Positions 1 through 54,719 of a stretch of DNA of 54,719 bases are shown here, in pieces. The position numbers were made by a program, and so were the translations under genes. The notes beneath the pieces were generated by a model. That model had not been told where the DNA came from and did not search any database. It worked only from the letters and a program-made list of their open reading frames with translations. Source of the DNA: a virus. Where the stretch lies: IMG/VR virus record IMGVR_UViG_3300014166_000001, positions 1 through 54,719 of that record, one strand, 5' to 3'. Position 1 is the stretch's first letter. Each line of letters opens with the position of its first letter.

Positions 1-123
1 ATCATCGATGGTCTGCGTCGCAAACCCTTGCGGGCTCAACTCGTCTTGAAGTCGCTTCAGCAACTCAATCGTCACCTTGAGCTCACCAACGTCCACCATG
101 CCACGCCGGGCGAGTTGATCGGA
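1..123. repeat. Terminal overlap: bases 1-123 are identical to 54597-54719 (circular closure or assembly overlap)
   Basis: Base-by-base comparison of the two window ends. The overlap lies inside an open reading frame. Confidence 0.95.
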
Positions 124-255
124 GTTCTCTAGTTCCTCCACCAACTCTTGAGCGCACAAATTGCAATATTTGGTAGGGACTAACCCATCTCCAAGCTCGC
201 AGAGTTCATGACATTTCTGGCACTCAAAAGATTCATCATCTCCGGCTGTTTTCAT
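1..255 (-). CDS. 5' part of a gene split by the linearisation point. Zn-ribbon (CQKC...CNLC) plus coiled-coil protein; continues from 54596 down to 54342 (169 aa on the circle).
   Basis: ATG at 255 is in frame (52 codons, no stop) with the MVDVGELKV ORF that the track lists at 54342-54695. My own translation: MKTAGDDESFECQKCHELCELGDGLVPTKYCNLCAQELVEELENSDQLARRG-MVDVG... Confidence 0.6.
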   Translation of the reverse strand, partial: MKTAGDDESFECQKCHELCELGDGLVPTKYCNLCAQELVEELENSDQLARRGMVDVGELKVTIELLKRLQDELSPQGFATQTIDD

Positions 256-284
256 ATTTATCTCGGTGATTCGTTCGGCGGGGG

Positions 285-686
285 TCATGGCGTTTTGTCT
301 ATTTGGATGCGAACGCACTCGCGTTCTTTGCTGCCGACTTTGACTTGCGTGACTTCGATCTTTGCAACGTCTGGTGAGTCTGAAGGTAACGCACCAGCGT
401 AGCGGCATACATCAACGGCAAACTTTTCGCACAAGTTGTCTTCGTCGAGGAGGCGGCGCCTAAAACTTGTAATTCGTACAAGAAATTTTGCGCCAGCTTT
501 TTCTTGAACTTGTTCCTTTGCCAATGGCTCATGGCAAGGATCTGGTTCCAACTCGGCAGTCGGCCCGATATCTCCAGGTCCAGCACCCTCTGGCCGTACA
601 CGTGGAGGCTTGGACCATGATCCGTCGCTCTGTAGATCGTATCCGTTTGCTCTGAGGGCTTGCTCATAGTCGTTCGCGTCGATCAT
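285..686 (-). CDS. RusA-like Holliday junction resolvase
   Basis: C-terminal half RRRLLDEDNLCEKFAVDVCRYAGALPSDSPDV...VRIQI aligns by eye with the E. coli RusA core [29 protein letters not shown]. About 130 aa, next to the primase-helicase. Confidence 0.5.
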   Translation of the reverse strand: MIDANDYEQALRANGYDLQSDGSWSKPPRVRPEGAGPGDIGPTAELEPDPCHEPLAKEQVQEKAGAKFLVRITSFRRRLLDEDNLCEKFAVDVCRYAGALPSDSPDVAKIEVTQVKVGSKERECVRIQIDKTP

Positions 687-2316
687 TGTCGTGGAGCTTT
701 GGAGTTATGCTCATCTGTGCGGCGTTGAAATCCAGTTCGATCGTGTCACCACTTCTGCCTTTGGTGTCTTTCAAAATCCGAAGAACGATCCTTTCTCTGG
801 ATGGCCGCTCGCAGGCGATAACCAGTCCGGAGGAATTTTCCAATGCGCCGCTATCCCGAGCGTCATGTAGTCCAATTGGTTTGCCGTCGCTCTTTTTATC
901 CGGTCGTCCAATTTGGGACGCCATGATAATGATGGTTTCAGTGCGCTTGGCTATGACCTTCATTTCTTCCGCGGCATTTGATACAGCGTCGTATCGACTC
1001 TTGGAATTAACCGATCTCACCAACCCAACGTAATCGACAATTACAACGTCCGGTCTTTGGCCGAACTTTAATTCGCTCCTAACGATCAGGTGCTCAATTT
1101 CCATAGTGCCAATCCCGCTCTTCGGACACACCATGATGTGATGAAGGCCGAGGTATCGTTTCCACAACGGTCGAAACTCCTCCAGATATTCACGTTCAAC
1201 ATCTGACGAGAAACAACCCACCTCCATTTGTACAAACCGCTCGAACATTAGGGACAGCGGCAGTTCCATTTCAAAGATCAGTGTTTTCAACGGTGCGGCC
1301 AGCCTGGCTATAGTTTGGAGCAGCGCCGTCTTTCCAACCCCAGTATCGGCCATCAGCAGCATTAGTTCTCCGGCAATTAGTTTCCTGGAGGACAGAACTG
1401 TTCCAGGTCCAAACATTGAAAGCGAAAGCGATCTCCTAGTGTCCCTGGCCACGCACCTGCGGTACTCGACCTCCATTTCTTCAACTGTATAAACCGGCAG
1501 GAACTCCACACAGCTTGGAGAGGACTCGATAAGTTTTGAAAGATCGGTTTTGGCGTTGGCTTCTTCAGGAAACGACTTAACGAAGTCCGTAACGTCCTTG
1601 TGCGGATGAGGCAAGGTCACCCGCCGCAGGCTCAGCACGCAGCTCTTTAGAGACTCGATGATCTTTAGGGCGTGGTCTTTTCCAGCCGAGTCGGAGTCTG
1701 GTATCAGCACCACATGCTTACCCTTCAGAGTCTCAGAATATGCCGGCAACCATTTTCCTGCACCGCCGCAGTTGGTTGTGGCCACCCATCCAAGTTTATT
1801 CATGGTGTCGCAGTCTTTCTCACCCTCGCAGATTACCACTGTGGCTGATGCACGAACGCAAGCCAGGTTGTAAAGGACGCGCGTTACTCCTTCCAGATCC
1901 CATTGCCATGAACCGTTGGCCGCGGGTTGCCTTTGACGAAATGTCTTTGGGGAGTAGCGCACGACTTGAAAAATGAGTTCTCCGTTCTCATTTGCGTAAT
2001 CGTAGGTCGCAACGATCTGAGGAGCTTGAGTCGGCTGCGCCTTGTCGTTATCACCTGACAGGTGTTTAAGCGCTTCGCCAGCGGTGATGTGTTGCTCAAT
2101 CATAACCCAGTCGATAACGGTCCCTCCTTTGTCGCAGTCATTACAATGGAACAGCCCTTTTGCTGTATCGACCGTGACGCATAGGTGATTTGGTTTGTGT
2201 GAGGTCACCGGACACACGTTGGTGACAAAGTGCGGCGCAGCTCCTCGCAGCTTGATTTGTTTTTTATCAAGAAACGACTTCAGTGGGTTACGGGCCAGTA
2301 TTTCGTTGCGTTCCAT
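664..2316 (-). CDS. Bifunctional DNA primase/helicase (T7 gp4-like architecture)
   Basis: N-terminal CHC2-type Zn finger (CPVTSHKPNHLCV...FHCNDCDKGGTVIDW), Toprim (VVICEGEKDCDT...NCGGAGKW...DSDSAG), and DnaB/RecA-type Walker A (ADTGVGKTALL). Confidence 0.85.
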   Translation of the reverse strand: MERNEILARNPLKSFLDKKQIKLRGAAPHFVTNVCPVTSHKPNHLCVTVDTAKGLFHCNDCDKGGTVIDWVMIEQHITAGEALKHLSGDNDKAQPTQAPQIVATYDYANENGELIFQVVRYSPKTFRQRQPAANGSWQWDLEGVTRVLYNLACVRASATVVICEGEKDCDTMNKLGWVATTNCGGAGKWLPAYSETLKGKHVVLIPDSDSAGKDHALKIIESLKSCVLSLRRVTLPHPHKDVTDFVKSFPEEANAKTDLSKLIESSPSCVEFLPVYTVEEMEVEYRRCVARDTRRSLSLSMFGPGTVLSSRKLIAGELMLLMADTGVGKTALLQTIARLAAPLKTLIFEMELPLSLMFERFVQMEVGCFSSDVEREYLEEFRPLWKRYLGLHHIMVCPKSGIGTMEIEHLIVRSELKFGQRPDVVIVDYVGLVRSVNSKSRYDAVSNAAEEMKVIAKRTETIIIMASQIGRPDKKSDGKPIGLHDARDSGALENSSGLVIACERPSRERIVLRILKDTKGRSGDTIELDFNAAQMSITPKLHDNDRRERL

Positions 2317-2536
2317 TGTCGTGAAAATGTTTGTAGAAATCAGAAAGCAAGTGATCCCCTAAAACCCTGGCGCATGCTGGGTGCATCCAAATCTGTTGTT
2401 CTTTCTCCGAGGCACCTTGCCAGTAAATCCACACTGAACCCATCAACGGTTCTCCGCAGTAGAAGCACTTGTCGGTGGGAGAATGGAACACCTCCGTGTT
2501 CGGCTGGTGCATGTGCGATGCGGAGTAGAAAGCCAT
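2288..2536 (-). CDS. Hypothetical small Cys/His protein
   Basis: 82-aa ORF co-directional with and overlapping the primase gene start. CFYCG...HPAC motif. Confidence 0.45.
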   Translation of the reverse strand: MAFYSASHMHQPNTEVFHSPTDKCFYCGEPLMGSVWIYWQGASEKEQQIWMHPACARVLGDHLLSDFYKHFHDNGTQRNTGP

Positions 2537-3337
2537 TCAAATTATATTTCGGGGCCGAGGAGCGTTTTGAGCCTGGTCAATCGCCGTAGTCCAGTTCTTG
2601 ACAAGTGAGTCCGCACTTCGGAACGGTTTCTCAGCGTTAGGAAGCCACCTCAATATTTCTTCCAGTTCAGCCAGGCAGTCGGTGCGTCGGGCGATTGAGC
2701 AAATGCCCTGCTCAGACTCACACGACCAGTGGGCGGTGGGATTCCTTTTGAAATACCCTCCGATCTCCGATTTGAGAAAGTTTACGGTGTCCATAGTCGA
2801 GTCACCACCGTTGTTTTTCTTTTTAAATACGTCACCACCACCATTTGGTGTTTGTACTTCTGCATATGCACCTGCACCTGCACCTGCACCTGCACCTGTA
2901 CTCTGAACAGAATTGAACTGTTCACATTGGTTCACATTGTTCACAGTGAACTCGAATTTTCCCTTTCGACCAGCCCTCTCCCACTTTCTATACTGTTTCC
3001 AGTATTCCTTGCGATCTTCAGTCAGTGCATCATTTCTGTATTGCTCAAGATTGACGACTCTATATCGGTAAGGTCCTGGACCGCATTGTACTAATCTCCT
3101 CCCTTCACAGTCTGGAGATCTCGAATCTGGATCTTTGTCGCACAGATATTCAAGCGCAGTCTTAACCTTTTTAATTGGCTCTCCGAATATTGCAGCCAGA
3201 ACCGTTGGATTAAGGTCTACAGTGCAATCTTCGTCGGGTCGGGCGTTAGCTATGGCGTAGGGCATGAGCGCAAATGCCATTGCGCCAGCTCCAACCATGC
3301 TACCGGTGTACATTTTGGGGGATATTCTGCCGTGCAT
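2537..3337 (-). CDS. Replication-associated winged-helix protein (start uncertain; could be as far upstream as 3469)
   Basis: Segment KDPDSRSPDCEGRRLV...YRYRVVNLEQYR matches the PDxSRxxxxEGRR...N..KYR signature I associate with phage replication/replisome-organiser wHTH proteins. Contains a (GA)5 linker. The long 5' part of the 399-aa ORF overlaps other ORFs and is highly basic. Confidence 0.5.
   Translation of the reverse strand: MHGRISPKMYTGSMVGAGAMAFALMPYAIANARPDEDCTVDLNPTVLAAIFGEPIKKVKTALEYLCDKDPDSRSPDCEGRRLVQCGPGPYRYRVVNLEQYRNDALTEDRKEYWKQYRKWERAGRKGKFEFTVNNVNQCEQFNSVQSTGAGAGAGAGAYAEVQTPNGGGDVFKKKNNGGDSTMDTVNFLKSEIGGYFKRNPTAHWSCESEQGICSIARRTDCLAELEEILRWLPNAEKPFRSADSLVKNWTTAIDQAQNAPRPRNII
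2868..2897. repeat. Hexanucleotide tandem repeat (gcacct)x5 encoding GAGAGAGAGA in the minus-strand gene
   Basis: Read directly from the sequence. Confidence 0.9.
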
Positions 3338-3486
3338 GAGTGTTTGGTTAAGAGCCCTGCGCTGCTGCCGTGGTTGAATGTGACTTCGCTTCCTGGGAGG
3401 GAAACCACAGCAGCAACGCGGGAATCTCGTTTTAGCAAAGTCACGAAGCACTTTTGATCGTCCTTCCATTTCTGTAAAGAACTTTC

Positions 3487-3633
3487 TCACTCCCCAACCA
3501 CTAAAACGGTCCGCTTGGTCTTGTGTTCGATCTTCAGGTTCGGGTATTCGCCAGCGCGATACCGGCGGTACGCTCCGCCGTAACCGATCCCGGCCTGAAT
3601 AGCTTTCTCGGTCAGCCAAGTTTTGAGGAGCAT
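3487..3633 (-). CDS. Small putative excisionase/MerR-type HTH protein
   Basis: MLLKTWLTEKAIQAGIGYGGAYRRYRAGEYPNLKIEHKTKRTVLV resembles AlpA/Xis-type HTH proteins (Y.R...G.fP). An internal Met of the 81-aa ORF was chosen to avoid overlap with the upstream gene. Confidence 0.35.
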   Translation of the reverse strand: MLLKTWLTEKAIQAGIGYGGAYRRYRAGEYPNLKIEHKTKRTVLVVGE

Positions 3634-3665
3634 TGGCAGCCTGGGTTTTGGTGTTCTCACGTCCG

Positions 3666-3992
3666 TTAATCCATGACCTGACGTGACATTTGAGCGAAGT
3701 AATCGTATTCCTGAACTCGGCCAACCTCCCACACACCTGGTGATAGACGGATAGGCGCGTGCTCCTCGTGAATTATAGTCGCGGCGCGTGTCAATTTTAG
3801 AAGCATTCGCTCTCCGATTGTGATCAATTCGGCCTCGTCGTCCTCAATGATGTGGGAGTGTCCATTTTCCCCGTGCGCCAGGACAAGACGTTTTCGGGTG
3901 ATGTTGATCGGGGTTCCTTCGGGCATCGCATCTAGTTTTCGTCCAATTACGTCGCCTTGTTGAAATGTTCGTTTTGCGGTTTTATTTTTCAT
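3666..3992 (-). CDS. Conserved phage protein of unknown function (QGDV ... GENGHSH motif)
   Basis: 108-aa ORF. The QGDV...P....I.......VLAHGE.GHSH pattern recalls a widespread small phage beta-barrel family. Confidence 0.55.
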   Translation of the reverse strand: MKNKTAKRTFQQGDVIGRKLDAMPEGTPINITRKRLVLAHGENGHSHIIEDDEAELITIGERMLLKLTRAATIIHEEHAPIRLSPGVWEVGRVQEYDYFAQMSRQVMD

Positions 3993-3994
3993 GT

Positions 3995-5053
3995 TTAGGT
4001 CAGGATCTCGGCATTCTCATGCCAGTTACTATTTCTCCAATTCAAACTTTCGGTTACTGTCTTACAGGATGGATCTACCCCCTCCAAGTGCCAAACTCCG
4101 ATGCTTTGGTTGAGCATTCGCAAATATCTAGCGTCTGTTACCTGTTCTGACAGGTGTATAGAAAGTAGTTCGTAGTCTCCACGCTTCTCAATTAATTTGT
4201 GTGGTAGCTGGGCAAGCATGCGCTCGATGCCAACTTTTCGTATAAGTTCTCGACGGCGATCAATGTTGTCCTCCTGAAGCACGCTCTCTGGAGTAATGCG
4301 CTCGGCCGGAGTTAGGACTTGATCTGGTTTCATGGATATTCCGTTTAGGTAGAACAACTGCCAGCCGTCAGGATATGTTAATGCCGGTGATTCATCTTTG
4401 TGAAGTCTACCAATAGAATTTCTGTGTAAGGAGTCGTGTCGCTCACAAATCCAACACAATTTTTCGTGAGGGAGCCACCAACCAGCGTTTTCACAAATAG
4501 TTGCTATTCCTTTTAGTTTCTCTGTCTCGTTTACTAACTCGCACACGATCTTCAAGAAGTCATAGAATCCAATCCACGCAGATTCATGTTGACCGTACAC
4601 GCTGTCCCTCACGCTGGCCCCCACGCTGGCCCCCACGCTGGCCCCCACGCTGGCCCTCACGCTGGCCCCCACGCTGTCCCACACGCTGTCCCTCACGCTG
4701 TCCCTCACGCTGTCCCTCACGCTGGCCCCCACGCTGGCCCCCACGTTGGCCACCACGCTGGCCCACACGCTGTCCCTCACGCTGTCCATCACGCTGTCCA
4801 TCACGTTGTCCATCACGTTGGCCACCACGTTGTCTGAAAAGCTGGAAACTATTGATCGAGTTAACCCTTGAGATAATGGAGAACCGCACCAAACAATCCT
4901 TGGTGGTTCAAGACCAGCAATTCTGTAAGATTCAACTATACCTCTCTCGGCCTCTTTGCGATTTGCTGGCTGAGTGCTTAAACCGATATTGGTCCATTTA
5001 TCAATGAACTCGGGAAAGCGTTTTATTTGTTCTGCTGAAAGTTTAGTGATCAT
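3995..5053 (-). CDS. Tetrapeptide-repeat protein: N-terminal domain, about 20 xSVx repeats, and a conserved about 190-aa C-terminal domain
   Basis: 352-aa ORF. The central block is DNVVANVMDNVMDSVMDSVRDSVWASV...GASVRDSV. The C-terminal domain (WWLPHEKLCWICERH...YLNG...RRELIRKVGIERM) looks like a DUF-type bacterial domain seen with such repeats. Confidence 0.8.
   Translation of the reverse strand: MITKLSAEQIKRFPEFIDKWTNIGLSTQPANRKEAERGIVESYRIAGLEPPRIVWCGSPLSQGLTRSIVSSFSDNVVANVMDNVMDSVMDSVRDSVWASVVANVGASVGASVRDSVRDSVRDSVWDSVGASVRASVGASVGASVGASVRDSVYGQHESAWIGFYDFLKIVCELVNETEKLKGIATICENAGWWLPHEKLCWICERHDSLHRNSIGRLHKDESPALTYPDGWQLFYLNGISMKPDQVLTPAERITPESVLQEDNIDRRRELIRKVGIERMLAQLPHKLIEKRGDYELLSIHLSEQVTDARYLRMLNQSIGVWHLEGVDPSCKTVTESLNWRNSNWHENAEILT
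4598..4837. repeat. 12-bp tandem repeat, about 20 copies (plus-strand consensus cacgctgKcccY)
   Basis: Counted unit by unit from 4598. Lies in frame within CDS 3995-5053. Confidence 0.95.
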
Positions 5054-5250
5054 TGAAGTAACTCGAATGGACGGCTTGGCCCGACAGAGCCCACAGAGGG
5101 AGTGCCCAAGGAGGAGAGCACTGCGAGAAGGGCATTGTTTCCAAGCCGCCCATTGGAATTACCGGCGAGAACTCTGTTACATGGAGTCGGGTCCATTCCA
5201 AGAGTGTAATACACTGGGGCAAATTGGCAAGTGCTTAAATTGAGAGAGGC

Positions 5251-8200
5251 TTACTCGTTCAACCTGGGCTGAAGTTTTTCCCGGTTGATGATCGACTCAT
5301 GCATTCCTTGTTGCGTGCCGCCGAGTCGAATGATCGCGTTAGCCTCTTTCTCCATGGTCGGCTTATCGTTGTCCTTTAGAGCCTTGAAGTACAGCGAGTA
5401 GTGATGGCCTCGAACGGTCGACAGTGCTCGCTTCCGTATTTCTTCGGCGGGCACACCGTTCCTGGTAGCTGCGTCTGTTATTTCCGACACCATTGACTGA
5501 AGCGATCCTTCTGATGGCTGTTGGCCGCGGAGAAATGATCGGAGTCGGTTTGGATCGGTCGCCAGTTCGTAAACGCTTTCGTATGCGTTCTGAGCCTTGC
5601 TCTTGGTCATCCCTTTTCTGAACGGGACGGAAAGCGCAAACTGGTTTCCGGAAAACACGAACGGAATAGCCTCCTTTTCCACGCTCTTAGCCCGTTGGGG
5701 AATACTCTCTGCGAAAGTTTCGTGGTCCTGTTTCCATGGCTCTTTGAAGTCACCTTCCATTCCGGTGATCTGGTGGAACACTTCGGCCACTGGGCGAGCC
5801 ATTTTCGCCATGACATTCACCTCGGGATGAATGATCCACGCCAAGACCTCCTGCGGTCGTTTACCCAAGTTCACGTAATATCTGGTCGGGTCTTTTTCGT
5901 TGTGCCACGGCAGCATCCTCATTAACGGAGTTATGTCGATGCGCGTGCGTTGGCCAGATTCGTTGTCCCATACCCAAGGTTTGTCCCCTTTACGATCATT
6001 CCCAAAAGCTGAATAGATCGCGTACTGTGTGGCCAGTGTGGCACCGGCCAAAGCGGCCAACTCGCCTGCCCAGAACTTCCCACGTCCAAGGTTTCCAGCC
6101 ACACCTTCCATATTTGCAACACCGGGCTCCCGACCAACCAAGCGTGGAGTTTGAGTTCGGATAATGGAAGCGGCGTCGGACACACCTGGGACGCTACGAA
6201 GCGTTGAAAGAGTCCAGTCCGGGGCGAGGAAGAACCTCGACATTGCGTGCCTCACCTGTGGCGAAAGCCAAAACTTCGTTTGCCATTCCTGGCCGCCGAA
6301 AGCGTCATTGAGGCGAGAGGCAATTTGCTCTTTAACTTGGTTGACGTTTGTGCCTTTTGGAGCATCGGCAAGTGCCTTTGATACCGCGTCGTTGTAAGCG
6401 ACAATCTTGAAAGCGTCGTGGGTGTTTTTCCAAAGTCCCTCCTGCCGCATGTGCTGAATGTCTCGAGCTAGTGCGACGGTCTTACCAAGGTAAGGCACGT
6501 CTCTCCACTTGGCGGCCGCTTTGTCCAGGAAGTCGCGTGCATTGTGCTGGTAACTTTCACTGTCCGTCCACGCAAACTTGAGCCCATGCTTCGCCGCATC
6601 AGCAACGGCCTCCTCGTCTTTGAGCAAGTCCTTGCCCAGTCCTCGTGTCGATCGGAAAGCCTCCAGTTGACCGGTCTGTGGGTTTCTCTCAAATAGTCGC
6701 AACAAACCACGGAACGGGTTAGCCCCCATCATTTCACCACCTGCGGCACTGCGAAGGGTAAGGTCGTGGAACATCGAAAAGGCAAACGCATTGGCTCGGG
6801 TTAGAGCGTTAACAGAGTCATACGCCTTGCCCAAGTCGCTCGATACTGGCTGCTCCAATATCTGGCGCACCGCATTCCAGACGTCCGGATGAATGGCGGC
6901 CCCGCCTTTCCAGATCATAACCCCGTTGGGTGTCTGCCTGGCGTAGACCTTTTGAACCAATGGGTTTTGAGTTATCTCCCATCCAGGAGGGGCGTCCTTC
7001 GCCGGCACAACTGCAGGCTCGCCCGTGGACAACTTCATGTCCTTGAGCGTGTACATCAGTTGTCGGTTGGTCGCCACACGCCAGTTGATATTCGCGTGAT
7101 GCTCGTAAAGCACTGCTGGGTCCTGGGTGATCGGAATAAGGCCAAGGTCGATCGCTTCGCGCACGGTCGGAAGTTTACGAGCCTTCGCGTTGGGCGAGTC
7201 TTTAACAAACCGAGTCAATGCAGATCGGACAGGTCCAGCGGTGCTGTTGGCGTAAAAATGTGGAAGGTAATCTTCGAGGAACTTTAGGTATTCTCCCTGC
7301 TCGGAGTCCTTCAAGTAAGCGTTTATTTCGTTTCGCTGCGCCTCGATCTCAAAGCGATAGGTCTTCGCCAGCATTCGCATAACCGGGCTCATCCGATCTT
7401 TTACGCCGTCAATGGTGTCGCCTGGCAGTTCGATATTACCAATGCCTTCGACAAATGCTCCGACGTCACTTCGATCCGCTTTATTGGGGACTTGCTCCCG
7501 CCATTTATCCGCTGTGACTCGCGCTCGCTGAACACGACTTTCAAACTCTCGCACCGTTCCTTTCACGAGGTCTTGAGCGGCCACGGCGGCCGGTGCGTCT
7601 CGAGCCACCGGATCGGCGAATAATCGTGAGCGAACTTTACCCGGCGTCTCAGTTGGTGCAGCCGCAGGACCGGAGGAAGTCTGTTCGGCGGGAACGGGCT
7701 CGACGTTGCCCTCCAAAAGCTGGTTTATGACTCCTGCGGAGTCTGGGTTGGTCGATAACTGTTTTTCAAAGCCTTCGCTGAACTTCGGAGCCATATTTCG
7801 GGCCGTTTCCGGGTCGTGTGCGTAGAGAGAGAAAAAGTCAGCAATAAGTTCGACTGCGCTTTTACGGTAAGCTTGATGGCCCTTGGTGCCGGTTATCGGT
7901 CCACGCATTAACTCGCTGATCGGGATGAGTTCTTTTTGAAGGTCCTTTCCTGAAGTTCCCGGAACGCGCTCTTCGAGACTGCGTTGTGAACGTGCAAGGT
8001 TTGTCTTTGGCCAGATCAGAGCGTCTATGTCGTGCCCCATTTCGTGGGCAACGGTTAACTGGTTGTGAATGTCCACGACCTCAATGCGATCGTTCTGACC
8101 GATGGAAGCGCGCGCCCGCACGTACTGACCTGCGACACCCTTGGCAAGCGTGACGCGGGAGCGCACTAGTGTTCCTAGCTGTCGACTGGCCTCAAGTAAC

Positions 8201-10743
8201 TCAGCCGCGAAGCCTGGCCCACGATCTGGAACGGACGGGGGAAGCCCGCTGGCTGTGCCGTGCCGTGACATTTCAACGCCAGTCTCGTCCCCGACACCAA
8301 TCTCAGCAGTGTCGCTGTCGGCTTCCACGGGTGGAGGAGTCTGGGCTGCGCCAGCTTCCAAAGCCGATTTCTCCTTCGCGGCAACATTCTCAAGATCGGT
8401 TGCCGTCTTTTCGTATTCACCAAGTCGCTTCTGATTCTCTGTGTAACGCTTTTGAAGGTCGGCCAATTCCTCTAAGCGTTTTGGGGTTTTCTTATTGAGA
8501 GATTGAATTTTTGCTATGGCCTCACGAAAACTCTCTCCACCCACGCGATAATTTTGAGCGGCATCCCTCGCTTGCTCTGCCTTAGCTTCAGAGATCCCCG
8601 CTTTCGTTTTGGAATAAAGCTCATCCAAAAGAGCATCGACTTTTTCAACCTTCTGAGGTGTTTCCGGGTCATTGTCTGGTAGTGCCTCGCGTTGACGCTT
8701 TGCGGATTGCCACGCCGCCTCCGCACTTCCGTATGAATCCGTCAACTTTATGGCTTCTTCAGACAAGTAAGCTTTTGGAACTGGAAGCTTGCCAAATCCT
8801 TCGGGATTCACGGGCAACGCTTTTACCTTTGCGCGAAAGTCAATCAGTGCCTCTTTGGTGTTCGGCACTTTGAAACTTCCATCTCCCGGTATGTCTATGC
8901 TTACTGTTGCGTTAGGAGACTCGCCTTTCTTCAATTCATCATCGATCCGACCAAGCAACTCTTTTTTAACCTCTTTCGCCGGGCGTTGCCCTTCGACAGC
9001 GGCAACCTTGGACACCTCGGCTTGAGCCTTCGCTACGGCTTGCGGCGGGGTTTCGCTGGGTGTAATTGTTCCACGTGGAACATTCCCTGTCTCGCTTAGC
9101 GGCTTACCTGGCTCAGTAGGTGACTCGACCTCGTTGGAGTGGACGGGCTCGCCGGGCTCGAAAGCTTTTAGATCTTGACCGCTGGCCTTGGCTATTGGCC
9201 CAGCCTCTTCCCGGGATATGAACCGGCCTTTGTCGGTCACAAACCCGAAGTCGGACGTATTTCGGCTCTCGGAAGTTTCGAAGCCTTTGATGCCCAACTT
9301 GTCCAGAATTTCAGGGTGATTGGCCCCGGTGTGGACCTGGCCTTCGGCGCGTACGGCGGCTGAGGCAATCTTCTCTGCCGCAGCGGGTTTGGATTCAGCT
9401 TTGGCAATCTTCAATCCCTCGGCAAAGAACTGGGATTTCTGTGCTGCCCCCATCATCGTCTCTTGCCCGTCGATCATCGCTTGCTCTGGTGACTCACCTT
9501 TAGCCTTTGCATCCTCAACAGCCTTGCTCATGTTAGCCATGGCTTCAGAGGCACCCTTCTGTGCATCGGCATACGCCTTCTCCCACGCCGCAACGTCTGG
9601 GTTAGCCCGGAAAGCGTTCTCGGCCGTAACCTGCAACGATGGCCCCTTGCCAGCCATAGCGGTTTCAGTGACGGCCTTGCCCTGTTTGTAGAAGTCTGAT
9701 GGTGATGCCTCTGACGCTGATTTCAAGTCGAGCGTTGGCACGGCGGAAGAAGCCGGAGCCTCCGGAGGCTGCTGGGCGACAGCCGGGGGAGAGGGCTGGG
9801 GCTCCGGAGGTTTTACGACATCTGGTGCTTTCGCTTGAATCGGCGTTTCTCCGACAGGGCGATCGCTACTGACTGTTTCTGCGGGTAGCCGCTGTGGCGG
9901 AGTTCCAGGATATTCTGGCTGACGACTTTGTTCGACTTTCCCTTCTTTAGTGGCATCTGGTGTTACTTTCTCTATTGACGGTATTTCTCCTCTTGAACGC
10001 ATCGAGTTTAGCCCGAGGACCGCCGGAACAATGAGCCCGTTAATGCGATCCCGCTTTTCTTGCGGAGACACGTCGCTATCAACTACAGCCTTAACGTCAT
10101 CCACAATTCCAGGCACCATGGTTGCAAGCAACCCAAGCCCGACCTTCGGGGCGACTTCACCAGCCGCTATCATGCCGATGCTCTCCGGAGTGGTAAGCGA
10201 CTCGAATTGTTTCTGGAAGTCTGTGCCTTCTGGGTCCAACTGGGTTCTTGGCAACTGAACCAAAGGACGTCCCGCGGTGAGTGGTTCACGTAGTGCGGCC
10301 TGTTCCGGTGTCATCTTCCCGATGCCTTCAGGACTTATGATGAACGGTCGCGGTTGCTCGGCCATGGGTAAATATGTCGATGGACTGACAACATCTCGAA
10401 GCGTGCGACCGGCTCCGGCAACAAACTTGCCCAGCAACCCCGGGATAGCTGATAGCGTTGCCCCCAGTTCTGGGAACGCCCCTGGCACATCTGCTCTGGC
10501 TGGTCCAAGTCCTGTGAAACCAAGGCCCAAAGGATCTGCCGCACGGTTAGCCTGTCCTTGCTGTCTCCCCATCTCCGATCCCTCCGCACCGCTTTGAAGC
10601 AAGCGAGTTAGCATCGAAGGCACTTCGGATGAAAAACCAACCCCTAGCTTCAGCGCGTCCTGTTTGGATACAGAAGGAGTAGGCTCATCGAGCGTGAAAC
10701 CCTCCGGCGCATTGTCTGGAATGAAACCAACGGGAGCAGGCAT
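5251..10743 (-). CDS. Giant (1830 aa) virion-associated/ejection protein with an internal zincin metallopeptidase motif (polyvalent-protein-like)
   Basis: Longest ORF, last gene of the tail/internal-protein operon (the position of T7 gp16). HEMGH at 8032-8046. Contains Pro-rich linkers, coiled-coil stretches and hydrophobic segments near the C-terminus. Confidence 0.7.
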   Translation of the reverse strand: MPAPVGFIPDNAPEGFTLDEPTPSVSKQDALKLGVGFSSEVPSMLTRLLQSGAEGSEMGRQQGQANRAADPLGLGFTGLGPARADVPGAFPELGATLSAIPGLLGKFVAGAGRTLRDVVSPSTYLPMAEQPRPFIISPEGIGKMTPEQAALREPLTAGRPLVQLPRTQLDPEGTDFQKQFESLTTPESIGMIAAGEVAPKVGLGLLATMVPGIVDDVKAVVDSDVSPQEKRDRINGLIVPAVLGLNSMRSRGEIPSIEKVTPDATKEGKVEQSRQPEYPGTPPQRLPAETVSSDRPVGETPIQAKAPDVVKPPEPQPSPPAVAQQPPEAPASSAVPTLDLKSASEASPSDFYKQGKAVTETAMAGKGPSLQVTAENAFRANPDVAAWEKAYADAQKGASEAMANMSKAVEDAKAKGESPEQAMIDGQETMMGAAQKSQFFAEGLKIAKAESKPAAAEKIASAAVRAEGQVHTGANHPEILDKLGIKGFETSESRNTSDFGFVTDKGRFISREEAGPIAKASGQDLKAFEPGEPVHSNEVESPTEPGKPLSETGNVPRGTITPSETPPQAVAKAQAEVSKVAAVEGQRPAKEVKKELLGRIDDELKKGESPNATVSIDIPGDGSFKVPNTKEALIDFRAKVKALPVNPEGFGKLPVPKAYLSEEAIKLTDSYGSAEAAWQSAKRQREALPDNDPETPQKVEKVDALLDELYSKTKAGISEAKAEQARDAAQNYRVGGESFREAIAKIQSLNKKTPKRLEELADLQKRYTENQKRLGEYEKTATDLENVAAKEKSALEAGAAQTPPPVEADSDTAEIGVGDETGVEMSRHGTASGLPPSVPDRGPGFAAELLEASRQLGTLVRSRVTLAKGVAGQYVRARASIGQNDRIEVVDIHNQLTVAHEMGHDIDALIWPKTNLARSQRSLEERVPGTSGKDLQKELIPISELMRGPITGTKGHQAYRKSAVELIADFFSLYAHDPETARNMAPKFSEGFEKQLSTNPDSAGVINQLLEGNVEPVPAEQTSSGPAAAPTETPGKVRSRLFADPVARDAPAAVAAQDLVKGTVREFESRVQRARVTADKWREQVPNKADRSDVGAFVEGIGNIELPGDTIDGVKDRMSPVMRMLAKTYRFEIEAQRNEINAYLKDSEQGEYLKFLEDYLPHFYANSTAGPVRSALTRFVKDSPNAKARKLPTVREAIDLGLIPITQDPAVLYEHHANINWRVATNRQLMYTLKDMKLSTGEPAVVPAKDAPPGWEITQNPLVQKVYARQTPNGVMIWKGGAAIHPDVWNAVRQILEQPVSSDLGKAYDSVNALTRANAFAFSMFHDLTLRSAAGGEMMGANPFRGLLRLFERNPQTGQLEAFRSTRGLGKDLLKDEEAVADAAKHGLKFAWTDSESYQHNARDFLDKAAAKWRDVPYLGKTVALARDIQHMRQEGLWKNTHDAFKIVAYNDAVSKALADAPKGTNVNQVKEQIASRLNDAFGGQEWQTKFWLSPQVRHAMSRFFLAPDWTLSTLRSVPGVSDAASIIRTQTPRLVGREPGVANMEGVAGNLGRGKFWAGELAALAGATLATQYAIYSAFGNDRKGDKPWVWDNESGQRTRIDITPLMRMLPWHNEKDPTRYYVNLGKRPQEVLAWIIHPEVNVMAKMARPVAEVFHQITGMEGDFKEPWKQDHETFAESIPQRAKSVEKEAIPFVFSGNQFALSVPFRKGMTKSKAQNAYESVYELATDPNRLRSFLRGQQPSEGSLQSMVSEITDAATRNGVPAEEIRKRALSTVRGHHYSLYFKALKDNDKPTMEKEANAIIRLGGTQQGMHESIINREKLQPRLNE

Positions 10744-10746
10744 TGG

Positions 10747-11625
10747 CTATTCCTCTTCTTCGTCTGGTGTGGTGTCCGGGGATGCGCCGCCTTGCTCAGC
10801 TTCCTGAATTAACGACCAGCCATCCGGAAGCGTTGAGCTTTGCGGAATTGTGCCGCTTACTCCACCCGGGCCTTTGACCTTTACCCGAGATGCCTTTGGC
10901 GGAATAGTCCCAGCGCCAGGCGCCGGCATGGCACCAGAGATAGCTTGAGCCGCGTTTGGTTGTGCGTACTTCCCTTCCAACGCAGTCCGTAGTTTTCGGA
11001 TCTGACCGATGCGGTTCAGTGACTTAAGGCGAGTCGCGTCGTCCATTAACGCCCCTCCTGTGGTCAAAGCCTTTTGCAGTGCATTCTCCTCACTGAGTAA
11101 CGAAGCGTGAGACTGCATATCGAAAGGTGAAGGGCGAACCGAAGAAGCCCTTGGAGGGCGCGCCTGAGTTATCTCTCCGGTTTCAGGATCCTCCTTCAAC
11201 ACCTCGCCCTGAGTTCCAAAATGCAAAGCTGGCTTGTTGAGTTTATCTCGTCCCAACTGCAACGTATCCGTACGGTATTGAGCCAACGCATCAGCAGCAT
11301 CACCACGTTGCCCCAGCTCAGCCGTGCGGTATTTATCAAGCCCAGCGGCCGACGCAGCCTGTTGAGCGACCTGAGCCTGGTGCCACTGATCCATCATGTT
11401 GATCTGCCGCTCTTTTAGCATGTTCTCGGTGTTCGCTAGTTGTAACCGTTGCTGTGCGGCATCCGACCGCGCCGCCTCTTCGGCGGCCAGTTGGTTGTAG
11501 GCCAGCGAGAGGCGATCGGCTGCTGCAGACGACGCTAGGTCTTGGCCGCGTGCTTGCAGTCCGGCGCTCGCGCCCGCCGACATTGCGCCCAGGAAATTAG
11601 GGGGAGACAGCCAAGGAGGTATCAT
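10747..11625 (-). CDS. Gln/Ala-rich coiled-coil protein, probable internal virion protein
   Basis: ORF immediately upstream of the giant gene. ATG at 11625 is preceded by aaggaaag. Low-complexity, with an acidic C-terminal tail. Confidence 0.55.
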   Translation of the reverse strand: MIPPWLSPPNFLGAMSAGASAGLQARGQDLASSAAADRLSLAYNQLAAEEAARSDAAQQRLQLANTENMLKERQINMMDQWHQAQVAQQAASAAGLDKYRTAELGQRGDAADALAQYRTDTLQLGRDKLNKPALHFGTQGEVLKEDPETGEITQARPPRASSVRPSPFDMQSHASLLSEENALQKALTTGGALMDDATRLKSLNRIGQIRKLRTALEGKYAQPNAAQAISGAMPAPGAGTIPPKASRVKVKGPGGVSGTIPQSSTLPDGWSLIQEAEQGGASPDTTPDEEEE

Positions 11626-11666
11626 ATTTGTCTTTCCTTTCCAATGCCTATAACCATAATACCAGA

Positions 11667-12185
11667 ATGACAAAACATAAGGATTCGGTTGAGGAATTTG
11701 TGTCTAAACGCCCGCAAAATAGAAAAGTACCTTTTAACAAACGATTCTGGGAGCACGTTGAAATAGGTGGTTTGGATGAGTGCTGGCCCTGGACTGGGGC
11801 TTGTTCGTCCAAGGGTTACGGAAGTGTTGGATGGATTGGAAGGTCCACCCTGGTTGCCCATCGGGCTGCATACATGCTTACCTTCGGAGAGGTGCCTTCT
11901 TCGGTTAAACTTTGCCATCGTTGCGACAACCGAAAATGCTGCAATCCTTTTCACCTTTTTGAAGGTACAGACCTGACTAACCGACTCGATTGCGTTAGAA
12001 AGGGACGACACAACACGTACACCGGCAAGAAACAAAAGTACCGATATTTGGTCGAGGAGGACATTCCGACAATAAGGAAGTACTTGGATGAAGGACAATC
12101 CCAGGGGGCTATTGCTCGATTGTTCTCGGTCGACCCGACAACAATTTGGGCCATCGTGCATGGTAAAACGTGGTCGCATATTTGA
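11667..12185 (+). CDS. HNH homing endonuclease (HNH_3-type) with C-terminal HTH
   Basis: CWPWTG...GYG...AHRAAY...CHRCDNRKCCNPFHLFEGT..N. Opposite strand, sitting in the gap between two structural genes. Confidence 0.85.
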   Translation: MTKHKDSVEEFVSKRPQNRKVPFNKRFWEHVEIGGLDECWPWTGACSSKGYGSVGWIGRSTLVAHRAAYMLTFGEVPSSVKLCHRCDNRKCCNPFHLFEGTDLTNRLDCVRKGRHNTYTGKKQKYRYLVEEDIPTIRKYLDEGQSQGAIARLFSVDPTTIWAIVHGKTWSHI

Positions 12186-12186
12186 G

Positions 12187-13113
12187 TTATACTCCTACGT
12201 CTGTTCCTACGTCAAAGTTTCTCAAGAAGTCGTCCATCCATTGCTGTGAGTCTGCCCCAGGTGTGAACGCCCCTCCGTACCCACCTTCGGCCCCCAGCGA
12301 CCACTGGTTATTGGCCGGCACCGTCCCAGCGGGTGTGCCGGTGCCGTAGTTCTGCAACCAGTCCTGTCCAAGTCCGTAGTCATTTGGTTGCCACGCAGCC
12401 GCTCCGGAAGCGATAGGATCGAAACCTGAGCCGTACGGAGATGATCGTGTTATGGACGTGCCAAGACTATTGGCTGACACTTCACCGGGTCCAACCCCTG
12501 CCCCACCAGACATAAATCTATCGTTCGGGAATCCAAGGGCGTCCGTACCAGAACCACCACCACCAACGCCACCTCCTCCGCTTCGAGTGCCGCCGCCGCC
12601 CGCACGCAACGAATTTAGGTACTTGTTGAACAACCCTTCGGCGTGCGACCCGGCCGCCGCAGGGTCCGGTGCCGACCGGTTCACGGCGTTGCTCTGTGAG
12701 AGGGATGCTTGCAGAGCAGGGTTAACCGTCTGGGTGCCACTGACCGTGGGAATGAACGAGTTGTAGTCAGCAAGGCCCTGTTGAGCTTGGTTCTCGGCAA
12801 ACCCAGCGATATTCCCAAAGAGTCGGTTCATAGCCAGCCCGTTCTTGGGTAACCCCGGCATGCCGCTGGTTAGCCCGTACGTCGCTGCGGCGTTCTGAAG
12901 CGCGTTCATCGTTGCCGGGCTGATGCTGCCGCCAAGCTTCGCGCCTATAGTGCCGCTCGCCGCTGAGTTGAGCCCGGCCAGACCGGGTATTTGGCCAGCG
13001 AGATCGCCAGCGGGGTTTGGGAGGTCGGTGATGCCTGGGACTTGGCCGAACACGCCTTGTCCGGGCAACGGGTTTGGCTGGACGTTATAATTATAAGGTT
13101 GATTCGTTGGCAT
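12187..13113 (-). CDS. Gly/Asn/Gln-rich low-complexity protein, probable internal virion protein
   Basis: 308-aa ORF in the tail/ejection operon, with GGGGTRSGGGGVGGGGSG tracts. Confidence 0.55.
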   Translation of the reverse strand: MPTNQPYNYNVQPNPLPGQGVFGQVPGITDLPNPAGDLAGQIPGLAGLNSAASGTIGAKLGGSISPATMNALQNAAATYGLTSGMPGLPKNGLAMNRLFGNIAGFAENQAQQGLADYNSFIPTVSGTQTVNPALQASLSQSNAVNRSAPDPAAAGSHAEGLFNKYLNSLRAGGGGTRSGGGGVGGGGSGTDALGFPNDRFMSGGAGVGPGEVSANSLGTSITRSSPYGSGFDPIASGAAAWQPNDYGLGQDWLQNYGTGTPAGTVPANNQWSLGAEGGYGGAFTPGADSQQWMDDFLRNFDVGTDVGV

Positions 13114-13134
13114 ACAAAGGCTTTAATTGGAGGC

Positions 13135-13605
13135 ATGGACTTAAAGAGAGTGCCGCTCGCTGTAAGGTTAATGCTCCAAACAAAATCGGATGGAGATTGT
13201 TTGGTGTGCAAAGCTTCTTTAGACAAAGACGGATACGCAAGACTACGGCTACCAAAGTCAGATCTTCGTATCCGCGCTCACCGGTTGGCGTACATGCTTT
13301 TTGTTGGAGAAATTCCAGAAGGCATGTGTGTGTGTCATCGGTGTGACAATCCTCCCTGCGTAAACCCAGACCATTTGTTTTTAGGAACAAGCGAGGACAA
13401 CTCAAAAGACCGAAGCAAAAAGGGAATATCTTCTTCAGGTGAGAAACACACGAACGCGAAGCTAACCGAAAAACAAGTCCGAATAATTCGAGCGTCTTAT
13501 CCGGAAATGAATCAAGTAGAATTGGCAAAAAAGTATCGTGTTTCACAATGCACTATTTTCAACGTTCTCAGAAATAAACATTACAAGGCACCTCAAAACG
13601 CCTGA
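13135..13605 (+). CDS. HNH homing endonuclease (HNH_3-type) with C-terminal HTH
   Basis: DGYARL...AHRLAY...CHRCDNPPCVNPDHLFLGTSEDN. Opposite strand between structural genes; its 3' end overlaps the convergent gene by 13 nt. Confidence 0.85.
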   Translation: MDLKRVPLAVRLMLQTKSDGDCLVCKASLDKDGYARLRLPKSDLRIRAHRLAYMLFVGEIPEGMCVCHRCDNPPCVNPDHLFLGTSEDNSKDRSKKGISSSGEKHTNAKLTEKQVRIIRASYPEMNQVELAKKYRVSQCTIFNVLRNKHYKAPQNA

Positions 13606-14618
13606 TTGCTTCGGACTCCAGAACCAAGAGAGTTAAGCCCAACGGTAAACTGATCGTCCGGTGAGTTATCCTCTAATGTTCTGTTCATCACTTCTATTGC
13701 GTCCTTCTCAAAGGCCCTAGCGCCATCTCGATCACCGGCATCTTCTCTGATAATGCCCATAATTGCGAGTTTCAGAGCATCGACATTTGGCACAAGCACT
13801 AGGTCATTAGGCTGCTGTGCATCAATTGCTCTCAACTTTACAAACATCACAACCCCGCGCTTCGTGCCGCAGCAATTCGGCTGGAACGTGGAGCCTTGCC
13901 CCGGGTTTGGCCATGGGATATTCAGCTTGTAACGGCTGTACGTTGGCGTCGTCTCGCTCGGTTCGTAGTGGGCAATGTCCTCGAGGAGGTTGGTCGTCGC
14001 ATTGTACGCGTAGACGTCAACGATCATGGTCGTTGGGTCGCGTACGATGTAGTCTATCCTCCGCACGAAGCTGGCCGTGCTGCCGAATGGAGTCGCCAGC
14101 GTAAGCAACGCCCCTTGTGTTATGGCTCCCGTAACCGGGTCGAACGTGATGAGCGGTTGACCGTTGTTATCCTCTCCAAATATACGCATGGTCTTGCCGT
14201 AGTCAGCATTGCACCTGGCGTACGCCCGTATGGTACGTCCGTCGCCCATGACATCCTGAAAGACTGACGTGCTCGCCTGCTGCGTGATGCCGGATTGCTG
14301 TCCCAGCCAACTCGATAGCCATGTGCCCCAGCCGCAATGGTTCTGATTGTAGGCAAGGAACTCGAACCAGCCGTTCTTTACCTGAATCTCTCGGTTGCAG
14401 AAGTTGATCTTCCGGATCTGCTGCACATATCGAGGCATCACCAAGCACCCGTTGTACACGCACACGAAAATAGGGATAGCCGTATCAAACCAGTCGCCGC
14501 GGCGCATGAGCCGGCGCGCAGCCTCGTTTATCAGGTCGGTAGCGTCCTGGCTAGTGGCGCACGCCCCGACGATCCGTTTGATGCCGGGAGAGTTTTGAGT
14601 GTCTTGGAGGCTAAGCAT
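13593..14618 (-). CDS. Virion structural protein (tail/adaptor region), function unknown
   Basis: 341-aa ORF within the co-directional tail operon. Confidence 0.55.
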   Translation of the reverse strand: MLSLQDTQNSPGIKRIVGACATSQDATDLINEAARRLMRRGDWFDTAIPIFVCVYNGCLVMPRYVQQIRKINFCNREIQVKNGWFEFLAYNQNHCGWGTWLSSWLGQQSGITQQASTSVFQDVMGDGRTIRAYARCNADYGKTMRIFGEDNNGQPLITFDPVTGAITQGALLTLATPFGSTASFVRRIDYIVRDPTTMIVDVYAYNATTNLLEDIAHYEPSETTPTYSRYKLNIPWPNPGQGSTFQPNCCGTKRGVVMFVKLRAIDAQQPNDLVLVPNVDALKLAIMGIIREDAGDRDGARAFEKDAIEVMNRTLEDNSPDDQFTVGLNSLGSGVRSNQAF

Positions 14619-14622
14619 AAAT

Positions 14623-15465
14623 TTAAGGGCACGGATTCGGACCGCAAGCGTTACGAGTGGTTAAACATGAAGCGGCCAAACAGCCATCAGCGAGGCACAA
14701 TGCATAAAGTTGATCGCACGCGGCACATGCGGCAATGGCATTTGCGTCGGCTAGAGATACTTGAGAGAAAAACTCGCCACCGTTCCACGTCCAACTGTAG
14801 GGACCATGGAAACCGCACCCGGGAGAGCAAGCACATCCGTTCACATACACATTATTTGTGTTGAACCAGCCGCACTCCTGAAATGCCTGTGCGTTCACTT
14901 TGGCCAAGTCGGCCGCCCTTAGGTTAAGCAACGCCTTAACTGCAGCTATTTGCGACGTAGTTGGCTGGAGCAAGTCCTCGGTAAACGTGCCGGCGGGAAC
15001 GCAATTAGTTATCGGCTCTCTTTGGACCTGGCCGGCTGGGCAGGTGGTGTTGTCAGTTGTAAAGCACTGCTCATCGTTGCCGATCGTCTGTTTAAGCCCG
15101 GCCGGGATGGGTGTGAGAGTGGCAATAACATCGCAGTTGGCCTGTCTCCTGGCCCATTCGTGTTGCATAGCCGCAGCAACCGATTCGATCAAAGCCAAGC
15201 TGGCTCCAAATGGAATTATGCCGGTAATAGGCCCGCGACAACTCATCAATACTGCCGTTCCTCCAGTGCCGGGTGGAGTTTGGACCGGTGGAACCGTTCC
15301 CTTTCCTATGGTGATAATTACCGGAAACCTACCTGGCTGGCAGTAGTATCCAGGTGGGCAGTCAACGACAAACGAGAAATCCTGGGTTGCATAGACCAAA
15401 AATCCATAATCCAAGTCGTTTGGGACCAATACGTCAACCGGGCAGCATGCTCGACAGTCGCTCAT
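14623..15465 (-). CDS. Cysteine-rich (21 Cys in 280 aa) putative tail protein
   Basis: ORF with an ATGA overlap to the upstream nozzle-like gene. Cys counted from the translation. Confidence 0.6.
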   Translation of the reverse strand: MSDCRACCPVDVLVPNDLDYGFLVYATQDFSFVVDCPPGYYCQPGRFPVIITIGKGTVPPVQTPPGTGGTAVLMSCRGPITGIIPFGASLALIESVAAAMQHEWARRQANCDVIATLTPIPAGLKQTIGNDEQCFTTDNTTCPAGQVQREPITNCVPAGTFTEDLLQPTTSQIAAVKALLNLRAADLAKVNAQAFQECGWFNTNNVYVNGCACSPGCGFHGPYSWTWNGGEFFSQVSLADANAIAACAACDQLYALCLADGCLAASCLTTRNACGPNPCP

Positions 15466-17522
15466 GTTTCACAAATTGGCGTGCAACTCTTCGGAGCAAA
15501 ACCAGGTTCAGGCAACTCAATGCACTCGAACTTACCCCCAAGAAAGCGGCATTGGCCAGTGATTTGTATCCGGACTTGGAAGCTATAGCCATTTCTCAAC
15601 GGTCGGTTGGTGCATGGGTCACAGTCCACAACGCTCGGCTGACCAAGCCCCATACGCGGCCGGAAACCCGGCTGAAAGTTCGCCGTTGTGGGATCGGTCT
15701 GGTTGCTGGCTGTTGAGCACTCCGACCAGCTAAACCAATCCACCCAACCGGGCCATTGGTCGGGCTGGTACTGCACCCTAAATATGACAAGTCCGACGAG
15801 TTGATCCACAAATATCTCACCATTCCGCAACTGTTTGAATTTCCTGTCCCCAGTCTGTGGGTCCTTGAACATCTGAGGGCTTTCCAGGACGTAGGTGATC
15901 GGGTCGGCTGCGTTGTCATAGTACTGTTTCGTGTTGAATGCCTGTCCCTCGGCAAGAAGTTCGCGCAGCTCAATTTCGTTGAGAGCCGTGTTGAGGCAGA
16001 ACGCAAAGGCTCGCTGGACGGTCGAGAATATGCCGGTGAGTAGCTGAAAAGGCTGCGGCCCCAGCCAAACTCCCTCCCAAATCGAAGGGGCTTTACCAGC
16101 GATTCCCGATAACGGGTCTGCGTTCAAAACGACCAGTCCCTTGTGATACACGCCCTGGTCAGAAACGGTCGGCGCCAGAGTCATCATCAACCGGTTATCG
16201 AAGAATATCGCGCTAGAGAAAGGCAGGAGAGCTGGAGAGTCGAGCGGAAGAACACGGTTCAGCTCGAAGCTGATCGGCGTGTTGCCCCAGGTGTTAAAGT
16301 CGCGCCGTGCAAGAATCATCGACCGTATGCCGTCGACCGCCCGCATCAGAGTGTCACCGTTAACGGCGATCGTTGAGTACTGCCCCATGCCGCCGTTGGC
16401 GATCATGCCTTCGGTGACGATGGGGTTTTGCACGCTGGTCCACGTAGTGCGGTCCAGTGGTGCTTGACATGAGAATGTAATAGTTGGTGTTACAACTAAC
16501 AGAGGTCCCTGGCCAAGTTGCTGGTCGAGGATGGCTTGGAAGATCATCGCTTGGATGGACCCAACCGATCCGGGAACAAAGAAGTTTCCGCCGCCAGCCA
16601 GATAAGAGTTTTCCGTGATGTTCAACACGGCGTCTCGGTAGTTCTCGGCTTGAGTGCCGCTGCTGCCGCCCACTAAGTCCCCGGCGATGAATTGTTCCCC
16701 GTCGACCAAGCTCATCCAGACACGACCTAGCCCATAGCAACCCATGCGGCCCGGGGGTAGCTCGGTTCCTATATGCTGCCAACTGACAACCGTGCCGATC
16801 GGAACTATGCTTCCCAGCGGCGTGGCTGTTTGATTGGTGAGTGTAGCCGTTCCGGGTGCTCCTGGGGCTACGGTCGTGACAACATACTGTCCGAAATTCT
16901 TGAACGTGATGATGTCACCAACCAGCATTTGAGTGTTGTCAGCAAAATTGACAGCTCCAGTGATGGCGCCTATAGCGTCGACCTTGAATGTGGCCGCAAC
17001 TACGGTCGTAGTGAACAGGACGGGCGTTGAATAGTTGGAACGTCTCGAAGTGGTTCCGTCATAAAAGATCGGGTTCACTCCCTCGCCATTGGTAATGATC
17101 ATCCACTTCTCCGCCTGCCATAGCCATGCCTGTGGAGCTACGGGATCGTTTGGATCACCTGGGACGGTTATCTCCGTCACCGTTACCGTGTTGTTTGTCT
17201 GCGGTGTGAACAGGAACAGGCGGCCTCCGATCTGTGCAATCAGGCTTTCCACCAGACTGTCAGCCCGATAGTACCCAGCCCCCTGCCAAAGCCCTTTCTT
17301 GACCGTCACTTCCACGCCATTTGGATCCGGACTTGGAAAAACCAGTGTGCGAGTGATGATGGGGGGTCGTGGATGCGCGAACGTGCCGCGGCAACTGACG
17401 TTGACCGCATACGATAGCTGGTCCTCGACCAAAAGCAGCGGATCAATACCGCTGTTCATGCCCTTGTCGAAGCTCCCCAGGAATTCAACAAAGACCTTCG
17501 GTGTGTCGGATTTGGCTGGCAT
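15462..17522 (-). CDS. Tail tubular protein B / nozzle-like protein (T7 gp12-like N-terminus)
   Basis: N-terminus KGMNSGIDPLLLVEDQLSYAVNVSCRGTFAHPRPP parallels T7 gp12 KGGISQQPDILRYPDQ...N...GLQKRPP. 686 aa, adjacent to the fibre-like gene. Confidence 0.5.
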   Translation of the reverse strand: MPAKSDTPKVFVEFLGSFDKGMNSGIDPLLLVEDQLSYAVNVSCRGTFAHPRPPIITRTLVFPSPDPNGVEVTVKKGLWQGAGYYRADSLVESLIAQIGGRLFLFTPQTNNTVTVTEITVPGDPNDPVAPQAWLWQAEKWMIITNGEGVNPIFYDGTTSRRSNYSTPVLFTTTVVAATFKVDAIGAITGAVNFADNTQMLVGDIITFKNFGQYVVTTVAPGAPGTATLTNQTATPLGSIVPIGTVVSWQHIGTELPPGRMGCYGLGRVWMSLVDGEQFIAGDLVGGSSGTQAENYRDAVLNITENSYLAGGGNFFVPGSVGSIQAMIFQAILDQQLGQGPLLVVTPTITFSCQAPLDRTTWTSVQNPIVTEGMIANGGMGQYSTIAVNGDTLMRAVDGIRSMILARRDFNTWGNTPISFELNRVLPLDSPALLPFSSAIFFDNRLMMTLAPTVSDQGVYHKGLVVLNADPLSGIAGKAPSIWEGVWLGPQPFQLLTGIFSTVQRAFAFCLNTALNEIELRELLAEGQAFNTKQYYDNAADPITYVLESPQMFKDPQTGDRKFKQLRNGEIFVDQLVGLVIFRVQYQPDQWPGWVDWFSWSECSTASNQTDPTTANFQPGFRPRMGLGQPSVVDCDPCTNRPLRNGYSFQVRIQITGQCRFLGGKFECIELPEPGFAPKSCTPICET

Positions 17523-18373
17523 TACGAGCTAAGGTCCTCTCCAAAAACGTACACGTCACAAGTTGCCGGAGCGGCGTGGGCAGTGCTCAAGGACAAATAG
17601 AACGTCGCGGCGACCAAAGCATCGGTTCCGGACAAAGCCGCCGCTGCTATGGTCGCGTCCATCCACTTGGTCGAGGCTGTCAAAGCTGCGTAAGATTGAC
17701 CTGCCGCAACCACTGCCGTCCCGCCTTTGGCTGGCGCCGTGTAGAACCCTCCCAACGGTATTGTTCCTGCCGAAAGATCCACACTGGCATTTGTTATCAT
17801 TATCCGACGAACCACGTACTTCGATGGCATGCCGGACATGGCTTGGTCGGCAGTCGAATTGAAGTTAGCCCCGATGATCGATCCCAGCATGCGGTAGCGC
17901 GCGGTCAACGCTTTCGCCGCCGCCGCCGCTGTTATTTGTCCGGTGCCTCCGTCCGCAATTCCGATGGGTGATGCCTGCTGCTGGCCGGCCACGCTGACAA
18001 CCGCTCCAGAGCTAATAGTTGTTCCGGCTATGACGTCGCCAGGATAACCCAACGCCTTGACCTGAATGCTCAAAGTCGAAGGCAGAGAAACCACCTGCCC
18101 ATTCATTGGACCCGGGTTTGCCAGAGCCGCCCCGGCGCCCTGACCGATCATGACGTTTTGGCCTACCACCAGGAAAATGGAATTGCCAACTGTGACAAGC
18201 ACATTGTTGCCCGTCACCGGAACAACAAAGTCGGCAGTTGTGATCGTGAAGGCGTCGACCCCATTTGTGCAGGGTGTACATGGGGTGCCAGGTAAACCTT
18301 GAGGACCTGGGATCTGAGTATTTTGAATTACCGGTGGACAGCATGAGGGAACACAACTTGATGGGAATGACAT
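17522..18373 (-). CDS. Tail fibre/spike-like protein
   Basis: Short collagen-like GPQGLPGTP and the fibre-typical IADGGTGQITAAAAAKAL motif. First gene of the tail operon. Confidence 0.6.
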   Translation of the reverse strand: MSFPSSCVPSCCPPVIQNTQIPGPQGLPGTPCTPCTNGVDAFTITTADFVVPVTGNNVLVTVGNSIFLVVGQNVMIGQGAGAALANPGPMNGQVVSLPSTLSIQVKALGYPGDVIAGTTISSGAVVSVAGQQQASPIGIADGGTGQITAAAAAKALTARYRMLGSIIGANFNSTADQAMSGMPSKYVVRRIMITNASVDLSAGTIPLGGFYTAPAKGGTAVVAAGQSYAALTASTKWMDATIAAAALSGTDALVAATFYLSLSTAHAAPATCDVYVFGEDLSS

Positions 18374-18379
18374 ATTATT

Positions 18380-19162
18380 TTAATTAAAGGTTCTAGTTTT
18401 ATTTCGCTCTATCAGTGCCAATCTCGCAGCTTCCACGAGTGGACTTGAGCGTCGCCTTTGAAGTTGATCAGGGGAAAGCGTCCTCCCTGTCTTAATTGCG
18501 ATTTGCTTTTGACGAGTAGTCTCAGACCAGCCTAATTTGTTTCGTGCAACCATGGCCAATCTAGCTGCCTTAACAAGCGGACTTGCTTCCCGGTCTAGAA
18601 TCTGTTCTTCGGGTAATTTTCTTCCCTTAACTGCTGCTCTTTGTTTCTCAATGGTTTCTTTGGATTTCGGAAGTTTATTCTGCGCTATCAATTTCTTAAG
18701 TGCTGCTTGAACAGCCGGACTGTTACGCCGATTGAGTAACTGAGCAGGAGTCAGTTTACGCCCAGTTTTGACTGCTATTTGTTTCCTTCTGGTTTCCTCT
18801 GACCATCCCCTTTTGTTGCGCTCGATGGTTCTTTGGATATTCAATTCAGATGGCCTTCGTCCTTTTCCAGGACCTGGACCATCGCTAATATTGAGAAGCC
18901 ATCCCGATTTACGAAACAGCCTAATCCAGAACATCTCCCGATGGGAAGCATCTGCATCGGAAACGATTTCGTAAACAGTAACAACTGGAAGTCGGCGCGT
19001 GGCCCAAAGCGAGAAAAGCCATTTTGAGAGTGCTTTGTCTGGGAGGTCGTACGCCTCAAACAGATGAGCGAAAAGCCTTTTGTTAGTATCCTGCTTTGTT
19101 CTTCCAATGTATCTGGGGATCATTGGAGTGGACGGATCGCTCAGAGCGTAGATGACGGCCAT
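18380..19162 (-). CDS. GIY-YIG homing endonuclease with three tandem about 46-aa NUMOD3-like DNA-binding repeats
   Basis: VIYAL...RYIGRT...KRL..H (GIY-YIG). Repeats GWSEETRRKQIAVKTGRKLTP..., ETIEKQRAAVKGRKLPE..., GWSETTRQKQIAIKTGRTLSP... Visibly more A/T-rich than its neighbours. Confidence 0.85.
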   Translation of the reverse strand: MAVIYALSDPSTPMIPRYIGRTKQDTNKRLFAHLFEAYDLPDKALSKWLFSLWATRRLPVVTVYEIVSDADASHREMFWIRLFRKSGWLLNISDGPGPGKGRRPSELNIQRTIERNKRGWSEETRRKQIAVKTGRKLTPAQLLNRRNSPAVQAALKKLIAQNKLPKSKETIEKQRAAVKGRKLPEEQILDREASPLVKAARLAMVARNKLGWSETTRQKQIAIKTGRTLSPDQLQRRRSSPLVEAARLALIERNKTRTFN

Positions 19163-19176
19163 GGTCTTTTAATTAG

Positions 19177-19216
19177 TTGAGTGTATGATTATTTGTCACT
19201 ATAACGCACATGTGCG
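19177..19216 (+). promoter_or_regulatory. Sigma70-like promoter (TTGAGT-N17-TATAAC) with a 12-bp perfect palindrome CGCACATGTGCG over the predicted start site, upstream of the terminase gene
   Basis: Read from the divergent intergenic region 19163-19247. Confidence 0.35.
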
Positions 19217-19247
19217 CCTGAAGTCGTCATATATTCGATCCTCTTAA

Positions 19248-21098
19248 ATGGCAACTGAAAAAGTCACCTTGAAGTACGGGGTCGAGTGGAGAAAACACGA
19301 TGCTCTCCAGATCGAAATGAGCATGATCCAGCGTGGTGGATACTGGACGGTTGAAGGGCAAAAGGGCGGGTTGGGCTTGTTCGAGCACTTTATGCGAGCC
19401 CGGGAACTTATCTGGCCTGATCGTTATCGGCACCGATGGACCGACCTCATTTACAACGAGATTATCAACAATATCGTTACCGTGCTGATGGGCGCTGGTT
19501 CGGTTGGTAAAACGGCAACCGCTTCCGAATACTGCCTGATCGATTATTGGGCTCATCCCAACAACACGCTCGTTATCGTTACGACCGTCACGTTGGAAAA
19601 GCTAGATTCTGCCGTATTTGGTGAAATTTGCATGTTGCATCGGCAGGGTCAGGAGCGTTGGGCGTGGCTCGCTGGACACCAGTTGCAAAGCCGTCGTGCC
19701 ATCAGCACCGACGACTTGAAGGAAAAAGGAGGACGCGATATTCGGAAAGGTTTCCTCGGGAAAGCCCTTTATTCCGGTCGCAAAATAAGCCGCTCCGGTT
19801 GGGTGGGGTTAAGCTCATTGGCCGGCACGAAGCAGGAACGCATCCGGTGTCTCTGTGATGAAATTCAGTTCGTAAACGGCGGGTTCATCGACTCCCTGCC
19901 AAACCTTTTCCAAGGAGTTGGCCTCGACGTCGACGGTCAACCCGAAATCAAGATCATCCCCTCTGGCAATCCCAAGCATGATCCATTCGACCAGCTTTCC
20001 ATGGCGGCTGAACCTGTGGACGGCTGGGAATCCGTTGCGAACGTACAGAAAACCACCTGTTGGCCAATCAAGTTCGAGCGGGGACGCTGTGTCAATCTGA
20101 TCGGGACTGATTCACCAAACTTCGATCCTCCTGTCAGCCATATCCCTCGTTACCCTAGACTCATCAGCCAGAACACGATCAACCTGGTCCTGAAGCGTTG
20201 GAAGCGGGATAGCCTTCAGTTCTATTCTCAGTGTCTCGGCAAAATGGTGATCGGCATGATTGGGGATCGGGTGATCACCAAACAGCTTTGCGAAGAGCAT
20301 CACGCCTTTGAAGCACCTGTTTGGAGGGATAACTCCTTCACCAATATAGGTATGCTGGATCCGGCTTGGGGAGGCGTTCACGCCGATCGTTGCGTGTGGG
20401 GATGGCTCAGATTTGGTTCGGCCATTAACGGGATCATGCTCATGCAACTCATGGACATGCAGGTGGTACCAATACTTGCTACTGTCAAAAAGGATCCCGA
20501 CGATCAGATAGCGGAGTTTTGTAAGCGGGAAGCTATCGTAAACGACATACCACCTTCAAATATCTTCTACGACTCCACCGGTCGCGGGACAACCGGAGCC
20601 GCATTTGCCAAGGTGTTCGGATCTGAGGTTCCTGTCCCGGTTGCTTTTGGAGATAAGCCAAGCGACCGCCCGGTGCGTTACGACTTATTTATCACCGAAC
20701 AAAACGGTCACCGGCGCCACAAGCGTTGCGACGAAGAATACGGAAAGCGAGTCACGGAACTTTGGTTCGCCGTGCGTAACATCGTTGAATGTGACCAGTT
20801 TAGAGGGATGCAGGAGGACGTGTGCCGGGAGGGTTGCATGAGGGAGTACACCTTGGTTGCCGGAGGCAAGATCGACGTCGAAACGAAAGACGAAACCAGG
20901 GAACGCATGGGTGAGAGTCCAGATTTATTCGATTGCCTAGCCGTTGGGGTGGAAGGTGCCCGACAGCGTGGTTTCAAGACTCAACGCCTTGGCTGGGAGA
21001 TTATCGAGCAGGAGGATCGTGATGACGACTTCTTTGAAACGGAAGCCAATGAATACGCCGAAATGATCCAAAAACAGCTTCTCAAGCACACGACATGA
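19248..21098 (+). CDS. terL: Terminase large subunit
   Basis: Walker A GAGSVGKT, Walker B-like LCDEIQF, size 616 aa, followed by the portal gene. Confidence 0.85.
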   Translation: MATEKVTLKYGVEWRKHDALQIEMSMIQRGGYWTVEGQKGGLGLFEHFMRARELIWPDRYRHRWTDLIYNEIINNIVTVLMGAGSVGKTATASEYCLIDYWAHPNNTLVIVTTVTLEKLDSAVFGEICMLHRQGQERWAWLAGHQLQSRRAISTDDLKEKGGRDIRKGFLGKALYSGRKISRSGWVGLSSLAGTKQERIRCLCDEIQFVNGGFIDSLPNLFQGVGLDVDGQPEIKIIPSGNPKHDPFDQLSMAAEPVDGWESVANVQKTTCWPIKFERGRCVNLIGTDSPNFDPPVSHIPRYPRLISQNTINLVLKRWKRDSLQFYSQCLGKMVIGMIGDRVITKQLCEEHHAFEAPVWRDNSFTNIGMLDPAWGGVHADRCVWGWLRFGSAINGIMLMQLMDMQVVPILATVKKDPDDQIAEFCKREAIVNDIPPSNIFYDSTGRGTTGAAFAKVFGSEVPVPVAFGDKPSDRPVRYDLFITEQNGHRRHKRCDEEYGKRVTELWFAVRNIVECDQFRGMQEDVCREGCMREYTLVAGGKIDVETKDETRERMGESPDLFDCLAVGVEGARQRGFKTQRLGWEIIEQEDRDDDFFETEANEYAEMIQKQLLKHTT

Positions 21099-21424
21099 AA
21101 TGGTCAGAGTTACAATATCGGCTTCGCACGTACGATCTTTCCCCGCCAGGCGGCTACTGCCTCGAGCAGGACAAGTTCAACCGGTGCGAGCCCGACATAA
21201 CCGCACTGGCTCGCATGCTCCTCGAATACCGCAAAGGAAACGGCCTCGGTCGGGCCACGCTCCCGGAATGCCTTCAGGACTGCGACCGGTTCCAATGCCT
21301 GAGACTGGGAAATAATCCCCAGATATGCATTTCCGCTGACGCACAGAACGTAGTGGCTTTAAGCTCGACTTCGCCTTACGTAGCGCCGCCGTGCAAAGGG
21401 TGTGGCGCCGTCTTAAACCAATGA
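21095..21424 (+). CDS. Hypothetical Cys-rich protein
   Basis: 109-aa ORF overlapping the terL stop (ATGA) and coupled to the next ORF. Confidence 0.5.
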   Translation: MKWSELQYRLRTYDLSPPGGYCLEQDKFNRCEPDITALARMLLEYRKGNGLGRATLPECLQDCDRFQCLRLGNNPQICISADAQNVVALSSTSPYVAPPCKGCGAVLNQ

Positions 21425-21825
21425 GCCTGATCGAAACCATAAAAAACGACATAGAAGGCGCGGCCATCCTTCGAGACTGGCTTGGCGACGGCGACCCCGT
21501 GCATCCCATGGTTGCGGAAGCGCGCGCGCAACGCTGCACTACCGGTAACGAAGGCAAGCCCTGCCCGTTGAATATCGAAGCCAACTGGTGGGACCGGGTT
21601 AAGAGCACAATAGCCGACTGGATCCGATACGAGCTGGAGCTGAAGAACAAGATGGAATTGAAGGTTCCCCAGGAGGATGCGTTGGGAATGTGCAAAGCCT
21701 GCGGTTGCTGCCTACGCCTCAAGGTCTGGACCCCGATAAAGCACATCAAGGATCACATCACCCCAGCCCAATTAAAGACCACGCCAGGTTTCTGCTGGAT
21801 CAGAGCCGAAATAGGCTCCGAATAA
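21421..21825 (+). CDS. Hypothetical Cys-rich protein (KACGCC motif)
   Basis: ATG at 21421 overlaps the preceding stop codon. 134 aa. Confidence 0.5.
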   Translation: MSLIETIKNDIEGAAILRDWLGDGDPVHPMVAEARAQRCTTGNEGKPCPLNIEANWWDRVKSTIADWIRYELELKNKMELKVPQEDALGMCKACGCCLRLKVWTPIKHIKDHITPAQLKTTPGFCWIRAEIGSE

Positions 21826-21838
21826 CTATGCCATAACT

Positions 21839-24082
21839 ATGCCAAACTTTTCAACAGTCCCCCGCGTCCAGCAAACCATTCGAGCCGGTGATTGGGTCGA
21901 GTTCACCCGCGGTACAAACCGGGTGAAGATCAACAACGCGGCTAACTGCTTCCCCCCGCTTCCACCCGAAGAAGCTAAGAAGCTGAACATCAAGATCAAT
22001 ATTAACTGGGGAGAAATGATGATCCTCCTCTCGCACGCGCGCCGCCAGTACATGACGGCGTTCTGGTCGCAAAAGCATTTCTTCAAGGTATCGCTTCCTC
22101 AGGCTCCGAAAGAAACCCAAGACGAATGGGGCGCGTTTACCACCGAGACGATCAATGAGATCATGCGGAACGACCTCGCGTACTTCGAGGTTCACCGATC
22201 AAAATGGGCTTCAGTAGCCTGCCATGGCATCGGGCCGTCCGTGTGGCGTAAGCGCGACCGATGGCGCCCGGACTTCCTGGCCATCGAGGATCTACGTATT
22301 CCAACGGATACCACCTTGGACTTTCAAAACCTCAACTGGTACGCGGAACGCCACATCTACACACCATTTGAACTGCTCGATGCCGCGTTTAACAACAAGA
22401 AGAAAAACCCTTGGGACCTACCGGGCGTGAAGCGGATTCTACAGAACTATAAGGAGATAAATTACGATTACGCCCCAAATCATTACGATTGGGAGACTAC
22501 CCCGGAAAAGCTGGCGGAACTCGTAAAACAGGACGGTGGTTACTACGCCTCTGACGCCATGCCGGGCATCCCGCTATGGCATTTCTATTTCGAGGACAAC
22601 ACCAACTGCGACAACAAAGGTTGGTTCCTGCGTATAGTTCCAGAAGAGGCTACGGTCAGGGGCACTCCGGAAAACGACAAGTTCCTTTGGACCTCCGACG
22701 AGCCGGTTGCACCAACGTGGCAGCAGTTACTCCATTGCCAGTACGGGGACCTGTGCAATAAGGCTCCGTTCGAGTACCACTCGGTAAGGTCGCTGGGCTT
22801 CGCCCTGCTCGAGCCGACCTTCTACACGAATCTTACCCGGTGCCGGATGCTCCAGCATTTGAACGACAACTTTGACGTGTGGCTCCGGATTAGCGATCCC
22901 TCTGAGAAAGCACGCGCTCAGATGCAGGAGTTTGGAAACTACAAGGTGTTGAAAAGCGGGGTTAGCGTCGTGCCGGAAGCTGAGCGACACCAGATCGAGC
23001 CTGAATTGGTTGATATGGTAATGGCGCAGTTGAAGCAGTTGCAGCAGGAGGCGTCATCGACTTACACGCAGCAGACCGACACCGGCACGCGCAAGGAACA
23101 AACCGCATTTGAAACCTCAGTCAAAATGCAGCAGGTCAACGCCATGCTGGGCGGGCTGTTGATGACGGCGTTCGTTTACGAGACGCACAGTTACAAAGAG
23201 ATTTGCCGTCGTTTTTGCCTCAAGAAAACCGAGGACCCCGACATTTTGAAGTTTCAAAAGCGTTGGGATGCCATGAAGATCCCTCGCCGATGGATGAACG
23301 TCGACCTGTGGAACATTGAAGCTGAGACTCCGCTGGGCATGGGAAACCCGGCCATGGCCCAAGCCGAAGCGCAGCAGCTTATGTCCTGGCGCGGTCAGTA
23401 TCCACCCGAGGCTCAGAACGAGATCCTTCACTACGCTACTCAGGTTGTCACCAGCGACTACCGTAAGGCCGCCCGCTGGGCGCCGTTGGGCAAAGGCAAA
23501 GGCGTTACTACTTCCCAAAGGGATGCCGCAGGCATGTTTGCGACTCTTATGCTTGGAGTTCCATTAGAGCCAATGGAGGGATTTTCAGCTATCGAAGAGA
23601 TTGAGACGTTGTTGCCGCTCATGGCCGGCGTCATCGTTCGCATCGAGAAACGGGATAACACAGGCACCCAAGATGAAGTTCAGGGGTTGTCCACCGTAGC
23701 GCAGTATATCGGCCAGTGGATCCAGCAGCTATCGAGCGACCCGCAGCAAAAGGAACGAGTCAAAGCCTACTCCGACGACTTGGGTAAATTGGTAAACCAA
23801 GTAAAGGGGCTGGCTCAACGCGGAGCGCAGAAGGCGCAGAAACAGAACGGTGCGAATGGAGGCATGGACCCTGCCGCCGCGGCTAAGAATCAATCCCTGC
23901 TTATTGGTGCCAAGACCAAAGCGGCTATCACGGCCGCCAAGGCGAAGCAGCAACAGGCTCACAAGGAAAAGGCGTTTGTGGGAGATCAGCGGCGACAGGA
24001 CGCGAAAACTTTTGCCGACATTCAAAGGCAGGGGGTAGAAACCGCCGTCAAGGCACGCAGGATGCGCTCAACCGAAGAGTAG
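21839..24082 (+). CDS. Portal protein (positional call)
   Basis: 747-aa ORF directly downstream of terL, with a basic/Gln-rich C-terminal tail. No motif-level proof. Confidence 0.6.
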   Translation: MPNFSTVPRVQQTIRAGDWVEFTRGTNRVKINNAANCFPPLPPEEAKKLNIKININWGEMMILLSHARRQYMTAFWSQKHFFKVSLPQAPKETQDEWGAFTTETINEIMRNDLAYFEVHRSKWASVACHGIGPSVWRKRDRWRPDFLAIEDLRIPTDTTLDFQNLNWYAERHIYTPFELLDAAFNNKKKNPWDLPGVKRILQNYKEINYDYAPNHYDWETTPEKLAELVKQDGGYYASDAMPGIPLWHFYFEDNTNCDNKGWFLRIVPEEATVRGTPENDKFLWTSDEPVAPTWQQLLHCQYGDLCNKAPFEYHSVRSLGFALLEPTFYTNLTRCRMLQHLNDNFDVWLRISDPSEKARAQMQEFGNYKVLKSGVSVVPEAERHQIEPELVDMVMAQLKQLQQEASSTYTQQTDTGTRKEQTAFETSVKMQQVNAMLGGLLMTAFVYETHSYKEICRRFCLKKTEDPDILKFQKRWDAMKIPRRWMNVDLWNIEAETPLGMGNPAMAQAEAQQLMSWRGQYPPEAQNEILHYATQVVTSDYRKAARWAPLGKGKGVTTSQRDAAGMFATLMLGVPLEPMEGFSAIEEIETLLPLMAGVIVRIEKRDNTGTQDEVQGLSTVAQYIGQWIQQLSSDPQQKERVKAYSDDLGKLVNQVKGLAQRGAQKAQKQNGANGGMDPAAAAKNQSLLIGAKTKAAITAAKAKQQQAHKEKAFVGDQRRQDAKTFADIQRQGVETAVKARRMRSTEE

Positions 24083-24085
24083 GCT

Positions 24086-24505
24086 ATGGACATCACAATT
24101 AAAGTTATACCCGAAGATCAGCAAAGGGCGGAAGTCAACGGAGCGGATTGGTTCTGGGACGAGGCTGGCAACCTTCAGGTGCGCGTGTCGCCAATGAGCG
24201 ACTGGCGAAGGGAGGTTATTCTGGCCGTACACGAGACGGTGGAAGCCATCTGCTGCAGGCATTTAGGAGTCAGCCAAGCTGCGGTTGATAAGTTTGACAT
24301 CGCTTACGACAAGGCGCACCCAAACGAACCAGATCTAAACGCAGGTGACGATCCGCTTGCTCCGTACGATCGCGCTCATACATTAGCGACGGCTTGTGAA
24401 AGAGCTTTGGCTTTTGCTCTTGATGTACAGTGGGGAGAGTACGATCGGGAACTTGGGACAACGTATCCGGGGGTATCTAAGAAGCTTGCAGGTAACGAAT
24501 CGTAA
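24086..24505 (+). CDS. Hypothetical head-module protein
   Basis: 139-aa ORF between the portal and ATP-grasp genes. Confidence 0.55.
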   Translation: MDITIKVIPEDQQRAEVNGADWFWDEAGNLQVRVSPMSDWRREVILAVHETVEAICCRHLGVSQAAVDKFDIAYDKAHPNEPDLNAGDDPLAPYDRAHTLATACERALAFALDVQWGEYDRELGTTYPGVSKKLAGNES

Positions 24506-24512
24506 AGACAAA

Positions 24513-25823
24513 ATGAAGGAAATATCCGAAGCCCACGCCTGCGTAATTGACGCCGGAACATTTCCCGAAATGGCGGAGGTGCTAAGCCGGTCGTTTGCTC
24601 GAACCAGCTACTACAGCCCGTGGGAAAGTGAGTTTCTGTGCATCGACAAGTGCGTCATTGGTGACGGGTGCGATGGCTTCGACCGAGTTGACGACTACAT
24701 GGACCCGGACTTCTTCAACACTGTGGACCTGTGGGTGTTCCCGGATATTGGCTACGGCGGCCTGCAGCGTTACCTCCGCAGCTTGAATAAACTGGTCTGG
24801 GGCTCCATGGGGGCCAGCGACCTTGAATTGTTCCGCACCCGGTTTCTGTCCGTCATCCACAAGGCCGGGCTGCCGGTGGTAGCCTCGACCCGCTGCAACG
24901 GCCTCACGGAACTGGCCAGCCATCTCAAGGGTGTTAAAAATAAGTGGGTCAAGATCAACCGGTATCGTGGCAACATGGAAACCTGGCACCACATTGACTG
25001 GGATCACAGTGTCCGGATGATCGAGCATTTGGCGTGCGTGTTCGGGCCGATGAAGGAGTATGTTATTTTTGTCGTGCAGGATGCCATTGAAGGCGACGAG
25101 GAAAACCCCGTGTTGGAAGTCGGTTACGATGGCTGGACGGTGGACGGCAATTTTCCAGTGTTATCCTATCAAGGTTATGAAGCTAAAAATCAGCTTTACC
25201 TCGGGTCACTCCTGGCGGCCGACGATATTCCTCAGCCCGTCCGGTTCGTCAATGAAGCCATGGCACCGACACTCGAACAGTACGGGTATCGAAACTTTTG
25301 GGCGACTGAGATCCGTATCCAGGATGGCACACCCTACTTCATTGACCCCACCGCCCGCATGGCCGGCCAAACTATGGAACACCTGCATGAGACTTGCACA
25401 AATCTCGCAGATGTGGTGTATCGGGGTGCCGCGGGTGAATTGGTTGTGCCTGAGTTTAGTGCGCCGTTCGCCGCGGAAGCTACCCTTCACTATACTGCTG
25501 AGACTGATGGCGGCTGGAAAACACTCAAGGTCCCCGAAAGCGTTCGAGACTGGGTGAAGCTGTATCGCTACTGTTGCATCGACGGTATTTACCAGTTCCC
25601 GCCGCACAAAAGCGATGAACTTGGTGTCGTATGCGGGAGGGGAGATACGGTCGAGGAAGCGATCAACGATCTAAAGGATAATTTCTCGGAGATCGAGAAC
25701 GAGCCGGTCAGCATCGACCTTTCGGGCTTTGCGAAACTGATCGAGCAGATCGAGGACGCAGAGGCGGAAGGGGTTGGATTTTCGGATAAACCTTTGCCCG
25801 ACCCTGCGATCGCTTTGCAGTAG
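24513..25823 (+). CDS. ATP-grasp fold enzyme (carboxylate-amine ligase type)
   Basis: KWVKINRYRGNMETW, EYVIFVVQDAIEG, and FWATEIRIQDGTPYFIDPTARMAG (an E..-D/N-P-x-R type Mg/ATP motif). ATG at 24513 follows the TAA at 24503-24505. Confidence 0.65.
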   Translation: MKEISEAHACVIDAGTFPEMAEVLSRSFARTSYYSPWESEFLCIDKCVIGDGCDGFDRVDDYMDPDFFNTVDLWVFPDIGYGGLQRYLRSLNKLVWGSMGASDLELFRTRFLSVIHKAGLPVVASTRCNGLTELASHLKGVKNKWVKINRYRGNMETWHHIDWDHSVRMIEHLACVFGPMKEYVIFVVQDAIEGDEENPVLEVGYDGWTVDGNFPVLSYQGYEAKNQLYLGSLLAADDIPQPVRFVNEAMAPTLEQYGYRNFWATEIRIQDGTPYFIDPTARMAGQTMEHLHETCTNLADVVYRGAAGELVVPEFSAPFAAEATLHYTAETDGGWKTLKVPESVRDWVKLYRYCCIDGIYQFPPHKSDELGVVCGRGDTVEEAINDLKDNFSEIENEPVSIDLSGFAKLIEQIEDAEAEGVGFSDKPLPDPAIALQ

Positions 25824-25923
25824 CAACTTTGTGGGCCACGTAAAGCTTGATGAATTTGTCCGCTAAAGCTTTCTGATATTCTATCCACCACCGTGGAGCC
25901 CTCTTTGCTCGCGCTTTTTTCAT
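25708..25923 (-). CDS. Small basic ORF (71 aa), doubtful
   Basis: ATGA-coupled to the upstream gene, but its 3' 116 nt are antisense to the ATP-grasp 3' end. Confidence 0.3.
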   Translation of the reverse strand: MKKARAKRAPRWWIEYQKALADKFIKLYVAHKVATAKRSQGRAKVYPKIQPLPPLRPRSARSVSQSPKGRC

Positions 25924-26384
25924 AGTGGCGGCTTCTTCCTGAGGTATGACAGGAATAAACTGCACCTGTCCTCCGTCTTGACTGGCATGGTGAGAATATC
26001 CTGAACCGACACCAGGAGCGTGTTGACGTCATCCGAGAGCAGCGGCATTCCAGCGGCTTTCAGTTTGAACTGTGCGTCGTTGAACGCAATGGCGAGGTAC
26101 GCCGCCTTCATATCCCCGTGGCGAGTGACGATCGGACACCCATCGCCCACAAAGGCCATGGCATCGGCAGCCAGCTTGGCGTGGCCATCCCGACCGGTGT
26201 AGTCGACAGCCCCATTCGTATCAGCCTTGATCTCCTGGGCGTGAAACTCCAGATCCAGGGCTTTCTGCATGCGCTCCGCGATCCCAGCGTCCAGGGTGTT
26301 GAATTTCACCACATTCTCCATAAGCGGGTTGACCTGTGGCGGTCGCACCGGGAAAGCCAGTTGCGGGAGTTTGGTTAGAGGCAT
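25920..26384 (-). CDS. Hypothetical protein
   Basis: ORF. ATG at 26384 was chosen because it lies just downstream of the GIY-YIG stop at 26375. Confidence 0.5.
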   Translation of the reverse strand: MPLTKLPQLAFPVRPPQVNPLMENVVKFNTLDAGIAERMQKALDLEFHAQEIKADTNGAVDYTGRDGHAKLAADAMAFVGDGCPIVTRHGDMKAAYLAIAFNDAQFKLKAAGMPLLSDDVNTLLVSVQDILTMPVKTEDRCSLFLSYLRKKPPL

Positions 26385-27034
26385 GTTAATTTTGGTTTGT
26401 AGACCTTCGCCACCCATTGCGCGAGCTCGAAAGGAATTTTCGCTATGGCTGCTGAGGCGGCTTTGCGGGATTTGGATTTGCTGGCATGAGAATACGGCTC
26501 CAGCGTTTTGAACTCACCATTTGCGCGACGATTAGCCCAGTAAGCTCTGATCTTCGCTTTCGTTACCTCGCTTTTTGACTTTCCGGTATGGCCCGCAGCA
26601 ATCTTAGCTCTGTGCTCGGGGGATTTTGGAACTCCTTTGTGGGTTCGGACGGCTGCGGCACGAGTGTTTGGATGACACGGAATCCCGCGGTGTTTGGACG
26701 CGCTACGCTCAATGGAATCGGGCTTATGCTTGTAACCAAACGGCCCCTCGCCGCCATTGCTAAGGTTGTAACCGTTCGGCGCGAGGGAATTAAATCTACC
26801 AATTAGAACGGGCTCCACCTGGCAAAGTTCATACCACGAACTCGCTTCGTGGATGACCTGAATTGAGAATTGTTCAACTCCATGTTTGGCTATTGCGCGA
26901 TTTACTAGCCCGACATTGGGGCGCTTACGTGCACTGTAAACGTGCTCGTTCCATCGCCTTCGGACTCCGCGCGAGGTAATTCCGACGTAGCAGTGTCCAG
27001 TTGCTAAACAGGTGATGAGATAGGCTTGAAACAT
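26375..27034 (-). CDS. GIY-YIG homing endonuclease whose C-terminal about 35 aa duplicate the methyltransferase C-terminus
   Basis: YLITC...HCYVGIT...RRRWNEH (GIY-YIG), GYNLSNGGEG, NUMOD3-like KGVPKSPEHRAKIAAGHTGK, and the tail SKSKSRKAASAAIAKIPFELAQWVAKVYKP. Confidence 0.8.
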   Translation of the reverse strand: MFQAYLITCLATGHCYVGITSRGVRRRWNEHVYSARKRPNVGLVNRAIAKHGVEQFSIQVIHEASSWYELCQVEPVLIGRFNSLAPNGYNLSNGGEGPFGYKHKPDSIERSASKHRGIPCHPNTRAAAVRTHKGVPKSPEHRAKIAAGHTGKSKSEVTKAKIRAYWANRRANGEFKTLEPYSHASKSKSRKAASAAIAKIPFELAQWVAKVYKPKLTCL

Positions 27035-27663
27035 CGGGCAATCCAAGTTGAAAGTTCGATGGGAATTTTTGCTATTTGTGCAGACCACGCCTTTCGATGC
27101 TTACTCTTAGAGCTGAATTGTCGCGCGGAGTTTTCATAATTATCGTAGAACCACGATGGATATCCAAGTTGTTTGCGTGCAATATCGAAAGGCATTAGGG
27201 CTGGAACGTCGCCCCAAAAAAAGAAAGACCCACACCGCGCTTGTGCCCGCCCCACCCACGGCTGAGCCCCGCGAACATTCTCCACAACCATCGGGATAAA
27301 GTGGCCAGCGGCTTCTATCGCCTCGCGTTGAATCCGAAAGCAGGCGCGGAATAAAGCGAGTTCCTTATCAGTCCTCTCACTGGACGCCCGCACTTCCGCC
27401 GCAAGTTTTTTGGCTCTGCTCCAAGGCATAGCGCAATAGCTGAAAAATTGGCAAGGCGGTGACGCTACGATGAGCGCAGCGTCCTTGAATTGCCGACCGT
27501 GAATCGTGAGCACGTCTTGAATGACGAGTTGCGCGGGGTAACGCTTGCCATCGCCGTAGTCGTGGGCCTCGATGTCAAAGCCCACACATCTGTAGCCCTC
27601 GGCTAGTAGTCCTGAAGTCCACCCGCCGATCCCCGAAAAAAGGTCGATTGCCAACGGCTTCAT
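27004..27663 (-). CDS. DNA (cytosine-5) methyltransferase, unusually compact (219 aa)
   Basis: Motif I DLFSGIGG, motif IV PPCQFFS, motif VI ENV, and a C-terminal motif-X-like IAKIPIELSTWIA. Confidence 0.85.
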   Translation of the reverse strand: MKPLAIDLFSGIGGWTSGLLAEGYRCVGFDIEAHDYGDGKRYPAQLVIQDVLTIHGRQFKDAALIVASPPCQFFSYCAMPWSRAKKLAAEVRASSERTDKELALFRACFRIQREAIEAAGHFIPMVVENVRGAQPWVGRAQARCGSFFFWGDVPALMPFDIARKQLGYPSWFYDNYENSARQFSSKSKHRKAWSAQIAKIPIELSTWIARCFKPISSPV

Positions 27664-28865
27664 GTGAGAGACTTACGAGCATCCTCTTCCCAGCTAAGCG
27701 TGTTGCCGGTCGCGCTTTCCTTGCCGCCGCGGCGCCGACCCGGATCAGGTGGATCGTTCTTGTAGGTTTCCAGCTCGGCTTTCAACTCCGTAACCTGTTT
27801 CTCAGCCCGCATGCGCTTCAACTTCTCAACCGCAGCCATAGCAAACCGGTGCCGGATATGCGCGTTCTTCAGGATGCGGTCCTGCACACTGGCCGACTGG
27901 GCATCGAACAACTTAAAGGCTTCCTCGCGCGCGCCGTTCAATTCTTTATCGGTCGGGTCGTCGTGGTAGTCATCCACCGACTCGGCCAACTGCTTTTTGA
28001 CGTCCTCGTACAGCTTGCCCAACTCCGTGCGCTGGGTGATGTGTTTGGCTTCTTCATCCACCGTGCGCTGCTTCCAGTTGGCCTTTTCCTCTGCCAACGC
28101 TTCGGCGGCTTCGCGTTCCATGCCGTCTAGGCTCTTAATGTCGGGCATCACCAGCGTGGCTACCTTATCACCGAAAAGCTGTTCGCCTCGAGCAAGGGCT
28201 TTGTTGGGGGACTGGCGATAAAGCCGGGTCAGTTCTACGAGGTCGTCCAGGCTGCCTTTGCGCGTGGCATTGGTTTCGGGGTCGGTCACGTCCAAGGTTT
28301 CGATGAACCCTTTAGCGCGGTTGGCAGCCTTCTGGAATGGCACCTCGTACTTCTTCCTGAACTCATCGGAGGTTTCATGCTTTAGCGCGCGCAGTTGAGA
28401 CTCCTTCTCTTCCAACTGCTTTTCGAGTGTGCCAAGACGTTCTGTAAGCGTGGCCGTTTCCTTACCCTTAGCCTCGGCATCCTTGATCTTGGCCTCCAGA
28501 TCGGTGACTTGCTTGCTCTTGGTCGCCAGTTCGCCGTTCACACGGTCCAGTTCGGCGCGTAACTGCGGAGGTGCCTTTGGTCCAGCTATCACTTTGTTCG
28601 GGTCGGGCTTGGGTGGTTCAGGTTTGGCGGGCTCCGCTGGCTTGGCCGGCTCAGGCGGTGCATCCGGCTTCTTAGCTAACGGTGAGGCTTTGTCGAAGGC
28701 ATCGGTCAATCGCTTGTCGAAGTCCAAGACGGGATCGCCACCACCAGATGACGGAGCAGGCGAAGGCGCTGGAGCAGCGGCCGGCGCTGGAGATGGTGCG
28801 GGTGCTGGTTTAGCCGGGGCGGCGGGTGCCGCTGGCGCGGGTGGTGGTGTTGCTATTTCGGCCAT
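27660..28865 (-). CDS. Coiled-coil protein with a Pro/Ala/Ser-rich N-terminus (possible scaffolding protein)
   Basis: 401 aa. PAPAAPAAPAKPAPAPSPAP... followed by long charged heptad-like regions. The function is a guess. Confidence 0.55.
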   Translation of the reverse strand: MAEIATPPPAPAAPAAPAKPAPAPSPAPAAAPAPSPAPSSGGGDPVLDFDKRLTDAFDKASPLAKKPDAPPEPAKPAEPAKPEPPKPDPNKVIAGPKAPPQLRAELDRVNGELATKSKQVTDLEAKIKDAEAKGKETATLTERLGTLEKQLEEKESQLRALKHETSDEFRKKYEVPFQKAANRAKGFIETLDVTDPETNATRKGSLDDLVELTRLYRQSPNKALARGEQLFGDKVATLVMPDIKSLDGMEREAAEALAEEKANWKQRTVDEEAKHITQRTELGKLYEDVKKQLAESVDDYHDDPTDKELNGAREEAFKLFDAQSASVQDRILKNAHIRHRFAMAAVEKLKRMRAEKQVTELKAELETYKNDPPDPGRRRGGKESATGNTLSWEEDARKSLT

Positions 28866-28868
28866 AAG

Positions 28869-29150
28869 CTACTTCTTCTTTTTGCGTGGTTTGAGGCTGG
28901 GATCCTCGGGCATGGTTTCGGTGTAATGGATCAAGCCTGGCGATGGGAAAACAAACGATGACTCCTCGGCGTCAGCGATAGTCAAGAGCGTGTGGGCCAT
29001 GAACTCGACCCCGCGCAACTCCTCCCGGGTGGGTCCCTGCTGCGCTATTTGTGCTCGCGCATGCGTAAGGACTTGCTCGAACACTTCACCGCCAGCTATC
29101 GAGCGCCACTCAGACGCCAGCTTTTTGTTCTTAAGAAGTTCCGCACTCAT
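28869..29150 (-). CDS. Hypothetical protein
   Basis: 93-aa co-directional ORF. Confidence 0.45.
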   Translation of the reverse strand: MSAELLKNKKLASEWRSIAGGEVFEQVLTHARAQIAQQGPTREELRGVEFMAHTLLTIADAEESSFVFPSPGLIHYTETMPEDPSLKPRKKKK

Positions 29151-29155
29151 GGCTT

Positions 29156-29431
29156 TTAGTTCGAGTTGCCTCGTACCTGAACGATGTTGCTAGGCTCCTT
29201 GGGTTTCACAAACAGCTTTGCACAATGTTCAATGTCCACCGAAAGGGCATCGAGGCACACGCCGATATTCGCTCCCGTCTTTTGGTGCTGAATGCGGGTT
29301 ATGTTTCCTTCGGCTCCGGTGCTGATGTTCTGCTCGGCTTGGCAATAAGGCTGGCCTTGGGGATTCATCCCGAAGCTAAGGTTTGCGATGCCTCCACGAA
29401 GGAGTTTTTGAATACTTTCACTGGTGTTCAT
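29156..29431 (-). CDS. Hypothetical protein
   Basis: ORF with an internal ATG (MNTSES) downstream of the stop at 29466. Confidence 0.4.
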   Translation of the reverse strand: MNTSESIQKLLRGGIANLSFGMNPQGQPYCQAEQNISTGAEGNITRIQHQKTGANIGVCLDALSVDIEHCAKLFVKPKEPSNIVQVRGNSN

Positions 29432-29465
29432 TTTTGTATAAGTGTAACGGATTTGGTTTATGGAG

Positions 29466-30491
29466 TCACATTTGATTGATCGGCTGTTTATCAAACCAGT
29501 CATAGGCCAAAGCAGTGGGTTTTGGCCACGGCTTACCCTGCAGCATGTTGTTGCGTAGCTGGCGTATGTCGTAGGAGTTCATCGAGACTTTGCTGGTCTG
29601 AATGCGGTTGAGGGCACTGTGCGACTTGTCACGCGGCGTCCCGATCTCTCCCTTATCCTCGCGTCGCATGGTGGTGCCGATAAACTCTGGGGACCGGTCC
29701 TCGACAATGGCCATGCGCTCATCGAAGTAGATCGGCAAATTGTTGTTCTGGAGTAGAATGCCGAACAGGGAGTCCTCGCTGCCAAGCCCGTCGCATACGT
29801 CCTCGGGATAACCGTTGACCTTGAGTGCCCATTCGATCGGGATGCCCGTCGAGCAACCATACCACCACGATCCAGGCGCGCTAAAAGGGTTTCTGAGATG
29901 CTGATGAATGTCGTAATACTGGCGCACGTATGCAGTGCGGTTGTCTTCCCCGGTGACGATACCAGCGTTCTTGATCAGCCCGTTCTCGACCGTGACGCTG
30001 GTTCGCTTCTGGTACGGACCACACACGGCGTAATTACCAGCTTTCGCCTCGCGTACGGCATCCATCCAGCCCGGGAGCAGCACGCAGCGATCATCGACGT
30101 TTACCCAGTAGTCTCCAGCCGACCAGCAAAGCGCGGTGTTGCGGGAGTTGGCGGCCGCCCACCATTGGTCCTTGGTCAACCGGTAAGGTCCCTGCCACAC
30201 CGTGGGCTTGGGCGGTGTCCAGATGACGGGGCACTTCAACCCTGCCTTGGTTTGTGCCTTCATTACCTCAGTGCCACGAGTCCCGACGTCCGCAGACGTC
30301 CAGCCGTCACCTTCCTGGGCGAAGAAGTCGACCAGGATCAATTCAATGTCATCGGTCGGCTGTAGCTGCACCGCCAAGCTCTCGAAGAACCAATCGAAGC
30401 GAGGTTCTTTGCGCGACGTGATGTAGCCAATGGAAATAATTACCGTGCCCTCCCACAGTGATGGTACGATACTCCGTGCATTTGGTTGCAT
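29466..30491 (-). CDS. GT-A fold glycosyltransferase (GT2-like)
   Basis: ISIGYITSRKEP...ELILVDF, WVNVDDRCVLLPGW (DxD), GSEDSLFGILL. The start is uncertain (30491 or 30524) and overlaps the upstream gene. Confidence 0.6.
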   Translation of the reverse strand: MQPNARSIVPSLWEGTVIISIGYITSRKEPRFDWFFESLAVQLQPTDDIELILVDFFAQEGDGWTSADVGTRGTEVMKAQTKAGLKCPVIWTPPKPTVWQGPYRLTKDQWWAAANSRNTALCWSAGDYWVNVDDRCVLLPGWMDAVREAKAGNYAVCGPYQKRTSVTVENGLIKNAGIVTGEDNRTAYVRQYYDIHQHLRNPFSAPGSWWYGCSTGIPIEWALKVNGYPEDVCDGLGSEDSLFGILLQNNNLPIYFDERMAIVEDRSPEFIGTTMRREDKGEIGTPRDKSHSALNRIQTSKVSMNSYDIRQLRNNMLQGKPWPKPTALAYDWFDKQPINQM

Positions 30492-31000
30492 CTCCACCCT
30501 TTCTGCATAACTACATCGAGCCATACCTGATCCGCGGGGAATGGTGACTGCAACGTGCGAGCAAGTTCGGTTGGAATGATCAGCCCGACCGGGCCGCCCA
30601 GTGCTCCGTTGTAGTACTGGCTTTTTCCTAAATAGTAATGCTCAGCGTTGACGGCACAGTCGCAGTTGAACCGGGACAATTCGGTAAACCAAGGCCCTTC
30701 GATATAGGCATCGTCATCAAAAAGGAAACACCATTTGCTGTCGGCAAGCTTTACGAGGTCGTCCACGAACCCGCCCATGTTGTTGTACCCGCTGCCCCTT
30801 TGGCCGACCCAGAACGAGCCGCAGCCTTTGGTCAATTCCTGGGCCAGAAGGATCCGTGCGCCATCGTCGGAGTCCACGCGCAGCAGGATTTCCACCTCGC
30901 CCTTGTTCGTGCCCGGGGCATCGAGGATAGAGGATACGGCCTTGCGTAGCGACTCTTCGGAGCCGCTGCGTGTGGGCATGATGATCGAAACGGTTTTCAT
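30440..31000 (-). CDS. Glycosyltransferase family 2-like (GT-A)
   Basis: MKTVSIIMPTRSGSE...LLRVDSDD...FLFDDDAY. ATGA overlap with the upstream methyltransferase gene. Confidence 0.7.
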   Translation of the reverse strand: MKTVSIIMPTRSGSEESLRKAVSSILDAPGTNKGEVEILLRVDSDDGARILLAQELTKGCGSFWVGQRGSGYNNMGGFVDDLVKLADSKWCFLFDDDAYIEGPWFTELSRFNCDCAVNAEHYYLGKSQYYNGALGGPVGLIIPTELARTLQSPFPADQVWLDVVMQKGWRCNQMHGVSYHHCGRAR

Positions 31001-31773
31001 TCTGATCTTTTCCGACAGGTAATGAGCAAGTGCCAGCCTAGCGCCTTCTCCAGTGACCGGAACATCTCGTGCGGCATGGCTGTGAACCACGGCTCCCAGA
31101 CATACTGGTGCTGAACGTATTTCTCTACCACGTAGGGAAAGATGTGATCTTGATTCAGTTCGATCATATCGAAGTCATCCAACAACTCGTAAACTTGTTC
31201 AGCCGTGAAAGCCTGAACTATAGGGCAGCCGTCCTGAGCCTCGGTGCGGTTCAAACCAGAAGTGATAACTTTCCAAGAGTTACTGGCGTAGAGCATTAGT
31301 TTGAACACTGACTTTTTTCCGAGGTATGCTTGCACAGTATTAACCAACCGGTACGGGTTGTGGCAGTGATGGATTACTCCAAACGAATAGACTAGATCGA
31401 AAGTTTGAGGAGGGATGATCTTGGTTATCTCCTCGGCGTTACCAAGGTACAGCCTTCCTTTGAGCCCGTAGACTTCCAAACGCTTTCGTGTCAGTTCAAG
31501 ACTCACCTCCGAAAAGTCGATCCCGGTGTAGGTTGCTCCAGCCTTACAAAAACTCACGGCGTCTGTCCCGATGCCGCAACCTATTTCCAACACCCGCTTG
31601 CCTTTCCACCTGTCGAACTGAGCAAAGCCTGGAATGTGCGGCTCCACGAAGTATTTGCGTGCTTCGATCTCATCGAAGAATGCTTTCGTGCCAACCTCCG
31701 ACGTAGAATGGCGAATGTTGCATGGCTGACGGTCCCAGTAACTCCTGCTCTCGGATAAGGGGTCGGTGGTCAT
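30997..31773 (-). CDS. Class I SAM-dependent methyltransferase
   Basis: Motif I VLEIGCGIGTD, followed by GIDFS and a Rossmann-like pattern. Confidence 0.8.
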   Translation of the reverse strand: MTTDPLSESRSYWDRQPCNIRHSTSEVGTKAFFDEIEARKYFVEPHIPGFAQFDRWKGKRVLEIGCGIGTDAVSFCKAGATYTGIDFSEVSLELTRKRLEVYGLKGRLYLGNAEEITKIIPPQTFDLVYSFGVIHHCHNPYRLVNTVQAYLGKKSVFKLMLYASNSWKVITSGLNRTEAQDGCPIVQAFTAEQVYELLDDFDMIELNQDHIFPYVVEKYVQHQYVWEPWFTAMPHEMFRSLEKALGWHLLITCRKRSE

Positions 31774-32498
31774 TCTAAGTGTAAATCGGTGTTCGGAGCG
31801 TTATCGGCGCAAACCGGCCAGTTGCCCTCGACAAACTGAGCGTAAGCATCTGGCTTTCCGCCTTCGACGCCTTTGATGACTGGCGCGTAAACTTTGGCAT
31901 TGCCTAGCGTGGCGGCCCACCAGCTAAAACTAGACGGCGCGCGGAAGTGAACCTTGGAGGTCATAAGTTTATAGAAGGCTGGCAAACTAACCCATGTGGT
32001 GCCAAGCCCGGCCGCCGTGACGTCGCCTTGGAACGCAGGTAACCTAGTCGGACTGGTATCCACCTCCCATTCGCACTCTTCTGGCGAGAACCCGCGCACA
32101 AGAGCAGCATCCGCGTAGCACGTATTGCCAAGCGAAACCAACCCGGCGCCCAAGTAGTCCGTACCACGGCGCCAGTCCAAGAGCACGGGCCTCCTGTTCT
32201 CCAGCACTGGCCGCAGCATATCCAGCACGCTCGGCTTGATCCGCAGCCATTCTTTGACCTGTTTGCGCGTGTAGATCAGGCTGGATTGGCGTTGGTGGAG
32301 ATCTTCACCGAGAACGATGTCTGCTGGATTCCCGTTCGATCTGGGTCGAACAGCCTCGGGAATATCCCATATCTTTTCACCTACCCACGGATATTGGCAA
32401 AGCTGATGGCCATTTTGTTCGCAAAACGCACGTAAATAACAGTACTGGAAAAGCAAATTTCCCATTCGTCCTATGAATGGCATGAAACAAGTGCTCAT
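31770..32498 (-). CDS. Glycosyltransferase family 11-like (alpha-1,2-fucosyltransferase type)
   Basis: Three family motifs are present: GRMGNLLFQY (cf. GGLGNQMFQYA), DWRRGTDY (cf. HxRRGDY) and SSFSWWAATL (cf. STFSWWAAYL). Confidence 0.7.
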   Translation of the reverse strand: MSTCFMPFIGRMGNLLFQYCYLRAFCEQNGHQLCQYPWVGEKIWDIPEAVRPRSNGNPADIVLGEDLHQRQSSLIYTRKQVKEWLRIKPSVLDMLRPVLENRRPVLLDWRRGTDYLGAGLVSLGNTCYADAALVRGFSPEECEWEVDTSPTRLPAFQGDVTAAGLGTTWVSLPAFYKLMTSKVHFRAPSSFSWWAATLGNAKVYAPVIKGVEGGKPDAYAQFVEGNWPVCADNAPNTDLHLE

Positions 32499-32992
32499 CG
32501 GGTTTCTGGCTTTCTTCTGTTGTTTGCCTGATGCTTTCGAGTTTCCCAACAGCAATTACTTGCCTCGTAACCCTTGGAATTGTCGTTGCGCTCAAGGGTC
32601 AGACCGCTAGGGCACTCACCCATATCGTTAAGAGAGTTTTCAAACGAATCCAGCCATCGCTTGCATATGGTGATTCCCCGCCCTCCATAATTCTTCCAGT
32701 CCGCGCACTTAGGATTAGTGCACCTATTTTTCATCGACTTCCAAGAACTGTACGCCTTTGTTAATATCCCTCCGGTTGCGGCTCCGTGTTTTTTGGGTGT
32801 TCTCAGCAGTTCTGTTCTGAGGCACCCGCAAGACGCGTGTTTGCCGCTGATCAAATCCCCAGAAATGGCGACACTCTGTTTCCCACAATCACAGTCGCAA
32901 AGCCATCGGGTTTTTCCGTGTGGGCTGGATTCGACTTGTCGGACAACCAATAGTGCTCCGAATCTTTTATATTTCAGTTCTAATTTTTTCAT
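32495..32992 (-). CDS. HNH-superfamily-like homing endonuclease (W..M..RC...Y..YGGRGI ... ERNDN..GY...NC.W family)
   Basis: YSSWKSMKNRCTNPKCADWKNYGGRGITICKRW...TLERNDNSKGYEASNCCW. ATGA overlaps on both sides. Paralogue at 51003-51455. Confidence 0.7.
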   Translation of the reverse strand: MKKLELKYKRFGALLVVRQVESSPHGKTRWLCDCDCGKQSVAISGDLISGKHASCGCLRTELLRTPKKHGAATGGILTKAYSSWKSMKNRCTNPKCADWKNYGGRGITICKRWLDSFENSLNDMGECPSGLTLERNDNSKGYEASNCCWETRKHQANNRRKPETR

Positions 32993-33591
32993 CTTATGCG
33001 CTGGTACAAAGCCCCAGTTCCAATCGTGTAAAGTTTTCTGAACCCGAGTTGCAGTAATCGTTGTTCAGCTCGCGTGACAGCCCCACCAGCCCAAGCTAAA
33101 TCGTCGAGCACCGTGAATCCTCCGACTATGACTTGTTGAGCGAACCTCACCGTGTCACGAACAGCCTGATCATTATGCCCGGCATCTACGTGGAGTAAGC
33201 CTATTTGGTTCGGGACCTCGGCGTCGTCCGACTTCTTGCGGATGATTTTTGTGACGTTATCGAGCCCAAGCTGATGCAGCATTTGCATGAATTTTTGGCA
33301 AAGCCCTTCAAAGTCCTGACTCTCCCACCACTCCCGGTCCTCGTTGGTGGTCTGAGCCAGAATAGCCGCGTGTTTGTCCCAAGGCTCGATGCCCATGACG
33401 AGCCCACTGCCAATGGCCTTGTGCGCCAGGGCGAGAGGTATGAATGAACTGCCCCCGTAGATCCCGATCTCGACCGTCAACGCGGGGCGATAGCACAGAA
33501 CTAAGCTTGCGAGGACGTAGGCTTTATCTTTAGAACACCATCCAGGAATGGAAGGTTGAACTTTATCAATTAATTGAAATAGATCAGTCAT
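32989..33591 (-). CDS. Class I SAM-dependent methyltransferase (Methyltransf_24/CmcI-like)
   Basis: TVEIGIYGGSS...GIEPWD...LLHVDAGH...TVLDD pattern typical of small O-methyltransferases. Confidence 0.65.
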   Translation of the reverse strand: MTDLFQLIDKVQPSIPGWCSKDKAYVLASLVLCYRPALTVEIGIYGGSSFIPLALAHKAIGSGLVMGIEPWDKHAAILAQTTNEDREWWESQDFEGLCQKFMQMLHQLGLDNVTKIIRKKSDDAEVPNQIGLLHVDAGHNDQAVRDTVRFAQQVIVGGFTVLDDLAWAGGAVTRAEQRLLQLGFRKLYTIGTGALYQRIR

Positions 33592-34048
33592 GGTGTGGCA
33601 GCTCTCCTCTCATTTTGAGAGCTGCTGTGTTCCACGCTTCTGAGGCTTTTTGTGGATCGTTAAAGTAACCAAGATGCAAGCGTGTACCAAAAGACATGAT
33701 GAAGGCTCTCCATTTCTTGGCACCTTTATGCCAGTGAACACCACGGAACCCGCTTGTATTACGAGAAACGATCTTCTGATTGTGGGCTTGAGTGAATTTC
33801 GAGGCGAGTCTTAGATTAGACCTCTGGTTGTTGAGTGGATTGCCGTCGATGTGATCCACTTCCACTCCTTCAGGAGCTTCCATGATTATTCTGTGCATTC
33901 TCACGATGCGCTGATGGATTCCATCTGGCTTACCGAAATGAGTCACGGCAATCCCGTTTGAATAGCTCCATTTGCGTTCAGACAGCCAATCGAAATCAGT
34001 GTCATCGACCAAAGCTGAGAAGCCCTTGCTGAGACAGATCGTTTTCAT
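33584..34048 (-). CDS. HNH + AP2-domain homing endonuclease
   Basis: VDHIDGNPLNNQRSNLRL (HNH) and SGFRGVHWHKGAKKWRAFI...LGYF (AP2). ATGA overlap with the upstream gene. Confidence 0.85.
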   Translation of the reverse strand: MKTICLSKGFSALVDDTDFDWLSERKWSYSNGIAVTHFGKPDGIHQRIVRMHRIIMEAPEGVEVDHIDGNPLNNQRSNLRLASKFTQAHNQKIVSRNTSGFRGVHWHKGAKKWRAFIMSFGTRLHLGYFNDPQKASEAWNTAALKMRGELPHHD

Positions 34049-35007
34049 AGGTGCAACTGGTCGTGACTGAGTTTGAGCACGGAACAAGCGCTGTCATTTA
34101 TGCCGACTGATACCCAGAGCTTGCTGTCATGTTCGACGCACCCGCCAGGGAAAACAACCCGAGGCTTGTATTGATGGCATTTACTCCGTTCGGATACGGG
34201 AATCTGATCGAGTTCGCTTCCGTAAACGACGGGCTTCTTAGAAATAGCTTCCACTTTGAATGGTGACACTGGATCCATAAGCATCGCCCCCATAAAATAT
34301 CTACGCCTCCACCCATCAAATTCGTTATCCAAACCGCTATGGAAGAACCGCAGAAGTTTGCCTTGGTATTGGATCGCGGGTGTTCCGCCGCGTATCGATC
34401 CGTAAGGCCAGGATGGCGGGTCACTTGCAAAGGTTTCGATGATCTTCGATTGATCGAGCTGGAACACGACTTGTTTGGGTTCGGATTCATAAATGAAGTA
34501 GAGCGCATCGCCCACGGTCAGAGGAACGTGGTTCTTCTCGATCGGCTTAGGGTTAGGCGGCGTGGGTTGCTGCACGTTGACCACGGTGTTGCCCTCGAGC
34601 CTGCCGTATTTGACCACCGCGGTCGGAGGCATGCTCGGCCATGTGCTTTGCACCCAGCATATCCACACGTCTTGGCCGATATAGAACAGCTTTGGATCCT
34701 CGAAACTCGCCGGCTCCTCCGTCTTAATTTCGAGGTGCCGGTTGCTCAGCACTTTGCCGGTGAAGTCCAGTTCAGCTATGGCAAGCTTGGTCGCCAGCGT
34801 GGGGCCGTCATGGAAGCGATACGCCATAAGCAGCCCGTCGCCGTGCTTCACGATCGAGGGGTTGTAAGAATGTCGCACTAATTTTCCGATTTCAATCGGA
34901 AGGGTTTCCACCTGATCGGAAACCTTCGGGTATCTACTCGAAACCTTTAGCCGCTGAATGAACTCTTCTGCGAGTTTGGCATTATAAGTTATTCTTGGGT
35001 CACTCAT
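34045..35007 (-). CDS. Five-bladed beta-propeller glycosidase/glycosyl-phosphorylase-like protein (GH130/GT108-type)
   Basis: YNPSIVKHGDGLLMAYR, FEDPKLF, GSIRGGTPAIQYQGKLLRFFH, YFMGAMLMD. Pattern recognition only. Confidence 0.5.
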   Translation of the reverse strand: MSDPRITYNAKLAEEFIQRLKVSSRYPKVSDQVETLPIEIGKLVRHSYNPSIVKHGDGLLMAYRFHDGPTLATKLAIAELDFTGKVLSNRHLEIKTEEPASFEDPKLFYIGQDVWICWVQSTWPSMPPTAVVKYGRLEGNTVVNVQQPTPPNPKPIEKNHVPLTVGDALYFIYESEPKQVVFQLDQSKIIETFASDPPSWPYGSIRGGTPAIQYQGKLLRFFHSGLDNEFDGWRRRYFMGAMLMDPVSPFKVEAISKKPVVYGSELDQIPVSERSKCHQYKPRVVFPGGCVEHDSKLWVSVGINDSACSVLKLSHDQLHL

Positions 35008-35210
35008 AATCTTGAGTGCAACCTCCTGAATATAGTCTGTCGAGAAACACCAAAACACTCACCTATAGCTCTCATGGTCATTCCGCTGTCTTGCATTTGC
35101 CGCACGGAAATCATTTGTACATCCGTCAATTTTCTAAACATTGTTCCATGGAGCCTCCTGTCATGTTGGTTCTCGACACATGTCCCTATCCGTAGATTTC
35201 CAAATTTCGC

Positions 35211-36542
35211 TCATATCACCCGGTAAATCATCCCGGTCGCGTCAAACGCCTTGGCCCGGTCGAACAATGCCCAGAGCGCGTGTGGGTAAAAGACGTCCCG
35301 GCCAAGGATCATGTCGGGGATCTCTGGCATAACCGTTCTCCACCAGCTTTTGCGAGCGCAAAACAGATCGGCCACAGGCTGGAAGGACGCCCGGCCGTCC
35401 TTTTGGTTCATGCGATAGGCAAATGTGGCGTCGTGGGCAAGTAGTGCGTCGGTCAAGCCTTCACGAAACCGCGTATCCGGTCGAGTGAGGCACACAAAAT
35501 CGCTGTCGGTCGCCCGCTGCATTCCCATCCGGAGACAGTCCTTGAGGTACGGGTAACGCCGCGGGTCCTTGAGGTTAAGCATGCTATCCCGGCCGCACGC
35601 CCCGACTTCGATCGGCGTCATGGTCCAGGAGCCCGTCTCGTATTCAGTGAACCATTCCGGCCAGCGGCTTACGCCTTCGTACTCGGACCAGACATGGACG
35701 ATCTGCGGCATAGACTGCGCCCGAAAGCCTACCCCGCCAATGTTGTCCAAAGCCCACACAAAGCCGCTGATGCGCTCGATAAAGTCACTGTAACGACAGT
35801 AGAAAGTGTGGTTTGGTCGCCAAGGCGATCCATTCCAGAGCAGGGGTTTGTCGTTGGCAAAGGCCAACACAGGCAGCCCCGGGACCGCTCGGGCGAGGTG
35901 CAACGGGGCGGAGTCGGTCGCTATTAGACAATGTGCCCGCTCGTACAGCCCAAGCAGGTCGTAAATTCGCTCGGCTTTGACTTCGGCCAAGTCCACCACG
36001 GTCCACTTGTTGCGTGGGAACTTAGCCCGGACCAATTCCCGCACGACATTGGCGTAAGGGAATGGTGACGTCACCCCACCCAACGACAGGAGGACCGTCT
36101 TTGTTTTGCCGCGCGCCCACTCATCGACAAGCTTGTTTTCGCGCGCTTTGCTCCGTTTATCGAACAGCAGGTCGGGTTGGCCGTCCCACTCCGCCAGCTT
36201 GCCGGCCACGCGCCACGACTCCTTTTGAAAGCTGGTAGTTACCGCGGTTTGCTGCTTGGCCGGCCCGTAAACGTATTCGACAACGGCCTCCGTGCTGCAG
36301 TTCACTTGCGTACAACACCACTCGCCATTGATCGTCTTAGCCTGCTCGCATGCCTTGCCGACCTCATGGTAAGGCCCTTCGTAGATGTGAGGCTCGACGT
36401 AGTTAACGCCCTCGAGCACGGAACTGAACTCGCGCGCGACCATCAACCCGCAACGGTTGCCGCGTTGTTCCTCGGCGCGAAGGAGGGGGAGAATGTTGAG
36501 CACGTCTCCGAAACGGCCTAAAGCAATATACAAACGGCTCAT
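35211..36542 (-). CDS. GT9 (heptosyltransferase)-like glycosyltransferase fused to an unassigned about 170-aa C-terminal domain
   Basis: LYIALGRFGDVLNILPLL and LIATDSAPLHLARAVPGLPVLAF (cf. the GT9 D(S/T)G..HLAAA..P..LFG signature). ATG at 36542 forms an ATGA overlap with the upstream ORF. Confidence 0.6.
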   Translation of the reverse strand: MSRLYIALGRFGDVLNILPLLRAEEQRGNRCGLMVAREFSSVLEGVNYVEPHIYEGPYHEVGKACEQAKTINGEWCCTQVNCSTEAVVEYVYGPAKQQTAVTTSFQKESWRVAGKLAEWDGQPDLLFDKRSKARENKLVDEWARGKTKTVLLSLGGVTSPFPYANVVRELVRAKFPRNKWTVVDLAEVKAERIYDLLGLYERAHCLIATDSAPLHLARAVPGLPVLAFANDKPLLWNGSPWRPNHTFYCRYSDFIERISGFVWALDNIGGVGFRAQSMPQIVHVWSEYEGVSRWPEWFTEYETGSWTMTPIEVGACGRDSMLNLKDPRRYPYLKDCLRMGMQRATDSDFVCLTRPDTRFREGLTDALLAHDATFAYRMNQKDGRASFQPVADLFCARKSWWRTVMPEIPDMILGRDVFYPHALWALFDRAKAFDATGMIYRVI

Positions 36543-36781
36543 TCGCAAAAGAGTTGTTCCAGCGGCAGGACCGTCGCGTTCTTAATGGCCGCCATCTTAA
36601 AATGGTGCATCCCGCCGCACATATCGCAGACACACGGCCTGGTCAGCGTGGCGTTGATGATCATGACTTTGCCTTGCACGATCGCGTCAATGACTGACGG
36701 TCGAAAGAACTCATCTGGCGTCCCCAGTTCGCCCAGGCGCCTTACCAGTTTCTTTAGCAACTTGGTCTTTTTTGCTGTCAT
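36539..36781 (-). CDS. Hypothetical small protein
   Basis: 80-aa ORF coupled to the GT9-like gene. Overlaps the 3' end of the HTH ORF by 71 nt. Confidence 0.4.
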   Translation of the reverse strand: MTAKKTKLLKKLVRRLGELGTPDEFFRPSVIDAIVQGKVMIINATLTRPCVCDMCGGMHHFKMAAIKNATVLPLEQLFCE

Positions 36782-36953
36782 TTGTCGCAGCCATCCGGCG
36801 TTCTAACTCCACAAGTCCCAATGGCGTTGGTTCGCGTTCGCCGTAAATATACTTCCTGAATGTCGGCAGCGGAATACCCAGCAACTCCGCGCTCTCGGTC
36901 TGGGTTTTTACCCCAGCCCATTGTTTTAACCGCTCCGCGAATGCCTGTGCCAT
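36711..36953 (-). CDS. XRE-type HTH protein (paralogue of 37618-37830)
   Basis: FAERLKQW...TQTESAELLGIPLPTFRKYIYGEREPTPLGLVELERRM. Confidence 0.55.
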   Translation of the reverse strand: MAQAFAERLKQWAGVKTQTESAELLGIPLPTFRKYIYGEREPTPLGLVELERRMAATNDSKKDQVAKETGKAPGRTGDAR

Positions 36954-36962
36954 TTGGTTATG

Positions 36963-37631
36963 TTATACGGTGGGGCAGTCGAGGGCAAGCGGGACGTCTT
37001 TACGCTTCACGCCGCGCACGATGTTGGAAACCGTCGCTGGCCATATACCGTAGCTTTCGGCTATAGAGGTTTGAGTTTCTCCAGCCTTGGCTCTTGTGCG
37101 AATGTCGATCACTTCCTCTACTGACAATTTATGTACTGGACGTTCATGGATAACAGGTTCTCCGAATGACTGCCTTGCTAAGCCTCTTCCGATTCTCCAA
37201 ATTGATTGGAAAGTTACGTGGTGTTCGTCGGCTAGAGACTTGATGGTACGAGTTTTACCCTGAAGGTGATTTCTAATTTCAATCACCTGATCATCCGAAA
37301 GCTTTCCGAGGTTATTTGCCAATCCGAACCTTGGTTTGTGGCGATTTCTGGCAACCATCTCAAGCATGTTTTCGGAATCAGTCTTGGCTGTTAAGTGGTC
37401 CGGTCTAACACAACGAGGGGTATCGCACGAATGGCAGACCTTTTTACCTTCTTCGAGTCCCCTGTGTTCCACAATGTAAGAGATGACATGGCAAAGCCAC
37501 ATCCTTCCTTGGAAATGCATTCGGGCGTAAATTCCAGATGGGTTAGCCCTACAAATCCAGCATCCAGACGACTTGGTAACGGTGTTCCAAAACCTCGCCA
37601 GCTCGGCCTCTGTTAAACTAATGGTGATCAA
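36963..37631 (-). CDS. HNH homing endonuclease (HNH_3-type) with two HTH modules
   Basis: CWIC...CHSCDTPRCVRPDHLTAKTDSEN, then two ...QVIEIRN.../...EVIDIRT... HTH-like repeats. Confidence 0.85.
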   Translation of the reverse strand: MITISLTEAELARFWNTVTKSSGCWICRANPSGIYARMHFQGRMWLCHVISYIVEHRGLEEGKKVCHSCDTPRCVRPDHLTAKTDSENMLEMVARNRHKPRFGLANNLGKLSDDQVIEIRNHLQGKTRTIKSLADEHHVTFQSIWRIGRGLARQSFGEPVIHERPVHKLSVEEVIDIRTRAKAGETQTSIAESYGIWPATVSNIVRGVKRKDVPLALDCPTV

Positions 37632-37830
37632 GCATCCTCCTTTCGATTTCCAAAAGTGCTAGACGGTGGGGCGTTCGGCTTCCCTTCTCCCAAGTCCTAT
37701 ATGTCCCGGTCGGCACGTCGAAAACTTGAGCGGCCTCCTTCTGTAACAGCTTTCTACTGAGCCTCCACCGTTCGATTCTCGAAGCAAATGATTCAGGTGT
37801 CACTGTATGTCCAGTGTGACAGTGTAGCAC
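37618..37830 (-). CDS. XRE-type HTH protein (the start may be the GTG at 37803)
   Basis: FASRIERW...LLQKEAAQVFDVPTGTYRTWEKGSRTPHRLALLEIERRM. Confidence 0.55.
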   Translation of the reverse strand: MLHCHTGHTVTPESFASRIERWRLSRKLLQKEAAQVFDVPTGTYRTWEKGSRTPHRLALLEIERRMLDHH

Positions 37831-38192
37831 TTTGATTACAAGACAAGAATACGCAACAAGCGTAAAAGAAGTTTCAGGGTGACATCAGAGCGGCGGTTCC
37901 CCCCGTCGCATCGGGCGTAAAGCCGTTCGCCCACGGCCAGAGAAATCTGCACGGCGTAGCGAGTCCTTCGCCTCTCGCAAGTTCCAAAAACCAACAATAA
38001 AACTTGTGCCCACTGTGGCCAATACAAACATCATAAAAGTTTCCGGACTTAAAGTCCTGATATAGAAAGGTTTATATCCCCCTGAGTACCAGCCAGTGCG
38101 GACAATTCAATGATTTCCTAGGTCGACGTCCCTACGATTGGGACAAGAAAATTTCCAAGGATCGCAAGCCACACTCGTACATTTACACCGGC

Positions 38193-39581
38193 ATGTACAA
38201 GACCGAGACATTCCCGACGTTCATGGGGACGACTCACTTGCACGAGCGCATCTATGTGACGCGGCCAAACGATCCCGGCCTGTGGACGCAGTTCGTGGCC
38301 GATCCTTGCATCGGGACGCCTTGCGATAACAATCGGCAATATATCGGCCATGGCGTGGACCAGCTCCGTTACGATCGCTATCGTCGGGAGTATCAGACCC
38401 CGGTGTTTTGCATCGACCAGTTGGACACCATCGAGGAGGGGATCCAGAAGATGGCGGCCATCGCCCAGGGCTACCAGGACCTCCCCGAAGAGATCTGCTC
38501 CGACTTCTTGCGCGTGTTGACGCTTCGCAAGGCGGGCACTGCGGCACTTCAGGGCGGGCTTTACCTGTGCGGCATGCAGGACGGGCAGGGCAACCCGATC
38601 GCCATCGACGTTGACGACAGCATGTTCGCCGTGGCCAACGGTGGTAACGCCGTTACGCAGAACTCGCTGATGATCAATTTGAATGCCAGCGGCGGGTTAT
38701 CCGCCAACGGCATTAACACGACTGCCGGCTTGGCGGCGTCCCTCGGCCAGTTGTCGATGGAATACCTCGCCAACGCCCAGGAGGATCTGGCGGCCAATGG
38801 TTATCACGACCGCGAATGGATGGTGGAAGGCAAGTTCTCGATCACCGTCGACCAAACGACTCGGCGCCGGCTGCTCGTGGCTAACCCGGCCCTCACGCAG
38901 ATGTATAGCGCGGCTGACTTCGCCAAAGGCGGGGCCTTCTACAGCTACGGCGTAACCACCGGTTGCGGTGATTGGCTCTTCAAAGAGGACAAGGCCCAGA
39001 TGCGCTTCCGCTTCCGGTCAGACCTCGACGGCCTGAACCTGAACGGTGCCGCGCTCAACGGTGCAGTGTGGATCCAGCAGGTTTGGCCTTTCCAGAACGT
39101 GGCGGCGACCTTCGGCCTCAAGCCCGTTTATTCCGCCATGTGGAAGAACGCGCCGATTCGCCTCTACCACGTCTACAACCGGGACGCCCGGATCGTTTAC
39201 GTGGGCGATATTGTTAGCATCAACGACGAGATGAAGTTCGGCCTCGCGCGTAGCTTCATGGGCCAATGGACTTGGAAGAGCCCGGACTACTTCAACGCCG
39301 TCGACCCCAACACCGGCGTCCTGTGCCAGTTCAACAACGACAAGCGCAACAAAGGCTATTGGCTGGGTGAGTACGACCTGGCAGAGAAAACGATCTATCC
39401 TGAGATAGAGCGGCTTATCTTGGCTCTGGGCGAACCCCAGCCATACGTTAGGGTCCCAAGAACTAACAATCCGTTTCTTGCGCCGTATAACGTGGGCGAC
39501 TACCAGAGCTTGTTGGCATACAATAGTCAGTGCGGCGAATATATTCCCACGCCGGGATTTTCGCTTCCCACTGAAGATTAA
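38193..39581 (+). CDS. Putative major capsid protein
   Basis: 462-aa ORF heading the plus-strand late block after a 360-nt leader. It is the only remaining ORF of capsid-like size. No motif proof. Confidence 0.45.
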   Translation: MYKTETFPTFMGTTHLHERIYVTRPNDPGLWTQFVADPCIGTPCDNNRQYIGHGVDQLRYDRYRREYQTPVFCIDQLDTIEEGIQKMAAIAQGYQDLPEEICSDFLRVLTLRKAGTAALQGGLYLCGMQDGQGNPIAIDVDDSMFAVANGGNAVTQNSLMINLNASGGLSANGINTTAGLAASLGQLSMEYLANAQEDLAANGYHDREWMVEGKFSITVDQTTRRRLLVANPALTQMYSAADFAKGGAFYSYGVTTGCGDWLFKEDKAQMRFRFRSDLDGLNLNGAALNGAVWIQQVWPFQNVAATFGLKPVYSAMWKNAPIRLYHVYNRDARIVYVGDIVSINDEMKFGLARSFMGQWTWKSPDYFNAVDPNTGVLCQFNNDKRNKGYWLGEYDLAEKTIYPEIERLILALGEPQPYVRVPRTNNPFLAPYNVGDYQSLLAYNSQCGEYIPTPGFSLPTED

Positions 39582-40168
39582 CGACTTAGGTATGAGTGAC
39601 GGGCAGCAGCAGGTTGTCCGTCACTCAGCCTTCGTTTGCCATGAGCAATGTTCCAAACAATGGTGTAAGGAACGTGGAGTTCTCTCGATATGGCGGCAAC
39701 TTCTCCATATTTTCCAGTCAGTCGAGAGGCTATTTGTCTCGCCATTTCATCAGAACATTTGCACATGCCATGCTTCTCACCGTGAAACGGATTATTAGAA
39801 AAATGGTTGTGACCATCGGCGGTCATCTTCTGCATGTTCGAGAACTGATCGCCATACTCAAGGTGTTTCGGATTACAGCACTGCGGGTTCGGTCCACCTG
39901 GGCAAATGTGGTTCACCTGTTTCCCTTCTGGAATTGGCCCTTGAGTAAGGATCATCACGGCTCGATGGGCGTAAATCTTGGAATTGACTCCCTCGCGGCG
40001 TTGGATCATTCCGTGGCCTCGAGGCCAATTCTTGCCGCACGGTCGAGTGCTTCCCATCCACGGCCAGCAATCGTCGGGACCTCTGACGTCAACCTTTGCC
40101 CAAAAGCGTTCCTGGAACGTGGGCGACAGTCCTTGCTCCTCCAAATATTCAGGGGTTATTTCAATCAT
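39578..40168 (-). CDS. HNH homing endonuclease (HNH_3-type)
   Basis: CWPWMG...AHRAVM...VNHICPGGPNPQCCNPKHLEYGDQFSN. Opposite strand inside the plus-strand late operon. Confidence 0.85.
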   Translation of the reverse strand: MIEITPEYLEEQGLSPTFQERFWAKVDVRGPDDCWPWMGSTRPCGKNWPRGHGMIQRREGVNSKIYAHRAVMILTQGPIPEGKQVNHICPGGPNPQCCNPKHLEYGDQFSNMQKMTADGHNHFSNNPFHGEKHGMCKCSDEMARQIASRLTGKYGEVAAISRELHVPYTIVWNIAHGKRRLSDGQPAAARHSYLSR

Positions 40169-40423
40169 TCAATTCGCCTCGTTGATCAACTTACGCATGT
40201 CCTCAACGGCAAGCTCGATTTGATGAAGGACAAACTCCTTCGTCATCGTGTCAACCGCCTTGATGGAAAAATGGGCGTTTTGTTCGCAGTTGAAGATCAG
40301 GCACATGGCGAAAAGGTTGCTCTTGGGGTTGCCAGGGCGAACAAGACCATCCACGGCTTTGAGTGTAGCGGCTGCGGATTTTGCGTCTTGCGATCCTGGG
40401 AGATACTGACTATGTTCGTTCAT
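40169..40423 (-). CDS. Hypothetical protein co-transcribed with the HNH gene
   Basis: 84-aa ORF ending 1 nt before the HNH ATG. Confidence 0.45.
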   Translation of the reverse strand: MNEHSQYLPGSQDAKSAAATLKAVDGLVRPGNPKSNLFAMCLIFNCEQNAHFSIKAVDTMTKEFVLHQIELAVEDMRKLINEAN

Positions 40424-40507
40424 TCGTTCGTACTTGCTCCGTTTGGGTTACTGGCCCAGCGGAGCTTCTTTATTCTCACACAAACATCGGTAAACTCAAG
40501 GTAATAT

Positions 40508-40873
40508 ATGCCAATGATGGACGAAATGGCTGGAGACGGTGGAGCCCCGCCCGCGGCTGAGACTCAGGACGCGGATCCCGGCGCCATGCCGCACGACGAG
40601 GTGGCGGAGGGCCAGATGGGGATCATTCACATCGGCTCGGATATGCTGCCCGATGGCATGTCCAAGAAGGTGAAGAAGGGGGATATTTTGGAATTTAAGG
40701 CTATCGGTCCGGCTGACGCCGAAGGTGACATTCCCGTGACTTACAACACGGGTGACGACGAGGAGAAGAAAGAGCCATGGGAGGACTCGTTTAGAAAGGA
40801 AATGTCTCCCCGCGGCGACAAGGCAGATACGGGTGGGTCGGGAGGTTCGGATAATCCAGGATCAGGTTACTAA
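40508..40873 (+). CDS. Acidic hypothetical protein (head-associated?)
   Basis: 121-aa ORF, D/E/G-rich. Confidence 0.5.
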   Translation: MPMMDEMAGDGGAPPAAETQDADPGAMPHDEVAEGQMGIIHIGSDMLPDGMSKKVKKGDILEFKAIGPADAEGDIPVTYNTGDDEEKKEPWEDSFRKEMSPRGDKADTGGSGGSDNPGSGY

Positions 40874-40879
40874 AAAATT

Positions 40880-41311
40880 ATGGCAACATTCACACTAGAC
40901 CCGGTTCCGTCTCCGCTGACGACTCCGATCGGCAACAACATTGATTCAGCCAAGACGTTTGCGCGGGATTATTACAAACTCTCGGAGCCAAGCATTGAGA
41001 CGAAGCAACTGCACACGATTCGGATTCTTGGGTTGCTGTACAACTTGGCAAAGCTTCAGCCCTTTGCTGTAAACTACAAACTGAACCATAAAGGACTGAT
41101 CCAGGATGCGATGGTTTACAACGGCGCGATCACTATGTTCAACCTGGAGGTAGCTCATGCGGTAACGGATTGGGATGCCGGCAAGTTCGTTGATACGACG
41201 CTTTCCAACGACGTGAACGCCTTATTGCAGGAAGGTCGGGACTTCTTGCAGTTGCCTGTGGAAACGCAGCAAAGGATCATCTCGTTCCTGCGGGTACAGT
41301 TGGGGACATAA
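40880..41311 (+). CDS. Hypothetical structural-module protein
   Basis: 143-aa ORF. Confidence 0.5.
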   Translation: MATFTLDPVPSPLTTPIGNNIDSAKTFARDYYKLSEPSIETKQLHTIRILGLLYNLAKLQPFAVNYKLNHKGLIQDAMVYNGAITMFNLEVAHAVTDWDAGKFVDTTLSNDVNALLQEGRDFLQLPVETQQRIISFLRVQLGT

Positions 41312-41363
41312 TTCCTGGAGGTGCCTCATTGCCTGTGACGCCCAAACTTTGGAAAACTTGCAG

Positions 41364-41543
41364 ATGCTCAACCGTGAAAGCGCGTTGAGCGAGCGTGACT
41401 TACTGATGTGCAGGGCTTCCGTGTTCGCCACGGCGGCCGGCATCGCTACGGCGACAGATGCTCTCCGTATTGGGATACTGATGGGTCTAAACAAAGTCAG
41501 CGAGCGCGATCTTGACCTGATCTTTCTGTCACTCCTTTTCTAA
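41364..41543 (+). CDS. Short ORF carrying two S-E-R-D-L repeats, separated from the next ORF by a single in-frame TAA
   Basis: MLNRESALSERDLLMC...NKVSERDLDLIFLSLLF*. Same reading frame as 41547-42989. Confidence 0.4.
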   Translation: MLNRESALSERDLLMCRASVFATAAGIATATDALRIGILMGLNKVSERDLDLIFLSLLF

Positions 41544-41546
41544 ATT

Positions 41547-42989
41547 GTGGGCTGTAACACCAGCGACATTTTGGGAACCGCGTACCGCACTGGTTACGCG
41601 AAACTATCGGCGCGCGATCTCAAGGTTGCCGCGATAGCCGCAGCGTGCTCGACGTGCAACGCTCAACCCCTGATTGAGGGGGCTATTGGTAACGGCTACC
41701 TCAAGCTGACGGAGTACGAGACGGCCATGTGCATCGCCAATGCGCTTTGCTCGTCGCCTGGAGCGACAGGGGCGCCGGCTCCAATAGCACTAGCAGCGGC
41801 CATGCAGAATCACTTGGCCTCTATGAGCCGTAGGGATCTGGATGCTGTCATCACCGCTGTCCTGTGCAAGCAGACCAATCCTCCTTGTGTCACCCCATCA
41901 GCTCCGCTTAATCCAACGGCGAAGGTCACTACCGCCACGACCATACTGGTTACTTGGAACCAGTTGCCTAATGCTGGAAGCCTCATATTAGGATATACTG
42001 TCAAGTGGGGAACGGTTTCGGGTGTCTACCCCAACACGGCGACCGTGGCGGCTATTCCGAAAAGTTACACGATCACCGGCCTAACGGCTGGAACTCAGTA
42101 TTTCTTTGTCGTGGTGGCCAACTCATTCTCTGGATGTTCCTCTGCCAACTCGGCTGAGAGTTCAGCAACGACAACCGGGGCAGTGGCATGCAGCGCGGCA
42201 TCCCAGGCTTTCGTAGCGGCGTGGGTGGCAACAGTAGTAGCCAATGGCGGTGCAGCACCTTCAGCGGCGACACAGGCTGCAATATGTGCGTTTCAGGATG
42301 GGTTGGTAGCTGACGGACTTGATACACAGATGCTTCATTGGAACGCGATTGTTCCAGACAACTTAATTGCCGCTTTTACACCTCAGCTTTTGGGACTTGG
42401 AACAAGGGCGGTTTGGACCAATTCGGGTCCATTCGTGATTGGCGATCTAACGGTGGACGGGCTCAAGGGGGACGCAGTGGGCAAATTCTCCGCTACTGGA
42501 GTTGCTCCCAGCACAATATTCTCAAGTGACGATGACTGCGGGATCTCAATTTATCTATTTACAAATCCCAACTCGGCTAGTTGCGACATTGGTGTGACCC
42601 AGGGGGCAAACCTCACCTCGATTCAACCGTTCGCTGGCACCACGTTTTTTGATTCTTACGCTATCGCCGGTCGCATTAGCGCGGCCAACGCTGGGTTCGT
42701 TGGGTTCATTTCCGGCAATCGTGTAGCCGGGCCTACCACCTCAATTTACGAAGCCAGTTCGACTGTGCCGTTCAATACGTTGGTTACGGCGAATGTGGCT
42801 GCGGGCGGAAATAGGCCAGCAACGGAATATTACGCCTGGGCGATGGATAACGGAGGGGTGCAAGCGTCGCTATCCGACCACAGAATGTCGTTCATTGGGT
42901 TCCACCACGGACTCACTGCCGCTAATGATCTAAAGCTTTTCAATCGAGTCCAGGCATTGCGTGTAGCACTTTTGGGAGGTTTCAAATAA
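41547..42989 (+). CDS. Repeat + fibronectin type III + C-terminal beta-rich domain protein (receptor-binding or decoration candidate)
   Basis: GTG start. Repeats KLSARDLKV..., KLTEYETAM..., SMSRRDLDAV... FN3: ILVTWNQLPNAGSLILGYTVKWG...YTITGLTAGTQYFFVVVA. Confidence 0.6.
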   Translation: MGCNTSDILGTAYRTGYAKLSARDLKVAAIAAACSTCNAQPLIEGAIGNGYLKLTEYETAMCIANALCSSPGATGAPAPIALAAAMQNHLASMSRRDLDAVITAVLCKQTNPPCVTPSAPLNPTAKVTTATTILVTWNQLPNAGSLILGYTVKWGTVSGVYPNTATVAAIPKSYTITGLTAGTQYFFVVVANSFSGCSSANSAESSATTTGAVACSAASQAFVAAWVATVVANGGAAPSAATQAAICAFQDGLVADGLDTQMLHWNAIVPDNLIAAFTPQLLGLGTRAVWTNSGPFVIGDLTVDGLKGDAVGKFSATGVAPSTIFSSDDDCGISIYLFTNPNSASCDIGVTQGANLTSIQPFAGTTFFDSYAIAGRISAANAGFVGFISGNRVAGPTTSIYEASSTVPFNTLVTANVAAGGNRPATEYYAWAMDNGGVQASLSDHRMSFIGFHHGLTAANDLKLFNRVQALRVALLGGFK

Positions 42990-43642
42990 TGAGAGAGCGA
43001 ACTTACAAGAGCGGTCTGAACAAGACTCACCTCCGGGTTATTTCTTGTCTGGGAGAAGGCTACACCCATAAGGAAATTGCCCACGAACTGGGTATAAAAC
43101 AGAATTGCGTCTACTTCCACATCGGGAACATTTATCAGATCATGAGAATGAACCGTGTCGACCAACTTGTGAGACTCGCTATTGCCTTCGGTTTGTGCTC
43201 GCCTTTGTGCCTGTTGCTGTTTGCCGGGTGCGCGACCAAACCAAAGCCGACAGTTCCACCGATTCCTCCGGGTGTGACTAACGCTTTTACGATCCCGTTA
43301 GTTCCCATGATTCCCAAGGTTGCCGCAAAGCCGTTGCTTTCACCAAAGGCTTTGGCTAATCCTCCACCAAAGGCTCTGCTTGCTCCAGCCGCAGCTAAAC
43401 CCAGGGTCTATTTCATCCACATTGATTACCCGGCAGACGCGACCAATTACGTCTGGTGCCTGCAGGAGTCGGCTGACTCCGTGACGTGGAAATACATGAC
43501 GACAAATCTCATTACCCGGAACGGCTCGATTACGAGTGCCATGGCGATCTCTTTCAGGGGGAAAGCCGGTACTAATTCTTACCCAGTCCAGATGCCTCCT
43601 CACACCAAGGTTTACTTCTGGAGACTTAATGGCGTAAGGTAA
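42989..43642 (+). CDS. LuxR/GerE-type HTH fused to a lipoprotein-type signal/anchor and an extracytoplasmic Pro-rich + beta domain
   Basis: LRVISCLGEGYTHKEIAHELGIKQNCVYFHIGNIYQIMRMNRVDQLVRLA (HTH), then LCLLLFAGC (lipobox-like), then PKPTVPPIPPG. Confidence 0.55.
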   Translation: MRERTYKSGLNKTHLRVISCLGEGYTHKEIAHELGIKQNCVYFHIGNIYQIMRMNRVDQLVRLAIAFGLCSPLCLLLFAGCATKPKPTVPPIPPGVTNAFTIPLVPMIPKVAAKPLLSPKALANPPPKALLAPAAAKPRVYFIHIDYPADATNYVWCLQESADSVTWKYMTTNLITRNGSITSAMAISFRGKAGTNSYPVQMPPHTKVYFWRLNGVR

Positions 43643-43681
43643 CTCTCGAACCGAACCTGATGAACACCGTCGTGAACCTGA

Positions 43682-43921
43682 ATGAAAAAGGATCTAGTGA
43701 ATTGGAACACACTGCTTCTCACGCTGGGGTTTTCTTTCCTCGGATGGCAGGGAAACCGATCGGTGATTAAAATTGATGCCGCGCACGATGACATTATCAA
43801 GATTCAAAGCGTCATGGTTGGCAGGCAGGAGTTCGACGCCGAACTGACTGCCATCAAGTTGAGGATGGCATCCATCGAACTGGACATAATCACACTCAAA
43901 AAACTCAAATTAACCCAATGA
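43682..43921 (+). CDS. Small N-terminal TM + coiled-coil protein (holin or i-spanin-like)
   Basis: WNTLLLTLGFSFLGW TM segment followed by a heptad-like region. Overlaps the next ORF. Confidence 0.5.
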   Translation: MKKDLVNWNTLLLTLGFSFLGWQGNRSVIKIDAAHDDIIKIQSVMVGRQEFDAELTAIKLRMASIELDIITLKKLKLTQ

Positions 43922-44520
43922 AACTACGCTACCTCATACCGCTTTTGGTCGTCACTCTATTCGCTGCCTGCACCTCGTTTCACAACGGTGCGCCCCCAAC
44001 GAAAGTGGAAGAAGGGTTGTTTTCGATCGTCACTAATTACGTCCCGGTTATTGTCTACACGACGAACACGGTTGCCGGGCAACCTCCGGTGGTGACGACT
44101 CAAACCAACCAGGAGCCGCATTACACCTACACCCCGGGGCCCGGAGTTGGTGCGGTCAGGGACGCTGCTGCCCTTGTGCCAGGATACGGAGGGTTGATAG
44201 GCACTGGCGTTGGCGCACTGGCCGCGCTCTGGGCTTGGTTCAGGAGTTCGAAGCAGGGAAAGACTGCGGCGACCCTCGGCCAATCCGTGGAAACAATGCG
44301 GGAGTTTATTAAAACCCTCCCCAACGGAACCAACTATGACTCGGCTCTCACAGCCTGGTTGCAACAGCATCAGGTCGAGACTGGGACGGTTAACGATGTT
44401 CTCTCACTGCTCGAGAAGGAAGTGGACAACAAAGACGCCGTGGTCGCAGCCCAGCAGATACGCGCAACCATCGCGGCTCTGAACCCATCGGCCTTGCCTC
44501 CCAAACCCCCTGGAACCTGA
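43918..44520 (+). CDS. Putative lipoprotein with an additional central TM helix (spanin-like?)
   Basis: MKLRYLIPLLVVTLFAAC lipobox-like signal and GGLIGTGVGALAALWAWF TM. Confidence 0.55.
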   Translation: MKLRYLIPLLVVTLFAACTSFHNGAPPTKVEEGLFSIVTNYVPVIVYTTNTVAGQPPVVTTQTNQEPHYTYTPGPGVGAVRDAAALVPGYGGLIGTGVGALAALWAWFRSSKQGKTAATLGQSVETMREFIKTLPNGTNYDSALTAWLQQHQVETGTVNDVLSLLEKEVDNKDAVVAAQQIRATIAALNPSALPPKPPGT

Positions 44521-44532
44521 TCCCTCAACGCA

Positions 44533-44688
44533 TTAGTGCAACCTCGTAATATCGTCAATGCGGTCGCGCGCCAGCTCGTGCTCGCCGCCGTCCTGGTCAA
44601 CAACGATATACCGACCGTCCTCTGTGACGTCATCAACGATGCCCCAGCGGCACCCGTCGAACACGACTTCGCAGCCAATGTCATTCAT
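44533..44688 (-). CDS. Hypothetical small protein
   Basis: MNDIGCEVVFDGCRWGIVDDV... ATGA-coupled to the upstream ORF. Confidence 0.4.
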   Translation of the reverse strand: MNDIGCEVVFDGCRWGIVDDVTEDGRYIVVDQDGGEHELARDRIDDITRLH

Positions 44689-44840
44689 AAAAGAAGTTTG
44701 GGGTTTAGGCGCACCAGTTGTCCCGGTTCGCACTTGGCCACCCAGACTTTCCGCATAGTTTCCACGCACCTATGGCGAGCCTCACGGTTAGGATAACGGC
44801 GCAGAAGCATTGCTCTGAGTAAGTCACGCGGTATTTTCAC
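44685..44840 (-). CDS. Hypothetical small basic protein (GTG start)
   Basis: GTGA overlap with the upstream ORF stop at 44837. Confidence 0.35.
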   Translation of the reverse strand: MKIPRDLLRAMLLRRYPNREARHRCVETMRKVWVAKCEPGQLVRLNPKLLL

Positions 44841-45118
44841 CTTGGCCTCCGCGCATACGTTTCCTGATCCACGATCCAAGGGCCCTCGACAAATTCATCC
44901 ATGCCCAGCGGGTTAAGGACGGGCGTTGGTTGCGGTCGCGGCGTCGTATCTCGCTCGAACCTCACCAGCGTTTCGTTCTCCTCCAGCCGCACGGCGGCCA
45001 GCTCGTCCTGGAGAGAGTGGATACGAACCTCGCTCCGGGCAGCCTCCTCGGGCTTAATGTCGCGCCAGAGGTCACAGTTGTGCCGCTCGCGCGCTATGGC
45101 TTGCTCAATGGCGTTCAT
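44837..45118 (-). CDS. Hypothetical protein
   Basis: 93-aa ORF directly downstream of the ERF gene. Confidence 0.5.
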   Translation of the reverse strand: MNAIEQAIARERHNCDLWRDIKPEEAARSEVRIHSLQDELAAVRLEENETLVRFERDTTPRPQPTPVLNPLGMDEFVEGPWIVDQETYARRPR

Positions 45119-45120
45119 TA

Positions 45121-46329
45121 TCAGTCCTTTTTGGTAAACCCGTGATATCTGCCAGCGTCATCAAGCATCTCGCGGAACTTGGTGTCTTTGGTGATCGTCT
45201 CGGGCTTTTTAGCGCGCCCGTTGTATTCAGTCTCGACCTTAAAGTTGGCCCAGAGCCCGAACAGGTATTTCTTTTCCAACTCACCCAAGACCACGCCAGC
45301 CTGTTTCCCGAACGGCATTGGAAAACTACGCCATGCCTCGACGGTCTCAGGCGGCGTTGCGGGCTCGGCGGCCCGCGCGACCTCGACCGGTTTGGCCAGC
45401 TTGGGCTCGCTTTCCCCATTCGGCGGGAACGCCGGCTTTGCCTCGGCGCCTTCGGTGAAAGAGACAATCGCCACTTTCAACGCCTCAAACTGCTTCTTTG
45501 TCACAGGAACGAACCGTAGCGGCAGGTCGGCCAGGCTCTCGGTCGGGAGGAGATACCCGACCTTCTGAAAGTACTCCAGGGCGGGCTGTGCGAAGTCCGC
45601 CAAGCTCTCGATCAGCTTTGTGCGGCTTTCCGGGGTAGCAGGCTCGATTGTGGGCTTCGTAGACGCAGCCGCTACCGGTTGGGGCTCATTCTGAGACTTG
45701 CCCCCTACCTTGATACCCTCTTTTTTGTCCTGGGGCATTTTAGGAGGTTCTTCCCCACTGGTTATGCTGTCATCGTCGGAGTCACCGGTTAAAATGCCCA
45801 AAGCGTTGCAAAACGCATATCTTTTCGCAAAGGTGAGAGCAGAGGCGAACTTTTGGGCCGCGTTCATGTAAGCTTCCGGGTCGATTGGGACCTTAAACTC
45901 GCTTTTCTCGCTGTGCCCCAGGCAATGCTTGACGGTGCAAACCGCCGTCACCCAGTCCTTGTCAACGATGGCTGTCTCGGTATGAGACAACCCATGTTTT
46001 TCGAGCAGTCCTTTGACTTGGGATACAATAACGTCCAGCGGGGCGAACCGGTAACGGACGGCCGTGCTGTTCTTCTGGTGGACGACTTGGGACTTTACGA
46101 TCACCGGACATTCAGCCTGGAACGCGGCGAGGGAGCGGTCAAAGGCTGACCGGGCGGCTTCTGCTTGCAGCTCTCGGCGCATTACCATCAACCGCTCGAG
46201 CACTTCGACGGCGGCTTTAGCGTCAACGGCCTTTTCGAGCAAGCCCTCGACGTTTATGCCGGCTATCGCGCCCGAAGCAATGGGGACGGGCAAAAGGTCG
46301 CTCATGTTTCCCTCTCGGATCTTGAACAT
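45121..46329 (-). CDS. erf: ERF-family single-strand annealing protein with a long C-terminal extension
   Basis: RYRFAPLDVIVSQVKGLLEKHGLS..., AQKFASALTFAKRYAFCNALGILTGDSDDD (ERF signature). Confidence 0.8.
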   Translation of the reverse strand: MFKIREGNMSDLLPVPIASGAIAGINVEGLLEKAVDAKAAVEVLERLMVMRRELQAEAARSAFDRSLAAFQAECPVIVKSQVVHQKNSTAVRYRFAPLDVIVSQVKGLLEKHGLSHTETAIVDKDWVTAVCTVKHCLGHSEKSEFKVPIDPEAYMNAAQKFASALTFAKRYAFCNALGILTGDSDDDSITSGEEPPKMPQDKKEGIKVGGKSQNEPQPVAAASTKPTIEPATPESRTKLIESLADFAQPALEYFQKVGYLLPTESLADLPLRFVPVTKKQFEALKVAIVSFTEGAEAKPAFPPNGESEPKLAKPVEVARAAEPATPPETVEAWRSFPMPFGKQAGVVLGELEKKYLFGLWANFKVETEYNGRAKKPETITKDTKFREMLDDAGRYHGFTKKD

Positions 46330-46354
46330 TCACGAAACGGTTCAATGATGGTGC

Positions 46355-46594
46355 TCATAGCTGCATTGCGCGTTCGAGTGTTTCAAGAGCCCTCGCTGGG
46401 GCGCCCTTGCGTATCCAACAAGCCGCCTCGACCAGGCTGATCCGCAGCTTGTCCTCACGGCTCAGGTCCATGCCGGCGACCGGCGCCAGAGGTTCGCAGC
46501 AAAAGCCGCTGACCATATCGTTAAGGTTCTGGACTTCGCAACCCATCCTCACGGCCATCTCGCGTTGCTGCTCAGGCGTTAGGCGTTGGCTCAT
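46355..46594 (-). CDS. Hypothetical protein
   Basis: ORF with an internal ATG that is ATGA-coupled to the upstream ORF. Confidence 0.4.
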   Translation of the reverse strand: MSQRLTPEQQREMAVRMGCEVQNLNDMVSGFCCEPLAPVAGMDLSREDKLRISLVEAACWIRKGAPARALETLERAMQL

Positions 46595-46758
46595 GGCTTT
46601 GCCTCCTCGGCGCTCGACGGTTGCGATTCGACCGGGCATTCCATGACGACATAGCCGCTGGACTGCGTGATAGCGATGCCCGTGATCGGGCCGTAAACGA
46701 GCTGCAGAGCCGTTTTAACCTCCTCGTACGTCCATTCCCTGGTGTGTTTTGTTCTCAT
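46591..46758 (-). CDS. Hypothetical small protein
   Basis: ATGA-coupled on both sides. Confidence 0.4.
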   Translation of the reverse strand: MRTKHTREWTYEEVKTALQLVYGPITGIAITQSSGYVVMECPVESQPSSAEEAKP

Positions 46759-47057
46759 GCGGCTTGCGGTTGGGGTTCGAGTGAGTTGAGTGAGTTGAGG
46801 ATAAAAACCTTCACGTTGTCCGTTGACTTCCATTTGTTCACCTTGGCCATGAAGTCCCGTTTCTTCATGCGAAGCGAGATCCAGAGGTAATCAGTCCCGA
46901 TGAGCGAATTAGCCCCCATGGTGATCGCACTTTCGGAGTCGGCGATGCCCTCGACCACTGCCCCGCTTTGGGTGTCGTGATAACGGAAGGCGTGGTAGGT
47001 GTTTCCATTGCGATCAAGCTCGCTTGAAAAGGTCTGCAGAACTGCCTTTATTTTCAT
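46755..47057 (-). CDS. Hypothetical protein
   Basis: 100-aa ORF preceded by a promoter-like element and a GGAAA SD-like motif. Confidence 0.55.
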   Translation of the reverse strand: MKIKAVLQTFSSELDRNGNTYHAFRYHDTQSGAVVEGIADSESAITMGANSLIGTDYLWISLRMKKRDFMAKVNKWKSTDNVKVFILNSLNSLEPQPQAA

Positions 47058-47084
47058 AATTCTGTTTTCCTGCCGGTTAAAGGG

Positions 47085-47112
47085 ATATTACCCACTGTAT
47101 CAATACTGTCAA
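47085..47112 (-). promoter_or_regulatory. Near-consensus sigma70-type promoter TTGACA-N16-TAATAT
   Basis: Minus-strand reading of the 55-nt gap between the genes at 47113 and 47057. Confidence 0.45.
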
Positions 47113-47307
47113 TTACTTTCCCAGCCAATCGAGCTTTTTCCGCTCCTCACGTTTCGCCGCTAGGCGAGCGCGCGCAAGAACGAGCCCGGCGCGCAGCTTG
47201 GCTTTGTGGGCCTCGCTAAACTGTCGATGCGTGCCGCGGTTGATCTGCGAAAGCACATCGCCCGCGTTAAGCGGTTGCTGGCAATGGGGGCAAGGCACGG
47301 TTTTCAT
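47113..47307 (-). CDS. Small Zn-ribbon-like basic protein
   Basis: MKTVPCPHCQQ... An internal ATG of the 149-aa ORF, ATGA-coupled to the upstream gene. Confidence 0.4.
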   Translation of the reverse strand: MKTVPCPHCQQPLNAGDVLSQINRGTHRQFSEAHKAKLRAGLVLARARLAAKREERKKLDWLGK

Positions 47308-47504
47308 GCTGCTGCTTTGGGCAGGTAGACCCCGGAATTTGAAAGCACGATAGACCCGTTTTGGATCAGGTCGTTCAAGGCGTCGTGAATGGTGCCGGGG
47401 GCGAGCCAAGGAAGAACTGACCGCACACCCTCGACCAATTCCCGCAGGTCGGCCGCCCCGGACATGCGGACCAGGAACAACACCAGCTTTTGCACTTCGC
47501 TCAT
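47304..47504 (-). CDS. Small winged-helix-like protein
   Basis: MSEVQKLVLFLVRMSGAADLRELVEGV... Confidence 0.4.
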   Translation of the reverse strand: MSEVQKLVLFLVRMSGAADLRELVEGVRSVLPWLAPGTIHDALNDLIQNGSIVLSNSGVYLPKAAA

Positions 47505-47656
47505 AAATACTCCCGGATAAACCGCTTGACCGCGGGCGCAAATTGCCAAGCAACCCACGCAATGCTTCCCATTACCGCGATGCCAAAGATATGTGGATAT
47601 TTGGGGAACACGATGGCCGGTCCGAGCAGCACGAAAGCGATGGTGAAGTGTCTCAT
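47501..47656 (-). CDS. Small two-TM membrane protein (51 aa; below the ORF-track cutoff)
   Basis: My own translation: MRHFTIAFVLLGPAIVFPKYPHIFGIAVMGSIAWVAWQFAPAVKRFIREYL. ATGA overlaps at both ends. Confidence 0.4.
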   Translation of the reverse strand: MRHFTIAFVLLGPAIVFPKYPHIFGIAVMGSIAWVAWQFAPAVKRFIREYL

Positions 47657-48036
47657 GCGTCCTTTTTGCCAATGGCTTTGCCTAAAGCATCCAGCGCCAG
47701 TTTCATAAGGGCGTCAATGTTGAAGTCGAAGGTATTGCCGTGGGCCGCCTGAATTCGCTTCTGGCGTGTGGCCATGCTCCTGATAGGACTGACCGCTTTG
47801 CGTAGTTCCTGCTCGCTTATTGTTCCGTGGGTGTCGTGCTGGATATTGCCGGCAGTTCGCAGCAGGTCCATAAGACGTGTAGCAGCCTTCGACGGGGCAG
47901 ACCAATAAGCCCAGCCGTCAGACTGAGCGTTAACCGACTCCATGAGGGTGTGCAGGATAGCCACGCCTTTTCTCACGTTGGGGCAGGCATGGCTATTTGA
48001 TGCCATAATTTCAATGTCGCTTTGGTTCATGTTCAT
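47653..48036 (-). CDS. Hypothetical protein
   Basis: 127-aa ORF. Confidence 0.5.
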   Translation of the reverse strand: MNMNQSDIEIMASNSHACPNVRKGVAILHTLMESVNAQSDGWAYWSAPSKAATRLMDLLRTAGNIQHDTHGTISEQELRKAVSPIRSMATRQKRIQAAHGNTFDFNIDALMKLALDALGKAIGKKDA

Positions 48037-48101
48037 AGGCTTGTCACCTTGGCGATTGCCTGCTTAAGGGCTTCACACTTGCTCGTGTAATTGCTCATAA
48101 T

Positions 48102-48551
48102 TCAGTCTTCCCGCACAATCGCGGCGATAAAATGATGATGCGCTTTGCCCGCACAAACCCGGTATCCGGGCACGTACCCAGCCTCGTACCACACGAGCGC
48201 GGCCCCACATTTCGGGCATGGAGTCAAATCAATCTCTAGCCACATACCGGTATTTGCTCGCTCCCAAGCGAATTGCGGCTCGTTAGCGAAACGGTAAGCT
48301 GGCGCATACCCAGATGCGGGAGCGCCATCCTCATTTACCGGTGCCAGCACAACCACAATCCCAGGCGGTGGTGTCTGGTAATAGTAGGCATTATCTCGGA
48401 TCGTAGAGACACCAATTAATGCCTCACGCGCCGCAATTGTCATTCGCTTGTCACCTCGAACACACCCTTCGAACTTCGCGTGCTTATGTTCCGGGAATAC
48501 GCCTTTTCTTTTTTGGTCTTTGAGTGTCAGGATTACTTTCTTCTTTTGCAT
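48102..48551 (-). CDS. Hypothetical protein with a C-terminal CPKC...C..K.HHH motif (start uncertain)
   Basis: ORF. The ATG at 48551 lies 9 nt after a -10-like hexamer, so the transcript may be leaderless. Confidence 0.45.
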   Translation of the reverse strand: MQKKKVILTLKDQKRKGVFPEHKHAKFEGCVRGDKRMTIAAREALIGVSTIRDNAYYYQTPPPGIVVVLAPVNEDGAPASGYAPAYRFANEPQFAWERANTGMWLEIDLTPCPKCGAALVWYEAGYVPGYRVCAGKAHHHFIAAIVRED

Positions 48552-48560
48552 ATACCCCAC

Positions 48561-48589
48561 TGTATAACACAGCATCCTCTTACTGTCAA
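48561..48589 (-). promoter_or_regulatory. Sigma70-type promoter TTGACA-N17-TATACA
   Basis: Minus-strand reading. Shares the ATACAGTGGG element with the promoter at 47085-47112. Confidence 0.4.
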
Positions 48590-48628
48590 CTTCCATCTGT
48601 TTGCTTCCCGTGTTATCTTCCATTTCCT

Positions 48629-48970
48629 ATGGCCCAGATGCCTCCCGTATTAACCCCTTTCACTTCGGAAACCGCCAAACGCGCTAATGCCGCATCTCGT
48701 GAGAAAAGGCGTAGAAATTTAGCTGCCCAAAATTTGGACGGTATCGCCAAGGGTAAAAGAGGACTGGGATGGTCCCTGCGAGATGTGGTCTTGGTTGCTC
48801 GAGATGCACTCGAACGGGTCAAGCGGCTTGAGGAGCGTATTGAGCGCGGCGGCCGGCCACGCAAGCCAGAGGACGAGTTATCTCGCCCACGGCCCAAGGT
48901 CGACACCAGCATTAACGACCTGCCAGAGCCTACGCTGCCAAGCAAGCCGACAGAACAGATCCACGACTAA
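48629..48970 (+). CDS. Basic protein, possibly DNA-binding (small-terminase-like N-terminus is speculative)
   Basis: MAQMPPVLTPFTSETAKRANAASREKRRRN... 113 aa. Confidence 0.45.
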   Translation: MAQMPPVLTPFTSETAKRANAASREKRRRNLAAQNLDGIAKGKRGLGWSLRDVVLVARDALERVKRLEERIERGGRPRKPEDELSRPRPKVDTSINDLPEPTLPSKPTEQIHD

Positions 48971-49545
48971 TCCATGCGGTGAAAGGGATGTAGGGGGTTA
49001 GTAAGGGGGATTACCCACCACCTTGTCAAGAACAAAGTTCTTTGTATGGCAAAGCAAGGCTGCCTAGGACAAGCATTCTTTTATCGTCAGGGGTCCCCAC
49101 GGTGTGCCCCCGGCCACCACCGCAGGCGCGCGACCAGTTTTTAGTCACCACCCACTTTTATGCAAGCAGGTTTTTGCAGGAAAGGGACAGCGAGAATTTT
49201 AAGGGAGGGGTTTCAGTGGTTAGCCTTCGGGGACAGAGACGGAGTAGGTTACTGATCTATGATGAGTGAATAGGGGAGTGTTAGAGGGGTTTTTGGGTTT
49301 GGTGTCGAGATTTATTTTCTGGAAGTGAAAACGGTGGGCTCGGGAGTAGTATACCATTTTGGCATAGTCAGTTTGTGTTATGACAATGGTCAATGTCAAT
49401 TAGAGGATATCTCTTTACATAATGGTGAGATGCAACTCAAAGTTGATTGATGTCTAGTATACCAAAAAGGTATGGTCGATGGTGGGAGCATGCTAAAAGA
49501 GTATGGTGGGCAAATGGGTGGAAAGTCTCATAATTTGGGAAAAAT

Positions 49546-50097
49546 ATGAGCGTAAGCAAACGGGCGCGTTTTGAGATTTTCAAACGGGACGGGTTCATGT
49601 GCCTGTACTGCGGTCGCAAGCCTCCGGAGGTGACATTGGAGGTGGACCACATGATAGCCAAGGCAAGCGGTGGGGGAGACGACACGGTGAATCTGGTGAC
49701 CAGTTGTGTTGAGTGCAACCAAGGGAAGAGCGACAGGCCGCTGACTCAGATACCACATCAGCACCTTCCTAGTGTGGCTGAGAGGCACGAAAAGATTGAA
49801 CAGTTAAGAGCATTGGCTGAACTGACTTTGTGCAATTCTCAACTGGAGGATGAGCAGTGGTATCTTGTGAGCGATTTATGGATGAAGCTGCAGGGAGAGG
49901 AGCTCGACAAGTATGAACTGTCAGGAAGGCTTGCCACGGCTGTACGTCGGTTTCTAAAACTGCTGCCTCTGGAGGAGGTATTGGATGCGGTGAAGGCGAC
50001 CTTTGACAATACCAATGGCAACGATCGCTACTTCTACGGGGTGTGCCGGAGGAAGATCGAGAGAAGGAAAAACCCGCTTGCTAAACCGCCCGATTAA
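49546..50097 (+). CDS. HNH endonuclease (canonical HNH/EndoVII-type)
   Basis: RDGFMCLYCGRKP...LEVDHMIAKASGG.DDTVNLVTSCVECNQGK. Confidence 0.85.
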   Translation: MSVSKRARFEIFKRDGFMCLYCGRKPPEVTLEVDHMIAKASGGGDDTVNLVTSCVECNQGKSDRPLTQIPHQHLPSVAERHEKIEQLRALAELTLCNSQLEDEQWYLVSDLWMKLQGEELDKYELSGRLATAVRRFLKLLPLEEVLDAVKATFDNTNGNDRYFYGVCRRKIERRKNPLAKPPD

Positions 50098-50173
50098 TTC
50101 AATGCAAACCGGGCGATGGAACTGGAGGGGTTTGAACCGCAGAAGAAACGCAAGAGGCTAGGCTGACGTCGAC

Positions 50174-50578
50174 TCACGCGGCCGGCCTTTCTGGTGCCGG
50201 CCCCAGGCTCCGCATCACCTCGGGCCTGCCGGGTTCATTGCGAAAGTTGAGTTGGGCTTTAAGCTTCTGGTAAGCGAGCTCGAGATCTACCGGGTCGGGA
50301 TTGGGATTGGTTATGAGAATTTGACACAGGTCGCAGGCAAGGACGGTAGCGGCGTCTCTGGGTTGTCTGTTCGCTTTTGACTCGTCGGCAACTCGTCTGA
50401 TAACCCGCACGGCGGCCAATGCGGTGGAAATCAATCCTTCCGGTGTGGCGCAATTACGGTTGGACTTCTGGCGGGAAGCCAGTTCAAAAATGTCGTGGAG
50501 CGCGGTTCGGTATTCGTCGCGCTCTTTCTGAGCGGAATCGAGTAAGGCTTGAAGTTCTCCGATTGAAGATAGACTCAT
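50174..50578 (-). CDS. Hypothetical protein
   Basis: 134-aa ORF. Confidence 0.5.
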   Translation of the reverse strand: MSLSSIGELQALLDSAQKERDEYRTALHDIFELASRQKSNRNCATPEGLISTALAAVRVIRRVADESKANRQPRDAATVLACDLCQILITNPNPDPVDLELAYQKLKAQLNFRNEPGRPEVMRSLGPAPERPAA

Positions 50579-50772
50579 GGCAGCTTGTAACTCTCGTTGA
50601 TGAGCAGGAATTTGCTGTGATCTGTGGAGTTGTTAGGGTGTACCTGTATCGTAACCCCCACTATACCGGGTCTGTCGTACTCCGGGTGGAGGGGGATTAT
50701 GGTGCGGATCATACCTTGTATCGCACGTTGCTGTATCGTGCGCTTCAGGCGTTTGGTGATTGGTACACTCAT
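50575..50772 (-). CDS. Hypothetical small protein
   Basis: Internal ATG (MSVPITKRLK). ATGA-coupled to the downstream gene. Confidence 0.4.
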   Translation of the reverse strand: MSVPITKRLKRTIQQRAIQGMIRTIIPLHPEYDRPGIVGVTIQVHPNNSTDHSKFLLINESYKLP

Positions 50773-51002
50773 GGCTAAAGAGCGGCGGCATGGGGAAGGA
50801 GAACTCCTTGGCAGGTCAAACTCTGCTCTTGGCGCTGCCGCGGCACCCATCGTGCATTTAGGGCGGTGTTTAGGAAGATCGAAGTCCCTGCCCCGGTGTG
50901 CTAGAAAACTTGGAAGATTTCTCCGAAGCAGGAACCAAATTAATATTGTTCGCTAGCACACGAACTTTATACACCCCCGTTGCCGGGGATGCAAGAATTA
51001 TT

Positions 51003-51455
51003 TTACGGCGTGGGTGGTGGAGGCGGGGAAACTGACTGGAAAGTAGGGCTTTTACGTTGTGGGGTTCCAATAGCTTCATCAAGTGTCCACCCCTTTCTAA
51101 GTCGGTCGTGTATTCTTCTGGGACTGAATCCGAGGCGTTCGTTTAGAACACAGAGGCGTTCCTGTCTGCCATTGTGTTCCACGATCACATTGTCTCTCTT
51201 GTTCTTGTTTTGCTGCGCCCGACTGGACCACTTGCAGTTATCCGGTCCGTACGCACCATCGTTGTCCTTTCGGTCAATGGTGAAACCTGGAGGACACGGC
51301 CCCATATCGGAAATGAACAAGTCGAACGAGTCCCAACGAGAGCAAACACGAATCCCACGACCTCCGTAATTTTTAAAGTCGCGGCAATGGGGGTTATTGC
51401 AGCGTTTCCTCATGTCTTTCCAGCATGAATACTCGCGTGGGAACTTCTTCTTCAT
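51003..51455 (-). CDS. HNH-superfamily-like homing endonuclease, paralogue of 32495-32992
   Basis: YSCWKDMRKRCNNPHCRDFKNYGGRGIRVCSRW...TIDRKDNDGAYGPDNCKW. Confidence 0.7.
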   Translation of the reverse strand: MKKKFPREYSCWKDMRKRCNNPHCRDFKNYGGRGIRVCSRWDSFDLFISDMGPCPPGFTIDRKDNDGAYGPDNCKWSSRAQQNKNKRDNVIVEHNGRQERLCVLNERLGFSPRRIHDRLRKGWTLDEAIGTPQRKSPTFQSVSPPPPPTP

Positions 51456-51802
51456 GGCGTAGTGACTGGAGGGGGTGGAGGAGCCACAGGTGGAGTTAAT
51501 TGATCTAGGGCATCAAGCTTGTCGCTTACGACACTCACTCTCTGGACGATGCCATCCAGCAACGCCTGGTCCGATGGCGTAATCTGGCCCGCAGAATTCT
51601 GCAAGGCCGTGATCTGGTCCTCCAGGTTCTTCACGTCTCCCTGCAGGTCCGTGATGGCGGTGTCCTGCCGGGCGAAGAACTCCGTCAATTTGTCGTTAAA
51701 ATCCGATATAGCACTCACGGTTTTCCTTTCTATTTCTTCCACCCTACATTCAATCCTACGAAGGAGATTTAAGATCTTTTCTTCGTGGCTTTCGGATGGC
51801 AT
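51452..51802 (-). CDS. Coiled-coil protein with a Pro-rich tail
   Basis: ORF with an internal ATG (MPSESHEE). Confidence 0.45.
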   Translation of the reverse strand: MPSESHEEKILNLLRRIECRVEEIERKTVSAISDFNDKLTEFFARQDTAITDLQGDVKNLEDQITALQNSAGQITPSDQALLDGIVQRVSVVSDKLDALDQLTPPVAPPPPPVTTP

Positions 51803-51974
51803 AATGGTTTTGAAATTGGCCCCGGCGCGTTTAGATCGCCCGGAGCCCGACACAACAAACAAAGCTTGTCATGCACTACGATAATACCACAAAGCACATC
51901 CTCCCACAAGACGTAACTCCCAGAACCATCGCTAGATTTTGGAAGTACGTCATAAAAACTGAAACCGCCGCCGT

Positions 51975-52355
51975 TTAATCATCGGTCCAGCGGCCAATCG
52001 TGCGGAGTAAGGCTTCGGCGCGTTGTGAGGGGGTGGCGTGAACAATGAGTGCGGTTTTCATCCAGTCGCGTGGATTAAACCTCAACTTTCCATGAGTTGC
52101 GATTTCTAGTGACTTCAAATAAACGTAAGTTTGGTCGATGCTAAGTTTTTCCTCCGCCTCGTGAATAGCGTTGAGGTCGTTGAGGTAGTCGGGTAATCCT
52201 CCTTCGCCGAAACAATCAGGAACAATGAATCCATTTTCAACACCTCTTTGGTGCGACCAAATTGCGCCAGGAGAGAGCCATCTTTTGGTGTCAAACGGCG
52301 CACGCTTCCACCCGCAAAACTCCGCGAGTTTAATGCGCTGCCGTTCAGGTGTCAT
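51975..52355 (-). CDS. Hypothetical protein (N-terminus resembles the phage ABA-sandwich domain)
   Basis: RIKLAEFCGWK... pattern. ATGA-coupled to the upstream ORF. Confidence 0.4.
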   Translation of the reverse strand: MTPERQRIKLAEFCGWKRAPFDTKRWLSPGAIWSHQRGVENGFIVPDCFGEGGLPDYLNDLNAIHEAEEKLSIDQTYVYLKSLEIATHGKLRFNPRDWMKTALIVHATPSQRAEALLRTIGRWTDD

Positions 52356-52540
52356 ATGTGTTTCCAATTCTCCCGGCTTTGTCCACAATCCTCCCAATTA
52401 ACCCCCTCTGTTTTCAGTTCGTCCCAGAGGAACTTTGAGACTGAGGTGAACAGGAAACGTGCGGGGATATTTGCCGGTGGAATCTTTAGTGCAACCCACG
52501 GAACTTTCCTGGTCTTTGGTTTGTATCCGTGCAGGATCAT
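52352..52540 (-). CDS. Hypothetical small protein
   Basis: 62-aa ORF. Confidence 0.35.
   Translation of the reverse strand: MILHGYKPKTRKVPWVALKIPPANIPARFLFTSVSKFLWDELKTEGVNWEDCGQSRENWKHI
52374..52406. repeat. Copy 1 of a dispersed about 33-nt element (cggctttgtccacaatcctcccaattaaccccc)
   Basis: Matches 53434-53466 with a few differences. A 14-nt partial copy lies at 52553-52566. Confidence 0.85.
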
Positions 52541-52570
52541 TTTACCTTCTTCGCTTTGTCCACAATGTGT

Positions 52571-52984
52571 CTAATCGGATGACTGGATCGCCGCATGGAC
52601 AGCGGAATCGTGTAATGGACACGGAATTCGGTCGATGACTTCCTGTGCTATTTGGTTTCCAATGCTATTTCCACGCGATAAACCATTTCCAAGCACCGCC
52701 AATTTTTCCAACGCTTTGCGAGACTCCAAGCACCATTCAAGCAGTTCCTTCCCGGCACCGTTGGCGAGGACTCGTTCGCAAAGTTTCGAGAAATGACCCG
52801 CCTCGTTGTCCAGAAACTCAGGGGCTAATTCCATGGCCGACTCGACTACGTAACGCAAGGCTGCACACGTCGCTTTCAACTCTTGCGTTGCGTCGAGTTG
52901 GATCGCCTCAATTTCATCGACCGTGACTTCAACTATTCCCGTCGCTTTGCTGATTTCATCACGCCATTCGTTTGGTGTTTTCAT
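52571..52984 (-). CDS. Hypothetical protein
   Basis: ATG at 52984 forms an ATGA overlap with the GNAT-like gene stop. Confidence 0.45.
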   Translation of the reverse strand: MKTPNEWRDEISKATGIVEVTVDEIEAIQLDATQELKATCAALRYVVESAMELAPEFLDNEAGHFSKLCERVLANGAGKELLEWCLESRKALEKLAVLGNGLSRGNSIGNQIAQEVIDRIPCPLHDSAVHAAIQSSD

Positions 52985-53421
52985 GTTAATTCCCATTTTA
53001 GTTTTTGCTGTCCGTAAATCGGCTGCCACTCTCGTGGCCTTGATTCCCGGTGCCAGTGCTCAGCGTTCACCTCGCCAACCACCTTGAACCCGGCCCCACG
53101 CAATGATGAGCCCGACTCAGCTTGCATGGTGTAGGTGATTAGTTTAAGACCGCCCATAGCCACCCATGCCCGCCAGCAAGACCGGTAAAGCATAGAGCAA
53201 GCATTCTTTGGCGCACCGGAGACACAGAGGCGTGTTATCTCCGCAGTAAACCCGTTGTCAGCCATTCGCGCCACAGGTCGGCCAACGATGGCAACTCCGA
53301 CAAGCATACCTTCATGCTGAACCCCGATGCAGAAACGAGCCCCAACAACTGGATTGTTGTGACGGTGGAAGGACGCCACAAACTCGTTGGCCTCCGAGAT
53401 ATTGATCGGCTTCAGGTTCAC
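52981..53421 (-). CDS. GNAT-fold protein (XF1762-like family)
   Basis: ISEANEFVASFHRHNNPVVGARFCIGV...LVGVAIVGRPVAR...EITRLC pattern. GTG start. Confidence 0.6.
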   Translation of the reverse strand: MNLKPINISEANEFVASFHRHNNPVVGARFCIGVQHEGMLVGVAIVGRPVARMADNGFTAEITRLCVSGAPKNACSMLYRSCWRAWVAMGGLKLITYTMQAESGSSLRGAGFKVVGEVNAEHWHRESRPREWQPIYGQQKLKWELT

Positions 53422-53576
53422 TTCTTCACCTTTCGGCTGCGCTCCACAATCCTCCCAATAACCCCCATCGTGAGCGACACGTCACCAGCTACGGTTTTGC
53501 GTGCCAAGAAGCGAGGGAGTGCGCCAAGCTCGCGGGCGGTTAGCGCGATGCTGGATGTGCGGTGAGTGCGGTTCAT
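53418..53576 (-). CDS. Small ORF (52 aa; below the track cutoff)
   Basis: My own translation: MNRTHRTSSIALTARELGALPRFLARKTVAGDVSLTMGVIGRIVERSRKVKK. ATGA and GTGA overlaps with its neighbours. Confidence 0.35.
   Translation of the reverse strand: MNRTHRTSSIALTARELGALPRFLARKTVAGDVSLTMGVIGRIVERSRKVKK
53434..53466. repeat. Copy 2 of the dispersed about 33-nt element
   Basis: cggctgcgctccacaatcctcccaataaccccc. Confidence 0.85.
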
Positions 53577-54376
53577 GGCAATTGAATTCCACACTCAGGC
53601 CCGCATGAAAGATTCTCTTTCTTGCCTGACTTCTTGAATGGCCCAGGCGGAAGCTCATCAAGGAAGATGCGCTCGTGATGGTGAATCTCTACAAGACGGC
53701 AACCAATAGCCCTGGACTGCCGACAGCGTCTTTTGAACACTTCAGGGAAGTGGGTGCGCACCATGTCCCAATACCACGGGCTTGATGATTTCACGCATCC
53801 AGGGCAGTTGTTATTGTTGAATCCAAGGTCGTACATAACCGGCTGTTTAATTCCAGCCATACGTAATTCCGCTAGGCAATCTCGCTTTGTGAGTTCTAGT
53901 TTGACCAGAATCCACAGAAGATTCATGTCTGGGTTTCGAATAGTGAATATCGCCGCTCGCTCACGTTCTCCGTAAGTGAAGCCGAATACATGAGTGTCAT
54001 CAGGCCGGGCGAATTCGTGCCGTGGCAGCTTCTTTAACTCGGTGGTGCAGCGGGCGCCAGCAACACCAGACATATATCGTTTAAGTTCAAAAACATCGTC
54101 CACGGTCGCGTATTCCGGGTTTCGGATATAGACAATCGGCTGGCCAAACCAGCGTTCGCATTCAGCAGAGAATCTGTAATTGTCCTCGTGTTCGCTGGGC
54201 CGGGTGTCACAGTTGACTACGACAACTTCGCGGGACTTTCCGTAATAGCTGATGGTTTTCTTCGCAGCTACAGCGGACGGAGCCCCGCACGAGAACCAGC
54301 AAAGTATGCGCGGCTTATTCACGACTGCAATTCCATTGCGGTTAGCACGACTCTGCTCGGGTGGTGAATCGCTCAT
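53573..54376 (-). CDS. PAPS-reductase/PP-loop ATPase family protein
   Basis: ILCWFSCGAPSAVAA (degenerate SGGxDS PP-loop), CTTELKKLP. The start is 54376 or 54403. Confidence 0.65.
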   Translation of the reverse strand: MSDSPPEQSRANRNGIAVVNKPRILCWFSCGAPSAVAAKKTISYYGKSREVVVVNCDTRPSEHEDNYRFSAECERWFGQPIVYIRNPEYATVDDVFELKRYMSGVAGARCTTELKKLPRHEFARPDDTHVFGFTYGERERAAIFTIRNPDMNLLWILVKLELTKRDCLAELRMAGIKQPVMYDLGFNNNNCPGCVKSSSPWYWDMVRTHFPEVFKRRCRQSRAIGCRLVEIHHHERIFLDELPPGPFKKSGKKENLSCGPECGIQLP

Positions 54377-54719
54377 GGTTTGCCGCCTCACGGAGTCCCG
54401 CAATCCTACCCTTGCGTTCGCCAGCGGCTAAGGCTTGTTCCAGCTGTTTCTGCGCGGCGGTGAGTTGCTCTTTGAGCTTTTCGAGCAACCCGTCCCGCTC
54501 CGCCTCCACCTTAGTCAGCGCCTCCTCAAAGTTTGTGGCAATTTCGGACCAGTTTATGTCATCGCCTGCAACGATGCCTTCGAGTCGGGATATTTCATCA
54601 TCGATGGTCTGCGTCGCAAACCCTTGCGGGCTCAACTCGTCTTGAAGTCGCTTCAGCAACTCAATCGTCACCTTGAGCTCACCAACGTCCACCATGCCAC
54701 GCCGGGCGAGTTGATCGGA
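54342..54719 (-). CDS. 3' part of the wrap-around Zn-ribbon/coiled-coil gene (see 1-255)
   Basis: The ORF is open to the window end. 54597-54719 duplicates 1-123. Confidence 0.6.
   Translation of the reverse strand, partial: SDQLARRGMVDVGELKVTIELLKRLQDELSPQGFATQTIDDEISRLEGIVAGDDINWSEIATNFEEALTKVEAERDGLLEKLKEQLTAAQKQLEQALAAGERKGRIAGLREAANHERFTTRAESC
54597..54719. repeat. Terminal overlap, identical to 1-123
   Basis: Direct comparison. Confidence 0.95.

Follow-up and report, generated by a model that had tools for sequence, protein, structure and literature searches.

How did the gene for a GIY-YIG homing endonuclease come to end in a segment that resembles the C-terminus of the C5-cytosine methyltransferase (MTase) encoded beside it? 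The question is raised by a metagenome contig (IMG/VR record IMGVR_UViG_3300014166_000001; 54,719 nt, analysed over its whole length and hereafter the window, to which all positions refer). An earlier sequence-only reading had taken the segment for a duplicated copy of the MTase tail, left by the entry of an intron-less endonuclease into the 3′ end of that gene. The coordinates of the two ORFs and their overlap were as it had described them (Table 1).

Table 1. Features of the MTase–endonuclease locus, in window positions
Feature	Position	Strand	Description and basis
C5-cytosine methyltransferase (MTase) ORF	27004..27663	(-)	219 aa, complete but hybrid; Pfam DNA_methylase
GIY-YIG homing-endonuclease ORF	26375..27034	(-)	219 aa; ATG at 27034, stop at 26375; ends in the putative native MTase tail
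Resident MTase part, codons 1 to ~139, 'B' lineage (predicted)	27245..27663	(-)	Relatedness, blastn, GC3
Imported MTase 3′ segment, codons 140-219, 'A' lineage (predicted)	27004..27244	(-)	Relatedness, GC3
Tail A, C-terminal two-helix tail of the MTase (predicted)	27022..27114	(-)	AF2 helices, junction ending
MTase/endonuclease ORF overlap, 31 nt	27004..27034	(-)	ORF coordinates
GIY-YIG catalytic domain, about aa 1-95	26750..27034	(-)	AF2, invariant residues
Endonuclease linker, NUMOD3-like repeats and clade-specific end AYWAxRRAxGxFKTxxPYxH	26486..26749	(-)	Weak NUMOD3 match, alignment
Tail B stub (ASKSKSRKAASAAIAKIPFELAQWVAKVYKPKLTCL*), putatively the 3′ end that the B-type MTase gene had before invasion; continues the endonuclease frame	26375..26485	(-)	DNA match to endonuclease-free P0013
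Downstream 154-aa gene, no function assigned	25920..26384	(-)	12 full-coverage homologues
Upstream 401-aa gene, proline/alanine-rich N-terminus, no function assigned	27660..28865	(-)	Homologues in L109-L114
Whole MTase + endonuclease + stub block, probable accessory insertion	26385..27663	(-)	Absent from syntenic relatives

The two enzymes and their place in the operon

The motifs I (DLFSGIGG), IV (PPCQ) and VI (ENV, within VVENV), together with a predicted AdoMet-dependent fold, identify the product of the upstream ORF as a putative C5-cytosine DNA methyltransferase. The Pfam DNA_methylase profile (PF00145) matches with an E-value of 1e-7, spanning residues 6-77 only. The AF2 model of the protein has a pLDDT of 87 and a pTM of 0.85, and its best Foldseek matches, DNMT1, DNMT2, M.HaeIII and 3g7u, were returned with a probability of 1.0 but with TM scores of just 0.33-0.43. 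Residues 160-190 are modelled with low confidence, and the segment 156-174 of this protein of 219 aa in all aligns weakly to the motif IX region of 3g7u. The Pfam model stops short of the C-terminus, where the pattern '…IAKIPxxLxxxIA' looks like a motif X, from position and pattern only.

The downstream ORF matches the Pfam GIY-YIG profile (PF01541; E 3e-8), and a profile of its clade matches the catalytic domain of I-TevI (1mk0; E 1.2e-4). We found 197 relatives, several of which carry the name 'group I intron endonuclease' at source. The catalytic domain is predicted with a pLDDT of about 95 over residues 1-90, and Y5, Y16, G18, R27, H31, E74 and N90 are invariant in 24 relatives; we take these residues to be catalytic and the putative active site to be intact. 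By domain and residues, the protein is assigned to the GIY-YIG homing endonucleases (I-TevI/Seg type), and cleavage is predicted. The NUMOD3 match in its linker is weak (E 0.46), and some relatives carry precomputed PF07460 matches. No helix-turn-helix or zinc finger domain was detectable in the clade by Pfam or alignment; in a related group (P0165, P0215 and others) the C-terminal domain is longer and ends in …IWKIAxGLKW, and we read it as helix-turn-helix-like. The endonuclease ATG is embedded in the tail A codons for R-C-F-K-P, and a GGA from the W-I codons, ~8-10 nt upstream, may act as a ribosome-binding site. This overlap arrangement and its frame offset were identical in the 11 loci compared. 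A single-protein scan of IMG/VR with the endonuclease returned nothing; an alignment-based IMG/VR scan did find relatives. A close donor was not identified: among endonuclease relatives the best has 71% protein identity, and L001, the best locus with DNA, has 66% DNA identity.

Both ends of the MTase-endonuclease-stub block fit the operon exactly, with intact reading frames. The MTase start codon shares bases with the stop codon of the upstream gene (ATGA), and the 154-aa gene starts (ATG, 26384) within the endonuclease-stub ORF, 10 nt before its end. This start is shared by 12 full-coverage homologues of 149-154 aa, 9 of them exactly 154 aa long, which begin at the same Met. In relatives, the homologue of the 154-aa gene directly follows that of the 401-aa gene: homologues of the latter lie just upstream of it in L109-L114, and in L112/L113 a 405-aa gene abuts the 154-aa gene through an ATGA overlap, with nothing between. 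Between the flanking-gene homologues lies a ~66-aa CxxC ORF in L109-L111 and a 71-aa ORF in L114. From this synteny, the 401-aa gene appears to be the left border of an accessory slot. By tblastn, neither an MTase nor a credible endonuclease was detected in L109-L114 (one chance-level match, E 0.29). An endonuclease-free MTase allele at the same slot in a close relative was not found either; such alleles were located solely in unrelated genomic contexts. Since the syntenic relatives are without any MTase, the invasion may predate the arrival of the block here and may have taken place in another genome, from which the whole block then moved into the present phage.

A scan of 25500-29300 gave one promoter-like site, with 1.9 expected from shuffled sequence, and two terminator-like sites, with 5.0 expected; counts at or below the shuffled expectation give no sign of a separate transcription unit. 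No match to 25800-28900 was found by blastn among 50,697 GenBank phage records, IMG/VR scans with both flanking genes gave no matches, and PHROGs and Pfam searches of 20 window ORFs, including the immediate neighbours, gave almost none. Gene callers shortened or skipped overlapping ORFs at this and other loci (window P0121 and P0241; the L107 endonuclease), a practical caution for the annotation of such loci.

Two diverged tails and a hybrid methyltransferase

The resemblance that raised the question, estimated by eye at ~55-60% over ~31 aa, was borne out by BLASTP: residues 183-214 of the MTase and 183-214 of the endonuclease are identical at 20/32 positions and positive at 25/32 (E 4e-4, as a single comparison). 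When the endonuclease was compared with the whole 54.7-kb window by six-frame tblastn, the MTase tail was the only significant non-self match (E 1.9e-7). As to DNA, the partial similarity that had been claimed holds for a 32-nt core, the first-listed direct repeat in 25800-28000 (26424-26455 vs 27053-27084; 75% identity), but not for the tails overall: aligned in codon register, tail A (MTase) and tail B (endonuclease) are only 51% identical, with 15 codons showing synonymous-only differences and 12 amino acid-changing ones. At 51% DNA identity, the tails are two old homologues, which rules out a recent local duplication of the MTase tail; the term 'duplicated' has to be dropped, and the two tails stem from long-separated lineages of one large MTase family, which has more than 8000 members.

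Which of the tails is native becomes apparent from comparison with endonuclease-free alleles. The stub at the end of the endonuclease ORF (26378-26483) is 85.8% identical over 106 nt (E 4.5e-28) to the tail of the endonuclease-free MTase P0013 (L082/L083); the similarity sets in abruptly at 26483, where 49 of the first 50 nt agree, and continues as far as the stop codon. Seven codons differ at synonymous positions only and four change the amino acid (binomial P for ≤4/11 under neutrality, 0.008), and this excess of synonymous differences fits both a young remnant and a stub under selection. We take the stub, from this match, to be the native MTase 3′ end, probably retained downstream of the endonuclease and closest to endonuclease-free alleles. 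The fused tail had been described as the 'older or donor' copy. It does seem to be the older, resident one, but it is not the donor's, as the tail that completes the MTase would be the one that came with the endonuclease.

The MTase itself points the same way. Among its relatives, those of the 'B' lineage have a long variable insert and an RKAASA tail, and the 36 closest relatives of its N-terminal part are all B-type (78-89% identity). Over core columns 1-135, with the 119 best-scoring family members compared, the best B-type member (P0010) is 92% identical and the best A-type member 78%. P0007 and P0013 are also counted among the B-type enzymes, and P0032 among the A-type. The core DNA is 80% identical to L081 and 76.5% to L082 by blastn, both endonuclease-free, and the similarity ends at 27243-27245. 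Sliding-window identity to the B group drops after about residue 135, and the best matches to residues 159-219 are all A-type (62-75%), with the B relatives listed at 26-49%. This C-terminal portion holds a short WFYDNYENSARQF segment and tail A (RKAWSA…IELSTWIARCFKP). Its foreign composition is seen in GC3, which is 0.41 in the imported MTase segment and 0.41-0.52 over the insert range, and 0.64 in the MTase core; the values for core and flanking genes are 0.64, 0.66 and 0.72. By relatedness along its length, the MTase is a hybrid, with residues 1-139 assigned to the B lineage and 140-219 to the A lineage, and the complete MTase directly before the endonuclease appears to carry a 3′ end foreign to its own 5′ part. 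The exchange suggested by the sequence-only reading therefore concerns more than the tail: the tail was replaced, but the imported block is larger and starts at ~codon 140. As had been proposed, one tail keeps the MTase ORF intact and the other is left fused in frame to the endonuclease; the endonuclease-free homologues L082/L083 carry a B-type tail, and the junctions map to 27243-27245 and 26483.

Tail A is modelled as two helices (188-198 and 202-212; pLDDT 76-94) and belongs to an endonuclease-linked variant, '…ELSTWIA(R/K)CFKP'; it is predicted to be the functional C-terminal tail of the MTase. The CFKP ending was also seen in P0030, a long-type MTase.

Related loci and the probable route of invasion

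The hybrid MTase, the sharp junctions, the shift in composition and a census of related loci together support invasion of the 3′ part of the MTase gene by an intron-less endonuclease, as first proposed. It is likely that a free-standing GIY-YIG endonuclease gene, specialised on a family of small phage C5 MTases, invaded the MTase gene, the foreign end now completing the MTase and the native end persisting as the fused remnant. The resident gene would have been of the B lineage, and the incoming cassette would have consisted of the 3′ part of an A-lineage MTase gene (codons ~140-219, with a complete tail) directly followed by the endonuclease ORF, whose start codon would have been embedded in the last codons of the imported tail. 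The enzyme would cut endonuclease-free alleles near the border of variable region and tail, in L082 at about 5560-5600, and the conserved MTase ends would serve as homology arms for double-strand-break repair; the phage encodes an ERF recombinase at 45121-46329. In the repaired gene, codons 1-139 of the resident core would continue in frame into the imported A-type end, which leaves the MTase complete, while the endonuclease ORF would read on into the resident tail and borrow its stop codon, which overlaps the start of the next gene and so preserves the operon layout. The strongly recoded tail A would protect the invaded allele from being cut again, and the stub would have no part in endonuclease activity.

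In ~30 related loci, a member of the endonuclease clade lies between MTase pieces, arranged as a full gene and a tail stub, as an N-terminal stub and a full gene, or as two stubs. The first layout, that of the window, was found in 11 loci, in which a full A-type MTase is followed by an endonuclease starting (ATG or GTG) inside '…CF(K/R)P/H', the ending present at the junction in 11/11; a B-type stub follows the endonuclease in 10/11, and the remaining locus (L001) ends at the contig end. The mirror layout was found in 11 loci, at least five of which have a motif-I stub, the endonuclease and a B-type MTase (full-length where the contig allows), and in four loci, representing two distinct elements, MTase stubs are present on both sides of the endonuclease. 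MTase alleles exist with and without the endonuclease gene: the window, L001, L002, L084-L106 and L107 are invaded, whereas the endonuclease-free alleles are B-type in L081 and L082/L083 and A-type, lacking the CFKP ending, in L108. These free alleles occupy 5001-5906 in L081, 5001-5708 in L082 and 2501-3160 in L108. No correlated divergence of MTase core, C-terminal segment and endonuclease was detected across 10 loci (Spearman -0.11 to 0.09), and more than one event may have brought in the endonuclease and the imported part of the MTase.

That MTase-derived sequence bounds the endonuclease on both sides at every locus, always A-like upstream and always B-like downstream, would also be expected if the endonuclease had once stood between tandem MTase genes, A-type upstream and B-type downstream, and deletions had produced the present layouts; loss of most of the downstream gene would leave the endonuclease with a tail stub, and loss of most of the upstream gene a motif-I stub with the endonuclease. 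The widely varying stub lengths and the many different in-frame junctions, which resemble independent deletions, accord with such an origin. However, none of the ~30 loci has two complete MTase genes around the endonuclease, the B-lineage core of the window's complete upstream MTase is left unexplained, and so is the match of the stub to a free-living B allele at 49 of its first 50 nt when endonuclease relatives reach at most 71% protein identity. We regard a tandem origin as improbable.

The same loci bear on the question of whether the tail functions within the endonuclease protein, kept by selection either as a DNA-binding helix pair replacing a lost helix-turn-helix or as a piece docking onto the MTase. 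About a third of the clade (34/100) keeps the tail in frame; the long, helix-turn-helix-like C-terminal domain seen in the related group is missing from this clade; synonymous changes account for most of the differences between the window stub and a functional tail; and AF2 gives the stub the same two helices. Yet 40/100 members end shortly after PYxH, which in the window protein reads PYSH and reaches residue 183, and in the endonuclease tree tail-bearing and tail-less forms are interspersed. Stubs are frameshifted in L092, L095 and L107 and partly deleted in frame in P0158, P0199, P0200, P0205, P0176, P0192 and P0149, the lesions taking out different parts of the tail; such decay marks the tail as a remnant and not as an endonuclease domain. 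Within the endonuclease model (pTM 0.48), the stub has a pLDDT of 46-72 and is not packed on the rest of the protein, and the stub's DNA, nearly identical to the tail of a free-living MTase, suggests that it was captured from such a gene recently. Tail-bearing endonucleases without an adjoining intact MTase do occur, in L004/L005/L102 and L095, but with an N-terminal MTase stub in front; these are gutted MTase genes and provide no evidence for a genuine endonuclease domain. The earlier view that the tail is foreign to the endonuclease thus stands, and, on stub decay, the interspersed tail-less forms and low model confidence, we reject a genuine domain, to which we give a decidedly small probability.

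A C5 MTase and a GIY-YIG nuclease adjoining on one strand could also be a type II restriction-modification pair, a GIY-YIG restriction enzyme (such as Eco29kI or Cfr42I) beside its own MTase; enzymes of this kind are on record (PMC2241918). This is very unlikely indeed. The nuclease is of the I-TevI type, with NUMOD3-like repeats, and its relatives are annotated at source as intron or homing endonucleases; it precedes the MTase at some loci and follows it at others, and at still others no intact MTase is present; MTase fragments flank it, and MTase alleles with and without it coexist. The pair was rejected on the lack of a fixed association of the nuclease with an intact cognate MTase. Likewise, a metagenome contig with tails from different lineages might be a chimeric assembly of two MTase alleles, but the same architecture recurs in contigs that were sampled independently many times and come from several sources (IMG/VR, ENA, JGI, Logan and an NCBI Gallionella MAG), and the intact frames and exact operon fit at both block ends argue against an artefact; it was rejected on these grounds, its probability being practically nil.

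Invasion followed by end replacement, the reading we prefer, makes the locus a sequence record of how a free-standing homing endonuclease may settle in a coding region without an intron or intein. At family level, the endonuclease keeps to a single abundant group of small phage MTases, and its 3′, 5′ and gene-destroying configurations make the family a natural series on endonuclease colonisation, gene change and decay. A more far-reaching reading, which we consider rather unlikely, is that the clade is specialised as a parasite of a single, very large family of phage MTases, using conserved coding ends as portable homology arms, each invasion swapping an MTase module and driving specificity shuffling across unrelated phages. 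With the motif I region and the C-terminal tail as arms, every member of the family could be a target for homing regardless of genomic context; what is exchanged each time would be the variable or C-terminal module of the MTase, and the gene would sometimes be destroyed. If invasions do swap the variable module, phage methylation patterns, and hence protection from host restriction, could change.

Comparison with known systems

I-TevI, encoded in the T4 td intron, has a homologous catalytic domain and the same modular build of catalytic domain and extended linker; in contrast, there is no intron here, and a zinc finger or helix-turn-helix DNA-binding domain is not detectable in the clade. The free-standing GIY-YIG (Seg) and HNH (Mob) endonucleases of T4-like phages home without introns and with co-conversion of flanking markers (PMC2988022, PMC2330249). 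Like these, the present gene is phage-encoded and intron-less, belongs to the GIY-YIG class as do the Seg enzymes, and shares some tens of bases (31 nt here) with the end of the gene before it, without a strong ribosome-binding site; the T4 overlaps are 20 bp for segC, 11 bp for segF, 23 bp for mobA and 24 bp for mobC. Double-strand-break repair that replaces flanking sequence, as in that system, would explain the hybrid MTase. However, Seg and Mob genes are normally intergenic or split a gene (nrdA in Aeh1, gene 60 in T4), whereas the MTase is neither split nor merely flanked, its end having apparently been replaced and the old end retained. The T4 review that was searched covers splits and overlaps only, and the string 'duplicat' is absent from it.

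An endonuclease that supplies a replacement end for the gene it interrupts is a strategy described in fungal mitochondria; no phage or MTase example was found in the literature searched. Gene hybrids formed by mobile endonuclease ORFs ('mORFs') are known for Allomyces macrogynus atp6, Glomus sp. atp6, atp9, cox2 and nad3, Rhizopus atp9 and Mortierella cox2 (PMC3630166), and in Endoconidiophora partial C-terminal duplications of atp6 and cob are flanked by GIY-YIG or LAGLIDADG ORFs (PMC6279837). Both arrangements have the same parts in the same order, the core of the host gene being followed by a foreign C-terminus in frame, the endonuclease ORF and, downstream, the native C-terminus. The native remnant is near to endonuclease-free relatives in both cases (91% DNA identity for Glomus atp6, PMC3630166; 86% for the phage, and 98% over the first 50 nt), the foreign and native C-termini are far apart in DNA (63.5% in the fungal hybrid, PMC3630166; 51% in the phage) yet alike in protein, and some fungal hybrids are also in phase with the endonuclease ORF (PMC3630166). 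The phage locus differs in that its host is a bacteriophage and its target a non-essential accessory C5 MTase, whereas the fungal targets are respiratory genes; in that the remnant lies in the endonuclease frame and supplies its stop codon; in that the endonuclease start is overprinted on the imported tail; and in that the family adds an N-terminal-stub mirror form and a gutted-target form. By analogy, the locus matches the fungal mORF hybrids in anatomy and in the logic of a foreign versus a native C-terminus, and its sequence identifies it as a probable phage case of this known hybrid arrangement.

Tails of the methyltransferase and the endonuclease

The window is a complete phage-like contig of 54.7 kb, whose gene products include a primase-helicase like T7 gp4 and an ERF recombinase; most of the 20 window ORFs scanned had no family match in PHROGs or Pfam. 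The C5-methyltransferase (MTase) and the GIY-YIG endonuclease form a block within a minus-strand operon, and the first 31 nt of the endonuclease ORF overlap the end of the MTase ORF. The sequence-only reading held that the endonuclease ORF ends in a duplicated MTase C-terminus. The likeness of the two tails was borne out: residues 183-214 of the MTase and 183-214 of the endonuclease align without gaps (20/32 identical, E 4e-4), the MTase tail is the sole significant non-self match of the endonuclease in a six-frame search of the whole window (E 1.9e-7), and a 32-nt core of both tails, with 75% identity, is the direct repeat listed first by a repeat finder for the region. In codon register, however, the tails have 51% of bases in common, with 15 codons differing synonymously only and 12 altering the amino acid, which rules out a local duplication; the tails are old homologues of one another, and belong to different types.

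Features of the window and their coordinates
Feature	Position	Strand	Remarks
Primase-helicase	664-2316		Zn-ribbon/Toprim/DnaB_C
1830-aa ORF	5251-10743		no Pfam match
GIY-YIG endonuclease ORF	ATG 27034, stop 26375	-	219 aa; Pfam GIY-YIG, E 3e-8
C5-methyltransferase (MTase)	27004-27663	-	219 aa; Pfam DNA_methylase, E 1e-7
Second methyltransferase	30997-31773		phrog_22502, E 2e-65
Protein with fibronectin type III domain	41547-42989
ERF-family recombinase	45121-46329

The MTase family is very large and metagenomic (at least 8000 metagenomic members with E < 0.001), and the best 120 of these members split cleanly into two forms. A proteins have 30-39 residues (…WFYDNYENSARRF…) from WGDVPALMP to the tail, which reads RK.WSA; in B proteins a variable insert, about 37-170 residues long, precedes a tail reading RKAASA. 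The window MTase has an A-type tail and the endonuclease a B-type tail. The B-type inserts are highly variable (proteins P0007, P0027, P0029, P0047, P0063, P0070 and P0098) and consist of recurring short modules that vary in order and number, e.g. GMNWSDRSIKGQDFTR(V/I)AGQQAEGVK, LPGNNGPRRWDEREVxRLCDA and NGKGDAWFQDG; these may be shuffled target-recognition modules. A-type enzymes are small, about 200-220 aa, with the tail directly after the segment following WGDVPALMP; in the window MTase (residues 156-190) this segment shows a weak alignment to motif IX in 3g7u. They seem to be minimal C5 MTase-like enzymes almost without a target-recognition domain. The AF2 model of the window MTase (pLDDT 87, pTM 0.85) has C5 MTases as its top Foldseek matches, and its tail forms two helices, 188-198 and 202-212 (pLDDT 76-94).

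The hybrid gene and its insertion slot

Among the best 120 family members, the 36 closest relatives of MTase residues 1-158 are all B-type (78-89% identity), and residues 159-219 find their nearest relatives exclusively among A-type proteins (62-75%; B proteins among the matches listed, 26-49%). Over core columns 1-135 the top B relative, P0010, reaches 92% and the top A relative 78%, and in sliding-window identity the B signal fades at about residue 135-140. At the DNA level, positions 27245-27662 are similar to the endonuclease-free B-type alleles of loci L081 (80%) and L082 (76.5%); the similarity then stops, returns sharply at 26483 and continues to the stop codon, the resumed stretch being 85.8% identical to L082 over 106 nt with 49/50 matches at its start. 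The intervening ~760 nt, comprising MTase codons 140-219 and the endonuclease through …PYSH, had no counterpart in L081 or L082 in the DNA comparison. GC3 is 0.64 in the MTase core, with values of 0.66 and 0.72 for the two genes on either side of the block; it is 0.41 in the A-type segment, 0.52 in the endonuclease and 0.57 in the tail stub. A B-matching core, a foreign block and a B-matching stub, in this order, point to a resident gene of B type whose variable region was replaced, as a block, by an A-type 3′ end together with the endonuclease. The window MTase is a hybrid of a B-type core and an A-type end, the resident tail persisting as the final 36 codons of the endonuclease ORF. The proposal of an endonuclease invasion at the MTase 3′ end is thus supported and sharpened, and the tail considered 'older or donor' probably corresponds to the resident one.

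The ATG of the MTase overlaps the TGA of an upstream 401-aa gene, and the endonuclease-stub stop falls 10 nt inside a downstream 154-aa gene, for which 12/12 full-coverage homologues (149-154 aa) have the identical start Met. The block is absent from the syntenic relatives L109-L114: the two flanking genes are joined directly in L112/L113, with an ATGA overlap (L112 5001-5004), and the slot holds a roughly 66-aa CxxC…CxxC ORF in L109-L111 (L109 172-361) and a 71-aa ORF in L114 (3253-3468). Positions 26385-27663 therefore make up an accessory insertion, and the slot they occupy is variable.

This slot is a variable cargo site of the phage group. In the window, L109-L111 and L112/L113 the first gene past the 401-aa gene begins exactly at the ATGA overlap; in L114 the slot ORF begins about 30 nt downstream of the 401-aa gene stop. 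At the right end of the block, ATGCCTC occurs both in the MTase 3′ end of L082 (…AAGTTATGCCTC…) and where the 154-aa gene natively starts (ATGCCTCTAACC), a 7-nt identity (window 26375-26392, L082 5680-5708, L109 355-375) that could be a microhomology used at first entry of the MTase gene into the slot; the start region of the 154-aa gene supplies the codons for the last residues of the endonuclease ORF (…TCL*). The endonuclease may have invaded the MTase in the window phage or in an earlier carrier. Past the 154-aa gene lies a second variable slot: L109 (912-2058) has a Methyltransf_21 gene and an AP2/HNH_3 endonuclease-like gene before the next conserved gene, where the window has merely about 100 nt (25823-25920). 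Nearby genes include Endonuclease_7 in L115 and HNH in L081. Automatic gene calls handle the overlapping ORFs of these loci poorly: the window endonuclease was cut to 147 aa (P0121) and the 154-aa gene to 133 aa (P0241), and in L107 (1139-1708) an antisense 196-aa ORF was called instead of the endonuclease.

Recurrence across loci and decay of the stub

The protein collection holds 197 endonuclease relatives, and the DNA of about 30 loci (IMG/VR, metagenomes, a Gallionella MAG, single look-ups) revealed three architectures. The first, with a full A-type MTase, the endonuclease and a B-type tail stub, is that of the window, L002, L084/85, L088, L089/90, L092, L096, L103, L104, L106 and L107 (the L001 contig ends within the endonuclease, its stub not being seen). 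In the 11 such loci compared, the endonuclease starts within the …CF(K/R)P/H codons of tail A in an identical relative frame, with ATG or, in L089, L096 and L107, GTG. This ending is a marker of invaded MTase genes: in P0019 it foretold a downstream endonuclease overlooked by the gene caller, which was confirmed, and no endonuclease accompanies A-type L108, which lacks the CFKP ending, or B-type L081 and L082.

The second, mirror architecture (N-terminal MTase stub, endonuclease, B-type MTase) is found in L003/97, L006, L087, L091, L093/94, L099/100, L101 and L105. The motif-I stub is clear in L087, L091, L093/94 and L101, and N-terminal stubs are 46-62% identical in DNA to the intact gene; the B-type MTase, full-length where the contig permits, starts at or near the endonuclease stop. 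In L093/L094 (2719-4418), L101 (3-1531), L087 (22-1001) and L091 (2786-4358) a stub of 4-35 aa (…LAIDLFCGLGG) is fused to the endonuclease or lies just ahead of it, with the complete MTase behind; the start/stop overlap is directly seen in L003. In the third architecture (L004/L005/L102, 3833-4609; L095, 1396-2186) the endonuclease has only an N-terminal stub (VKPL… / …YDLCCGLE) on one side and a tail stub on the other; here the element appears to have gutted the MTase gene.

A tail carried by endonucleases away from MTases would favor a genuine endonuclease module. The third architecture lacks an MTase body, yet its N-terminal stubs are MTase pieces. Among 100 members of the endonuclease clade, 34 keep the tail and 40 end a few residues past PYxH, and the two forms are intermixed on a neighbor-joining tree; about 14 are a related group with a longer C-terminal domain, ending …IWKIAxGLKW, that we read as helix-turn-helix-like. 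L092, L095 and L107 have frameshifted stubs, in-frame deletions take out differing parts (…AH-AKIP…, …AH-SAMIAKIP…, …HSS-RHIG…, ARKAASA-AVYRP), and in the AF2 model of the window endonuclease (pTM 0.48) the tail helices have pLDDT 46-72 against about 95 for the catalytic domain. The endonuclease tail is a remnant. In L092 (2358-2441) and L107 (1690-1770) the endonuclease stop, TGA, arises from the ATG-AT(T/A) codons (Met-Ile of …SAMIAKIP…) in the shifted frame.

Compared with the functional L082 tail, the window stub has 7 synonymous-only and 4 amino-acid-changing codon differences (P = 0.008 for four or fewer of 11 under neutrality), a pattern that fits a remnant lately captured from a working MTase gene. 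The stub junction, PYSH-ASKSKS-RKAASA, retains more tail than the usual PYxH-ARKAASA, and the KSKS codons are a 6-nt tandem repeat (AAATCCAAATCC), slippage at which could have produced the shorter junctions.

Proposed homing and comparison with mitochondrial mORFs

The hybrid structure, junctions, foreign composition, presence/absence polymorphism, recurrence and stub decay were observed; the homing steps were inferred by analogy with what is established for free-standing phage endonucleases (PMC2988022) and mitochondrial mORFs (PMC3630166). The endonuclease would cut endonuclease-free MTase alleles, and the break would be repaired off the invaded allele through homology in the conserved MTase core and tail. 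Flanking sequence would be co-converted, giving a hybrid MTase whose variable module may change, and the invaded allele would be protected from a second cut, its cleavage region having been replaced and its new tail extensively recoded. An abrupt right junction, together with the almost perfect match over the first 50 nt of the stub, suggests that insertion or cleavage took place where the tail begins on its 5′ side and that resection there was slight. With its 31-nt overlap and the lack of a strong ribosome-binding site, the endonuclease gene is like phage segC, segF, mobA and mobC (PMC2988022), which suggests low, coupled translation; an in-frame stub may preserve translational coupling to the 154-aa gene.

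Our literature search found no phage example of endonuclease-borne gene-end replacement, and in a word search the T4 endonuclease review (PMC2988022) does not mention duplication. In anatomy the block matches the mORF gene hybrids of fungal mitochondria, in which the endonuclease ORF imports a foreign C-terminus and the native one is left behind (PMC3630166); at the DNA level the native end is close to its counterparts in relatives, and the two ends lie far apart (PMC3630166; PMC6279837). The block differs in its host, a phage, and in its target, an accessory C5 MTase; in addition, translation of the endonuclease takes in the remnant, the imported tail is overprinted by the endonuclease start, and mirror and gene-destroying forms exist among the loci.

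Follow-up and report, generated by a model that had tools for sequence, protein, structure and literature searches.

The window, meaning the whole stretch of DNA analysed here, comprises 54,719 nt (IMGVR_UViG_3300014166_000001) and comes from an uncultivated phage of ~54.6 kb. Between positions 36542 and 29466, the minus strand carries seven genes for carbohydrate and methyl transfer, each backed by structural models, profiles or homologues. The features of this cassette and its surroundings are as follows.

19248–21098, plus strand: large terminase subunit (TerL), 616 aa, convergent with the cassette operon
21839–24082, plus strand: probable portal protein, from size and adjacency, convergent with the cassette operon
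26375–27034, minus strand: GIY-YIG homing-endonuclease ORF overlapping the C5 methyltransferase gene (Pfam, PHROG)
27004–27663, minus strand: short C5 cytosine DNA methyltransferase (Pfam, PHROG)
27660–28865, minus strand: Pro/Ala-rich coiled-coil protein, 401 aa, co-transcribed with the cassette
28869–29503, minus strand: two small ORFs, g115 and g93
29466–30491, minus strand: GT2-type GT-A glycosyltransferase, 341 aa (Pfam GT2, 16.4 bits, below cut-off)
30440–31000, minus strand: small GT2-type GT-A glycosyltransferase, 186 aa (Pfam GT2, 19.5 bits, below cut-off)
30997–31773, minus strand: class I SAM methyltransferase, Methyltransf_25/23/11/12 (Pfam E ~1e-15; PHROG 22502, E 2e-65)
31770–32498, minus strand: GT11/GT65-like putative fucosyltransferase, 242 aa (family profiles, motifs)
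32495–32992, minus strand: HNH homing endonuclease (PHROG 374, E 1e-53)
32989–33591, minus strand: class I SAM methyltransferase, Methyltransf_24 (MT24; Pfam E 6e-11)
33584–34048, minus strand: HNH and AP2 homing endonuclease (Pfam HNH_3, E 2e-9, and AP2; PHROG 99, E 2e-36)
34045–35007, minus strand: GH130-type five-bladed propeller, 320 aa from ATG (Pfam PF04041, E 8.7e-5)
35004–35141, minus strand: 45-aa ORF with the HTH-like sequence MRAIGECFGVSRQTIFRRL (translation)
35211–36542, minus strand: anchor enzyme, 443 aa, a GT-B domain of GT9 (heptosyltransferase) type with a small GT-A-like domain
36539–36781, minus strand: 80-aa ORF (g80), in ATGA overlap with the next gene
36963–37631, minus strand: HNH homing endonuclease with C-terminal HTH (PHROG 1872/826/59, E 1e-16 to 5e-20)
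38076–39581, plus strand: major capsid protein (MCP), HK97 fold, 501 aa (AlphaFold2 pLDDT 73)

All seven co-directional ORFs of the preliminary description exist on the minus strand, at the positions it gave or close to them, and contain no internal stops. They had been described as mostly joined by ATGA overlaps, but they are not contiguous: two HNH genes (33584–34048 and 32495–32992) and the 45-aa HTH ORF, all three overlooked at the time, are interleaved with them. Three of the six ATGA overlaps within the block pair a sugar gene with one of the two HNH genes, and such overlaps extend from g80 to the Pro/Ala-rich protein and the C5 methyltransferase. Terminator-like sites are not enriched (17 found, 15.6 expected from shuffled sequence). 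The 45-aa ORF overlaps the GH130-like gene via ATGA and may be what is left of the DNA-binding domain of a homing endonuclease; in related loci L004, L010 and L012, the same junction is filled by HNH genes or small ORFs. The endonuclease at 33584–34048 separates the GH130-like and MT24 genes, a site at which L002, L003, L009 and L013 lack it, and the one at 32495–32992 lies between the MT24 and GT11-like genes. A further HNH gene (36963–37631) opens the minus-strand block. The sole homologue of g80 is a weak match in L002, and in relatives the gene for the Pro/Ala-rich protein follows g93 closely.

The anchor enzyme consists of an N-terminal GT-B domain (approximately residues 1–270) and a GT-A-like domain (approximately residues 280–443). 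With its AlphaFold2 model (pLDDT 93.9), a Foldseek search of the PDB returns GT9 enzymes first: 3tov (1e-8), WaaF 1psw, WaaC 2h1h/2gt1 and TibC 4rap. The C-terminal domain, which the preliminary description could not place, is predicted to adopt a small GT-A-like fold, since its structural matches are small GT-A proteins. In BFVD, the N-terminal part matches phage entries named 'RfaF', 'GT family 9' and 'Aah/TibC', and the C-terminal part gives GT2-like, GT17 and GT25 matches. The motifs GDVLxxLP and TDSAPLHLA, which align with those of WaaC/WaaF, are found in 86 and 101, respectively, of 120 anchor homologues, and sequence similarity to curated GT9 families is under every curated threshold.

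The protein encoded by 34045–35007 is nearest to beta-1,2-mannoside phosphorylases and synthases. Its family profile reaches PDB entries 5b0p (4e-8), 7fip (1.4e-5) and 9eqq (Uhgb_MS; 1.6e-4) and the beta-mannobiose phosphorylases of NCBIfam (E 3e-6), in line with the beta-propeller assignment made earlier; the single sequence stays under the Pfam cut-off (22 versus 26 bits). Every member of the phage family keeps the Glu-Asp pair of the EDP(R/K) motif. Both methyltransferase assignments are supported by Pfam. Homologues of MT24 in L003 and L004 show weak matches to PF04989 (rhamnosyl O-methyltransferase/CmcI family). The second methyltransferase (30997–31773) occurs, among the fetched loci, in the window phage only; it is 50% identical to gp226 of Synechococcus phage Bellamy, which sits within a cluster of nucleotide-sugar and glycosyltransferase genes.

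The putative fucosyltransferase (237 aa if the second ATG at 32483 is used) carries the three motifs GRxGNxLF, RxGxDY and S(S/T)FSWW, as GRMGNLLFQY, WRRGTDY and SSFSWWAATLG. This part of the earlier GT11 assignment stands, but the protein alone has no significant match; profile similarity appears at the family level, where 22 of 53 members have sub-threshold PF01531 (GT11) matches (best 5e-5), and the profile search of the PDB yields POFUT1 only, at non-significant level. Both GT2-type proteins of the window score below the Pfam GT2 cut-off of 23.3 bits, and their homologues pass it: an L017 protein 44% identical to the smaller enzyme reaches 36.6 bits, and homologues of the larger one reach 37.2 and 30.5 bits. 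The larger enzyme, whose true start may be a GTG near 30443, is found in 12 related loci and kept across much of the window's clade. The enzyme families agree with those that had been proposed.

The cassette lies, as first described, between the capsid gene and the Pro/Ala-rich protein in the head-morphogenesis region. Foldseek confirms the capsid protein, the best 50 of 182 PDB matches (E ≤ 1e-3) all being phage capsid entries. A start at the first ATG, at 38193, would drop 39 residues that are conserved in frame; the apparent start is an ATC at 38076, and homologues begin with MPLT or MALT. The MCP gene adjoins the cassette and is transcribed divergently, and the protein has a disordered, variable C-terminal tail; Ser, Thr, Pro and Asn abound in it in most homologues and are less abundant in this phage. 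Distant homologues of TerL match PHROG 2 (TerL; E 1e-10 to 3e-15), and profile searches gave no match for the portal candidate. In the GIY-YIG ORF, the last 30 aa repeat the C-terminal motif of the C5 methyltransferase, with weak DNA similarity between the two tails. Sister loci L043 and L046 have portal, Pro/Ala-rich protein, cassette and MCP in this order on one strand, and in the unrelated lambda-like L023, a GT9-like gene lies between TerL (GpA) and portal. Since our survey windows of ±10 kb in a 55-kb genome will often include head genes by chance, only immediate adjacencies carry weight.

The cassette is widespread and highly variable among phages. The anchor has more than 290 metagenomic homologues, on comparable contigs of 53–57 kb, and the GT11-like gene has about 116, so that the set, which had appeared new, is not a one-off; all that the window has to itself is its precise assortment of genes. 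The anchor family is found almost only on viral contigs (48 IMG/VR loci versus 3 matches in 185,579 species genomes) and occurs in the head/packaging modules of several unrelated phage clades. A conserved core of two-domain anchor, GH130-type enzyme, Methyltransf_24 and GT2-type GT-A enzyme is extended in the window by the GT11/GT65-like putative fucosyltransferase, the second methyltransferase and the small GT2 enzyme. The sugar-tailoring genes after the anchor change from clade to clade (DegT, PglD-like acetyltransferase, FkbM, GT47, GT32, pyruvyl transferase, Stealth, sugar C-methyltransferase, GT10 and GT25) and vary like a surface glycan locus. Domain fusions couple GT9-like with GH130 functions and MT24 with GT-A: about one-fifth of the homologues (26 of 120) join anchor and GH130, L040, L044 and L046 have GT-B and GH130 fused without the anchor's C-terminal domain, and MT24 is fused to a GT-A enzyme in L040. 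The host is probably Gram-negative, with faint indications of Verrucomicrobia or Planctomycetes.

Transmembrane-like segments are absent from every island protein; since all products are soluble, the pathway is cytoplasmic, as the preliminary description had supposed. It had also seen no lipid-carrier, flippase, polymerase or ligase step, and we found none: lipid-carrier, flippase, ligase, ThyA and dioxygenase domains are recorded nowhere in the genome. Together with the folds, fusions, head-module placement and variability described above, this leads us to favour, tentatively and at somewhat less than an even chance, cytoplasmic glycosylation of a virion protein. Gene context makes capsid glycosylation plausible. 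The phage-encoded pathway would assemble and methylate a glycan entirely in the cytoplasm, drawing on host nucleotide sugars and, for the GH130 enzyme, sugar 1-phosphates. Transcribed together with the head genes, and expressed late as gene position suggests, it would decorate a virion protein with a short methylated oligosaccharide, either before assembly or in its course. Acceptor, sugars and order of steps are those we infer; the leading acceptor candidate would be the MCP with its disordered tail. Against virion glycosylation counts that GT9 enzymes classically act on the LPS inner core. Co-transcription of the C5 DNA methyltransferase with the cassette, and its location within the cassette in L046, also count against it, as do published phage glycosyltransferases related to LPS enzymes that were shown to modify DNA and were observed adjacent to terminase genes (bioRxiv 10.1101/2023.12.21.572611).

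A different acceptor had been proposed first, the N-terminal Pro/Ala/Ser-rich tract of the 401-aa protein whose gene is co-transcribed with the cassette; we now consider this very improbable. The gene lies directly downstream, most of the 19 homologues compared keep the composition of the tract, and O-glycosylation of Pro-rich Ser/Thr tracts is known from other bacteria. However, the Ser/Thr content of the tract ranges from 0 to 38% among homologues (in the richest 40-residue window, none in L011 and 5–7% in L043 and L046), relatives with no GT9-like gene still have the tract, and in most other clades that carry a GT9-like gene, no homologue of the protein was seen next to it. The protein itself, for which a profile search gave no informative family match, is probably a scaffolding protein: its scaffold position in L051 (portal, g475, Pro/Ala-rich protein, MCP) and its coiled-coil body suggest this role and hence that it is not retained in the virion.

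A rival reading is remodelling of the host envelope, in which soluble glycosyltransferases would work from the cytoplasmic side on the LPS core or on a different lipid-linked envelope precursor. WaaC/WaaF and the prophage enzyme TarP are precedents for such action, peripheral cytoplasmic glycosyltransferases need no transmembrane segment, the anchor's best structural matches are LPS heptosyltransferases, L052 has arrays of GT25, GT9 and GT10, and the cassette's variation resembles that of O-antigen/LOS loci. If true, the altered cell surface might, for example, block superinfection or prevent re-adsorption of progeny. We nevertheless regard this as unlikely. Surface-converting phage enzymes known so far are typically prophage genes, and an integrase/lysogeny module is absent from the recorded whole-genome Pfam matches; ligase, flippase and acyl-carrier partner were not found; the cassette sits in the head/packaging module of several unrelated clades; and the near-absence of the anchor family from cellular genomes is unlike a recently captured host LPS gene. 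Still less probable is DNA hypermodification, in which the glycosyltransferases would link one or more sugars, perhaps methylated, to a modified base of the phage DNA and so shield the genome from nucleases, as in the C5-methyltransferase/5mYOX/GT pathways of metaviromes. Translational coupling ties the C5 cytosine methyltransferase to the operon, L046 has a homologue of it inside the cassette, and published phage DNA glycosyltransferases resemble LPS and teichoic-acid enzymes, add glycans up to trisaccharides, heptose included, and are encoded in the vicinity of terminase and structural genes (bioRxiv 10.1101/2023.12.21.572611). Yet the C5 methyltransferase is present in just 2 of ~56 loci, beside a homing endonuclease each time, and the GT-B enzymes described for DNA were similar to T4 beta-GT, BshA and MshA rather than to GT9 (bioRxiv 10.1101/2023.12.21.572611). 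The reading is further weakened because a ThyA or dioxygenase partner is missing: none of the genes of the genome has a recorded TET/JBP-type dioxygenase or thymidylate-synthase-like domain, and tblastn with E. coli ThyA, T4 gp42 and T4 beta-GT gave no match at E ≤ 1 in the window and 73 related loci (~1.2 Mb). Pyruvyl transferase, Stealth, sugar C-methyltransferase and GH130 suit a complex glycan over a base adduct, and the cassette is grouped with head genes, not replication genes. The 5mYOX clusters share with the window their metagenomic phage contigs, several LPS-related glycosyltransferases, a C5 methyltransferase in the operon and, sometimes, proximity to terminase or structural genes; here, however, a 5mYOX/ThyS partner was not found, the glycosyltransferase families differ and there are many glycan-tailoring partners not described for DNA pathways (bioRxiv 10.1101/2023.12.21.572611).

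For glycosylation of a virion protein, a close parallel comes from mycobacteriophages: Freeman et al. (2023), as cited in PMC11600133 and PMC12363180, report virion glycosylation for Che8, Corndog and Myrna, which too are tailed phages with tandem glycosyltransferase genes and a soluble cytoplasmic pathway using host sugar donors. In contrast to these phages of actinobacterial hosts, the window phage, known from its genes, probably infects a Gram-negative host and encodes a GT9-like/GT-A fusion, GH130 and GT11-like families; sequence kinship is lacking, as anchor, MCP and GT-A enzyme had no tblastn match among 50,697 phage records. In chlorovirus PBCV-1, the multi-domain glycosyltransferases A064R, A111/114R and A075L, which have methyltransferase activity, build a methylated deoxyhexose glycan on the major capsid protein in the cytoplasm, without ER, Golgi or lipid carriers. 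Virus-encoded glycosyltransferases and methyltransferase activity are thus common to both, and the anchor model also finds a structural match in PBCV-1 protein Q89398; however, PBCV-1, a giant virus of eukaryotes, has a capsid of the double jelly-roll type and other domain combinations, and we know of no GH130 or GT9 anchor described in it. With WaaC/WaaF and the protein heptosyltransferase TibC, the anchor shares its fold and, with the former, the N-terminal GDVLxxLP and C-terminal D-S/T-x-x-x-H-L/V-A motifs, but it differs in the added GT-A domain, the frequent GH130 domain and an almost exclusively viral family. The beta-1,2-mannoside phosphorylases Uhgb_MS, Teth514_1788 and Lin0857 have dual glycosyltransferase activity and can make beta-mannosides from Man-1-P or GDP-Man (PMC12814180); the phage GH130-type protein shows significant profile similarity to them and has the invariant Glu-Asp pair, although identity is very low. 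If virion-protein glycosylation is indeed the function of the cassette, these phages would produce particles with a strain-variable sugar coat.

The cassette of seven sugar- or methyl-transfer genes lies inside the structural region of the phage, as the preliminary description had it: the gene for the major capsid protein (MCP; 38076-39581, plus strand) is its divergent neighbour, a scaffold-like protein is encoded downstream, and the large terminase gene, recognised only via distant homologues, is among the plus-strand genes that converge on the cassette. All seven ORFs are intact and on the minus strand. They are not contiguous, however, since two HNH endonuclease genes and a 45-aa ORF, which had been overlooked, are interleaved with them. 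The cassette and the homing endonuclease genes of the genome are laid out as follows.

35211-36542, minus strand: the anchor, a 443-aa GT9-like enzyme with a small GT-A-like domain
35004-35141, minus strand: 45-aa ORF MFRKLTDVQMISVRQMQDSGMTMRAIGECFGVSRQTIFRRLHSRL with a helix-turn-helix-like sequence
34045-35007, minus strand: GH130-like enzyme
33584-34048, minus strand: HNH homing endonuclease, between sugar genes
32989-33591, minus strand: methyltransferase MT24
32495-32992, minus strand: HNH homing endonuclease, between sugar genes
31770-32498, minus strand: GT11-like putative fucosyltransferase
30997-31773, minus strand: second methyltransferase
30440-31000, minus strand: small GT2-type protein
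29466-30491, minus strand: GT-A enzyme, 341 aa
26375-27663, minus strand: C5 DNA methyltransferase (219 aa) and an overlapping endonuclease ORF (26375-27034, GIY-YIG)
36963-37631, 39578-40168 and 49546-50097: further homing endonucleases (HNH)

An exact 123-base repeat at bases 1-123 and 54597-54719 identifies the window as a complete phage genome of 54,596 bp, either circularly assembled, with the repeat as assembly overlap, or bearing a short terminal repeat. Exact look-ups of its proteins matched two metagenomic contigs, Logan SRR5881394_9374 and ENA ERZ27286429 k141_1658061. No cultured relative was found among 50,697 phage records, either by megablast of the region or by tblastn with the anchor, the MCP and the GT-A enzyme. 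Scans of the window for tRNAs and Rfam families were both empty, and the promoter and terminator scan stayed at chance level. PHROG and Pfam searches gave no identification for most large genes, and no DNA polymerase is recognisable in the whole genome. Single-sequence and profile searches returned no usable PDB-sequence match for the anchor, the MCP, a 747-aa plus-strand protein or the 341-aa GT-A enzyme; the assignments of the anchor and the MCP required predicted structures.

The anchor has no family match by sequence, Pfam included, yet more than 290 full-length metagenomic homologues exist. An AlphaFold2 model built from an alignment of 53 of these (pLDDT 93.9) was compared with the PDB by Foldseek, and GT9 enzymes were the best matches: 3tov (1e-8), WaaF 1psw (3e-6), WaaC 2h1h (1e-5), 2gt1, 6dfe and the protein heptosyltransferase TibC. 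In the model the anchor is thus a GT-B fold with GT9 enzymes as its nearest structures, in support of the original fold assignment. Curated GT9 sequence models (Pfam Glyco_transf_9, TIGR heptosyltransferase) gave no significant match. The scores against NCBIfam heptosyltransferase III/RfaQ are 12-13 bits (E 0.04-0.09) for cut-offs of 170-467, that of the anchor profile against the PDB sequence 3tov is not significant (E 1.9), and hhalign with WaaC and WaaF gives probabilities below 5%. Both GT9 hallmark motifs can nevertheless be aligned. GDVLNILP of the anchor corresponds to the N-terminal motif of WaaC, GDVLHTLP, the G-D of which we take to hold the catalytic Asp13 of that enzyme, and TDSAPLHLARA corresponds to the C-terminal motif of WaaF, NDSGLMHVAAA, for a family consensus of D-S/T-G-x-x-H-L-A. 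The N-terminal motif is kept in 86 and the C-terminal motif in 101 of the 120 best homologues. The C-terminal part of the anchor, previously left unplaced, resembles small GT-A proteins (GT2-like, GT17, GT25 and GT-A domains of larger enzymes) when searched within the whole model.

The GH130-like call holds at the level of the family profile, which matches PDB entries 5b0p (4e-8), 7fip (1.4e-5), 9eqq (Uhgb_MS; 1.6e-4) and 9fj8 (4e-3); the protein would accordingly be placed, with significant scores, among beta-1,2-mannoside phosphorylases and synthases. The window protein itself remains under the PF04041 gathering score (22 bits versus 26, E 8.7e-5), and homologues in which the anchor and GH130 are fused carry precomputed PF04041 hits. 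In GH130 enzymes the catalytic Asp belongs to an EDP(R) motif. Across 14 members of the phage family E103 and D104 are invariant within an EDPK motif, a stretch that aligns to the solved enzymes with a low score. Dual phosphorylase and transferase activity has recently been demonstrated for the beta-1,2-mannoside subgroup of GH130 (PMC12814180).

Both methyltransferases have clear Pfam matches, as expected from the preliminary description. Of the pair of putative GT2-type proteins, the window copies score 19.5 bits (30440-31000) and 16.4 bits (29466-30491) against PF00535, below the cut-off of 23.3, and homologues with 33-44% identity reach 36.6, 37.2 and 30.5 bits. The GT11-like protein is the weakest of the seven enzyme calls. 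Fucosyltransferases of this type (GT11, alpha-1,2-fucosyltransferases, in the superfamily GT11-GT23-GT65-GT68) have an N-terminal motif G-x-x-G-N-x-x-F, a GDP-binding motif R-x-G-x-D-Y and a C-terminal motif S-x-F-S-W-W. All three occur in the window protein, as GRMGNLLFQY, WRRGTDY and SSFSWWAATLG, and they are kept in 102, 54 and 100 of 120 homologues, respectively, with R110, D114, S189 and F191 invariant in the family. The window protein has no PF01531 match of its own. Among its relatives 22 of 53 match this family below the threshold (best E 5e-5) and no other family recurs; the scores of the four proteins listed, from the window and three loci, are at most 16.4 bits for a cut-off of 23.9. 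Profile comparison with the PDB returned only POFUT1, at the first two motifs and without significance, and NCBIfam gave no further information on the GT11-like protein or the two GT-A enzymes. Taken as a set, the cassette enzymes are members of, or similar to, known CAZy folds, and strict family membership holds only in part.

The nearest cultured homologue of the second methyltransferase, 50% identical, belongs to a nucleotide-sugar and glycosyltransferase cluster of Synechococcus phage Bellamy. That cluster (NC_047838, 172-182 kb; locus L075) is uncharacterised and encodes two nucleotide-sugar epimerases, two glycosyltransferases, a Nol-like carbamoyltransferase, a NadE-like protein and a UDP-glucose dehydrogenase.

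No cassette product has a transmembrane-like segment, and the domains recorded genome-wide include no polyprenyl-phosphate transferase (PglC/WecA), flippase (Wzx), polymerase (Wzy), ligase (WaaL) or nucleotide-sugar synthesis enzyme. This makes it a cytoplasmic pathway, supplied with activated sugars by the host. The cassette falls under the description of phage-encoded soluble glycosyltransferases, with or without an O-methyltransferase, that act without a lipid-linked pathway. A conventional cassette for O-antigen or capsule conversion is rejected, as membrane proteins, a lipid-carrier step and a lysogeny module are all lacking.

The MCP has an HK97 fold: Foldseek gave 182 matches at E ≤ 1e-3, and each of the best 50 is a phage capsid entry. 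Its reading frame appears to start with ATC (38076-38078), preceded by AAAGG and aligned with the methionine of every homologue (MPLT or MALT). Starting at the ATG at 38193 would remove 39 residues that are conserved in frame, and public gene callers record a truncated product of 462 aa. The ATC may be an unusual, non-canonical start codon, or else an ATG that was wrongly assembled. The 747-aa plus-strand protein is, by its position, the probable portal. Downstream of the cassette, the conserved coiled-coil protein rich in Pro and Ala (Pro/Ala protein; 27660-28865, 401 aa) looks like a scaffold; in one related locus (L051) the order is portal, g475, Pro/Ala protein and MCP, the usual place for a scaffold. 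A giant protein of 1830 aa (5251-10743, minus strand) matches only T4_Y16D, weakly, and a PHROG without assigned function; it probably lies inside the virion or is ejected from it. Its counterparts in relatives, 1000-1800 aa long (such as family F27), are encoded next to the scaffold-like gene.

For comparison, we clustered the ORFs of four metagenome contigs retrieved with the anchor protein, 48 IMG/VR loci retrieved with the anchor profile, 16 retrieved with the MCP profile and three genome hits. The latter are the only matches of a pattern scan through 185,579 species genomes, and the anchor family thus occurs nearly exclusively on contigs of viruses. Two of the three are MAG contigs of Verrucomicrobiales and Pirellulales, the sole clue to the host and a weak one. 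In the clade of the window, the divergent MCP gene is followed by anchor, GH130, MT24, GT-A, a variable stretch, the small ORF g93 and the Pro/Ala protein, with g475, portal and terminase convergent. Of the 120 best homologues of the anchor, 26 are fused to GH130; L040, L044 and L046 encode a GT-B and GH130 fusion devoid of the C-terminal domain of the anchor, and L040 also fuses MT24 to GT-A. Such fusions link the enzymes of the core as steps of a single pathway. The GT9-like/GT-A/GH130 fusion is a conserved, uncharacterised enzyme family.

What follows the anchor differs from phage to phage. One variant has a DegT fragment, a PglD-like acetyltransferase and an unidentified gene, another FkbM and MT24 methyltransferases. 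A second clade, in which the terminase neighbourhood is different, has GT47, GT32/TcdA-like and several methyltransferase genes; a third has a pyruvyl transferase, FkbM and Stealth. Behind the anchor of L047 and L048 lie a sugar C-methyltransferase and a GT2 gene, and behind that of L052 GT25, GT10 and GT47. In an unrelated, lambda-like clade (L023) the anchor gene stands directly between the terminase (GpA) and portal genes. The GT11-like and small GT2 genes are present in only some relatives, and the second methyltransferase is absent from every fetched locus of relatives. The variable stretch downstream of the core in L002 also encodes a DUF6745 protein (14991-15545) and an Acb2/Tad1-like anti-defence hairpin protein; the window has a DUF6745 protein of its own at 3995-5053 (minus strand, E 1.6e-27).

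Three relatives (L067, L068 and L070; MCP 59% identical) lack the anchor and the whole GT9-like cassette. In its place they have an ORF of 563 aa (in L068 at 6942-8633, minus strand), which is unrelated to the anchor and matches DUF6492 weakly. By eye it contains two DxD-like motifs (EHD and DAD), and it may be an alternative glycosyltransferase. Since hundreds of relatives carry the core, the cassette is less singular than the preliminary description supposed, and more interesting as a family-level phenomenon.

When phages co-infect a cell, homing endonucleases may cause their cassette genes to be shuffled. The genome has at least six of their genes, five HNH and one GIY-YIG. The two within the cassette are insertions, since relatives have no endonucleases at those positions, and three of the six ATGA overlaps in the block couple a sugar gene with one of them. 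Endonuclease genes between cassette genes are also found in L004, L010, L012, L017, L021, L044 and L046, and the junction of anchor and GH130 is a recurrent site. The 45-aa ORF, which fills most of the 203-nt gap at that junction and shares an ATGA overlap with the ATG of the GH130-like gene, could be a small regulator, or else what is left of the DNA-binding domain of an endonuclease. At the C5 methyltransferase, the last ~30 residues of the endonuclease ORF, AAIAKIPFELAQWVAKVYKP, repeat the C-terminal motif of the methyltransferase, AQIAKIPIELSTWIARCFKP, with low DNA similarity between the copies. It looks as if the methyltransferase gene received the endonuclease close to its 3' end, along with a new C-terminus in place of the old one.

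As to the acceptor of the glycan, we tentatively favour a virion protein glycosylated in the cytoplasm, to which we give not quite an even chance. This choice is made because the cassette is repeatedly embedded in head and packaging operons of unrelated clades, because its tailoring genes vary like a serotype locus, because there is no lysogeny module and because mycobacteriophages (PMC11600133, PMC12363180) and chloroviruses provide a precedent. To our knowledge, some actinobacteriophages are the only tailed phages with documented virus-made sugar coats, which make them less recognisable to antibodies. The GT9-like anchor, conserved and always present, would be the obvious candidate for the enzyme that acts on the acceptor itself. 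The GT-A domain of the anchor, the GH130 enzyme, the GT-A enzymes and the GT11-like enzyme would then extend the glycan, in a presumed order, and the methyltransferases would cap its hydroxyls. By analogy, the GH130 enzyme may transfer beta-mannosyl units from GDP-Man or Man-1-P. The disordered and variable C-terminal tail of the MCP, rich in Ser, Thr, Pro and Asn in most homologues and poorer in Ser/Thr in the window, is a candidate glycan site. The Pro/Ala tract, the acceptor suggested in the preliminary description, is an unlikely one and is rejected as the leading idea: Ser and Thr make up between 0 and 38% of it in different homologues, with none in the richest stretch of L011, the protein is scaffold-like, the tract is retained in relatives without the anchor, and in most other anchor-bearing clades no Pro/Ala homologue was found beside the anchor.

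The GT9 fold of the anchor and the LOS-like mix of enzymes would also suit a remodelling of the host envelope, but this is unlikely given the placement of the cassette in the head module, the lack of lysogeny genes and the confinement of the anchor family to viruses. Glycosylation of the phage genome itself has a model in phage glycosyltransferases related to LPS enzymes, which add up to trisaccharides, heptose included, to 5hmC (bioRxiv 10.1101/2023.12.21.572611). In those clusters, which may adjoin terminase genes, 5hmC is made by a C5 methyltransferase and a dioxygenase (bioRxiv 10.1101/2023.12.21.572611). The C5 methyltransferase of the window (27004-27663; PF00145, PHROG 363) is translationally coupled to the operon and has a homologue within the L046 cassette. 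It occurs in only 2 of ~56 loci, however, each time beside a homing endonuclease. No enzyme that would make 5hmC or 5hmU, whether a TET/JBP-type dioxygenase or a ThyA-like hydroxymethylase, is recorded in the genome, the former as judged from precomputed Pfam matches, which a very divergent dioxygenase could escape, and tblastn with ThyA, gp42 and T4 beta-GT found nothing at E ≤ 1 in the window and 73 related loci (~1.2 Mb). Since the tailoring enzymes, too, suit a complex glycan, modification of the DNA is very improbable. Should DNA or the envelope of the host turn out to be the target, the anchor enzymes would form a new family of writers for these substrates.

Returning to the virion, we propose, with a little more reserve than for the acceptor, that a large group of uncultivated tailed phages, whose hosts are probably Gram-negative, makes its own glycan, methylated and possibly containing fucose or mannose, as a coat for the virions. 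The first step would fall to a phage-specific enzyme of GT9-type and GT-A (often also GH130) domains, and the tailoring genes would be swapped like a serotype locus, maybe helped by homing endonucleases. As a system, with its function deduced here from the genes, the cassette would operate in the same manner as the genes by which mycobacteriophages and chloroviruses glycosylate their virions. What sets it apart is an unrelated enzyme set, a distinctive GT9-like/GT-A(/GH130) anchor and its occurrence in a different, apparently large phage group. If this is true, a new and widespread family of anchor enzymes is defined, and virion glycosylation extends well past actinobacteriophages and chloroviruses. 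It would be a widespread and rapidly diversifying trait of environmental phages with several unrelated types of head module, and would employ a different enzyme toolkit that includes a GH130-type enzyme recruited as a probable transferase. Such a trait would bear on phage-host recognition, defence evasion and phage engineering.
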